NCBI GenBank assembly: GCA_000934665.2
Contig: KZ538673.1
Span: 1 to 54,825, forward strand
Direction of reading: 5' to 3'
Length of the DNA stretch: 54,825 bases
Source of the DNA: Catajapyx aquilonaris
Lineage: Eukaryota
A program made the position numbers and the translations under genes. Under the pieces are notes generated by a model that saw nothing but the letters and a program-made list of their open reading frames with translations, was not told the origin of the DNA and did not search any database. How positions within the stretch are numbered: position 1 is the first letter of the stretch; each line of letters opens with the position of its first letter. Shown here in pieces: positions 1 to 54,825 of the stretch.

Positions 1-119
1 CAGCGGCCTCAAATTTAGGATTTCGCAATTAGGTGTCGATACCTACCTACATGATTTTTTTCAGTTATATCGGAAGGGGTCGAGCCACCATCATTTACAG
101 GATTGACATGGAATGACCC
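1..119. mobile_element. End of a MITE family terminating in GGAATGACCC (runs off the window edge)
   Basis: Aligns by eye with ~15745-15870 and ~39830-39971, all ending GGAATGACCCA. Confidence 0.65.
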
Positions 120-202
120 AGTAGCAATACAGCAGCACATTCTTTATATACCGTTTTTATCCATTTTTATAGCCCTTGGAACTTTATTTTGAACATATAG
201 TC

Positions 203-553
203 CAGGGGTATTCAACTTGTTTATGACAAGGTCCAATATTTACCTTTCCTGGGCCATTGAAGGTCCGGACCCCCCCCCCCCCCCNNNNNNNNNNNNNNNN
301 NNNNNNNNNNNNNNNNNNNNNNNNNNNNNNNNNNNNNNNNNNNNNNNNNNNNNNNNGGGGGGGGGGGGTTGAAGGTCACACGAGCTTAGGTGAAAGTGGG
401 AGATTTGAATGGGTGTGTATTTGATAAAATTGGTAGCACTTTTTCCAAAAAAAATCATGAATTAGTAATTTCTAATGCTATTTCAAACTGCCCTGTATAT
501 CGTCGCGGTCCGGACAAAATTGCGTCGCGGTCCGCCAGTTGAATGTAGCCCTG
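203..553. mobile_element. hAT-type MITE with 8-bp TSD
   Basis: Ends CAGGGGTATTCAAC / GTTGAATGTAGCCCTG; exact flanking duplication ATATAGTC at 195-202 and 554-561; contains an N gap. Confidence 0.85.
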
Positions 554-1460
554 ATATAGTCTATTATACGTAAATTCGATTATGGACATCATGTGTCGTG
601 TGGTGTCGATCTGTCCAATGCATCTGTTAAAATATGACTGGTTTCTGTTGGGTAGTGCATCGGAATTTAGCGGTGGCCTATGGATTGTACGATGGAAACG
701 GAGAATAAGGCGGGTAGATTCGGTACCGGTATATCTGAAGAATGCTTTCACCAATGACAAAGTGTCCGTTAACATGATCAAGACGTCACACTTCCCATTT
801 TGAAACACACAACTGCCTGCCTCATTGCCCAAAAGTCGTTACCAAAGACAACAAAAAATGACTTTGCACATGATGATGCTGTTAAATATTCGAACCGGGA
901 AGAAAAGTGAAAAGAAAACACGGTGTCCGTCTTCCACTCTCTCCATCCGAAATGAAAACTGTTTTCATGGCAGAAATGGATTGGTTCCACAACTGTACAT
1001 GCCGCGATCACGTCCTCTTATGCATATAAACTCATCCACCGCCAGGTGTCAGCCACATCGTATAGAATGCCATGTCTTGGAAAGGTGGGACAGGAGGAGG
1101 CAGGGCCGTGGGAGGCGAGGGAGAGATAGAAGGCAAGGAACTCTCCTTGGCGTGAGACCCAGTAGTAGTGTAACCTGGGCCACGAGTGAGTGTGTGAGTC
1201 TATGAGTGAGTGAGCCACCAGTGCCTGCTGTTGTTGCCGCCAAACCAGCCAGCAAGATAGTGGAGGGATGCCCTCTTAGGAATGTGGCATTGCCTTCCTT
1301 CGCCCTAAACATTCACTAGCATTCCAGTCGGGGCAGGTCAAAGGTCAGAACCGCTTACTTCTTTTTATTCTACCCGCAGATGCCGCGTTTACATACGGCC
1401 AATCTGCAAGAAACTAATATTGGAAGGACTGCCATATCGAAACGTGCTCCAAATTTGCCG

Positions 1461-1632
1461 GGGTCACACTGGGGGTTTTAAACGCGACGGAATGTCGTGA
1501 TTTCCGAAACACATGGTAGTATACGGGATTCCGTCGGGGTCAGCAACACCGGGTGTTTTTATTATTCTTTTTACGTCTATGTATAGAAAAGTGCGGCGTT
1601 CGTTCCGTCGCGTTTTAAACGACTGGTGTGGC
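1461..1632. mobile_element. Small PIF/Harbinger-like MITE
   Basis: Imperfect TIRs GGTCACACTGG..TTTAAACGCGACGGAA / TTCCGTCGCGTTTTAAAC..CTGGTGTGGCT. Confidence 0.55.
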
Positions 1633-4009
1633 TAACAAGGCTAATTTACGTATCAAAGAGGAAATGGCCTGGTTTACTATAAATTACTATTACCAACCTA
1701 GAGACAACTTAATAATGCATATCATCATGAAGTAATTAACGCTGTTGATATTTTCGGGTTCATTTGTGTCAGGTACGCATGTAATCAGGCGGCAAAAAAT
1801 ATTTATGAAAAACCCCAATTTTTTTCCATATTCTGGATGAATAAAATGAACTTACATTATTGCTCAAAAAAGAAAGAAATACATTTAGGCACAAAAACCA
1901 AAATATATCCTGGCATTATTTTCAACAATTCTGGTCTATCAGTCACTTACTCGTTCCATTGTGACCCGTACAAAATTGTCTCTAACAAGATTTGTTCATT
2001 GCGTGTGATTGCAAAATCCGTTTCCGGCCCCAGAAATATCCGATGCCTTGGCAACTTGAACTCGCGAATGTGAACTGAGCGTAACGGTCGACAATTTGAG
2101 ACCGTAGTGTATTCTGTTACAATTAGCATCGTGAGTCACGGCAAATGATTTTTTATATTACTGTTGCTTTCCGACCGGAGAAAATGAAACACGGTGCACG
2201 TGCATCCGAATTCAAACTAACGGGAATTGTTGAAGTAGGGGGGGGGGGGGNNCACCCCTTTTTTTATATTCGTCAGACACATTGGAATGTGCTACTCCTC
2301 GCTTTCGGATTTTATTGCCCTCAAGTTATTTCTTCGACAGTTTTGACTCGAGTCCATAATAGTGGTGGTTTGTCGTAAATACCGGACTAACTGGTATAGC
2401 GGTATAGCAGGTCCACCATCGCTCCAGAAGATACGGGCCACTGTCCTTAGAATTTTTGAACAATCAAAAATGAAATTTAACAGGCCCGAATGACTCACTT
2501 TTTGGCATAATTACTGCAATATCTGATAGAAACAATTTGGGTCGCATTTTGAATATGCTCTTTAAGTTCAGAAGAGTAGAAATTCTTGAAATTCTCGCAA
2601 GTAGGTCATTTTTTCATGTACAACTCGGTATATGGGTTTATAACTTCTGTATTGGCCCGATCATGTCCAAGATAAAAGGCATACTGTAACTCGAGTCACA
2701 CATCACCACACGGTGTGAAAGAAGGACATTTTGAAAGGTTAATAAAATTGTGTGCGTGAATAGTTGCTGAAGTTAACAATCACCTGATTCGAATTAAATC
2801 CACGATTTTAGTTACTGAGGTATGGCCACCCCTCTCCCCTTCCATTCCCCATCTTCCCCTGAATTATCTCATACTCATTACTGAACAATAGTGGGTATGC
2901 TTTTGCCCTTTCGCAAGAACCTTATTTATAATGTCATGCAAATCCCTATAATTGTACAGTTTTTTTCACGCAGTCCCGGTACCAAGGTCTGTGGGAAGGG
3001 CCACTATAAAGGGAAAGGTGAAGATGAGAGTGCAATGTTAAAACTTTATTTATTTTTGCCAATAACCCCCGGGTAGCAATTGAAAGTCAACCCAGAAACA
3101 AGGTCGGAGAAACCGCAACTTCACACGAAATCGAAACGGGAACCCTATCTTTGGATAAAACCCAGGCTCTCTTTTTTTCCGTATAGGAACGGACATAACC
3201 TTTCGCGGCCTTTCTTCCCAACATATCCATGAGAAAGTTCAGTCGTGCGTTTTATTGCATAATATATTATTTACCCAAACGACAGCGTCACACTGAGCTC
3301 GCTCACACACACGCGCACGCACACAAAAGAATAACTAGCATCCGATAACTTGATTAAAATGTACTGTTATAATATGAACAAGCGACGCTGGTTATACGTA
3401 CACTACAAAAATAAACATGTATATTTTACAATATTGACAATAATCTAAAAGAAGTGCAAATTGTCAGTTTTTCTCTCCTAGAGCATCTGAGCTTAGGCAC
3501 TGATCTCATAAGCCTCATTGTTGAATTTATTGTTTCCAATGTGACGTCAGTATCCAAAAGTTCCGATTCCGCTATTATATACTTATCAACATTTCATCTT
3601 ATACGATACAAAGACGGGTTTACACAGGTGGGGCTTAAGTATACCCCCCACTTGGATACTAGATGATTGATGTGTACAAACCGCCTTAGGATTCGCCTTT
3701 GGAATAGTTGGGTGGGTTCTGTACTGTATACTTTCTCCCCCGAAAGGAATTGTTATGGTATTACTAGTTATTCATTTATTTGCTGCCCTTGGTGGTGAGT
3801 TAGTTAGTTTCGTACTATATCACTGAGCTTCGTACAAGACATTATTGTAAAGTGCTGTGTTCATAGTTTTTCTTTTAACCGGTCCTGGAGTTCTACAGTA
3901 TACCATATATGCGCTGGGGTGATGCTCACAAAAAAAAAAACAACGTCTGATGTGGTAATTTATAGGAATTCAGACACACCATATGCATTTCTTTCCGTAA
4001 TCTGATATA

Positions 4010-4675
4010 CCGTCAAACGGGGGGAGATTGTGCCACTTTTGGAGGGTTTCCTTGCAAGCAAACCAGAGTAACTGATATATCGGAACGAATATTTCATACA
4101 ACATTGCTGCACATCTCACCTTTCAGATCATACATGAAAATAATTTTTATATAGGCCTACTAAGGGAGGGGAGATATCAATTCTTTTCCAGTTTTCCGTC
4201 CCACAATTTCATCCCGTCGTTTGGGTGAGATTGGGCCACCCTATTTAAATGCTTGAAACTGTGGTATAATCTCTCCTCGTCAAGTCCCCCTTTTTCATTC
4301 ATTGGGTCATAGCTCAAGAACATATGCAGATTTAAAAAACGTCAACTCGTATTTACTACCTTAATTATTGGGGTTATCGAAATAATAACTTACCTGGTAA
4401 CGAGAGGCAACCGGCCACTCACGCCACCAACACTATATACCACCAGGTGCAAAACTTGACGAAACTCAAAATTCCAACAATAATTTATTTTACGGGCCTT
4501 ATACCAACAAATCGCGAATTCTCTTTGTGAATGTCAACCTTGTACATTTATCAATGTAATGGAATATGCCTAATTTCGCCAGTTTACGCCTGCTGCCAGT
4601 AGGGTGCGGTGTTGTCCCAAAAAACGTGCTGGCACATTCTCTCCCCGCATGGCACAATCTCCCCCCGTTTGACGG
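4010..4675. mobile_element. pogo-like (Tc1/mariner superfamily) MITE, TA TSD
   Basis: Perfect 26-bp TIR CCGTCAAACGGGGGGAGATTGTGCCA (4010-4035 / 4650-4675) with TA on both sides and subterminal copies of the motif. Confidence 0.9.
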
Positions 4676-5859
4676 TACAGGACTAATACACTTGGAACAC
4701 CCTGTATTTAATAAGATCAAGACTAGGTGGAATTAAACTCTTTACACATCGTGGGTAAACTGGGCACCTGCACTGCAGCCATATATTTTTCATTTAATTT
4801 GATTAGTAAATTGATATGCAGCATGCACTGATTTAAAAAAAAACACTAATAAGAGGATAGATCATTCCAAACAACGAAAGCCACACACTTGTATTAAACA
4901 TCGATTGTGTACGCCAGAATATAACTGTTCGGTATTCCCCAAAGGGAGTGCCCCTATTCCTTATACTGTATGATGGGATAAAACTAGGACCCTGCAGCGT
5001 TCACAAGCTCGTGAGAATAGGTCGTATCGAGAGCGAGAAGCCAATTCTCGCACTCCATTCGTCCGCTGACTTCTAAAATGTCTCGATTTCCCTCGAAAAG
5101 GCCGATTCCCTCGAGGTTGTTGAACACACCTTAAGGCAGAACTTTCTTGAGTTTAATGTGCATAATGTTAATGTGACGTTTTTTGTGAGCAGAATTAAGT
5201 GGCTCTAAATCTAAACTGCTAATATCTTACACCTGAAAAACAATGCCAACAAACAAGGCATATTTTGGTTCAGGAACTAAGCTTTTTGGCGGAAAATGTA
5301 CATAATACTGTGAATGGAAAAAGTAAAAGGCAGAATTTTCAGTGACAATCAACAAGGGATACAGGGGTCGGAAAGATTGCGAATTTAGGAGTAGGTTGGA
5401 ATTTGCAGTTGTGCAATTTTGATATTAACTTTTATAGCAATGATAGAAAAAGGCCGATTTTTATTTGCTGTGTATCTTGCTCTTTACGAACGATAATGAA
5501 TGAAATCAACGATTGCGTAATTATTTTTACAATGTTGATAACCCTTCAAATGGGGTATGCTAATACAATGGGGTACCTTACCAATTTAATTAAATGTAAA
5601 TTTTCGTAAACAAGGCCCAACTAAATTAATTACCCCCATTTTGTAAGTTATTGCTACAAAAAATAAAAAAATCCACACCTTCATGCTTGCCTTCATGTCT
5701 CTTCCAGCAGTCCTTTGAATTTCGATAATATTGTCAATTCGCAAGGTTTTTCCCTCCGTGATCTCGGTTGATTGTCATTTTGTACAATTTTAGCTTACAC
5801 TAATTCAGTCGCACTACGATGAGCCTTTTCAACCCAAAAGAATAGTGTTTCGAGCAAAA

Positions 5860-6130
5860 TCATGTCCTGCAGATTTCACCTTATTATTTTGAGGGGTCTG
5901 AGATTTTAAAAAATAAATAAAAAACGGCCGAATCCACTTTTGGTGCGGTGTAACACAAATACATGCAGCAATTATGTATTTTAATGTCATTGGGTATTAA
6001 TTGCACATTTGCATATGTAGCTGAAGTGCGGCAACATATGGACATAAAAATTTCCAGATTTCCCAGTGAAAGTTAAGTAATCCTCAGTTTTTGCTCATTT
6101 TACGACCAGTTTTTCCGTGTGGACTTGTCC
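5860..6130 (+). repeat. Dispersed repeat; inverted copy at ~31285-31610
   Basis: GTAACACAAATACATGCAGCAATTATGTATTTTAATGTCATTGGGTATTAATTGCACATTTGCATATGTA is a near-exact reverse complement of ~31476-31545. Confidence 0.8.
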
Positions 6131-9100
6131 GTGATTTAATATCTCACACCCCTCATTTGTTAGCATTCCCTGTATTTTCCATTCTAGGAAAATCTGCAAA
6201 CCTAGCTGTTTTTGTATGGTCCCACATTATACTGTATACCTGTAATACTTGTCATATTTACAGTATTAATCATCCAAGTCTTTTCACTAGTCAATTAGGA
6301 TCTATATGACGTCTAACAGAATTTACAACTGGAAAGAAAAAAATGGTATGAAAGTCAATTCCAACTTCCTCCTTTTTTACTCAGACAACCCTGTCCTTAA
6401 CAGTACAATGCTTTCTATTGCAATCGGGCTGTGGAAAACGTTATAAAAATGATTTGTGTAATTCGCATTGGTCCACGCTAACTCCTGCCTACCTGCACTG
6501 AGTCAGGTGGATAACCCTCTTGGTATCGTTCAAATTGTGCACCTAATATCTTGCAGTAAATTGACAATAAACTTTCGATTTTTAGGCACGACAATGCCAT
6601 TTCTAATATCCAGTTGATGCGAAGCAGCCGAAGCTTCAAGTCACCGTTACGAACCACTCCTGCACATCCAGCATGCATTGACCCAAAATGTTGATCCCCA
6701 GCGAGGCTGGCATACATGTTTATGCCATATATGTTAATTTCAAAAACTGTTCTGCCTGGCTTGAATAGAATTACTGCAGTTTTCATAGTGTCCTTGAGAA
6801 CAAGTCTACCCACTCTCACCTGAAACACTCGCTCACTCAACGCCCTAGTAATCGCCCCATTTATCCGATATCATTCTTTACTCCAAATCGTTCCACTGCG
6901 TCCCAAAGGCAGTGAAAGTTCAACTCTGTCCACTTACTCAGTTCCATGTTTTTGCTTTTTTTTCTCCAGTCTCTCTCTCTCAGCAGCATCTCAAGCGTAA
7001 CGACAGTGAAAGGTTCGCACACTATCAATTGGGCATATAATATATTTTTTTTTATTATTTCCTGGACTTAGTCTCGCTCCAATTCCGGCTGAAGCAGTTG
7101 AGAATTTTCCACGAAGCGTTTTTTCCCACAGACAAACAACAAGAGTGATTCCCAGCCTTAACAATGGCCACTCAGACCAGCCATCCCACAGGAATATTGC
7201 TATTGATGAGATGTCAATCTTGTTCTCAACGAGGTCACTCTCTGTAGGTCACCTGACGCTTATTTTCTCGGGCATACACGTGAAACTGGAGGTTTGCAAA
7301 GCTGGGTCAATTTCTGTCCATGAACTAGTGAGTCTCAATGATCCCTTGCTATCATGTAACGTATTACCGCATTCCAAAAGTACCGTTGTACCGTAAAATC
7401 TTTCACAAAAATCAACATAGCCTTATGGTGCACAACAGTGTACAGTATTTTTATTTGCAAAAAATGAAATCTGAGAGGTTCGTCGTGTTACAAAAAAAAT
7501 ATCCTGAAACTGACCTAACTTATCCCTGACTGCCATAATCTCAGGAAGCGAGAATATATTATATAGTGTCGATCACAGCCCAGTCAATCCAGTATATTGT
7601 ATATTCTAGATCAGTATGAGAGCTATACAGATCATTACATCTTAACTAGATCATGGAGGTTGCTTGCCCACCTCAATTTTGTAAACAAAAAAATTACACG
7701 GGCACACCGTCATCAACGTGCCCGTTATGCCAATCGTGGCCTTGATACTCAAAACTGTTTGTGTAATGGGAACACCTTACATTGGATTTGGTCATACCAC
7801 ACCTTCCTTTACTCTGTCAATTTTAAAACGCCAATCTTGGCATGGTTCGAGATTTTTTTAAATATACAAAAAATGAATGTAAGATTTCGGACCGTTTTGG
7901 TAACATTTAACCCTCATCTTACTTGCAGAGAGATGGATGAATATTTGGTCATTCTGTATGCAAATCGCAGGGTCCTGTCACCGGATGTTCGTCTTTTATG
8001 GCACGAGCGGCTATGAATAATATTTTGAGTCCCGACTCACCCTGTACAGAAACAGAGAAATGAAGTCGTTTATCCTGATCTTCCAGCCTACCCTTTTTTA
8101 CCCGGATCAACCTGGTGGAATGTCTCAGGAGTCGGGAGGGTGGTGGTCAGAAGTAGAGAAGGGGGCAAGGTCAGCGCGATCATGTTCACCCCATAGGCTA
8201 CACACCCAGCAGGATTCAGGGACGAGGACTGACGAGCTGACCTCCGACTACTTGCTGGCCTTCATCTAATCCGCTACACTGGGAGGAAACATATCGGGAA
8301 CAAAGTTCCAGACGCTGTACCTATTCATATTACACCAATGCAGTGTCCTGAACATAATAATTCCTGCCAAAGGACACGCCAACTGCACACGTTTCTCTAT
8401 TCACGTGTATAGTCGTCCCAGGGGATTTGAAGTAGAGTTTCCATACGCAACTGGAACCTGGCATACGCCATACCCACGTTGAAATTTTTTACCACCTGGC
8501 ATCTGTTCATTTCTCCAGGGTAAACATAGGAACCAGGTGGGAGGGGGGGGGGGNNNNGGGGGGGGGAGGGGGGGGGGGCTGAAAATTAAGGAAAACCACA
8601 CCTGGCCGTGCAGTCTTCTCTTTGGCCTCTTACAGCAGATCTAATATGTACAATAGCCATGCTACCGTGCCGATCAATTTAGATGACGAATAGTTAAATA
8701 CAAAGAAAATGAATTAAAATGTTTCTGAAGACAACCAAATATGCATGAGTTTTAGACGGATATTACTCAACTTGTGATGTACGTAGTCGTAGTGCTTTAA
8801 AAAACTAACATTATAAGAGGAAGGCCTACTTACATTTCCATATCAACAGATTATCATCATATCCTGCTATCTGCATAGTATTAAAAACACAACAAACACA
8901 CAAAATGATGTATGTACGCAATGAAGGAAACGATAGAATCAGAGTTGTTATTCGAGTGAGAGCTTGAGCAGATGGAGGGAGGTACAGGAAGCTAAAGGCA
9001 GGTATCCAAAACAGCGTTATACAAACATGGTGTACCTAATATTAATGAGCAGTCCCGTAAGAAGCTTTCGGTTGACAATTACAGCATTCCCCAACAAGTG

Positions 9101-11531
9101 CTGCGTCAGTTGGATTACACATGACACTAGCAATCCAGCATTAACACAATATACTTGTACAGTACATTGGATGGAGCCTGCTGGATGGAGTTTTTTTTTA
9201 TTTCCGTCTATAGTAACTGGACCTTTTGCCGCAGGGTGCTTACAAGTGAATGTATGCGTACTGTACACAAACTTTAAAAAAAAAGTATTCTCAACACTTC
9301 ATTTATATGGAGGCTCAACGCTACAGTAGACTACCTAGATTTCAAAACTTCCTGTCGATGGGTCACACTATATAGGGCAGTTATGTTCGACATAGCTTGT
9401 TCATTATCTTTGCGAAGCACACCTACCATACACTTCTGAATTTTTATCACGCCATGGAGGACTTTACTAGTTCTCGCAATGATATGAACGAATATAACAT
9501 ATGTACAGTACGTAGTGTATAGTACTATGTTCTAATTTGATACGGTGTAAGTTTAAAAGGGTATGGCAGGGTATTTTCTGTGGTGGATTTGGCTATATAC
9601 GCTGTTGCTGCGAATATAGCACGACCATCATAGGATAATGGAATGCATGTTAGGGGGCGGGATGGAGGTGGGGTTGAGGTACAGGTGATATGGTCCGTGG
9701 AGAACTTCCTTACCGCCATGCACTAGTTATGACTTTCTTCAAAAAATCTAAATATATTACTCTATATAAGTAAAATAGTTTTGTAATATTTTTTGTGCAC
9801 ACACCAAATTGGAAGTTTTGCGGATATTCCTGTAACATACAGTACCGTCATGGAACATAATTGGTGTCCTAATTTCGTGATTGACGCGATTACTTATCAT
9901 AACCATAAAACCGTAAAAAAATTGGGGCCAAGATATCATCTTAGGACAGTAAGCCAGTATCTTCCGACGTCGTCCAATTATCGAGTATGGCTCTATGTTG
10001 CATATGTCATTAGGAGTGCATTCAATTGACACTAATTTCATGCGACCATACGCCAAAAATACTTCATACATTCAGAAGGAACTAAAGACCACCTGCATGT
10101 CACAGGAAAATAATTAGAACTGCCAAGCAAATTATACTGGGGATTATACTTTTTGACGCTTATTACTCCTCATTAATGAGTCCTCTACAAATAGCGTTAA
10201 AATCCTGTAAAATTATGAAGTATTACTATTTTGTATTCATCTAGTCTTTAATATCCCAAATGAATTCCGATGACAGAAAAATAATATTTATATGTACGGA
10301 ATCGCAAAATTAAGAGTGTATGAGCTGATGATGTCCGAAACAGTATTCTGCAATACTTCGCGTGAGAGGGGAACGATATGCAATCATACCAAATTAATTA
10401 TATTTTAAGGCAGCATAAACCATTTCAGAATAATTAAGGAAAATGAAATTTCAGTACGGCAGTCCTAGAAGGACTTGCTGTATATGCCTATGAATTACAG
10501 TATTAATGCTGCTGAAATGAATCCATAGGATGAACTTACTGCAGGTCATTAACGATAACCAGAAGACATCAGGATGCAATAATGCCGATTGGACTCGGAG
10601 TAACACCTCCCCATTCATTCCCGGAAATGGGTCTGTGCACGCTTTTGACTACAGCGACCTTTTTTCCACACTAGGAGTCCATTGTTGGCAGGAATGCTAG
10701 CATGCCTACACGCAGACGGACATGATTTTCTTTCATGCAGCAATGAGCCATTGTGGGTCCTCCAGATCGGAAAATGTATGCCTCCTCTACAGCACACCCT
10801 CCGCGTCCAAACTTGGCGATGTTGCTGAAGATACCATATCGGACACCACCTGAACAATGCTCATCGTTCTGTCGCATAATCTGCGAGTCCCAACACATGC
10901 TAATTACGTCACGTGGACAACCTACTTGCGCAGTCACGGATACCACCGAGCGCCTTCCCTGGAAACTCTCTCAAACAATATTCTCTTGTCTTGCCGAGTT
11001 CACAAGAAATTTATGCCATTTCCGGTGCCCAACCCTCAAGCATGGGTGACGGTCGGCGTTACAAAAGCCCAACAATCGCTTTCGTGAGCTGCACGCCCCA
11101 ATAGAGAGGAGCCATTTCTGGCATCCAACAACCACCTATTCAATCAGGAACGGATGACATTATTACCGGTATTTATTCTGTTAGTCTACTTAAATGGTGG
11201 CATCACTTTCTGGGCGTCTGTTAACTGGAGCATGGAGCGAATTCAAGTCCAATGTACCATTTAAGTAGGGCAATGAGGCATCTTTGCAACAACTGCCTAG
11301 AGGGATCCAACAAAAGAAAACAAGTTTTTAAACTACAGTCGCCATGCAACCTTGCGAGTATCCAACATGCAAGGTCCTTGATTCCCAGCAACCTGTGCGT
11401 AGTCTTTGGCCCCCTTTTGCTAAAACACCGGAAGACGGGCCTAATAACACATTTTCTTTCGCCAGCATGCCGTTGCCCTACCACTGTACTACACAACTAA
11501 CAAGAACTGTACCAAGGAAATAATAATAATA

Positions 11532-11632
11532 CAGTTGAATCTGGATATAATACACAAGCCATATATGGAAGTATGCCGGGACCGACCTTTTGAGTCTGTT
11601 ATAGCCGAGGGTGTTATATCCAGATTCAACTG
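11532..11632. mobile_element. 101-bp Tigger/pogo-like MITE
   Basis: TA-CAGTTGAATCTGGATATAA ... TTATATCCAGATTCAACTG-TA. Confidence 0.85.
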
Positions 11633-12229
11633 TAACAATATACCCTAAATGATGAGGTCATTAAAACAACTAAGGTCATACAAAATATATTTTGACCTCA
11701 GTGACCGGGTTGGTGCTTAAGTTGTTAGACCTTGAAAGAACCCCCCAAAAAAACTATATGCACGACACCTGCCCACTTCACATATCCTACAAGAAAGGGT
11801 GTGTCATACTTGTTGGTGGGAATAGGGAGGGGTAGGTAACCCACATTTTGAGAAAGGATGAGGAACCGGACTGTAGTGGACCAACCAGCCAACTTAACTG
11901 CTCCAGATTGGATTCGAGTGTATAATGCTGTTAGCCGGATTTCCCTTCAGAAGATTACAGTGCCGTTTGGCTTTTTTCCGCCAGCATCATGCGTGACTAT
12001 CACTCACTTGTTACTTGCCAAATTGACTGCCCATTTTCATCCTTATGCTGCTGGACCCCAGATCAATTCACTGAACAAGTTGGCTTAAATTTGCAGAGGA
12101 CCACCAATGCGTTACAATATGAAATTCGTATAGTGTTTCTATACTTATCTGCAGAAACATATCACTAATAAAGTAACTTAAGTATAATAAAAATCCTGCT
12201 ACAATATACTTTTCTTGGGGTAGTATTTG

Positions 12230-12440
12230 GAATCCTGTCCCTGAACCATGTCCTAACAGGACGTCAAACTTTCTCATCATTTCCGCCAGGCTGGCAGTGA
12301 AGACCTTTTTTGACCTTTTCAAACAAGTCTAAGTGCAAGTAAGCTTGGTCAGAACGGCATGCCTGAGTGTCAGAACCCTTCAGTAGGAGTCAAATATTGG
12401 TAGTTAACTTCTTGCATGCCAGAGAGATCCCAGCAAAATC
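12230..12440 (-). pseudogene. Possible decayed mariner transposase C-terminal fragment
   Basis: Minus frame reads ..SDQAYLHLDLFEKVKKGLHCQPGGNDEKV*RPVRTWFRD, loosely like the mariner SD.HLF..LK..L....F..DEEV...V..WF segment; contains stops. Confidence 0.35.
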
Positions 12441-13949
12441 CAAGATGTTGGAGAAAAATATGTAGGCCTATTAACGCATAAGGATATGCTATCATCACAT
12501 GCAAACGTTTTTTTATTGTTTTTTTAGCAAATCTCGTGGTAACAATAAAGTGGGCCGTACGGTACGATTAGGTATTGTACGTGTAGCCGTATGAAAAAAG
12601 TTTGTCCTTTACTGAACAACTTAGCGGCTTGACGGTGACACAGCATTCGAAAGTACAAAATTACACGGCCTTTTGCAAATGGCTACTTCTAATCCTTTCT
12701 ATTCACCTTTTGTCGATGGTACACTACAACAAATTCTGCACAAACCTATTTCTTTGGCCAAAAACTAGCATTGTCCGGTTCCCAGTCGGGAATCCACCAA
12801 ACCTGCATTCAGTCACCACCATTTTACCGTATCATATGACCTGTCAAAGTACTTCTGACACTTGAATGCTTCCCCCTCTCCTTTCATTTACAAAACATAA
12901 CCATGCAGTTCTTTCTCGCGTAAAACTGGTAATCAAGGCCAGTAGTATAAAGGGTGGGGCTTTGTATGCGTGACGTGATGTAAGTCACGCTCCTTTTGCA
13001 GCTGAATTTTCGCGTAACAAATGAATCCAGAAATTCTCGCGCACCACGGGTCCCATATGACCCTCCCCAATTCTGGGACAACGCCCAGGGTGACAGGAGC
13101 AATATTAGTGAACATACCCTGAAGCCACTGTACCGTTGTGAGCACAAAAAATACAAATTGCTTGCTTAGGGTGTGGTAGGTCACGCGGTATGGCCATGCT
13201 TGATATACCCGATCAAAACGCATCACGCTTATGGAAAGTCACTCGGCTTTATCGGAAAGTCTTCCTTCCGAGTCCATTTCTGATTGTGTCAGATGTCCCT
13301 AGCTTACAGTATGATGGCATACCGGTGCGGTCATGCAGTGAAAAGAGCCGGGTGTGCAGCCGCAATGGACACGCTAAGCACAACGGCTTCTGATCAATTC
13401 AGGTGTCACAGTCTGCGATTGCGGAAGTGAAGGTGGGCAGGGATGAGGGGGTGCTTGAATGGCCTAGGAATAGCGGGTAACCTGCAAACCCAGCTGAGCA
13501 TACATACAACGAACACTTCGGAAACCAGCAGCATGATTCCCTCGGCGAAGGAACATGGCTTCGGGGAACATTACCGTATTCGACCGTTACTTCAAAGGAC
13601 AATGATGTTGCCCGTACGTGCTAACGACTCTGAAGGAGAAGAAGAAAGACATCCTGTGCCACCTCAACATATCCAAAATAATCATTCTCAAACACGTAGC
13701 CCCTTGCGGTACAAGCCCTCTATCTCCACTATTAAAAATCCGTATCGCATTATACAAGTAGAATGACACGTCGAACAATAAACCAGCGGAAAGGATGTAT
13801 TGTTATCCGGCAAAGATAATAATGAAAGCACTAACGGAAAAACACGAAATTCACAGGCATTAATAATACCAAGTTGAGAATGTCACTGAGTCGATGCTGC
13901 TAATATAAATAGTTCCTTATTCTATACATTATATACGTAGGCTACAGTA

Positions 13950-15560
13950 CAACTAGCAGCGGAGCCCGTTCTTTGCATGGGCTATTTCCATGGTAAAGTA
14001 AGCGCAGAGCGGAAAAATCATATATTTTATAGTCATTTAGACCCAAGAAAGTGCAGTTTTCTGACTTTTTCCTGAATAAGCGGCATGTAAACCATCAGTG
14101 TGCCAGGGAACCCGTTTTTCGCACGGGGGATTGAAAAATGAGAGAAATTAGTAAAACCTGCATATCACGCAGTATATACTGTAGTACCATATACGTATAG
14201 ATACATTATAGATACATTGGCGCGGGGCCTTTATGGTCGGGTCGCCGTAACTCTGACACAGTACCATATATGCATATATTATCTTTCCATGCAAGCATGC
14301 CTGATGGGTTCAGAGAATTGAAGAACACATTAATATTTTCCTTTAACAAAATCGTCTTTCTTACTGCACCATTTCCACTGACAAATAAACACTGCCTCCG
14401 TTGCACTGAGTGACATGGTGTAGTTTAATAATGATTATATTTACAGTGTCGTTACGTCTTGAGGGCGTTACGTTACACAAATATAATCCAGATTGATTTT
14501 TTCAGTGATATTTCAGAGTACACATTCAAAAGAAGTTATCCCAAAGTGTAATGTTGTGCCTACTAAATATGTTAAATTTTTTGTTCTCTTGCGAACCACT
14601 TTCATAACCCCATTGGCGATTATTTCATTGGCGCATTATTGAGCACACTGTCACCTGTTGGCCTTTTGTCAATGTGATTCTTTTCTCTCTGTACCACAAT
14701 AATTATTTCTGGCATTGTGGGATCTCCCTTCCTGGCAATATTCTCTTGCTGCCTTTACTTTGCACCAGTGCTTCCCAATCTTTTTCGTTGGCGACGCCAA
14801 AAAATCGCCTCGCAAAATTCGCGATCCTCCTGATGTGCACATTTCCCCAAATATGAAAAGACAGGTAAACAGTGAAATGAAAAGCATTTTAAACTATTGT
14901 AGAGTAGAAAGAGACAGCAGCAACTATAAATCGTATCCTTCAGCCAAAGAATGGAAGTAATATGTTACACAATGGATCATGAACTGAAGCCAAATGCAGT
15001 GATTCCATGGTAAATCGATTGCAATTTCTCACACATTTGAAACACTGTCACATAAAATGTGAGTAATGATTACAATACCTATGTGTGATTTTTTGAAAAA
15101 GTAATATGTGCATTTGTCAGAGACTGCATATACTTATGACATTTCCTATGTTTATACGATGGCAAAGATTCCGTGCACCGCCTTATGCACCCATGTGTTT
15201 GAAAATTTGCCGATTCAATTATCGTTCATGGGTAATAATGAATGGACTATGCATTTCTGAATAGGGGATGATCCAAGGAATCGATTGATATACCAACAGT
15301 CATAATTGGTTCATCAGTTCCACAGCGAGAAATTTAAGCTCAAAAATCGGCAAGATGCTGTGATTAATATTTTCTGGAATGTTTATTTCCAACCCTGCGC
15401 GCCCTATCACAATGAAGTTTTGAATGTGCATTTAGGCAAAGGTGATTGCCCTAGATCCTAAATATCACTGTGTTAAAATTATAACGTTATGAGTTACGGC
15501 TCTCGGGAATATAGAGTGATGTGGACATAAGGTGCGAATTTTTTTCAATGTCGTTTTTCG
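13950..15560. mobile_element. Possible non-autonomous Helitron/Helentron-like relic or composite
   Basis: Starts AACTAGCAGCGGAGCCCGTTCTTTGCATGGG (short hairpin), with a related motif at ~14105-14130, resembling ends of such elements. Boundaries uncertain. Confidence 0.3.
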
Positions 15561-15709
15561 AGTTAGCGCGAATATTTTGTAACCATATTATTCCTCTCTG
15601 CATTACCTTCCATATAACCTTACCTTCCATATATAACATCATTAACATGATGGTGGTGGGAGAACAGCCGGTATGAACAGTTAAAAATACTTTACATGGA
15701 CGTCATTGT

Positions 15710-15870
15710 TGAACTTTCCATTGTTATATCTCCGTGAGATTTTACTCCAGCGGCCTTATTTAGGATTTAGCAATAAGGTACGGATCCCTACCTATCTGAT
15801 TTTTTTTCTTCAATTACATGAGAAGGGGTCGATCCATTTAGGCATTTACACGATTGACATGGAATGACCC
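15710..15870. mobile_element. Second copy of the GGAATGACCC-ended MITE end
   Basis: Similar to 1-119. Confidence 0.65.
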
Positions 15871-17578
15871 AACTGCCAATGGTGCCAACTGGCTAAAAAT
15901 ACAGTGAGGTAGGAACGTTATGGTAACAGTCAGTGGCGGTAGGTTACACAACAATATGAAGCACCATTTGGGGCATTTCGACTCCAAAAAGTGCGGTTTT
16001 TGGACTTTTCTCGGACTCAGGGACTCGTAAGACATGGGTGTGGCCAGTTTCGGCGCTCTCGGTACTCTGAAAGTGTGTTTAAGTAGGCGTGACATACAAA
16101 CACAAAAATCAACAAACTCTGCTTTATACTATAAGAATAAGAGAGAATAAACTGAAGTTCCTGCGTCGATGTCAAAAGGTGAATTATGCCACCAAACTGC
16201 ACGATTAGCTTATCTTTTGTTAAGGCAGATCCCACCCACCACATTATCTGAATTCAAGCAATTCAGGATCACCCACTGAGATAACTAGGGGCGACATGAA
16301 GCTCGGAAAGACGCGAAGTTGGCATGTGTCAAGCATTTGACAGAATGTACAGTACAGTACATCGGAAATTATAAGCATGGTAGTGTACTACAACTCGTGT
16401 CTTGTCGAGCTTCTCGTCGCCTTCGGAGTGTGTGGAATTCGGATAAGGCAGTGTGTGGGAGCTAGATGTTTAACAGAAGATGAGCTATACAGCAATGATT
16501 GGGGGGGGGGGGGATGGGAGAGGGGTACTCACTCTCCAAATCCCAAATTTAGTGCCAAGTTAATGCATGTTTTTGACCTACTTTCGCGTCAATCCGCCGT
16601 TTCTCCATATATCTAATTAAGAAATGAGTTGAGGTGTCTATAGTACAGTAATTGTGATAGTGAAGTTCTCTTTTATGGTTTCATAACAAAGAACACTTTC
16701 ATCTATACTAAACGTGCCACTTCCAGAACTTCCTTGAGATTTGACCATAATTCTAACAGTTTATAATCTACATCCCGCATCTTTTTAAAACACCAATCAA
16801 GCTTAACATAATGTGATACATTAACACTCATAACCCAGCAATAAAACAGGTTATAGCAGTTGCTCTAGCAGCCAACCGTTGAATACTGAATTCATTGTCA
16901 GCTCCAATCAATGTCGCGAAGAAATTTTTGGCATTTATTCAATGAACACCAGTAAAAGGGACTTTTATCCCGCAAAGATTTCTTTTATTGTACCGTTTTT
17001 TTGTGTTACCCACCCGCGGCAAAAGTAACTGGTCGAACGAAAGTCGACGACCTCGCAGCTGGGCCCAAGTTATCATATTAATCTTAGTGCATTCATAGTC
17101 TTTTGGAACCTGAAAGGAGAATGATTGGTCAAGAATTTCAACTAGCCTGATTTGATAGCTTTGAGTTTGACATTGTCATTAACATATTACCACGACGGTC
17201 AATCGACACAGTTCTATGAGAACCAGTGAGAACACGCACGCTTCTAGTGATCATTCTAGTATCAACTTATTTCAATATTGCACCAAAATCCATGGATTTT
17301 TAAAAAAGGAAAGTAAGACTTTGTGCAAAGTCTGATGTCAAGAGGCAACTGGATGACCAACCATGCAATGAGGCAATACCTGCTCTCATATTTTAATGTT
17401 GCCGGATAATTAAATTCACAATTGAATTTCACAGTTACATATATGAACCGTAAAATCTGGAAAGGTCAATAGCGATTAAAATCACGATTTTCTTTCCTTC
17501 CGTGATGTTCAACAATATTATTAGAGCACACAGCATCTAAAGCCCGAACTACAGTAGTTATAAATTCTCACCTGAAAA

Positions 17579-17856
17579 CAGCGGTTCTCAACTGGTGGGG
17601 CGCCCCCCTGGATGGGGGGAGGGGGGGGAGGGGGGGGGATCCAAAAATTATGACTCGAAACAGGCGCAAAATTCGCACTGAGTGGGTAAGTACAGTACTT
17701 CTGTACATTCCTAAACTATTTACTGGACTACTTACTAGTAGTGAAGTTGTAGCAGTGCTATCGTAGTGCCTAGATGGGTGGGGGATGGGGGGAAAGGGGG
17801 GATATCTGAAATTACTTTTCAGGGGCCCCCGATGTGGCATAGGTTGAGAACCGCTG
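17579..17856. mobile_element. hAT (Charlie-like) MITE
   Basis: TIR CAGCGGTTCTCAAC / GTTGAGAACCGCTG; imperfect 8-bp flanks CCTGAAAA / CTGTAAAA. Confidence 0.8.
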
Positions 17857-17989
17857 CTGTAAAACATGTGGGCATAACTAAGCCAAGTTCAAACTCAATT
17901 TTAAAACATTTCCGTCCTACAAATCGCTAAAAAGTGCACCCCTTGACACTCATAACTTGTCTATTTTTCTTGCAGCTTGCAGCACAACA

Positions 17990-18508
17990 ATGAGGGTCTG
18001 CCTGGCAGTCTTGGTGACTCTCTGCACCGCAGTGACCAGTGAGAGGCTGCGGAGTTCCCAACCTTGCCCCCAACTCAACCGACAACTAGACCTTCCCTGC
18101 AAGTGCTCACTTGACTCTCACAATGGCACCCACATCAACTGTGATGGATCTGTCTTCGTGGGTGACTTCCCTTTACTACCATACCGACATCGCATCCATG
18201 CCTTCTCTCAACGTCATGTCGGCTACCAAAGTCTGCCAACTCAGGCTTTCACTGCCAGTGATATACCTCTGAAGAAGCTGGATTTTTCCCACAACTCTTT
18301 GCGGAGGTTAACTGAGCGGCTCTTCGACGGTATTGAGGATACTTTAGAAGAGGTTTACCTAGGATATAACCTGTTGGGGGCAGGACTCAACCCTATTTTT
18401 TCCACCAACGAATTCCATAACCTGCAGAGGCTCAGGGTGCTGGACTTGAAGAGGAACCAGATCAAGGGATTCGAGGATGGGATCTTTAAGGGATGCCATG
18501 CATTGCAG
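17990..18508 (+). CDS. LRR gene coding exon 1 (signal peptide, LRRNT, first LRRs)
   Basis: ATG at 17990; ends GCHALQ|GTTTGT. Confidence 0.9.
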
Positions 18509-21500
18509 GTTTGTTATATTTATCTATCTCAATTACTAAAACTGGAAAACACTACTGACATATGAATGAGTTCTGCTGTAATAATATATTGAAGCTAAAA
18601 ATCTGAAGAACGTGCTCAGTGCTGGGCTACGAAAAATGCCCGAAATTGCCGGTTGTATGAACATACAACCGGGTCTGACCGTGAATGTCAATCCTGCCTC
18701 TGTATGTCGCTCTGTAATTTGCAAGCTGATGACCGTGGAGCACGATTACGACGCGACGGATGACATTTATGCGACGAATCAATAGAAACACAGAAAAGTA
18801 TTTTATACGAAACGTTCCACTTGTAATATTAAAAAGTATTTTAAAGCCAAAAACTATACGGCGTCATTTCCGGCACAAAATCAATTTGGGAAATTGCGTC
18901 CGTTATCACTCAATGATATTTTTCAATATTTAGCAAAAAAATATACATGTTAATCATTTTTGGCTGATCATTATTCAGTTATATGTGACACTGTGGTTAC
19001 ATAACACATACATTTCTTGATTTGAAATGTTCATGACAGTTTCGCGTGTGTTTTAATGGGTCATGTCCTAATGGCTAATATCATACCTATTTGTCATATA
19101 TATAGAATCCACACTAATGTGACATGATGACACGATGCTGTCGTTAAGGAATCGAACCAAGCTAACAAGTAAGTTTGCGCGAGTTTCTTGCTGTTTCCAG
19201 CTCTGTGCATATAGCTACTCAGAGGGCTTCAAAAACCCAAGAAAGTCGCGCAAACTTAGCTTGGGCAGAATCGACCACCTTAAACGTCCTGTTCCATTTT
19301 GGCGTGGTGGTATTCACCATGACCAGATCGTAATGCTGTCACAAGCATGCAGCTATGGGTGTGAATATCTCTACATCAAGCTTGTTGCCGAAACGCATCA
19401 AGAAATGTAGAGTAAATGCCAAGAAAAATACAAAAGAATGATGTAGCCTACATATCATGGACGCTGTTAAGCCTCATATACCGTAGTATACTGTACTCAA
19501 GTTAGGAGAAATCTCCCAGAAAATATGGCTCGTGCTGCACTCATGTTTTACTGTACATTTAGGCTTTATACTGATTGTGATAATTAACTATATGCCGATG
19601 TATTTACAAGTTCTAAACACTCTAATTGCTTACATAGGAACTCTACCTGGAGGGAAACCACTTGGCGGCAGTGCCCACTGGCGCTCTCCGTGGTCCTCGT
19701 GCACTTCGCACTCTCCACCTCCAAGATAATGTCATGGGTAAGTCTCTAGACTCACTTGACTACTGTAAAATGTACTGTACGCTGAATTTTAATACATATT
19801 TTTCTAAGTGAAAACTCATTATAACGTACGAGGAAAAATATTGGACATGCACAGCATACTTAATACTGAGTGTGTTTCCGGCGGGCAAGTTCAGGATCGA
19901 TTGGTCGAGCTCTGATACGTGATGCATGTGGATACTTCTGCCAATTTCCAAATTCTGTTGCACAAGTAGTAATAGTTGTGCTATGAAGCGTTCTAATAAG
20001 CCAAATACCACACACTTGGCCTTATTTGGTAGCAAAAACGGCTCCCTCAGGTTTGCAGAACTGCAATCTGTGCTGCCTTCTTATTACGGTCCACCTACCC
20101 TTTGCATATAGCCCTTGTAACTCGGATTTTGCCGCAGTCATGCCTAACCTAGGTGGCAATAAAACGCCTTCTGCCTTGCTATGCTCAAAATTAGCGCACA
20201 AGAACAATGAAGGTTTTTCCAGCCTCATGGTACCAACCGATCACCGACAATGAGCAACCTAAAATACAACTAGTCATAAGATTTCTTCAGTGTATACTTT
20301 TAATGCCTTCATGCCACCATGAATTTGCTCAACACCAGATGGCAATAAATTGCATCATTGTATAATATTTTTTCTGTTTACAGAGAAGGTACACCGTAAT
20401 GCATTCAATGGTTTGTCAGCTTTGCGCTGGATTAACCTAAGCAGCAATTCCCTGGAAACGATTGAAGGCGATGCATTTTCTGGGCTTGGGAGTGTGAGAT
20501 CTGTCTACCTTTCTGGAAACAAGCTTCGTCGACTCAACAGTGATGCATTCCAAGGTCAGTTTAGCTTCAAGAGAGGATCTGGTTAGTTACAATGCTACAG
20601 CCTGCTTCCAGCAGCATTCCATTAATAAATGGACTATCTATGTCAGATTTTCCAAGTCATTTGGCAGAATACATTGAAGCCCCATGGATGTCTTTTACTT
20701 ATCAAATTCCACTAATTGATATTTTATAAGTAAATAATTTGACAATTTTTTTTTGATGTCATGTCAATTACCCTTTCTTACAGGCCTTTCATCTCTGCAT
20801 GAGTTAGACCTGTCAAATAACTTCCTAACTGAAGTTCCCATGGTTGCCTTGAAAGCGCTGCATACCCTTAAGCGCCTATCTGTGGCTTCCAACCTCCTAC
20901 AGGTAGGTAACTCGCTTGCTATTAACTTAGTAATAATATACTTCCCAAGCGGTTTCCTTGCATTACCTCCATAGCTCAGTGGCAGAGCACTCGTGATACT
21001 GTCAGGAATGTCCCAGGTTCGATTCCTGGTGGAGGCAACAACTATTATCCTATTCTGATCTTGCCATATAATTTCAGAATTTAGTGACCCTAATTGCCAA
21101 TTTACTGCTGCACATTCTTTCCAGACACTTGAAGGGTCCAATTTACAGCAGTTACCCCAGCTAGAGGCTTTGGACTTGAGCCGGAATAACATTGCAGATA
21201 TTATTCCAGGAACATTCCTAAGGATGTCAAACATGAAAGTGCTGGACGTCAGTATTAATTCACTGCGGAACGTGAGTGTTTGGATTTTCAATATAGGGCA
21301 TTGTCTATAATAATCTAACTCTAGTCAACCACATTCCCTTCTTAACAATTTCTGCTTTAGCTTTGCAATATCTTCTGGTACTCCCTAAATTTTATTTCTT
21401 CCATGTACCCATCTCCCACTCATCGCTTACCTGTCACGCAGGGCTTATGAACTGACCTTTGCCTTCAAAACATATTACATCTATGCTCGAGTATTCAGTG

Positions 21501-24500
21501 TTTGAACAAGTATATGATCCCTTTTTTCATTAATATCTATTACCAAACTCGCAGGTTTCCTAAGCAACAATACTTAGGATTGACCAATGAAATTGGTCAA
21601 TCTATCTTGTTGAAACACAATGCATTATGCTCACAACCCTGATAACAGGTTCTTCGACTGTAGCTTACTAAGCCCCACCCTATCAAACTTGATGAACTTC
21701 AATGTGAATCATCAGCCATGAATTGTAAATAATAATCTACATCAACATATCTTTCTTCTGCTTTATACAGGTGGAAGATGATGCCTTTGAAGGTCTGGAA
21801 AACCTTGAGAGCTTGTCTCTAAATGACAACAACATCCTGTTCGTCCCAACATCAGCTCTGAAACGCCTAATTACGCTGAAACATCTCTCCATGGATTACA
21901 ATCGCATAGCTGTTCTGTCAGACGCCATCCTAAATTCGATGCAGAATGTACTCCACCTTTCACTAGGGCACAACGTCATCCGTGAGATCCCAGACCACAC
22001 CTTCCGAAACTTCAGCCAGTTACAAAGGTTGCATCTGTATGGTAATCAACTGCAGTTCATTTCCCAGGCTACTTTCACTGGTTTGGAGAAAACACTGGAC
22101 ACACTGAATTTAGGATACAACAAACTGAATGAACTGCCCAAGATAAACCTGCGAGTACTGAGATCATTGGACTTGTCTAAGAATAACTTATCTCATATAT
22201 CATTTGAGATGCTCTCTGGCTATCCCAATTTGATATATCTCAACTTGGCTGAAAATGGCATTGAGAGTGTTTCAGTCAATTCCTTTGTTGGACTTCCAAA
22301 GCTGGAGGTGCTACGGCTAGACAGCAACAACATATTGGGAATCAAGCCAGGAACATTCCAACTGCCAGCAGTGAAGTCAATTCATCTGCAAGGTAATCAG
22401 CTACAAGAAATCGAACCCAAAACATTTCATAATCTACGAGTTGACTACCTGGACCTCAGTGACAACCTGATTGAGTCCATAAGACCTGAGGCTTTTACCA
22501 ATGTGCCATTCTTGCACACGCTGCTGCTCAATTACAATGTCCTCTTGACTATAAAGAGCGACTTTTTTAGTGGAAATGCAACTGGCCTATTGCACCTGGA
22601 CCTCAGCAATAATCACCTTACCTCTGTACACCCAACATCATTCACTGTTCACCCTGCATTGCTGACACTCAACATGAGTTACAATCACTTACGCACTGCT
22701 CCTCTTATTCGCTTTCTACCACACTTTCAATCATTGGATCTGTCCTACAATCTGATCCAAGAAATCGATGAATCAGAATTTTCTGGGATGCCGAAGTTAC
22801 ATTCTATAGACCTCAGCCATAATCAACTAGAATCCCTGGGGCTTCATGCATTCCAGAATTCCACACAACTCCAATATGTTGACCTGAGCTACAACAAGCT
22901 AGACACAATGCCAGAAACTTTGTTCAAAGGGGTGTCGCGCCTCAATTTAAATCTTGAGCACAACCAGTTGCAGCAACTTCCAGGAAAAATATTTGACCGT
23001 GCAAATCTCCAGCGACTTCAGAGCATTAACCTAGCTAACAATAACTTCCATGCAATCCCTACTGTTGCACTGCAGAGGCAATATTTCTTCTTAGAGAAGG
23101 TTAACCTGGCAGGCAACAAGATCCGAGATGTTCCATCAAATACCAACACCTTGGTAAATATCAAATATTTGGATTTATCATTCAATCCATTGTCTGAAAC
23201 ATCCATCATTAATATACTGAATGAACCAAAAACAGTATTAGAACTGAACTTAGCTGGGACAGGAATTAAAAAATTGCCAGCATTAGAAACACCCTTCTTG
23301 CGTGCATTGAACCTCACTTACAATGAAATCCGTGACTTGAACGAATCCTTGTTTGAAAGGCCAACATTGCTGGAAAGGTTGGACTTGTCCAACAATGCTA
23401 TCCCGAACTTGAGCTTTGGGGTAGCTCATATTTGGCAAAGGCTGAAGTACCTCAAGGAGATTGACCTGTCTCACAACCCAATTGCATACATTGTCCGTGG
23501 TGATTTTAATCACTTGGATTCGCTCAAGATTCTGAAGCTGAACAATCTAGTTGAATGTACCAAAGTGGAGAAAAATGCCTTCAGTAATTTGCGAAACTTG
23601 AAGCAATTTTCTTTTGTTGGGTACCCTCGGCTGGGATATCTAGACAGTAAGGGCATCTTGGAGAACTTCTTCACATTGGAAAAAATAGCCATTGAAGTAA
23701 AGGACCAGGTTGTTGGGGACCAGTTCCACCCAGCGTTCTATCCACGTCTGACTCATTTGGCTATCCATGGTCGTCGTGTACAGAGCTTGTCCACTGGTGC
23801 ATTTGCTGGACTGAACAGCCCCAAGATTCGGATATCACTCCACAACACATCTGTGTCCAATCTCCCAGCATCCATATTTTTCCCAGTACCCATGTCATCC
23901 AACATCACTCTGGACATTGCTGGAAGTAAATTTGCCAACCTTGGCCCACCTTTTATTGCTACACTAACAAACCGGCAACGCCACATCCACCTCCAAGGAC
24001 TTTCATCTAATCCAATAATGTGTGACTGCAACAGCTTACCACTGCTGCGGTGGTTATTTCATGCTGCCACCAACTTTGATGTTGAGGCTATCCAGTGCTC
24101 TGGCCCACCATCACTTTATGGTAGAAAGTTGATTGACATCCCTGCAAGCGAGCTAACTTGCAACTTCAACATAACAACAACAGCCGGGACAACAGAAGCA
24201 CCACTTACTACGCAGGCTGAACCTGAAATTATTTGGTCCACTTCTCCACAGTATGACGATGAGACAACCAAGAGGGAATCCAAAACTGCACTTGCAAGCC
24301 CAACTTTAAACAACATGGACACTCTCATCATTGCCATTGTTGGCGGTGTGGTTGCCTTCATTGCCTTGCTCATTATCATTATATGCATTGTACGGTTACG
24401 TGCAGCAAACACACAGTATCGTGGTGGTCCTTTGGCTGGACCTTTAGCACTCCGTGCTCAAGGTAAATGCACTTGCTTGAAACCACCACCACCATTGTAT

Positions 24501-24692
24501 GGTGCCATGCCATACCCATATCCCTACGGAGGCACTCTCCCACACAAGATGCTACCTCCACCTGGTGGATTTGCTGGAGTACCACATACACCACCTGGAT
24601 ATGGAACAGCATCCAGCCGACAGGGGAGTTACTACTTAAACCCACCCTACTATGTCACGTTCCCACCTGAAAGTGACACAGACCACAGGTAA
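17990..24692 (+). CDS. Chaoptin-like leucine-rich-repeat transmembrane protein (~1325 aa), 6 coding exons
   Basis: Exons 17990-18508, 19638-19737, 20384-20554, 20784-20902, 21125-21271, 21771-24692; all GT-AG, phases 0/1/1/0/0, total 3978 nt. Signal peptide MRVCLAVLVTLCTAVTS, Cys-rich LRRNT, roughly 35-40 LxxLxLxxN repeats, LRRCT (NPIMCDC), Thr-rich stalk, TM LIIAIVGGVVAFIALLIIIICIV, Pro/Tyr-rich tail. An acceptor at 17975 upstream of the ATG implies a 5' UTR exon. Confidence 0.93.
19638..19737 (+). CDS. LRR gene coding exon 2
   Basis: TACATAG|ELYLEGNHLAAVPTGALRGPRALRTLHLQDNVM|GTAAGT. Confidence 0.9.
20384..20554 (+). CDS. LRR gene coding exon 3
   Basis: TTTACAG|..KVHRNAFNGLSALRWINLSSN..AFQ|GTCAGT. 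Confidence 0.9.
20784..20902 (+). CDS. LRR gene coding exon 4
   Basis: CTTACAG|..LSSLHELDLSNNFL..SNLLQ|GTAGGT. Confidence 0.9.
20965..21037 (+). pseudogene. tRNA-like element / tRNA pseudogene in LRR intron 4
   Basis: Acceptor stem CCTCCA/TGGAGG, D arm GCTC-AGTGGCA-GAGC (A box), T arm CCAGG-TTCGATT-CCTGG (B box). The anticodon arm is non-canonical, so no isotype is assigned. Confidence 0.75.
21125..21271 (+). CDS. LRR gene coding exon 5
   Basis: CTTTCCAG|TLEGSNLQQLPQLEALDLSRNNI..SINSLRN|GTGAGT. Confidence 0.9.
21771..24692 (+). CDS. LRR gene terminal exon (LRRs, LRRCT, TM, cytoplasmic tail)
   Basis: 973-codon ORF starting right after TTATACAG; the first GTG is Val, not a start codon. Confidence 0.95.
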   Translation: MEDDAFEGLENLESLSLNDNNILFVPTSALKRLITLKHLSMDYNRIAVLSDAILNSMQNVLHLSLGHNVIREIPDHTFRNFSQLQRLHLYGNQLQFISQATFTGLEKTLDTLNLGYNKLNELPKINLRVLRSLDLSKNNLSHISFEMLSGYPNLIYLNLAENGIESVSVNSFVGLPKLEVLRLDSNNILGIKPGTFQLPAVKSIHLQGNQLQEIEPKTFHNLRVDYLDLSDNLIESIRPEAFTNVPFLHTLLLNYNVLLTIKSDFFSGNATGLLHLDLSNNHLTSVHPTSFTVHPALLTLNMSYNHLRTAPLIRFLPHFQSLDLSYNLIQEIDESEFSGMPKLHSIDLSHNQLESLGLHAFQNSTQLQYVDLSYNKLDTMPETLFKGVSRLNLNLEHNQLQQLPGKIFDRANLQRLQSINLANNNFHAIPTVALQRQYFFLEKVNLAGNKIRDVPSNTNTLVNIKYLDLSFNPLSETSIINILNEPKTVLELNLAGTGIKKLPALETPFLRALNLTYNEIRDLNESLFERPTLLERLDLSNNAIPNLSFGVAHIWQRLKYLKEIDLSHNPIAYIVRGDFNHLDSLKILKLNNLVECTKVEKNAFSNLRNLKQFSFVGYPRLGYLDSKGILENFFTLEKIAIEVKDQVVGDQFHPAFYPRLTHLAIHGRRVQSLSTGAFAGLNSPKIRISLHNTSVSNLPASIFFPVPMSSNITLDIAGSKFANLGPPFIATLTNRQRHIHLQGLSSNPIMCDCNSLPLLRWLFHAATNFDVEAIQCSGPPSLYGRKLIDIPASELTCNFNITTTAGTTEAPLTTQAEPEIIWSTSPQYDDETTKRESKTALASPTLNNMDTLIIAIVGGVVAFIALLIIIICIVRLRAANTQYRGGPLAGPLALRAQGKCTCLKPPPPLYGAMPYPYPYGGTLPHKMLPPPGGFAGVPHTPPGYGTASSRQGSYYLNPPYYVTFPPESDTDHR

Positions 24693-24982
24693 CTTTTGTG
24701 GTGCCCATGTGATGTGCATAGTTTCTCTGATATTCCGAGTGATGTGATGGCTCAAGTGTGTGATTTTTTGGATGGTGACAAACACTCAGGTTCTTAGTTG
24801 CCATTCAATTGATTTTTCAACCAAAATGCCACCACCAGAGTGAACTAACCGGTGCCTGCATCTTGATGCAATCAGTTGTGGTGGCAATGGCACCAGTAAG
24901 GGGACACACTCTGTTACAGTGTCAAGCAATCATGTATGTGCAATAGTGTTACCCAAGTCAATGACTTGTCAAAGCAGACACT

Positions 24983-25095
24983 AATAAATTATTGTCAAGG
25001 CACTTGCACCCAAAATCCCATTGGGGCATTTTCAGCCACACCTTATATTGGGTAGTCAAACCTCTGCATGATATGTAGAGTCATTATGTAATAAA
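24983..25095 (+). terminator. Candidate polyadenylation signals of the LRR gene
   Basis: AATAAA at 24983-24988 and 25090-25095, about 300-400 nt after the stop. Confidence 0.4.
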
Positions 25096-25554
25096 GCTAT
25101 AATCCACATCAAAGCATGTACTGTACACCCTTCAGTTTTGTAATGCCAAACAGGATCAGGAAGCATGGCTACATGTGACAGTAGTAACATTCGTAGAATT
25201 TACTCATTGTATCTCAAAGTGTGGTCTGTGGTCAACTAGTAGGATATGAACTGATCCAATCAAGGATCCAACATTCTAATTCTTTAATAGCGCTTTATTA
25301 GTGATATATGACAATTTGCTAATGGAGATAAGTAGCCTAAATAGACTGCAGGATCTGCAGGATAAAGGAGCCATGCTGTAAAATAAGTTCAAGCAACACT
25401 GATTTAGTCTCAAAATTAGCTCTCACGCACCTACAGGAACATTGGCTGATGAATGGAAATAGTGCGCACTTTTTGAATACCCTATAACTGCATGGAAACA
25501 TGCCTTTATTTTTATTTCAGCAATTAACATTGTAAAATGAAGAACAACACAAGT

Positions 25555-25795
25555 ATAATAATGGATACCCCGTGATAGGCCTCCTCGGGCCTCTTAGGTG
25601 ATCATCTTTTCGTCAACCATCTTTAATCATTGCCTGCGTGTGATGGATTTTTATTGCGGGAGGAAACGGGAGAACCCTGAGAAAACCCACGTGAACACAG
25701 AGAGAACCCATCGAAACTCTATCCACATAAGTATCCTCTGTCCGACCCGGGGATCGAACTGGGGACCTTAGAGGTGGAAGGCTGCGGCACCACAG
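25555..25795 (-). mobile_element. 5'-truncated tRNA-derived SINE with V/Meta-type core
   Basis: Minus strand: B box GTTCGATCC, core GTGGGTTTTCTCAGGGTTCTCCCGTTTCCTCCC, ATT-rich tail. A decayed relative lies at ~35258-35450. Confidence 0.75.
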
Positions 25796-25917
25796 TAGGA
25801 GTAAATTACAGAAGGTAACCATGTCATCATGTTTCCAGCAGTTGAAAGTAGGTGAGAAACATAAAAATGGCCTAGACTAGTGGGGCTCTGTAACTTAGCA
25901 ATAATTGCAGTACTCAC

Positions 25918-25998
25918 CCATGTATTGTCACGAATGTATTGTTCCACTAATTCACTAACAACAGCCTCTTCATTGCACTCAGAGTCACAATTAACACC
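25918..25998 (-). CDS. TEP1: TEP1 exon 11 (last visible)
   Basis: TTGCAG|GVNCDSECNEEAVVSELVEQYIRDNTW|GTGAGT; phase 0/0; weaker similarity than the TROVE exons. Confidence 0.65.
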
Positions 25999-28900
25999 CT
26001 GCAATAATAGAAAAAACAACATTGAAAAGATATGGTAATGAGACTCAATGACTGTGGCATTTTCCCTCTGAGGTTCATTAGGTGTGCTTATAGTGGTCTG
26101 AAACCGGCTTGTTTTCACAACACCATTTTTATCGTTACAAAACATATTGGAAACGTTGCAACATAGCCAGGAAAAAATTACTTGGCCTAAGAACCACAGC
26201 ACTCTGGCACAAATCATAATTAATGTAAGGTCAAGTGGGATAAGCCTGTATATTGTGGCAAATGCATATTGCATGGATATGATGCCAACTGACAGTTAAG
26301 TACGGTACAGTACATGGGGCTACAACCTTGCTCCTGGAAGAAAACCATCCCGTGGGAATACTATACAGGGTGGTAATGAATTCAACTGACAAACTTCTAG
26401 GGGTAATAGAGGGGACCAAGTCAAACATATTTCATATTGCTGTAAATCCAGCGCTGCAACCTCTAGACCTACCTCTAGATGGCATTTCCGGACATGGGTT
26501 CCTATATGAAATACAGTAAAACTTCTATAAGTCGAATCTTCATGGGACCGGAAAAAAACTTTGAGTTATAGAAGATTCGAGTTAGAGAAGTTTGGATTTT
26601 TTAAAGCACATAACTCTATAAGGAAGCCTACCTTCATATCCAGCGACAAAAGGTGTTCAACACTTAAAAATAACTGTCACTATCACACTTACAATGTTCC
26701 TCGTTTTATTGTGGAAAAAATACTCCGCTACGGACATTTGCCTACTCTTAGATTCAAGGATTCGATTGTCACATTCGAGTCAAACACTTCTTTCGATACG
26801 TCTGGTAGACTGAGATCAGGAAATTGAGCCTTTTTGTACATGTGGCCTACTCTCGACCTTTCGGCTGGGAAATGAGAAAATTTTCCGGACTTGCAACATG
26901 AACTTCGACTTCGAGGGAGACTGAAAATCCATTGATATCCCATCGTAAAGCCCTGCCTGCACTTCGAGTTATAGAAATTCGAGTTAGGGAAGTTTATTTC
27001 CTACTATTTTACATTGTGACCAACCAAGCTCATCATTTTCTTCGACTTATAGAGAACTTTGACTTAGGGAAGTTCGACTTGTAGAAGTTTTACTGTATGT
27101 ATGTCTTGGTCCCCTCTATGACCCCTATAGGCCTATGAATTTTTCGGTTGAATTCATTAACACCCTGTATAGCAGCTCCATAGCTCTTCTCAATTGTCCT
27201 CTTATGGCATAGCCACACTTTGCCTTGGAATATGTTGCATTGCGCATAAAATATAGGCAATAAATGTACAGATATTCCGATTGAACAGACTATGTAAATA
27301 TTTCACTGACCGGTATGTGGTGTGGCTGAAAAGTTAAGTGAATTTTCAGATATCTTGCAGGAAAGCATGTGACAAGTCTGAGAGTGAGCATGTACAATCA
27401 GGGACATGCCTAGCCTAGCATGGAGTACAAGTGGCCACAAGTGCACATGAGCACAGTCTGTGTGAGAGATGGTGTCAAACAGCAATGGAGCAATGACACA
27501 ATATTAACCCCTCGAGCCCCAGCTATACCCGCCAGCGCCTAGTTTTCCGCTTACGAGTACTCTGAAGATACGGACAAGATATTTTACACAAAATAACAGC
27601 TATTGGGAAGACCCGTAGAAGTGGCTGACACCTGGCGGCTGTTTCGGAAGCTCATTCATGGCGGACAAGGGGGGTTGCTCTCCTAGTCCTGCCATGCGTG
27701 GGAACGAGGAAAAAGGGAGTAAAGTGGTGACAAGTGACAAATTATGTTTTGTGGTGGGATGAAACTCGAAGTTCTTATGTATAGTAGCCTGCCACTCATA
27801 GAGAATGGCATGACTCGATATATGGGCGAAATGTTTATCCTGTTCCCAACCCCTGGGTCACCTGCATGTTTATAAAATGTCTCAAGGAAGTCTGGGAAAG
27901 GGGAATCAAAATAAAGCAAAAAATATAGAAAAAAAACAGGTCAAAGTGGGAAAATTTTAGGGAGAAAATTCACATGAAATCTACGTAAAGCATTGTATAG
28001 TGCGGAAAACCAAACGACGATCTGACGTCATCGTTTCTTACATTGTTGCTTTTTTGTTGACACTGTTTACTCATATTGTTCTGTCTTCTGTGAGGGTATT
28101 TCCATGGAAACCTTGACGTCAGATCGTTATTTAGTTTTCCGCACTATGTGTAGGGATACCTAGTTGAACATTTTGGTAATTAAAATTTTTATTTAAAATT
28201 CGGGATGGGTCATACGAGTAACCAGAGGTCCAGAAAAGGTTGTCCTTAGGGTCATGTCGAAATAAGGTAGGGAAAACTGCTGTGCATTGTGGATGAGCAT
28301 TTCGTCCATAGAGTGATGCCATTCTTTATGAGCGGGACTGCTATTTGTGGACGTCGCGACATCCATATGTATCAGTCGTTGCGTCGTCCAGAGACAAAGC
28401 CCCACTTTTGTCGAGAAATTAGATATTAAATTCCCCCGCAGAATTACTCTTAGGAATTCATTTTACTTATGGACATTGTCGGGACAATCGAAATCTCCTC
28501 TCAACGTTGGGGACACTGTCACCCTTTTCCGAATCCTAGTTCACCCTGCATTTTGAACTCATACGGTTACAGTCAGCCCGACCTCTCTCGTCCCGAGATT
28601 TCTAGGGATATTCCCTATTTAATTCTTCCGTAAAATAACCAGTGGGCATTTATAGCAAATACGGTCCTCGTTGGAACATGTGAAATCTCCTATCAACGAC
28701 GAGGGCCCCTGTCACACGCATACAACTCCTAGTTTTGCCGCAATTAATTCCCAAAGGTCACTCTGCATTCTGGACCCAGACGCGGTTACAGTCAAGCAGA
28801 CCTCTTTTGTCCAGCGGTTTTTGTCGTGATATAAGCTAATTAATTCCCCCGTAAATTAGCCGCCCGGTCTGTAATACTAAATTGGAAGTCGTCGGGACAG

Positions 28901-31900
28901 TCGAAATCTCCTCTCGACGACGGGAGCATTGTCACCCTCTTCCGATCTCTAGTTTGGACGCAATTAATTCCCAAAGGTCAACATGCACCCCTGGACCCAT
29001 ACGGTTACAGCAGCCTGCCAGCTGCCGAGATATTTACTATTTAATTCCCCCGTAAAATAACCCGTGGATATTTATTTGCGGACGTCGTTGGAACAATCGA
29101 AATCTCCTCTCGACGACGGGAGCATTGTCCCTCTCCTCCAACCTCTAGTTTGGCCGCAATTAATTCCCAAATGTCACCATGCACGTCTGGACCCACTCCC
29201 CCTATACATCATCCTAGGCGCTCTCCCAGCTATTTGCGTAGGTACCGGCTCGGCTACCTCTCTGCCTCGGCCCGGGGCCTGCCCCACCGGCCCGCCCTGG
29301 CCCCCTCCCTGCCCACATAGCGCGTGCTCAGCCCTGTCTACTGCTCTCCCTGCCTCTTGCCAAGCTCATGCCCTGTCTGCTGCCTGCTCGAGTACCCCCG
29401 CTGTCGTCCATCTTGGATTCGACTTCAGCGCCTCTACAGGCCGTGGGTCTCGCGAATACTTACCCGATCAGGGAAAACACTATCAATGTGTCTGGAACAA
29501 TTATCCTCGTCTATAAGTCCCTAAATTAATTTCCAAAAATATTGCTGTAAAACCCGAAATTCAAGTACCTCCAGCCAACTACTTGGCTGATTTAATTATG
29601 AAATACGTTAAAATACACGGAATAACAATATTGAGAATAGTGCTAGACGAATTTGCTGAAATCGTCATACTTTGCGAGAAATAAATTATTTCTGATCTGC
29701 GGCTTTCCTGTTACTTCGGAAATCTCCCAAATTCATTTATTTCTCGCGAAGTACGACGATTTCAGCAACTTTGTCTGGAAAGGTTCTCAAGGTTAATATT
29801 CCATATATTTGTATTTCATAATTAAATCAGCCTTGGGGAGGTGTAGATGGCCAAGATGGTAACGTCTCAGCATGCTGAGTGAAAGGCTCCAGGTTCGATC
29901 CCCGCCTGGGGAGTTTTCCCTTCACCTGCGTCAGGAGGGTCTCAGACCTGCACCTTGGAGGTGCCTGGCAACCTAACTTCCTGGGAAACAGCACAAGACC
30001 CCTTTACAGATCTTGCACTTGCACCCTATGTTCCCTTGTCAAAAATCCTTATCCTTACCCATGTCCCTGTCTCCTTGCACCCATGAGCGAAGAAAAAATA
30101 ATACAGAGTTACTAGAAAACTGATGGTGGTGTGCCACCCCTCTAAAAAGGCTCCGCCTTATCACAGGGTAACGTAAAAATATAAATTAAATTAAATCAGC
30201 CTAACAGTTAGCCTGCAGTTCTTGAATTTCGAGTTTTTTTACAGCGATCTTTTTGGAAATTAATTCAGGAACTTCTAGAGGAGGTAAATTGTTCCAAACA
30301 CATTAATAGCATTTTCAAGTAACATGTAAGTATAGCTGTTATTATTTTGTAAAATATATTGTCCTTATCTTCAGAGTACATGTAACGGAAAATCTAGGTG
30401 ATGGCCTAATGGTTGGCCAATAGTAATTGAATTGAAAGTTATTAATTTTAAAAATTAATTTAGGGACTTCTAGACGAGTGAAAATTGTTTCCAACGTATT
30501 CATAGTGTAGAGCATGAATGTGTAAGTGTATCTGTTATTATTTGTGAAATATCTTGTCCTTATCTTCAGAGTAAGTGCAAGCGAAAATCTAGGCGATGGA
30601 ATTTACAGCAATATTTTTGGAAATTAATTTAGGGACTTCTAGACAAGGAAAATAATAGTTTCCAAGATAATTTATATGTTATGTTTCCCCTGAACGTGTA
30701 AGTATAGCTGTTATAATTTGTAAAATATGTTATAATTATCTTCAGAGTACATGCAAGCCAAAAAATGTGTGTACGACTGGTTTACCCCAATTTGTAGCAG
30801 TCCTTAATGCTGTGTCTCGTTCCATTACTGTTCAATGCCACCTCTCACAGAAACTGTGCTCAAATGACTGTGGTGGCAGTGCACTTGCAGCCACTCTCGT
30901 TCCATCCAAGCAGGTGCTTCCAGGGATATTAGTGGATGTCCGTGAGCATGCTCAAACTTATCTCTTGCATTGCATTTGAGATATCCAAACATTCATCAAA
31001 CTTTTAGCCACACCATGTATTACAAACCAATAGGATACTTCTCTAAGTTCATCTTTCAAACAAGTGTACAGACTTGCTCCACTTCACCTTCTAAAATTAA
31101 ATTTTTGCGGCATATTTTTTAAAAGTCACACATTGTTCACTAAACCTGACATTGACTGAACTGGATGATTGTGCAATACTTGAGTAGGTCATTAATAAAA
31201 CCAGGCTACCTTTACTTAGTCAAAAGTGGGTCAATTCCTGGTTACAGGCATCAACTCAATGGTAAATTCGTATTTCCAATATATGAGGGGTCTCAGATCA
31301 ATAGCAGCCAAGTCCACTTGGAAACACAGGTTGTAAAATGAGCAAAAACTGATGATTACTTCACTTTCACTGGTACAATCCTGAAACTTTTTACGTCCAT
31401 ATGTTGTTGTTTTTTAACCCCATTGGGTGTTCAGCCTTTAGAGGGATTTAAGTCCATATGTTGCCATAGATCAGATACATATGCAAATGTGCAATTAATA
31501 CCCAATGACATTAAAATACATAATTGATGCATGTATTTGTGTTACACCCCACAAAAATGGACTTGGCCATTTTTTATCTGAGACAACTCATATGAAACAT
31601 TTTCACTTCGTGTCCAACTCCCATTGGGCAAGGTTACCTGGGCCATGAAGAGACTCACTAAATCTGAAATTCCTGTTTTGTGAAGTGTTCGACCAGAAGA
31701 AGGTAGCCTGGTTTTGATAATGACCTCCTCACTTTTTGCACTATGTGGCACCCAACATATCAGTGTTAGGGAAAAATAACTCACTCAAAAAATTGGACAT
31801 CATCTACCAATGGCATATAAAGTAAAGTACGATTATTTCAAGGTCCTCGCACCTTCTGTGGCTATTTGAAACTTTACACAGCCATTTCCTGAATTGATAC

Positions 31901-34900
31901 TGAATGACCCAGTTGTTAATAGGTTTTGTGCAAGGTTAGAACCACAGAAATTTACAGAACAATGTAGGTACATACAATATGGATCTGCCATTTATCTCAG
32001 AGTTGTGTGTCTACAAGTGGTATTAAAAATTCAATGGGGCTGGCTCACCGAAAGTTCGGCCGCCAGGCGGCGTTAGTGGGCAAAAGGTTATTGTTTTTCT
32101 CTCTATACGGGCCGCATGCACGGGTGGAGAGTGCAGGGTTGCCTCTAAAAATTCATTCCGGCCAAACTGGGAGTCACCCTGGTGTGACAGTGCCCCCATC
32201 GTCGAGAGGAGATTCCGAGGATTATGTCAATGTCCATATAAGCCGCAAATACTGTGCGGTTATTTTACTTGAGAATTTAATATCGAATATGAGGGGAAGA
32301 AGAAAAGAATAAAATTCCCCCGTAAATTAACCCGTTGTTATTTATAACCGATATGGCCTTCGATGGGAACGTCGGAGTCTCCCCTCGACGACTTGGGCAC
32401 TGTCACACCCGTGCGACCCCCAGTTTGGCAGGAATGAATTTTCAGAGACAACCCTGCACCCTGGACCCGTTGGGTTACAGCCCGCCAGATTCTCACCCTC
32501 CGAGACGCTATATGTCCCACTTTTTACCCTCATATTCGCTATTAAATTCTCCAGCAAAATAAACCGTGGTTATTTATGGCCGATATGGACCTCGACGGCA
32601 TCGTCGGAATCTCCTCTCGACAACGGGGGCACTGTCAAACCAGGACGACCCCTAGATTGGCCGCAATGAATTTTCAGAGGTAACCCTGCGAGTGGACCCC
32701 ACTCCTCCTTGAGCCCGCTATGCCTCGACGACGATACCTGACGATACTATGCTATGCCTCCCTGCCCACTAGCGCCGCATTGCGGCCGGTCGTCTGATCC
32801 AGCCCCATTCAAATTCAAATGTTACAGCTGCATTCACCCACCTTGTTTGGTGCATCTGCCATGTTACTCACCTTTCTAAAATTTCTTACACCCCTCGTAG
32901 ACAAGTCACTGCGAGATACATGGTAGATCTATGCAGGGTGGTCGGTAAATGGCGCACAAGCTTCAGGTAGTGAGATTCCTTGTGAAATACCAGTATATGA
33001 AAGTGAAGGTCCTATTGCTCTATGATGCCTGGTTAGGGCTCATGAGGCCTCCAAAGTTTGGCCCAAATCATGACGTTACATCCACCCGTGAAATTCAAAC
33101 ACTACTGCATTGCTACCGTACACGGTGTGTTACTAGGCGTTGCCATGTTGACATCCCGCACATGTTCACCAAACAGTGGAACCGTATACACTCGCGGGGA
33201 CGTTGCCAGGAGTTGCCACGTCATCGTCCCCGTAGTTTATACGACGATATGGAAACACCTGGCAATGTCCCTGCGAGTGTATACGGTTCCATTGTTTGGT
33301 GAACATGTGCGGGATGTCAACATGGCAACGCCTAGCAACACACCTCATACGGTAGCAATACAGTAGTGTTTGAATTTCGCGGGTGGATGTGACGTCCTGA
33401 TTTGGCCCAAACTTTGGAGGCCTTGTGAGCCCTAACCAATCATCGTAGAGCAATAGGACCTTCACTTCCGTATACTGGTTTTTCACAAGGAATCTCGCTA
33501 CCTGAAGCTTGTGCGCCATTTACCAACCACCCTGTATAATGCCTGCATTCACTGACACATTTTAATTGTTTTGTCTCTTCTATACAGAAAACTTAATAAC
33601 AACTCTCTTCTGCTCTTTGATGCGGCAAATTCACACTCTACTTATGGTTAAAAAGCCTGAACTTACAAATTCCACGAGAGTCGGAAACTGCCCCTTTCAA
33701 CCAAAAAATTATTGCAGTTCTGGTTATAACTGCTCAACCCTCATAATTATGCTGTTAGAAAGCTTGACTAACTCCATGTAGCATCATTATGTTCAAGTTG
33801 CTTCTCTACTGATAGTATGAAATTTATTATATTTTAATTTTAATTTAATTTAATTACCCTTTTATTTTAATTTTATTTTATTATCTAATTATTATTATCT
33901 TTTATTAACAAAGCTGAAATTTACTATATAAAATAAGAACACCTTGTGATTTCAGTGAGGCAGGAGGGCAGGAAGGTATCCCTCACTCTGATGTGAGTCA
34001 GGTGTGTCTTAACACCACTATATTCCACCACATATCCATACAACCCGACTTAATCATTGCACATTTGAATAAGGACAGGACACTTAAGGATGAAAAGCTA
34101 CATATTATTTTTATTAGGCCTACCTCAGCTTTTGTTTTCAGCTCATTAATTATATCTGCAAAGGAGGTGGACTGGGGATGAACTTCTACGCTGCAGCTGC
34201 CATACAGCATGAAAGTACACTTCTCACATGCCATGTAACACATGACACTCATTAACAATGCTGTGTCAATAAACTGTAAATAGAGAAAAAATATGTAGAT
34301 AATGTAAAACAACATAAGCAAAACCCTGACTGTGAGTAACAATGTACAGCATAAGGCATCTTATGAAATACAGGGTTATCAAAAGAGAATGCGCATATTT
34401 AAAAACCCTATAACTCAGAAACGTGTAGATACAGGAAGTACTCTTTTACGCCATTAATTGGTTCCAGCAAAATGCGGCATCAAGTGAATCGGCGTAAAAC
34501 AAGACAAAATTATAATGTAAGTAAATGAAATAGGTTCCAAAATTTCCAAAAATTTTCCATAGGCAGTGGTAATATTGCTGTGTTTAATGCTGAATATTTG
34601 AAACATTGATTAATGGGAGGTTCCAGGTTGAGGGCCATCGGATTCTGAGGGGTCCTTTCCTTATTTTGGCCTGTTCAATCATATCTGGAGTTACCATTGC
34701 GGTCCTAACTCGTAGGTGCTGGAGACGACAGGTCTTTACACCACACACGTTGTTCTTGATGATGCACATAAAAAGTCGCCTCATCCACGAAACAAACCTG
34801 CCTTAGGAAAGTTTCATTTGCTCAGCCTCTCAGTGTGCAAAGTCTTGAAAGAGAAGTTTCCCCATTGCCCATTGCCTAGCGCCCCCCCCCCNNAGCGCCC

Positions 34901-37900
34901 CCCCCCCCCCCTACACGCATAGTGAAAAGAACGGGTGTCTCCGGAACCTATGGGGTAAGATTGCAAAAGTAATGCCAGAGATGTCTGAACAGGTTAGGCA
35001 CCAATTATTGTACTTACATTTCCCGAGCAACAAATTGAGCTAATATTGAAACCAACTATTGTCATACCAAAACTTCAGATATTTCTTAGCATTTCAAAGC
35101 TTGAATTATTTCCATATGTCTACAAGTTTTTGAGTTATATGGTTTCAAAATCAGCGCATTCTTTTTCGATCACTCTGTATAGTAACTGGATTATAATAAA
35201 CCTAGCCTCTATCACAGATTTTCTTATGGTCATTTTGAACACAAATCCGAGTGAATGGGAGCGACAGTGATCCAATGGTTAGTGCCACAACCTTCCCCCT
35301 CTGTGGGCCTGAGTTCCATGGTTAGACAAAGGTCTCTCTCATGATGGCAAGAGTTTTGATGAGTCTCCTCCTGGTCTCCCATTTCCTTCCACTATCAAAA
35401 TCCACCAAGAGCACAGCAAGTGAATCAAGTTGAGCATTTATAAGATTTTCCCCCGTATACAGCATCTCACAAGTGAGGAGCTTGCCAGCAAATCCAGATA
35501 AATCCACAATTTGCAATTTTTCAGGAGGAGCCAATAAGTGATTACTCAATGCTGGTGGCAAAAGTGAGATTGAAGTTGTCATGTGCAGTATGCTACAGGG
35601 GTTGCCATTATGTAGACACAATTGTTTTACTTCAATGTATGGTGATTGTGGAGGTAGGGCATTGTTAAAAATGGATACATCTGATTTTGCATGAAAATCA
35701 GCTATATGTAAATAGCGGATAAGTCTTAATTATTAAGACTTATCCGCTTTTGCTTGGAAACTAGATGTGCAGTATGCTATCAGGGTTGCCATTATGATTG
35801 CAGAAACAATTGTATATATCCATCTTTTAACAATGCCCCACCTCAAGAATCACCATATATGGTATGGTGATTGTTGAGGCATGGCACCACCAAAAATGGA
35901 CATATCTGATTTTGCATTAAAATTATGGCATTAGCTTTATGTGCACTTGATTTATATGCTTTTGCTTGGAAATCACTTTCGGATATATCCGGGTCTGCTT
36001 GAAACGGCAATTTTCCCACGGCTCGCATTCGGTGTAAATGTCTGGTTTCACTTGTAACTTCATGTCAATAGAAAGGCATTGGGTGGAGCATGTCTCCAGT
36101 GTATCCAGATTATTTTCGACCCGGAGTGGATTTATCTGGATTTGCTGGCAAGCTCCTCAAGTATTGTTGCTATTGTTATAATGACATCAGAGTAATTGTG
36201 ATGAGAAGTATTTTTAAAATGGCATTGGCCTTCCATATTACTTGAGGCAAAGAATTGTGGCTTACCATGGCATTCTTATTAATATCTCTTGCTCCAGAAT
36301 CCTGGGTAAACATTTCTTTCCCCACATAGCATAGGAGAACAGTGTGCCCCTTGATTGGTGGAACATTATGGATGGTGGCCACTGCTAATGCCTTGTTCAG
36401 GGCAGTTTTATAGTTGCCAATCACTCGCTGAACATCACTCACAGACCTAAAAAATATTGCAATGCCATCAGTGTCATCTACTCATACATGTCATTTTCCA
36501 TACATAAAGGAGACAAGGAATCAGGATTCACACAAAGGCAACTTCGGTGAAACTATCACAAACAGGGAACTCAAAAAACCAAAACAAAACAAAAAGACTG
36601 TTGCAGAATTATGGGTCTGCAGGCAATAATTTTAGTACAAATTGTAGCTAATAATATTACGAAGGTCATTCCAAAAATAAGTTTCATATAGTGATTATTT
36701 CAGAAAGTATTGTACACATGGGGACATTTTTACTGTCAGCAGTTAAAAGTTATTCTGCATGGGTGAGCCAAATTTGGTCTCCTTCGTGCACTCCAGGCAT
36801 GCACAGGAGTAATTGGAAGAAAGCGACTTTCACACCGAACGTGCCCACTCCATAAGCACTTGAGATGAAGGTCGTGGACGAAAGATGAAGTGAAGGCAGT
36901 TATTGGCAAGTTCCATGTTATCATCCAGACAACTGGATCCACAGTGACCCACAGTACATGGTTCGGAGATGGTGTGAGCAGTTCGGTGATGGCCATGATA
37001 GTGTAGCAGAGGAGCAGCGGTTTGAAAGGCCCTTAACGTTGACGACAAAGATGAACGTCTAACGTGTGGATGCCATGATTCACATGGATACAGTTGTCTG
37101 GATGATAACATGGAACTCGCGCCGCTTTAACTTCATCTTTCGTCCATGTCCTTTGACTCAAGCGAATACCTTCTCGAGACCGGAGCAAATCGCCTTCTTC
37201 TGCTTACTCCTGTGCATGCACGGAGTGCATGAGGGAAACCAAATTTGGTTGACCCATGCGGAATATTGTCCTCTAACTGCTGATGGTAAAAATTTCCCCA
37301 TATGTACAATACTTTCGGAAATAATCACTATGCGAAACTTATTTTTGGAATGACCCTCGTAGAAGCAAAAGTGGAATAATTTTAAAAATATGTTTTCTGA
37401 CTTGCCAAAAATCAGGCTTTTAAATTCATAAATGCATTATTATTTTACAGCATTGAAATGGCCCCAGGACAAAATTGGAAGGCGCAGAAATTTTCATTTC
37501 AATTTTTACAGCAAGGTAGATCATGCCAAATTCTTCAGAGTCACATATTATTCACTAAAACTGGCAGTCAATAAGATCAATGATTGGGCTCAATACTGGC
37601 AATCCTTCAGTGGGGTATTTTCACTCACGGTTGTTAGAGTATATTCTTCCTATGGTTGGACCGTCCGGCTAGTGGGCGGTGATTGGTGGAGGGGGAAAAC
37701 GTCACGGGGAGGATAAATTCAAACTGGGATAGGGCTTTCCATGCAATGTCATGTACTTTACGTAATTATTTTCACACACTTCTAAGTGAGCTAAAAATTT
37801 GAGAATTGGCAGACCTGTAACCCAGACATCAAAGACAACGTCAAATGTCCCGAATCACACATTTTCGCCCTGGGGCCGGCCCGCGGGCGAAAGTTCTTAG

Positions 37901-40900
37901 GCAAGGCAAAAAGGGCATAATTCCCTTCTTGGCTAACCGAATGAGACGAATTGGCACACTGAACACTGACATTGAACCACCGACAAACATACGCAAAGAT
38001 TGTAACACAATTCACACCACCACACACTTTGCACGTATATGAAGACATGTACCCTAACCCTTGCATGTACCACAACACAACACATACTGTCACATAGGAT
38101 AGGATGTTGTTGTTGATGATGATGATGATGATGACGATGACGATGACGATGATGATCATTATTATTATAACACCAACAACAACAATAATAATTATCATCA
38201 TCATTATTATTATTATTATTAGATCCTATGTGACAGTAATGTGTTATGTTGTGGTACATGCAAGGGTTAGGGTACATGTCTTCATATACGTACAAAGTGT
38301 GTGGTGGTGTGAATTGTGTTACAATCTTTGCGTATGTTTGTCGGTGGTTCAATGTGAGTGTTCAGTGTGCCAATTTGTGTCATTCGGTTAGCCAAGAAGG
38401 GAATTGTGCCCTTTTTGCCTTGCCTAAGAAGTTTCGCCCGTGGGCCGGCCCCAGGGCGAAAATGTGTGATTCGGGACATTTGACGTTGTCTTGGATGTCT
38501 GGGTTACAGGTCTGCCAATTCTCAAATTTTTAGCTCACTTAGAAGTGTGTGAAAATAATTACGTAAAGTACAGTACATGACATTTCATGGAAAGCCCTAT
38601 CCCAGTTTGGATTTATCCTCACCGTGACGTCACGCCAAAAGCCACGGTCACATGACAAGAGCAAATCTATCGGGACGGCTCCCTCCTGATTTTCACTGGC
38701 CAGCACCACTGAACATACATCAATTGAATTAGATGGCAGTTTTAGGGCACAGAATGACTCAAAAAATTTGGTGCAATCTACTGTTGTAAAAATTTAAATT
38801 CATATTACATACCATCCTCGCTCAAGCAAGTTCGCTCGTTTCTTCACCCAAAATACTTTTGTTGGAGTCAACTTCTTTTCTGACCTCTGCAATGCATCAT
38901 CTGGTGCTTGTTCAAGATGCTCTTCTGTTTCAACAAGTACTGCATGTGCTTTTAGATAACTGGAACAAAAATGTGAGATTAATTTAAAAAAATTTATTCC
39001 CATGGATCACTAAGGGACATTCACAGAGTGCAAAAGTTTACTGATGAGATCGTGTTCAAATAATGATCAGATCATGCTGTAGTTTTCAGTTGTTCACATG
39101 GCACAGGCTCTCAGGGCCCCAAGAGAAGCTAGATGAGATCTGGCAAAATTAAGGCAAAAACGGTATCGTAAGTTTCCCAATTCACCGCAAACATAGAGGT
39201 ATGTGTTTAATTTTGGAAGGTCAAAATGCAGTATCAGCTCTGGACCACTCCTGCTCCATTGTGATGGTGTTAATTTTGGCAGGTACAAAACATGTGCTGA
39301 TATTGCAAGGGCACACTCCAGTGTTTTCTCACACCCCACCCTCATTCTGTTGTGCAGACAGCACTGATAAAACTCTCTGATGGACACTGCCACCCCAGTG
39401 CAACTATTTTTTTCATATGGGTTTCCCTGTCAGATTCCTGCTTCCTTAGAGCTGCATATCAGTAGTTTGGTGGGTTGCCGCTTCGCTTTAGTTTCGGCGC
39501 TGGAGTCATCCCTTCAGTTACTTCAACTACAAGGCCACACAAGGCGGTACACAGCGAACCTGGAGGTGGACCACATGACAATGTATCTACCATATTAATT
39601 TAACACTCCTAGCATGTGTTTAACAGTGACATTGGGCCATCGGAAATGTGCCATTTTTGCACAATAATGCGAATTTTTTAGAATTTTTATTTTACGTTCT
39701 AGGTTAAAACTGTTGCCACCACAATATTCCTCATTTCATTCCGGTTCATTTGATATATATGATCATGGGGTTACAACAAGAACTCTACCTGAAATAAATT
39801 GTCAGTCTGGCTGCATTGTTGCCGAAAGACGTTGCCATATCTCCGTGGGATTTTCACCTGGGTGGCTCAAATTCCGTTTTTAGCAACAGCACATGGGTGT
39901 GTACACACATGATTTTTTATATCAAATTCTGAGATGGTAGAGCCACCAACTTGTCTGTATTGGAATGACCCAGTTGTTACATTTTAATTTTTTGGGCAGG
40001 TTCTTCTGCTGCTGCTAAAGAACTGGCAGTAGTCACGGGGGCTTCAGGATAGTCCCAGCTAACGATACAAGTTCAAACCTGCTCAATATTACTTCAGATT
40101 TTTAAGATACAGGTGTTTGAATTTTGACGCAGGAAATAATGGCTGCACCTCCACGTTCCGAAGACTATTAGTAACTTAATTAATTCTCGAATGTTATTAG
40201 CATTATGAGTTATTTTTTGTTTGTAATACTTAGAAAGCTTATGAATGATGATGTTGATGTGGAAATATAGGCATATTTTTTACTTTCCTTGTCTGAGGGT
40301 GGCCCCTATGAGGGACACTCGGCAAATGCACCACATGTGGACCGGCAAGTCAAGTACAAGTACTCTAGGCTACTGTATGTGTGCGGATTGTGTGTGTTTT
40401 GTCGAACTGAATTTTTATGAATCCCTATTTTTACCCGGCAACATGGGGTACTATGGCAACCATTGTAGCTCTGGGAACCCATTGCCCTGTAAGTCAAACA
40501 TACATGCGTACAAACTCTGTCTTTTGGATACAGTGAGACCTGTGCATGGCGGAATAGCACGGTGCCTTTAAAAAATCGTAATTGACAAGTTTCCGCTGAA
40601 AATTACGATTTTCCTAGTCATCAACACCAAACGGGAAAGAGTGGAAGTGAACGCTGCAAAGCATTGTGGGCAGAGATGGCAGAGAGTGGGGGAGAAGAAA
40701 AAAAAGTGGTGCTGTTGTTGCGGATCACGCGCGAACCATTTAACGATGTCGGATATAATATATAGTATGGTATAACAGCCGTTTCCACTATATTCGACAC
40801 GGTATTTATGTCCTACGCATACGCCTGTTCCCGGAAAAATTCTGCAGTGGACAAGTTTTTGTAACACTCAGGGTACGTTATGGACAGGTTTCACTACATA

Positions 40901-43900
40901 TTTATCTAGAGTGAATCCTGTCCCCATAACGGACCCTGAACATAACAGAAACGTGCCTATTGCGGAATTTTTCCGGGAACGGGCGTATGGAAAATACACG
41001 ACTTCCGCGTCGAATATAGCAGAAACTTGCTCATTGCGGAACATTTTATCATCCCGTGCATTTCCGCCATGAGCAGATTTCACTGAATATAGCTAGATGG
41101 GACGTAAAACCTGTCCATAACGGACCCTGTGTATAACGGAAACTTCCTATTGCGGCTTTTTCTGGTAACTGGCGTATGGAAAGGACACGATTTCCGCGTC
41201 GAATATAGCGGAAATTGTGTAATTTTCATACACCAGTTACCAGAAAAATTCTGCAATAGGCAAGTTTCCATTATATACAGGGCCCGTTCTGGACAGGAAT
41301 CACTGTATATTTATATATAGCGAAACCTGTACATATCTGAATAGCATGTTACTCTAAAATTCCGCAATGAACAAGTTTCCATTATACCCTCCTGAGACCC
41401 GAGAAGCCATTTGTGCAATTATTTAGTAATACTTTGAAAGAACCTTCTGTAGTGGTGTAGAAGCCATTTTCAGAATTTCACATTTTTGTTGCAATCACTT
41501 ATTGCAAAATTAGATGTCCAATATGTAGGACATTGGGTCTTAGCTATATAACATTCATTCTCGGTATTTTTCAATGAATTTAAAAAAAAAACACTTTTAT
41601 CTTTATTTCAATACAGCAGCCTAAATCTTACGTTTTCCTTGTACAGTATAGCCATACTAGAGGTTACATTTGCCGAGTGTCCCCTATAGGGGACGGCCCT
41701 TTTCTTACAATCTAGCATTCCATAATTTTTTAAATCATTTTTGTTGTGTTTTGGGGACTATTATGAACTAATAAAAACAAACAAAAACCACAATTTAAAC
41801 AAAAAATCTTTCAGGCATATCTGGGTTAAAAAACGGTAACACATGCAGAGATGACCTTGCTGAGTTTTGAAACGCCGGTGATTGCAATTTGATCTGGCAT
41901 ATAGATGTCGCCCATATCGTGGGGGAGGTGGGGAACCAAAGGGGGGTCATGACCCCTCCCCACCGCACCATCGCCCTAAGACGGCCCGAGCCTGACCCGC
42001 TTGGAGCTGTTGGACACTGCATGCGGGACACTCGGTGATGGACAACACAGGAGCTTGCTTTCGAGTGTGGGACAAGTCAGAACACTATGATCTGAGTCAC
42101 GTGTCATCCATCGCCACAAACAGTTTTAAACGACCATCGCCTTCAATGCGATAGAGTTCCAAGCGAGGACAAAATGGTGGCACTTTTGCACCTCAAAGAG
42201 ATGGCAAGGAACCAGTGAGGATGCCAACTTCCTGAGACCTTTTAGTCTTTCAGAGTCCTAAGCATACCACACTCGAAATCAAGCTCCCGTGTTGTCCATT
42301 GCCGAGTGTCCAGCATGCAACGTCCAACAGTTCCAAGAGCATCCGCTCAGGCCATTTTAGGGAGATGGTGGGGTGGGGAGGTCACATTCCCCATTTGTCG
42401 TTGTCATTGCCGCCCCCCNNCCCCCCCCCCCCCCCAAAAAAAAACGACATCTATATGCCAGATCAAATTGCAATTGCTGGATGTTCAAAACTCAGCAAAG
42501 GTCGTCTCTGTATGTGTTACAGTTTTTGAATTTAAAAATATGCACCACGCCTTATGAACCAACCCACGTATTGTACTCGTACATTACTTAATCGTTTTTG
42601 TTGTATTTCATTCAGGTTGCGCCTCAGATTATCCGCCTATTTCTATCATCCGACGATACCCCAGTCCCATGGATGATGGATAATCGTGGTTTTACTGTAC
42701 AAACCAAGCAGGTAGCAACAGAATTCGATAATCCATGTCATCTTGGTGTGTTTACTTGACATCTGCTTAGGCAAGCGTGAAATCACAGTCATGATAGGAA
42801 TAACTTGTGGGAGTTGATGCAACATAGTGAACTTAGAAAATATGTTCAGATCATGATCTATTTGTGTGAATAGGCTGGATCATGATTGATTCATGATAAA
42901 CATGATCTGATCACAAACCTTGCATGCAGCATGAATGGCCCTTAAGACATCCAGCTGCCAGGTGATTCATTTATGCCCTTGCTTACCTGACAGGAAATTG
43001 CTTTCCATTAATGACTGCTTTCTCATTGCACAAGTAGCTGGAAGCCATCTTGTGATGCTTTTCACTCACACCAGCAAGAACCAAGTTCCGCAAATTTCGT
43101 AGCAGTGCCATATATGGCACCTTCTTATTTTCTGCAAGGAAAAGAATGTAATAATTGCCATATCACTCACGAATAAGTTGTACTCTTTTCAACTGACATC
43201 AATTGTAATATTCCGTTATTTCTCTTGTCTGACTTATCAAACAGGAATTTCAGTTTAAACTGTGCAGGTAGTCAAAAATGTTAAAACTTATTATTTTTTA
43301 ACATGTTATCGTGGGGGTACATTAGACTTTTAGTAATGGCCAAGGGAAGAGTTTGAGAACCGTTGGTCTAGAGGTTAACCAAACGGACTTCTACCGTTGA
43401 GATCCTGCATGCAATTCTTGGGTCAGACCAGCCCCTCCCCCCGTAACTCCCCCTCTAGCCTTATAGGGTCGGCCATGCTCATAACAAGTCCTCTGCCACC
43501 AAGGATTTGGCATTGCAGTCGAGCACTGTACCAAATCGCATTTGGGCGGACGACTCTGAACTGTTCTGAACCTACATAAACCGTCAATTCACAGTCAGCC
43601 CCCGTCCACAGATCAGACAACCAGCTGCCGGAATGCGATTTGGAACGGTGCATATCACATTTGGGTGGCTGCTGCGCTAATCGGCAAACAATCTGCAAAC
43701 GGGGGCTGAATGTGAATTGATGGTTTAGGTAGGTTCAAAACGGTTCAGAAGTCGTCCGCCCAAATGCGATTTGGTACACTGTGCCACATCAGGGGATGCG
43801 GGGACTTGTTAAGCTCATGCAAAAGGAGAGGGAGTTGCGGGGGACCTGAGTCAGGCAGAGGATTTTCTCATGTGAAAAGAGTTTCAATGGATTTTATGTT

Positions 43901-46900
43901 CATGTGAATATTCACAGGGTTCTCCAATTTCCTCTCACAATCAAAATCCCCCACCTTGCAGTCGATGAATAAATCTGACAAAAAAAAAATGCTAAAAGGA
44001 TCTTGCAGCCCTACCACAGGGTTTCCAATAAATTAAATAATTAATGAATTCAATACATTACCAAGTAGCCACTGCCAAGTCTCTGGCTTGTTTCCTTTCA
44101 ATGAAAGATGAGTTTCCCAAGTGTCAGGAGTAGGCAACTTCATACGTCTATCTATCATGTCCGAGTTGAATTCACCAGGAAGTTTGGAAACCCTGAATTC
44201 CTCAATTGTCTTGGGATACCTAAAGTAACAAACCATGTTAATGATGCTAAATACAAGACAAAAAAAGAGAGCAGGACCCGTATACTGGCCGAGGCCTTCC
44301 ACACTCTCGCTCGAGAACGCGGAGCTGATGACGTCAAAATGACGTAGGCTGGGCAGGGGGAGCCGAGCAAGCAAGGTCAGGCAACACAGCCTACATCATT
44401 TTGACGTCAACAGCTCCGCTCTCTCGAGCGAGAGGGAGGAAGGCCTCGGCCAGTATAACCCCCAGGACCAAAATATAAACTTCAACAATCACAAAGAATA
44501 TCATGTTGCTGTAACAGTTTGTAACAGTTCATATAAATATTTAACACTGTTCTTTTAGGCATACTGCACGTCTTTGACAAGTTGATCTCTATTAATGGGA
44601 CAAAAAATCTTGCTTCTGGTGCTACAATCTGTTTTTCTCACAACTAAAAGTAACCCTAAGGTGAGAGGTCATTTCCTCTTGTGCCATAATTCTTAATGGT
44701 GATCAATATCAGAAGTCCCACTGCACTCCAGCTGTTATACTTGCCTCAACATGTCACAATAATCTTAAACAGAGTGACACTCACTTCTTCCCTAACAGGC
44801 AGAGAACATGATAAACTGGTTCTGCAATGTGCAGTGTAGAAATTAAGATCTTCAGTGTGACTCGTTGCACTGCAGTTACTGATTCTACCCCATCTTCAAC
44901 TGGAGCAATATCATCACTGGTTGGTACAGTCTCATTGCCCTCCTCCTCAGGCACATTTGGCAGAGATGACTTTTTTATTTCTTCCTTCTAAACAAAGATA
45001 TATTAATTAGTTGTGGTTCATGTAATTATTGCACAATTACATACCCTTTTCTTTTTGCATGACTTCTTTTGAGAACTTCTATTGTATTTTCCAAGCTGAT
45101 ACGTGTCAAAATCAGCAAATTTCTTCACCATCACCTTCCGAAGTGCAGCAGGCAATTTTTGAGCATACAAGTTCTGGAAAAAGGGTCTGAGTTATTTTCA
45201 TAGTCACCGTCATATTAATTATGTGCATCGTATATATTTCATTCAGAGCTACGCTAAATACAATGATCTGGAAATTAGCATCTGTGGCCCCCAGTGGCTC
45301 CCAGTGCAAGGAGAACCTTTATCCTGCATTATTCAAAACTGAGCAGGGTACTCATGCTTCAAGCGGTACACATTTTGGCAGTCACAACCTTCGCAAATGA
45401 TTTTCTTCTTGAGTAGGAAGAAACTAACCAAGGCAAAATGTGAACACAAGGAAGTCCACATTTCTGCCATTCAACAGCATACATGTGGCATTTTGCCGAG
45501 TGAAAAATCTTGCCAATGGTCATCAGCCTCATTATGGCATTTACTTTCAAATTATGGAAAACTCTAGCTATCACATCATGCCTGTCACAAAATTTTGACT
45601 GAAGCTATTTCTATTCTATTTCAGATTGCATCTAAATGTTATAGAGAGATCAGGGTGGCCATAATTTCAGACATTGGTCATGGCATCTTGGGTCCTTTCA
45701 TGCATGTAGCTGCATTTTCTGCATGGCCATAGGTGTTCAGGGCATCTCTCATATATGTAATTCTATAGGGCACACTGAGTTTGGTTTGCTTGTAGCAGAT
45801 AAAATTCAAGCATTCCATCTCGATTTTAGTACACACGTCCGCCCAGAATTGATTTAAGAGCAGCCAGAAGTAATGCAAGTGGATGTACAGGGCACCCATT
45901 TCCAAGTGTTACGTGAGGAGGATCGAGGAAATGGTTGGGTGTACAACTGTACATCCTCCAATGGCTCCCGGTCCCGCCTCAGCCTCTGCCCCTCAGGGTA
46001 TGATCAGCATGATGTGTTGCAATTGGCTGAGAAAATGCAATATCTTTCTGCCCATGAAATGTCCTTGACAAATGAAACATTTTGTTCATGATATGGAAAG
46101 GGCTAAGAAAGAGTGATAAGTTATTTGCATAAACAGAAGATATAAAATAAGGGTATAAAATAAATTCCTACTGAAATTGATATTTTCATGAGACCATCCC
46201 CAACAGCAACTCACCTGATAGATATCAGCAATGTCCATCCAATCACTAGGTAAGCAAACAATGCATTGGTAATATTTCTTCAAATATGCCCGGCATGGAG
46301 GCTTCTCTGAAGCATATGCTACTAAAAAATTGGCAGAAGTTCTGATGTGTAGTTCACGCCGTGCATACAATGCAACCTAAAATGAATTAAGTAACATTAT
46401 GCTATTCATTTTGAATCTCCACAAATACAAACCTTTAATATAAACTCCGCATCAAATGCTACCAGTTCATCCAGAAGCCTGAGAAACTCGCTTCTCTTTG
46501 CAACATGTTTTTTATGAAGTTGTTTAGCAAAAACTCCTACATTGACAAGTGAAGTTGTAATGAAGTTGACCACCTTTCTCTGAAATGATGATTCATTAGT
46601 AGTTTTAGTTAAAATACTCTTCACCATTTCCCGTAATTACAAGGGGAATGTATTCCACTAATACCCACTTGATAATTTTTGAAAATAATTTAAACTGATA
46701 CAGTAAAAGCGACAGCCAGGAAAGTTCTGGATCTAAAGTGAGGTCTAAATTACATGCTACACCACAAATTGTCATTAACCTTCCTAGTGGAACACTCGGA
46801 TAGTCTACAACACTTTCGTATAGGTGTGAAGATTTTACATCACACACAGGACTGTATTTATACTTTTGCTGTGGGTAGGCAGTCGTTGGTCATTTGCCGT

Positions 46901-49900
46901 CCCTCCCTCCCCCGCCCATTCCTTCTGTAAAGTTAATACACAGATTCAGGCCCAGCCCTTGGGGAGGGGGAGGGAGGCACTGAGCAGGGCCCTCTTGGGT
47001 TTGTAAAATGTGTACCTTTTTAGAGGTACGATTGTTATGAAATTAAACTGCATTTTCAACGTTAATTAACAAAAACCTAAAAAATAAATTAGGAGTTTCC
47101 AATTGCTAAAGCGATGTGGGGCACCTATAAGTTCAATATTATTATTATCAGCAAATGACAGCAAGTTGATTTAAAGTGGCTCGGGAGCTCTGTGGAAAAG
47201 GTGTAAGCTTCTGCATAATGTGAAATTGTCACATGTGCAATGGCTGGTCCCCTCCGAGTCAAAGAAGCAGCTCTCCCTCCACCTCCCCTCCCTTCAAGGG
47301 CCACATGAAGGCCTCTCTGGGCCCCGAAATTTGGAGCCGAGGCTGTTTGTATTGCTGATTTTCGCTGACGCAACCTCCGAATCTGCCTGCCCCTACTAGA
47401 CTGTCAATTTTTAAATTGTCCCCTGCGTTTGACCACTGATATCTCCTGAATGAAAAATCCAAAATATTCATGCAGTGTCATTGGAGGCCTTATTTAATTA
47501 TGTGTGGCACTATAAGAATGGCTACATTTGCTCTAATTCGCTACCTTTTACAGGAGAGAAAACAGAAACAGGTCAATTTTTTATGGCTCTGCGAGATGAA
47601 GCCTATTTGAGGATTTTTGGGGAAGTAGGCCCACTGTAGTAAGTGTTCAGCCAAACAACATTGCATTATAAACCGTCTATGGTTCCAACAGTTTACAAGT
47701 TAAGAGTTTTAATTTACAGTACATTAATTCGACCATCTTCTTCACTCTTGCCTCCTTTCCTCTCTTTTCTCCTTTTCATTCCTTCTTTTTCCACCTCAAA
47801 TAGATGAGATAACTGGGCTTTGCTTCAGTCTTAATTACAATTAAGCAATAATAAATAACAGGATTGTAAAGCCGTGTAGGACGCCGGGATAATGTTGGAA
47901 CCATTGATAGTCAAAAAGGCCCCTTTTTGATTGACCCTTTACTTACTATTAAAATTCATAACTAGGATTCATAGCGCAAGGTCATAGAAAATTGACATTT
48001 TTCTTTCTCCCATTTCCGCGCAATTCAAGCAAATGTAAAGAACTCATATACAAAAAATTCGGTGGGGCGCCACACCGGGGCCCTTAAATTTTGTGGGCCC
48101 TGGGCACCTGCCCCACGTGCCCCTTCGGTAATTCTCCCCTCCCCTCTGACGGCGCTGCTGGTTGGAGGTGGCCCGCTACTGACTTTTGCTCCGGGCCCTG
48201 AGACTCGTATGCACCTGCGCAGCGCAGAATGAGCGTACAGGTTTTACGTAGCATGATTAAAGGACCGTACAAACTTCTGTGGCAGGGAAAATGACCCTGC
48301 CACAATATTTTCCACAGTAACAGTTTCGCCTCCAAATTTGCCGCCCCTAAAAATTTGCAGCCATTGCCTACTTTGCCCAATTGGGAAATACAGCCTGATC
48401 ACACATAATTTGAAACAAAAGCAACAATCTCTCAGGAGCATTTAACTTCGCGAATTGCATAAATGTGGTCCTGATTGTTATTTTGTTTAAATGAAGGGTT
48501 CCATTCTTTGGCAAAAGTTAGCCCCCAAAAATTAGGATAAAAACCACTGGTTACAAATATGCTGTCAGTTTTGGTAACATATGTAACAAATGTGTTAAAT
48601 TTTAAGTCACGGATGATTTTTCTAAAAGTCATCATCAATTCCATTGCAAGGACAGGCTTTGCAGGACTCACAGCACAGACAGGATGGCCACAGGCGAAGG
48701 CACGTGGAAAGGGACCAAAGTCATCAGATTTCTGGCATGAGCAGACCATGCCCAGGGTGCTGAGGATCTTGGGAAGGAAGGTGTGGACGAGAGTGAAGGG
48801 ACGAGTGGGAGAGAATAGTGAGCAACCTGACCATTTGACGAAGTGCCCACCTGGCACCCATGGAGTACTATCATGTCAATTTCAGCCATGCTAAGGCAGT
48901 AGTGTTGCAGGAAATCGGGAGGTCCTGGGTTCGAACCCCGGAGGCCGGCGATCCTGACCTTGGTTTTCTGTGGTTTTCCAAGGTCGCTCCAGGAATAATT
49001 TCCGGGATCGTACCGTAATATAGGCCACAGCCGCTTCCCTCCTTTCCCTGTCCTGGAGGAGATGCGGGTCAGTCGGGGGTTTCTGACCCGCATCTAGGGG
49101 GCCATCTATGGCGAACGGACCCCCTGAGGGACTGCACACGACCCCCAACTTGAGACATTGCACATGCACCAGTGTCCCTCCCTCCTATCCCTACCCTGTC
49201 CCTGCACCAGCTATACTGTACAATAATAATAACAAAAATAAAGGAACGTGTGATATACCCCCAGTTGGGGGTGAAAGCACTACCCCAGTTATTATATTAT
49301 ATATTTTTAGTGTTGCAGGATATTGTCTGGTAGGGGCAGCTGGATGCAATGAATAATTTTAAAATCTCTCCGCAGGTCTTGCACTCCTCTGGTTACAGGG
49401 AGTCCCAACAATGTTGCAAATAACTCAAGGACTGTACCTTACACAACTGTCACTTGCCAAACAGATTACAACCCTAACCACCCCAACCCAATGACATTTT
49501 GTAAATGTGTCATTAAATTCAAAAACTGATAGTAAAGTTGGAATCAGTAATTTTTCCATTCTTTTTGGTTTCCAACATGCCAAAGGACAGAACCCTTCCC
49601 TTAAATAGGTTGGAGTAAATAACACTGCAACAAAAGGATTCCACCAAGATAAGAAATCTGTGGGATGCCTCTTATGCTGTATCATGTTTTTAGTACATGA
49701 GATGTGTGACAAGAACAAATAGAGACATGAAAGATAGAATTACAACTTAATGTTCATTTACCTTAATGATAATCTGGGATAAATATATGTCATCTCTTTC
49801 TGTTAGGTGGCCCAGAGTCACTCTGTCAAACTTAAATTTTGGTTCTGGAGGTGTCAAGTGGCATTCAGTATTGCCACAGGAAACATCTTGAAAGACACCA

Positions 49901-50145
49901 CCATCATCTGAATTATCACTCTTCTCAGTGGAACATTCCAGGCGTGGTCGCTTTGTCTCAGAGCCAGATGCATAACCTATGGTGAGTGGCTCACAATGTT
50001 GAGTCACCAAAGAAGTAGTTGACTGCAGAAGCCTATTTGTCGTAGAACAGTGAAGCCAGGATGGACTTGAACTTGATGAGCATTTTGATAATAATGGGTT
50101 GGTTACAGACAGGCTGTACTTCTTAAGAAGTGGATTTTCACTCAT
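25918..50145 (-). CDS. TEP1: Telomerase protein component 1 (TROVE-domain RNP protein), 3'-partial, 11 exons, ~629 aa in window
   Basis: Exons 50145-49762, 46579-46433, 46376-46215, 45173-45045, 44987-44785, 44219-44062, 43131-42987, 38959-38813, 36446-36266, 34273-34124, 25998-25918; all GT-AG and in frame (1887 nt). TEP1-type TROVE motifs: DAEFILKVALYARRELHIRTSANFL, LPSDW, LPAALRK..FDTYQLGKYN, TLK.LI..LHI.EP..HV..LLGKKYP, MKLPTPDTWETHLS..GN, PYMALLRNLRNL, HNVPPIKG. Confidence 0.9.
26366..27167. mobile_element. Tc1/mariner MITE (CAGGGTG ends) hosting a nested MITE
   Basis: TA-CAGGGTGGTAATGAATTCAAC ... GTTGAATTCATTAACACCCTG-TA. Confidence 0.85.
26514..27095. mobile_element. Tigger/pogo-like MITE nested in the previous element
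   Basis: TA-CAGTAAAACTTCTATAAGTCGAA ... TTCGACTTGTAGAAGTTTTACTG-TA; repeated TTCGA(G/C)TTA subterminal motifs. Confidence 0.88.
27603..29456. mobile_element. TA-flanked insertion carrying a ~200-bp tandem array
   Basis: Removing it restores the host arm AACAGCTA|CTTAC; imperfect TIR TTGGGAAGACCC / GGGTCTCGCGAA. Confidence 0.65.
28350..29195 (+). repeat. Tandem array of diverged ~190-220 bp units
   Basis: GAAATCTCCT(C/A)TC(G/A)ACG recurs at 28490, 28682, 28903 and 29099. Confidence 0.85.
29834..30188 (+). mobile_element. tRNA-derived SINE with 14-bp TSD
   Basis: A box TGGCCAAGATGG, B box GGTTCGATCC; TSD AATTAAATCAGCCT at 29820-29833 and 30189-30202. Confidence 0.88.
32033..32809. mobile_element. 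TIR element built from one inverted and two direct ~230-bp units related to the 28350-29195 monomer
   Basis: Ends AATGGGGCTGGCTCA / TGATCCAGCCCCATT; units share GAATCTCCTCTCGAC..GGCACTGTCA..TTGGCCG.AAT.AATT. Confidence 0.7.
32934..33534. mobile_element. 601-bp almost fully palindromic Tc1/mariner MITE
   Basis: CAGGGTGGTCGGTAAATGGCGCACAAGCTTCAGGTAG ... CACCCTG-TA; arms of ~295 bp meet near 33235. Confidence 0.9.
34124..34273 (-). CDS. TEP1: TEP1 exon 10
   Basis: TTTACAG|FIDTALLMSVMCYMACEKCTF..ELKTKAE|GTAGGC. Confidence 0.82.
34371..35177 (-). mobile_element. Internally deleted Tc1/mariner element with transposase C-terminal remnant
   Basis: TA-CAGGGTTATCAAAAGAGAATGCGC / GCGCATTCTTTTTCGATCACTCTG-TA; minus ORF ..IKNNVCGVKT..LQHLRVRTAMVTPDMI.. 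resembles a Tc1-type C-terminus. Confidence 0.7.
35258..35450 (+). mobile_element. Decayed tRNA-SINE related to 25555-25795
   Basis: GTGCCACAACCTTCCCCCTCT vs GTGCCGCAGCCTTCCACCTCT; residual A box and core. Confidence 0.5.
35475..36158. mobile_element. Sola2-like non-autonomous element
   Basis: Perfect 33-bp TIR GAGGAGCTTGCCAGCAAATCCAGATAAATCCAC; 4-bp TSD AAGT (35471-35474, 36159-36162). GAG..CTC termini with a 4-bp TSD fit Sola. Confidence 0.8.
36266..36446 (-). CDS. TEP1: TEP1 exon 9 (end of TROVE)
   Basis: ..YKTALNKALAVATIHNVPPIKGHTVLLC..NAM|GTAAGC. Confidence 0.9.
36660..37359. mobile_element. Mariner-type MITE with ~280-bp inverted arms
   Basis: TA-CGAAGGTCATTCCAAAAATAAGTTTC ... GAAACTTATTTTTGGAATGACCCTCG-TA. 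Confidence 0.88.
37699..38630. mobile_element. Foldback element: ~400-bp near-identical inverted arms around a trinucleotide-microsatellite loop
   Basis: 37699-38099 is the near-exact reverse complement of 38225-38630; the spacer is made of (GAT/GAC/GTT/AAC/ATT)n. Confidence 0.9.
38813..38959 (-). CDS. TEP1: TEP1 exon 8
   Basis: GTTCCAG|..YLKAHAVLVETEEHL..LLERG|GTATGT; phase 2/2. Confidence 0.82.
39634..39971. mobile_element. Relative of the GGAATGACCC-ended MITE family
   Basis: Right half similar to 1-119 and 15710-15870; left end TGGGCCATC. Confidence 0.55.
40775..41385. repeat. Array of ~110-bp units in mixed orientation
   Basis: Unit CCTGTCC-CATAACGGACCCTG..CCTATTGCGG..GCGTATGGAAA..CCGCGTCGAATATAGC, forward at ~40916 and ~41110, reversed at ~40778-40885 and ~41228-41298. 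Confidence 0.8.
41828..42530. mobile_element. Diverged foldback MITE with ~240-bp arms
   Basis: ATTGCAATTTGATCTGGCATATAGATGTCG (41881) vs CGACATCTATATGCCAGATCAAATTGCAAT (42445); inner arm ends near 42070 and 42267. Confidence 0.8.
42987..43131 (-). CDS. TEP1: TEP1 exon 7 (TROVE)
   Basis: NKKVPYMALLRNLRNLVLAGVSEKHHKM..VINGKQFPV|GTAAGC. Confidence 0.93.
43420..43850. mobile_element. Palindromic MITE
   Basis: GTACCAAATCGCATTTGGGCGGACGACT (~43528) vs AGTCGTCCGCCCAAATGCGATTTGGTAC (~43750); more diverged outer arms. Confidence 0.75.
44062..44219 (-). CDS. TEP1: TEP1 exon 6 (TROVE)
   Basis: YPKTIEEFRVSKLPGEF..RMKLPTPDTWETHLSLKGNKPETWQWLL|GTAATG. Confidence 0.93.
44281..44457. mobile_element. 177-bp GC-rich hairpin MITE
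   Basis: TATACTGGCCGAGGCCTTCC.. / ..GGAAGGCCTCGGCCAGTATA; ~70-bp arms. Confidence 0.85.
44785..44987 (-). CDS. TEP1: TEP1 exon 5 (acidic linker plus TROVE)
   Basis: KEEIKKS..VTLKILISTLHIAEPVYHVLCLLGK|GTGAGT. Confidence 0.9.
45045..45173 (-). CDS. TEP1: TEP1 exon 4 (TROVE)
   Basis: NLYAQKLPAALRKVMVKKFADFDTYQLGKYNRSSQKKSCKKKR|GTATGT. Confidence 0.92.
45400..45870 (-). mobile_element. Helitron Rep (HUH endonuclease) pseudogene fragment
   Basis: LLNQFWADVCTKIEMECLNFICYKQTKL and HDVIARVF..MYAVEWQKCGLPCVHIL match the Helitron Rep region and motif 2 (EWQKRGLPHAHIL); frameshifted. Confidence 0.85.
46215..46376 (-). CDS. TEP1: TEP1 exon 3 (TROVE)
   Basis: VALYARRELHIRTSANFLVAYAS..LPSDWMDIADIYQ|GTGAGT. 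Confidence 0.93.
46433..46579 (-). CDS. TEP1: TEP1 exon 2 (start of TROVE)
   Basis: ATTTCAG|RKVVNFITTSLV..ELVAFDAEFILK|GTTTGT. Confidence 0.9.
48911..49242 (+). mobile_element. 5'-truncated tRNA-derived SINE with internal hairpins
   Basis: B box GGTTCGAACCCC; body GGTTTTCTGTGGTTT..GGCCACAGCCGCTTCC shared with 51961-52182; (AAT)n/A-rich tail. Confidence 0.8.
49762..50145 (-). CDS. TEP1: TEP1 coding exon 1 (low-complexity N-terminus)
   Basis: Acceptor at 50160, ATG at 50145, MSENPLLKKYSLSVTNPLL..YLSQIIIK|GTAAAT; joins exon 2 in phase 0. Confidence 0.75.
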
Positions 50146-50254
50146 TGTTCCTACTCCACCTGGAACAAAACAAAAGTGTCAGATCACTACTGTATTTTTT
50201 TTTTGCAAAAACAAGTCATTACCCCTCAGAATATTCCACAGCTGTTAATAAACA

Positions 50255-50544
50255 ACAACACCATCACAACATTTCCCTATAAGGGGTAGTCAGCGATGAA
50301 GGGAGACGCAAGTTAACAACACATATGAACTAAATTAAAACTTATAAAACTAAAACTATTAACTACCCGTCCCACCCCCCACCTCCTCCTGCCTCCCCGC
50401 AACCCTGCCCATCTCCGACAACGGACAGGATGGCAGGTACCCCGAGCCACCATGTGCCGACCAACAGGATCCTGTCCGGCCACTCCAGCACCCTGGTCGA
50501 CTTCACTCCCGCCCTAAGTTAAGGCATGCAGGCCCTACTCCGCT
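50255..50544 (-). mobile_element. 5'-truncated retroposon (RTE-like 3' end)
   Basis: 17-bp TSD ACAGC(T/A)GTTAATAAACA (50238-50254, 50545-50561); the minus strand ends CCCCTTATAGGG plus a (TGT)n tail. Confidence 0.7.
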
Positions 50545-50791
50545 ACAGCAGTTAATAAACATCATTCCCCGGCTTACTATTTGATGTATACCACGTCCCT
50601 ATAAAAATTACCAGAATGATTGCAAACCTAAGAAACTCCTCCGCAAAATTATTAATCGTGGGCACGTGGTTACCTCAATATGAGTTGAGAATGGGCAGAT
50701 GCAGATGATAAGAAGTCACAATTTGTTTCAATGAATTCAAACCAAAAATTTGAAATTAAACAGTCTTATTCCAACCATGCTTTGTAAATGT

Positions 50792-50792
<1 letters not shown>

Positions 50793-50845
<53 letters not shown>

Positions 50846-50872
50846 CTCCTCCTCCTCCTCCTCCTCCTCCTC
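50793..50872. repeat. Compound microsatellite (CT)n(CCT)n
   Basis: Directly visible. Confidence 0.95.
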
Positions 50873-51149
50873 CCCTCCCCCCCAGCCATTCTCCATATTC
50901 TTCCTTTCCCCATCTCCAGAATTAAATTTGCCTTGGCTTGAAGAGTTGATGTTCAAAACCACAATTTCTAGATATCAATGAAACAGCTATTTATGGAAGT
51001 AAAATAGGTCCCGGTACCCAGTGCTTGACAAAAGTTTACCCTTCCTGACCCAGCTATTAGTCTGAAAAATATCGTCATCATAGGTGCACATTTCCCCGAG
51101 TTTCGGCAGTTTTCTTGACACAGTGTTCTTGTGTTTCTGCAATTTTTCC

Positions 51150-51570
51150 AAATGGCTGATGTTAGGGAGCAAAGGATTTGTATTAAATTTTGCTTCAAGC
51201 TCAACATAACTTCAGCTGCAACCCACCGAATGCTGAACTAGGCTTTTGATGAGCAAGCTGTAAGACAAGCAATAACATATTAGTGGGTTAACCACTTCAA
51301 AGGTGGCGCGCCAAGTTCGCAGCAAAATCAACTCAATACTGATCATTTTCTTGTCATTTTAGGAATTGTACATATGTAATTTCTTCCAATATTGGTAAAA
51401 TTGTCAACAGGAAGTCTTACTGCGATGGTTTGAGACTATTCGGGCTGAAATGGCCACAGATGTGGAAGAACAGAGACTGGTTGCTGCCCCATGACAATGC
51501 GCCTGCATACACCTCACGCGTAGTCAGGGACTTCCTGACAAAAAAACAACATGACCACTGTCCCCCACCA
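51150..51570 (+). pseudogene. Decayed, internally deleted mariner transposase
   Basis: EQRICIKFCFKL..ATHRML.*AFDEQA....*WFNHFKGG (HTH) and WKNRDWLLPHDNAPAYTS.VVRDFL (HDNA catalytic motif); stops and frameshifts. Confidence 0.88.
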
Positions 51571-51960
51571 TGCCTAAAGCCGTTTGTGAGTCTGTCTGTC
51601 TGTCTGTCTGTCTGCCTCTCTGTCTCGAACACCTTCAACCTCTCCCGCCTGTATAACGGCAACCGTCATTTGCCTGCCATCTGTAATCAACCCCCAACAC
51701 CTCCATCCTCTCCTGGCCTGGGGGTGGAGCACAGATGGCAGGCAAATAAGATAAGATATATATAAGATATATAAGATATATATAAGATAGGGGTGTTGAC
51801 AATGAACCTCCATAGTTTCAACTTGCTACCATTACGCAAGTTACTGGACCATGGTGTCGAAATTGTACACATGCGAAGGAGGTACACTCGTCAAGTTTAC
51901 GTAAAAAAATCAGTAGCCTTCCACATGTGCTCCTTTAGTAGCAATCACTATTTTAAGCCA

Positions 51961-52182
51961 CCGAAGCAGGTTGGCATAGTGGATAAGGCGTCCGACTGCT
52001 AATCGGGAGGTCCTGGGTTCGAATCCCGGGGCCGGCAACTCTGACCGTGGTTTTCTGTGGTTTCCCACGGTCCTTCCAGGAAAATTCCGGAGTTGTTTCC
52101 GTCATTAACAGGCCACAGCCGCTTCCTTCCGTCCCTATTCCATCCCAAAAAGTGCAGTAAAATGAAAGCAAAGAGTTCCAGG
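51961..52182 (+). mobile_element. tRNA-derived SINE with 15-bp TSD
   Basis: A box TGGCATAGTGG, B box GGTTCGAATCC; TSD CACTATTTTAAGCCA at 51946-51960 and 52183-52197. Confidence 0.92.
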
Positions 52183-52625
52183 CACTATTTTAAGCCATTA
52201 ATCTCCCTCCTCCGAGGTTCTCTCCGTCGTGTCAGGGGTGATGGAGTACACATCATTATTTGGGCTGACCATTTTAGTAGTGTACTTTCTGTCATGGAGT
52301 TGTGGAAAGTCGAAATTTTAAATATGTCCAGCACTTCTGTGATTGACTTATGCTAGGCTAACCACCACACAACTTGTGTTTTTCCTTCTGTAGATACTAT
52401 GTTTGCATCTTCCAACAGCATCCCCCACAGGAGCACCTCCGCATCACATTGACCATTCCAAAAATTCATTATGAAAACTAGTTGAGACTTCAGACTGTTT
52501 AAACGACAAAACCCTTAAATACCTCTGCATTTCTATTTTTTACCACTCTTTGAAACTAGGGCGGTTCATTGTGGACACCCTGCATATCACTGATATCACT
52601 CAGTGGTCATAGCCTCGTGGCCTTA

Positions 52626-52822
52626 AGGCCGGTATCCACGTACGAGGAGCCAACTGCGCATGCCCAGACACGAGGAAAGAGGAAAAGTTGAAAATTTTCC
52701 ACTTTAATCCCCTTTTCGAGGGACAAGTGGGGCCCTGAGGCGACAAAGAGTCCGTCTTGACGTACAAGATTTCTTGCATAAGAGGACTCGCATACGAGGA
52801 ACTGGCACGTCGATACCGGCCT
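52626..52822. mobile_element. PIF/Harbinger-like MITE
   Basis: TTA-AGGCCGGTATCCACGT ... ACGTCGATACCGGCCT-TTA (3-bp TSD). Confidence 0.8.
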
Positions 52823-54825
52823 TTAGCGCTGCTTTGCATGGCTGAACTAAACATCCCTTCCAATGTACAGTATGTGTTATGGCTAAAGTATTTTTGCATA
52901 ATACATATTACGAGTTATTATGCAATATATATTATTTACTCAGACCATTGACCACCACGTTCAACTTTTTAAACATTGAACTTTTTAATAACAAATATTG
53001 GTCCCCTACATGACAGTCTTACACTGATGTGACAGCTACATGGACCCTCCTCCGTCGAGAATCCAGCTGGTAACTGACGGATCTTGGCTATGCCACTTGA
53101 TGTTCAACAGCTCCTACACAGGTACTGTTCACTACACAGTAGTGGCTACACCGAATTTTTCAACTATCGGCATGTGGTGCAACATCATGCTGATCAGCTA
53201 GCCATCTTCAGATATTCTGCAGGTCTACTGAAAAGTCACAGACAGTCTCGTTTCATAAACTCGCCGCAAGTGGTGCTGTATGACCGGTTCGTAAAGTGTT
53301 TAGCCGATTTTAACACTCTCAACCGGCTCTCAACCACGGTCCTGTCAACGATGCACTGCATCATGGATGGTGCTGGCAACATAGATTACATGGCTAATGG
53401 CTTGCATTATTATAATTATGTCATACGCTTGGAGAACACCGTGGCTTGGAGAAACGTCAGGCGACGGAAGAGTTTCGCGCGAACTTCGATATTTCGCACA
53501 TTTTATGTCAGCAGACCATCGCTCGCGAAGTGCTCGCGGACGAAAATTGTTGAGGTCATTCACGTACAGTACAAACTATGCAATATATTGTGGACACACG
53601 GCAGAAATTTACTATGAAACCAGTTTTGAGATTTGTCCTACCATTAGTTCTTGGTCCTACTTGCACTTGATTACATGCGAGATTTTCTGTAATATTGACT
53701 AGCATCACTATAGCATCAGCTCTTGATGCTAGTGATGCTAGTCAATACAGAAAATCCTGGCTTGGTGGCTCCTTATCTATGTTTAGGACTACTATCATGG
53801 ACTTCCACCAGGTATTTAGACTTTTAGAGCTACTTCGTGGTGTAAATAACTCAAATATGCCATTTTTTTTTCTTTTTCCTTGTGAATTTCTCCTGCATGC
53901 CCACACTAGGCCACAATCATATATAAGTTATAATGTTGCTGATTTCAGACCTGTTGCAAGTGGGCTGGCAATGGTTGCACATAGATTTTAACTATATGTC
54001 ACATCATTTCTGTATTAGAAAACAGATTACCATACTGACATATTGTTGGCATGCACCTAAGCACAAACCAAGTATACATGGTTCAGTCCTAATTATCCAA
54101 TGATCGCAATAATAGCAGAATTGCCTTACCTTGGCCACTGGTTTGCCACTGATGGGGAATTGCAGGGTTCGGTACATATGAAGAGATATGGAGTCAGTGA
54201 TCCATTCATTGGAGCAAGTCTTTATATGCAGAAGTGCTGGGGAGCAATGGGTTATTGGGTTCTGGCAGACAGAGGGGCCTTTTCACCACCAAACTCATTT
54301 ACTGCTAAACAGCTGCCTGGGTGGGTGCAAGTAAGGATGCTCCGTTCCTGTAACATCCTGGTACAAAACTCCATCGTCTCTGAGTGAGATGGCATCACTG
54401 AGTTTTGCTGCCCATCACAATTGTTATGTTATGTTTTTTTTTGTAAATGAGTAAACAGTGCGCCCCCTCTTATTTGGATCGCATCGGGGCCACGGCATTT
54501 TGGCCCAATGAAGTGGGGGTTCATGTGACACAACGGGAAAAAAACGCAAAAAATTAGACTGCACTACCAGCTTTAATCATCAAAAATGATTGCACAACAG
54601 GTGAAGGTAAAATCGTCGTATAAAAGTGACTCTGTCATTCAAATGTCATGGAAGTACAAAGTACTGTACGACTATGTACAGCCTTTCGAGTCTGCTGGGT
54701 GGAGGAGGAGGATTGAGGAGGCCTTTCGAGTCTGTCGTATATGTGATCCGGGGTGGTCACAGATCCGGGCAGGAACGTAGGGGGAGGGAGCAAGCAAATC
54801 AACGTCTGCACACATCGCTGGCTTT

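What the first reader, a model, noticed from the sequence alone, without database searches (positions are those of the whole stretch)
17990..25998. TEP1 ends on an open splice donor facing the LRR gene: nested antisense gene or truncated Ro60-like TEP1
Seen: the last visible TEP1 exon ends TGG|GTGAGT at 25918, 1.2 kb from the stop of the convergent LRR gene, and I found no TEP1-like exon in 1-25917. Established: canonical TEP1 continues with the rest of vWA, then DUF4062, NACHT and WD40 repeats. Inference: either one >25.9 kb intron holds the whole LRR receptor gene in antisense, or this locus encodes only TROVE plus partial vWA, an architecture like Ro60.
Basis: partly seen in the sequence, partly recalled or inferred. 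Interest (0 to 1): 0.7.

Follow-up and report, generated by a model that had tools for sequence, protein, structure and literature searches.

The report
LRR gene nested inside TEP1 intron
The vault/telomerase-associated gene TEP1 is not truncated here: it is a complete gene split over three assembly contigs, and one large intron holds a whole cell-surface leucine-rich-repeat gene on the opposite strand, which is a common layout in animal genomes.

Summary
The window is a whole contig (C1228). TEP1 continues on C8003 (rest of vWA, DUF4062) and C2315 (NACHT, WD40, stop). At least 40 coding exons tile a homologue-only profile in order, with no stops or frameshifts. The donor at 25917 is phase 0 and meets a phase-0 acceptor at C8003:271 with no residues missing. 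DNA also ties the contigs: window 1-119 and C8003 1-137 are the left and right arms of one inverted-repeat transposon, with a matching 4-bp target duplication, as in 5 of 5 intact copies. The intron is about 27-32 kb and holds the complete 6-exon, 1325-aa chaoptin/artichoke-like transmembrane LRR gene. The Ro60-like truncation is refuted; Ro60 has its own locus. Splicing across the intron is inferred, not seen in RNA. No TEP1 was found beside 30 related LRR loci, most with short flanks. Side lead: the NADase residues are intact but the NACHT Walker A lysine is methionine.

The parts
49750..50145 (-). Probable first coding exon of TEP1 (ATG at 50145; NPLL-type repeats like the N-termini of homologues); 3' boundary and link to the next exon not resolved
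   Evidence: resemblance to the N-termini of P0125/P0126 printed (judged by eye, inference)
46433..46623 (-). TEP1 exon, start of TROVE (5' boundary uncertain; no good acceptor found; an in-frame ATG lies at 46627)
46215..46376 (-). TEP1 exon, TROVE
   Evidence: PF05731 E 4.9e-12
45045..45173 (-). TEP1 exon, TROVE
44785..44987 (-). TEP1 exon, TROVE (the spliced alignment chose an acceptor at 44945 instead)
44062..44219 (-). TEP1 exon, TROVE
   Evidence: PF05731 E 1.8e-13
42987..43131 (-). TEP1 exon, TROVE
   Evidence: PF05731 E 2.1e-11
38813..38959 (-). TEP1 exon, variable stretch late in TROVE
   Evidence: spliced alignment; open frame in model
36266..36446 (-). TEP1 exon, end of TROVE / start of vWA
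   Evidence: HMM E 4.9e-14
34124..34273 (-). TEP1 exon, vWA, phase-0 donor
   Evidence: HMM E 1.1e-4
25918..25998 (-). TEP1 exon, 81 nt, vWA; fills profile columns 670-695; phase-0 donor at 25917 continues to C8003:271
1..25917 (-). Window part of the large TEP1 intron (at least 26,187 nt with C8003 1-270; about 26.7-31.9 kb with the unassembled transposon middle)
17990..18508 (+). Nested LRR gene, coding exon 1 (ATG, hydrophobic N-terminus; an acceptor just upstream implies a non-coding exon further 5')
19638..19737 (+). Nested LRR gene, coding exon 2
20384..20554 (+). Nested LRR gene, coding exon 3
20784..20902 (+). Nested LRR gene, coding exon 4
21125..21271 (+). Nested LRR gene, coding exon 5 (an alternative donor after 21277 also keeps the frame)
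21771..24692 (+). Nested LRR gene, last exon: LRRs, LRRCT, one TM helix (aa about 1208-1226), proline/tyrosine-rich tail, stop
1..119 (-). Left-type arm of a GGG...CCC terminal-inverted-repeat element that broke the assembly; its right-type arm is C8003:1-137
120..123 (-). 4-bp target-site duplication (TACT in TEP1 sense), repeated at C8003:138-141

Best explanation
One full-length TEP1 gene (TROVE-vWA-DUF4062/TIR-like NADase-NACHT-WD40; at least 40 coding exons, about 2300 aa plus an unresolved N-terminus) runs across C1228 (-), C8003 (+) and C2315 (-). Its intron between ...DNTW (window 25918) and VDNL... (C8003:271) is about 27-32 kb and holds the whole coding sequence of a pan-arthropod chaoptin/artichoke-like single-pass LRR gene on the opposite strand. 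Shown on DNA: exon order, reading frame, splice phases, the two transposon arms and the target duplication. Inferred: the long intron is spliced out as one; the LRR gene has its own promoter and poly(A) site inside it; the genes are functionally unrelated, and the LRR gene or a TEP1 segment came here by a lineage-specific rearrangement. Opposite orientation is tolerated because the LRR gene's splice and poly(A) signals are not read on the TEP1 pre-mRNA; any interaction would be transcriptional interference, eased by different expression patterns (general model from the nested-gene literature, not tested here).
For: The window is the whole of contig C1228. DUF4062 hits C8003. Tachypleus TEP1 (P0126) maps in order to C1228, C8003 and C2315. 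A TROVE-to-DUF4062 query (P0130) had 10 of 10 candidates scored, and all 9 matches fall on these three contigs, so there is one TEP1. The junction aligns with 10 homologues with no residue missing, W|VDNL against KKTW LDNI in Tachypleus. My spliced alignment with a homologue-only profile picks the 81-nt exon, then C8003:271, and nothing else in 1-25917; 740 aa, no stops. The C2315 part has 25 exons, 1534 aa, no stop or frameshift, and ends at a stop codon; the C8003-to-C2315 join is also in phase. Window 1-88 is identical to C8003 10-97. The window arm is left-type and the C8003 arm right-type. 5 of 5 intact left/right pairs have a perfect 4-bp duplication, and only 1 of 22 left arms typed (the window's) has the flank that matches C8003. 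The LRR model is complete: 1325 aa, aligned end to end at 43% to Limulus chaoptin-like P0073.
Against: The contig join is inferred; no single assembled sequence spans it. The arm searches scored only 40 of 116 and 40 of 113 candidates, so other arms were not checked, and one contig-internal right arm (C775) also has a TACT flank. The intron is over three times longer than any other in the gene (window introns 56-8125 nt; C2315 introns 52-2046 nt). The 81-nt exon has weak homology, and without C8003 my alignment chose noise exons instead of it; if it were skipped (phase 0 to phase 0) the LRR gene would still be nested. The LRR gene's non-coding 5' exon was not located, so the whole transcript might be interleaved rather than nested. 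No overlap links C8003 to C2315 on DNA.
Confidence: 0.93

Rival explanations
1. The locus encodes only TROVE plus half a vWA domain (Ro60-like), and the C8003/C2315 exons belong to a second TEP1 gene whose TROVE part is missing from the assembly.
For: No contiguous sequence spans the join. The TROVE family search is not exhaustive: it missed the Ro60 locus on C1087 (compare). Reading through the donor gives an open 49-aa extension to a stop near 25770.
Against: It needs the exact complement of exons, in matching phase, on a contig that starts with the partner arm and matching target duplication. Only one TEP1-type TROVE was found. The cut would fall mid-vWA, whereas Ro60 has a whole vWA; the Ro60 vWA model hits C1087 only.
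Confidence: 0.02
2. Both occur: full-length TEP1 is the main product, and intronic polyadenylation after exon 25918 gives a minor short TROVE-plus-half-vWA isoform, perhaps promoted where the convergent LRR gene is transcribed.
For: Open read-through of 49 aa; four AATAAA on the TEP1 strand in the 1225-nt gap, against about 1 per kb elsewhere in the intron.
Against: The same-sized stretch after the previous donor (34123) has five AATAAA, so the count is not specific. The first AATAAA lies in a dispersed repeat (25559-25746). The donor is strong. Half a vWA domain is unlikely to fold (inference).
Confidence: 0.06
3. The window is a misassembly: the LRR block was wrongly joined to the TEP1 5' block, and in the real genome exon 25918 lies near C8003 without the LRR gene between them.
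For: Fragmented, repeat-rich assembly with N runs near the contig start; the intron is far longer than the gene's others.
Against: A misassembly would have to insert the LRR block between two pieces that both belong there: the TEP1 exon at 25918 on one side and the C8003-matching arm at 1-119 on the other. Assemblers usually break or collapse at repeats rather than insert a unique gene (general knowledge).
Confidence: 0.03

Closest known systems
Drosophila 2mit nested in timeless2/timeout (PMC3786989; passages read)
   Same: A multi-exon transmembrane LRR gene on the opposite strand in a large intron of an unrelated host gene; the paper reports no functional link between the pair.
   Different: Different host and a different LRR gene; the 2mit/tim2 nesting is shared by Drosophilidae and Apis, while no TEP1 was found beside the related LRR loci checked here.
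Vertebrate LRRTM1-3 nested in alpha-catenin genes (PMC3933685; abstract read)
   Same: LRR transmembrane genes on the opposite strand of a large host intron; the abstract notes that most of the other nested genes it examined also carry LRR domains.
   Different: An ancient, conserved vertebrate arrangement with short LRR arrays; here a 1325-aa chaoptin-like protein in TEP1, apparently lineage-specific.
Full-length invertebrate TEP1 (Tachypleus XP_076330930.1, Mizuhopecten XP_021378535.1, Branchiostoma C3Z4J5; names) and human TEP1 TIR-like domain (PDB 11gz)
   Same: Same domain order and co-linear homology; the residues needed for NADase activity are conserved.
   Different: Walker A reads GKRGSGMT (Lys to Met) where 21 of 21 homologues checked have GK[ST]; the N-terminal exon structure is unresolved.
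Ro60 / TROVE2
   Same: Shares the TROVE + vWA module with the TEP1 N-terminus.
   Different: Ro60 ends after a complete vWA; this gene continues. A separate Ro60-type vWA is on C1087.

Membership tests
TEP1 | N-terminal TROVE domain | tested here: met
   PF05731 over cut-off on window exons
TEP1 | vWA region after TROVE, complete | tested here: met
   Continuous alignment to 10 homologues across the C1228/C8003 junction; no vWA Pfam hit on single exons
TEP1 | DUF4062 (TeTIR/NIR) directly before the NACHT domain | tested here: met
   PF13271 on C8003; NACHT-region exons follow on C2315
TEP1 | NADase residues (human F902, R914, R942, C959, R976, E1008) | tested here: met
   C959, R976 and E1008 equivalents align to PDB 11gz, E 2.4e-19; FISS, GERD and RWG motifs present; numbering matched by residue spacing against the list. 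Activity not tested.
TEP1 | NACHT domain with canonical Walker A GxxxxGK[ST] | tested here: not met
   The domain is present by homology but the lysine is Met. One genomic sequence only; an assembly error is not excluded. This lowers 'working NTPase', not orthology.
TEP1 | C-terminal WD40 propellers to the end of the protein | tested here: met
   Exons reach profile column 2512 of 2516, then a stop
TEP1 | Binds vault particle / vault RNA | not testable with these tools
   An MVP gene exists in the genome (PF11978, E 4.1e-51, C7); binding untested
Ro60 | Protein ends after TROVE + vWA | tested here: not met
   Downstream exons continue in frame
Ro60 | Matches the Ro60-type vWA model PF25045 | tested here: not met
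   All 3 matches (2 of 2 candidates scored) are on C1087, none in the window or C8003
Nested antisense gene | Whole coding sequence inside one intron of the host | tested here: met
   LRR CDS 17990-24692 lies between host exons 25918 and C8003:271; contig join inferred
Nested antisense gene | Opposite strand to the host | tested here: met
   LRR on +, TEP1 on -
Nested antisense gene | Start site and poly(A) site also inside the intron | tested here: inconclusive
   Two plus-strand AATAAA at 24983 and 25090; 5' non-coding exon not located
Nested antisense gene | Host transcript spliced across the nested gene | not testable with these tools
   No reads were available to lay
Arthropod chaoptin/artichoke-like LRR transmembrane proteins (about 1340 aa) | Long LRR array, LRRCT, one TM helix, conserved cytoplasmic tail | tested here: met
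   The names are database labels; orthology to a named Drosophila gene (rdo is a recalled guess) was not tested.
Sola-type / non-autonomous DNA transposon (label recalled, from no call) | Terminal inverted repeats starting GGG/GAG and 4-bp target duplication | tested here: met
   5 of 5 typed left/right pairs; no transposase was sought, so the superfamily is not established

The most novel reading that the evidence does not exclude
The nested, convergent LRR gene acts as a switch: where it is transcribed, polymerase collision or intronic polyadenylation cuts TEP1 short after exon 25918, giving an RNA-binding TROVE product without the NADase, while other cells make a full-length TEP1 whose intact NADase is no longer under normal NACHT nucleotide control (Walker A Lys to Met).
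Probability: 0.04. Interest if true: 0.6.

Novelty: new member of a known kind. Interest (0 to 1): 0.17.

Why it matters
Modestly. Nested genes are about 6-10% of Drosophila genes (PMC3786989 passage; PMC3814207 abstract) and 71% of them lie on the opposite strand (PMC3814207 passage); LRR transmembrane genes are known nesters. This TEP1/LRR pair did not turn up in one literature search or in the scan's notes, but it is one more case. The practical value is in annotation: three contigs can be ordered, and TEP1 should be modelled as one intact gene. The more useful by-product is an arthropod with MVP, Ro60 and a full TEP1 whose TIR-like NADase site is conserved while its P-loop lysine is not. 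If real, that is a natural variant for testing how the NACHT domain controls the recently described TEP1 NADase.

Tried and rejected
RNA evidence: the look-up of sequencing runs for 17800-27000 listed no RNA holder; this is no evidence either way, and no reads were laid. A homologue search with a 52-aa TROVE exon found nothing because the tool stops at 2000 aa; full-length TEP1s came instead. Synteny: of 39 loci returned for the LRR alignment, 30 were scanned (9 weak, mostly short matches left out); none had a TEP1 hit by HMM (E<=1) or tblastn (E<=0.01) in 8467 segments. Only 7 of the 30 had 4.8 kb or more downstream; in L076 and L078 the convergent neighbour is another gene (glutamate-receptor-like and DEG/ENaC-like by eye, not searched). 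Those hosts may lack TEP1, so this argues only weakly against conservation. Other genes in the intron: 24 long open frames from the window were scanned against Pfam; the only hit was a Helitron fragment outside this intron. Rfam found only two tRNA-like sequences. No overlap between the C8003 end and C2315. CpG profile and a TATA+Inr scan did not locate the LRR promoter. AATAAA density gives no specific support for a 3' end after 25918. The PF25047 search was swamped by other WD40 genes and was uninformative. Earlier-finding searches by words and by relatives returned nothing. Supplements of the three bioRxiv preprints were not seen; they may list arthropod TEP1s or Walker A variants.

Full report
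Verdict. TEP1 is full length and the LRR gene is nested in one of its introns (confidence about 0.93). The Ro60-like truncation is refuted. The layout is real but ordinary.

Observation. The minus-strand exon 25998-25918 is there, 81 nt, ending TGG|GTGAGT, phase 0 at both ends. The LRR stop ends at 24692, 1225 nt away. No TEP1-like exon lies in 1-25917: a profile from 20 full-length homologues only, run on 4244 six-frame segments, gave two plus-strand noise hits there (E 8.5 and 10) and none on the minus strand, and tblastn with 12 homologues agreed. The 81-nt exon has little homology signal of its own. It ranks 1 of 583 candidate phase-0/0 exons on combined score (10.6 against 1.6), first on splice signals and fourth on homology.

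Where TEP1 goes on. The window is all of contig C1228 in a 20,583-contig assembly, so an open donor is expected. DUF4062 hits C8003. Named full-length TEP1s map in order to C1228 (TROVE, start of vWA), C8003 (rest of vWA, DUF4062) and C2315 (NACHT, WD40). C8003 has five exons: 271-413, 3218-3280, 3341-3478, 3546-3722 and 5613-5855. The first begins cag|GTG GAC, phase 0. In an alignment with 10 homologues the junction DNTW|VDNL sits on Tachypleus KKTW LDNI with nothing missing. A spliced alignment I wrote, using the homologue-only profile on window + gap + C8003, chose the 81-nt exon, then C8003:271, and nothing in between; 740 aa, no stops. On the window alone it fell into noise after 34124 and did not pick the 81-nt exon, which shows how weak that exon's homology is. 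On C2315 it found 25 exons, 1534 aa, no stop or frameshift, ending at profile column 2512 of 2516 just before a stop. The C8003-to-C2315 join is in phase but has no DNA overlap. A TROVE-to-DUF4062 query had all 10 candidates scored, and its 9 matches lie only on these three contigs, so there is one TEP1. Ro60 has its own locus on C1087 and MVP is on C7.

Are C1228 and C8003 adjacent? Window 1-88 is identical to C8003 10-97. Both ends belong to a dispersed element with GGG...CCC terminal inverted repeats. Intact copies have distinguishable left and right arms; the window end is left-type and the C8003 end right-type. 5 of 5 typed left/right pairs have perfect 4-bp target duplications, each different (AGAT, ATAT, CCCT, AGCT, AAAT), and the two contig ends read TACT|arm ... 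arm|TACT. Only 1 of 22 left arms typed has the flank that fits C8003; 2 of 12 right arms have TACT, the other being inside contig C775. Two other pairs had one arm I could not type; one matched and one did not. The searches scored only 40 of 116 and 40 of 113 candidates, so the census is partial. Intact copies are 767-5998 nt, which puts the intron at about 26.7-31.9 kb (at least 26,187 nt).

The nested gene. Six coding exons from 17990 to 24692 give 1325 aa, aligned end to end at 43% to Limulus chaoptin-like P0073, with one TM helix near aa 1208-1226. Relatives of about 1340 aa occur across crustaceans, insects and chelicerates, labelled chaoptin or artichoke; these are database labels, and the Drosophila orthologue was not determined. 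An acceptor just before the ATG implies a non-coding exon upstream, which I did not locate. No other gene was detected in the intron.

How it most likely works. TEP1 is transcribed through the whole region and the long intron is removed in one step (inferred). The LRR gene is transcribed on the other strand from its own promoter and ends at one of two AATAAA at 24983 or 25090 (inferred). Opposite orientation keeps its signals off the TEP1 pre-mRNA. PMC3814207 (passages read) reports 71.27% of Drosophila nested genes on the opposite strand and attributes the bias to selection against missplicing. I see no evidence of a functional link; for 2mit in timeless2 none was found either (PMC3786989, passages read).

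Rivals. True truncation with a hidden second TEP1 (0.02) needs the complementary exons, phase, partner arm and target duplication to match by chance. A minor intronic-poly(A) isoform (0.06) is open: read-through gives 49 more residues and four AATAAA follow, but five follow the previous donor too. Misassembly of the window (0.03) would need a unique gene inserted between two pieces that both belong there. No RNA was available to test any of these.

Conservation. Of 39 metagenome loci for the LRR gene, 30 were scanned and none had TEP1 sequence nearby. Only 7 had 4.8 kb or more downstream, and their hosts may lack TEP1, so this is weak evidence for a lineage-specific arrangement.

What is known. 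Nested genes are about 6% (PMC3786989 passage) to nearly 10% (PMC3814207 abstract) of Drosophila genes. LRR transmembrane genes nested antisense are established: 2mit in timeless2 and LRRTMs in alpha-catenins (PMC3933685, abstract read). One search for TEP1 with nesting and LRR terms returned no paper on this pair; most hits were the unrelated mosquito thioester protein (listing only). PMC3762200 (passages read) found no arthropod MVP in 2013, but PMC11219742 (listing only) reports MVP in the salmon louse and Tachypleus has an annotated TEP1, so vault genes in an arthropod are not new. The scan's own notes held nothing on this pair.

By-product. Three 2026 preprints show that DUF4062 is a TIR-like NADase active in human TEP1 (10.64898/2026.05.01.722283 and 10.64898/2026.09.04.749371, passages read; 10.64898/2026.09.21.753143, abstract and sections 5 and 9 read; supplements not seen). 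The equivalents of C959, R976 and E1008 align to PDB 11gz, and the FISS, GERD and RWG motifs are present. In contrast, Walker A reads GKRGSGMT where 21 of 21 homologues have GK[ST]. This is one base in one assembly and needs read support.

Scores. Interest 0.17; new member of a known kind. Most novel reading not excluded: the LRR gene switches TEP1 between a short RNA-binding form and a full-length NADase (probability 0.04, interest 0.6 if true).

Noticed in passing
G000:C2315:32549-32370 (-), in L038: TEP1 NACHT Walker A reads GKRGSGMT (Lys to Met) against GK[ST] in 21 of 21 homologues, while the NADase residues and a Walker B-like motif look intact. Real degeneration or assembly error.
   Followed up: partly
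G000:C7:183990-184346 (L072) and G000:C1087:45919-47707 (L073-L075): The genome has a major vault protein gene (E 4.1e-51) and a separate Ro60-type gene, so the vault gene set seems present in this arthropod.
   Followed up: partly
window 50145-46433 (-): The TEP1 5' end is unresolved: a likely first exon at 50145 with NPLL-type repeats, no good acceptor before the 46433 exon, and an in-frame ATG at 46627 that could start a shorter form.
   Followed up: partly
window 3240-3800 (+): A TCAGT initiator-like motif at about 3240, followed by a CA/CG-repeat leader and a GTGAGT donor near 3796, could be the LRR gene's non-coding first exon; speculative, such motifs are frequent.
   Followed up: no
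window 1-119, 15739-15875; L044, L052, L068 and others: A family of GGG...CCC inverted-repeat elements with 4-bp target duplications, 0.77-6 kb; a subfamily sits nested inside a larger palindromic element of related termini.
   Followed up: partly
window 37699-38630, 32930-33538, 41022-41379, 43524-43781, 44281-44457, 32120-32470: Many long palindromic MITE-like insertions in TEP1 introns, up to 930 nt at 91% arm identity.
   Followed up: no
window 20964-21039 (+) and 51966-52037 (+): Two weak tRNA-like sequences (43 and 40 bits); the second leads into a repeat shared with 48913-49042, so probably tRNA-derived SINEs.
   Followed up: partly
window 45362-45604 (-): Helitron helicase-like fragment (PF14214, E 1.5e-9) in a TEP1 intron.
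   Followed up: no
window 17990-24692 and TEP1 exons: CpG is depleted in TEP1 exons (o/e 0.29) and the large LRR exon (0.37) but not in 1-17900 (0.6-1.0), consistent with gene-body methylation.
   Followed up: no
L076:14546-17555 (-) and L078:20418-22632 (-): In two related loci the LRR gene has a different convergent neighbour, by eye a metabotropic glutamate-type receptor and a DEG/ENaC channel.
   Followed up: no
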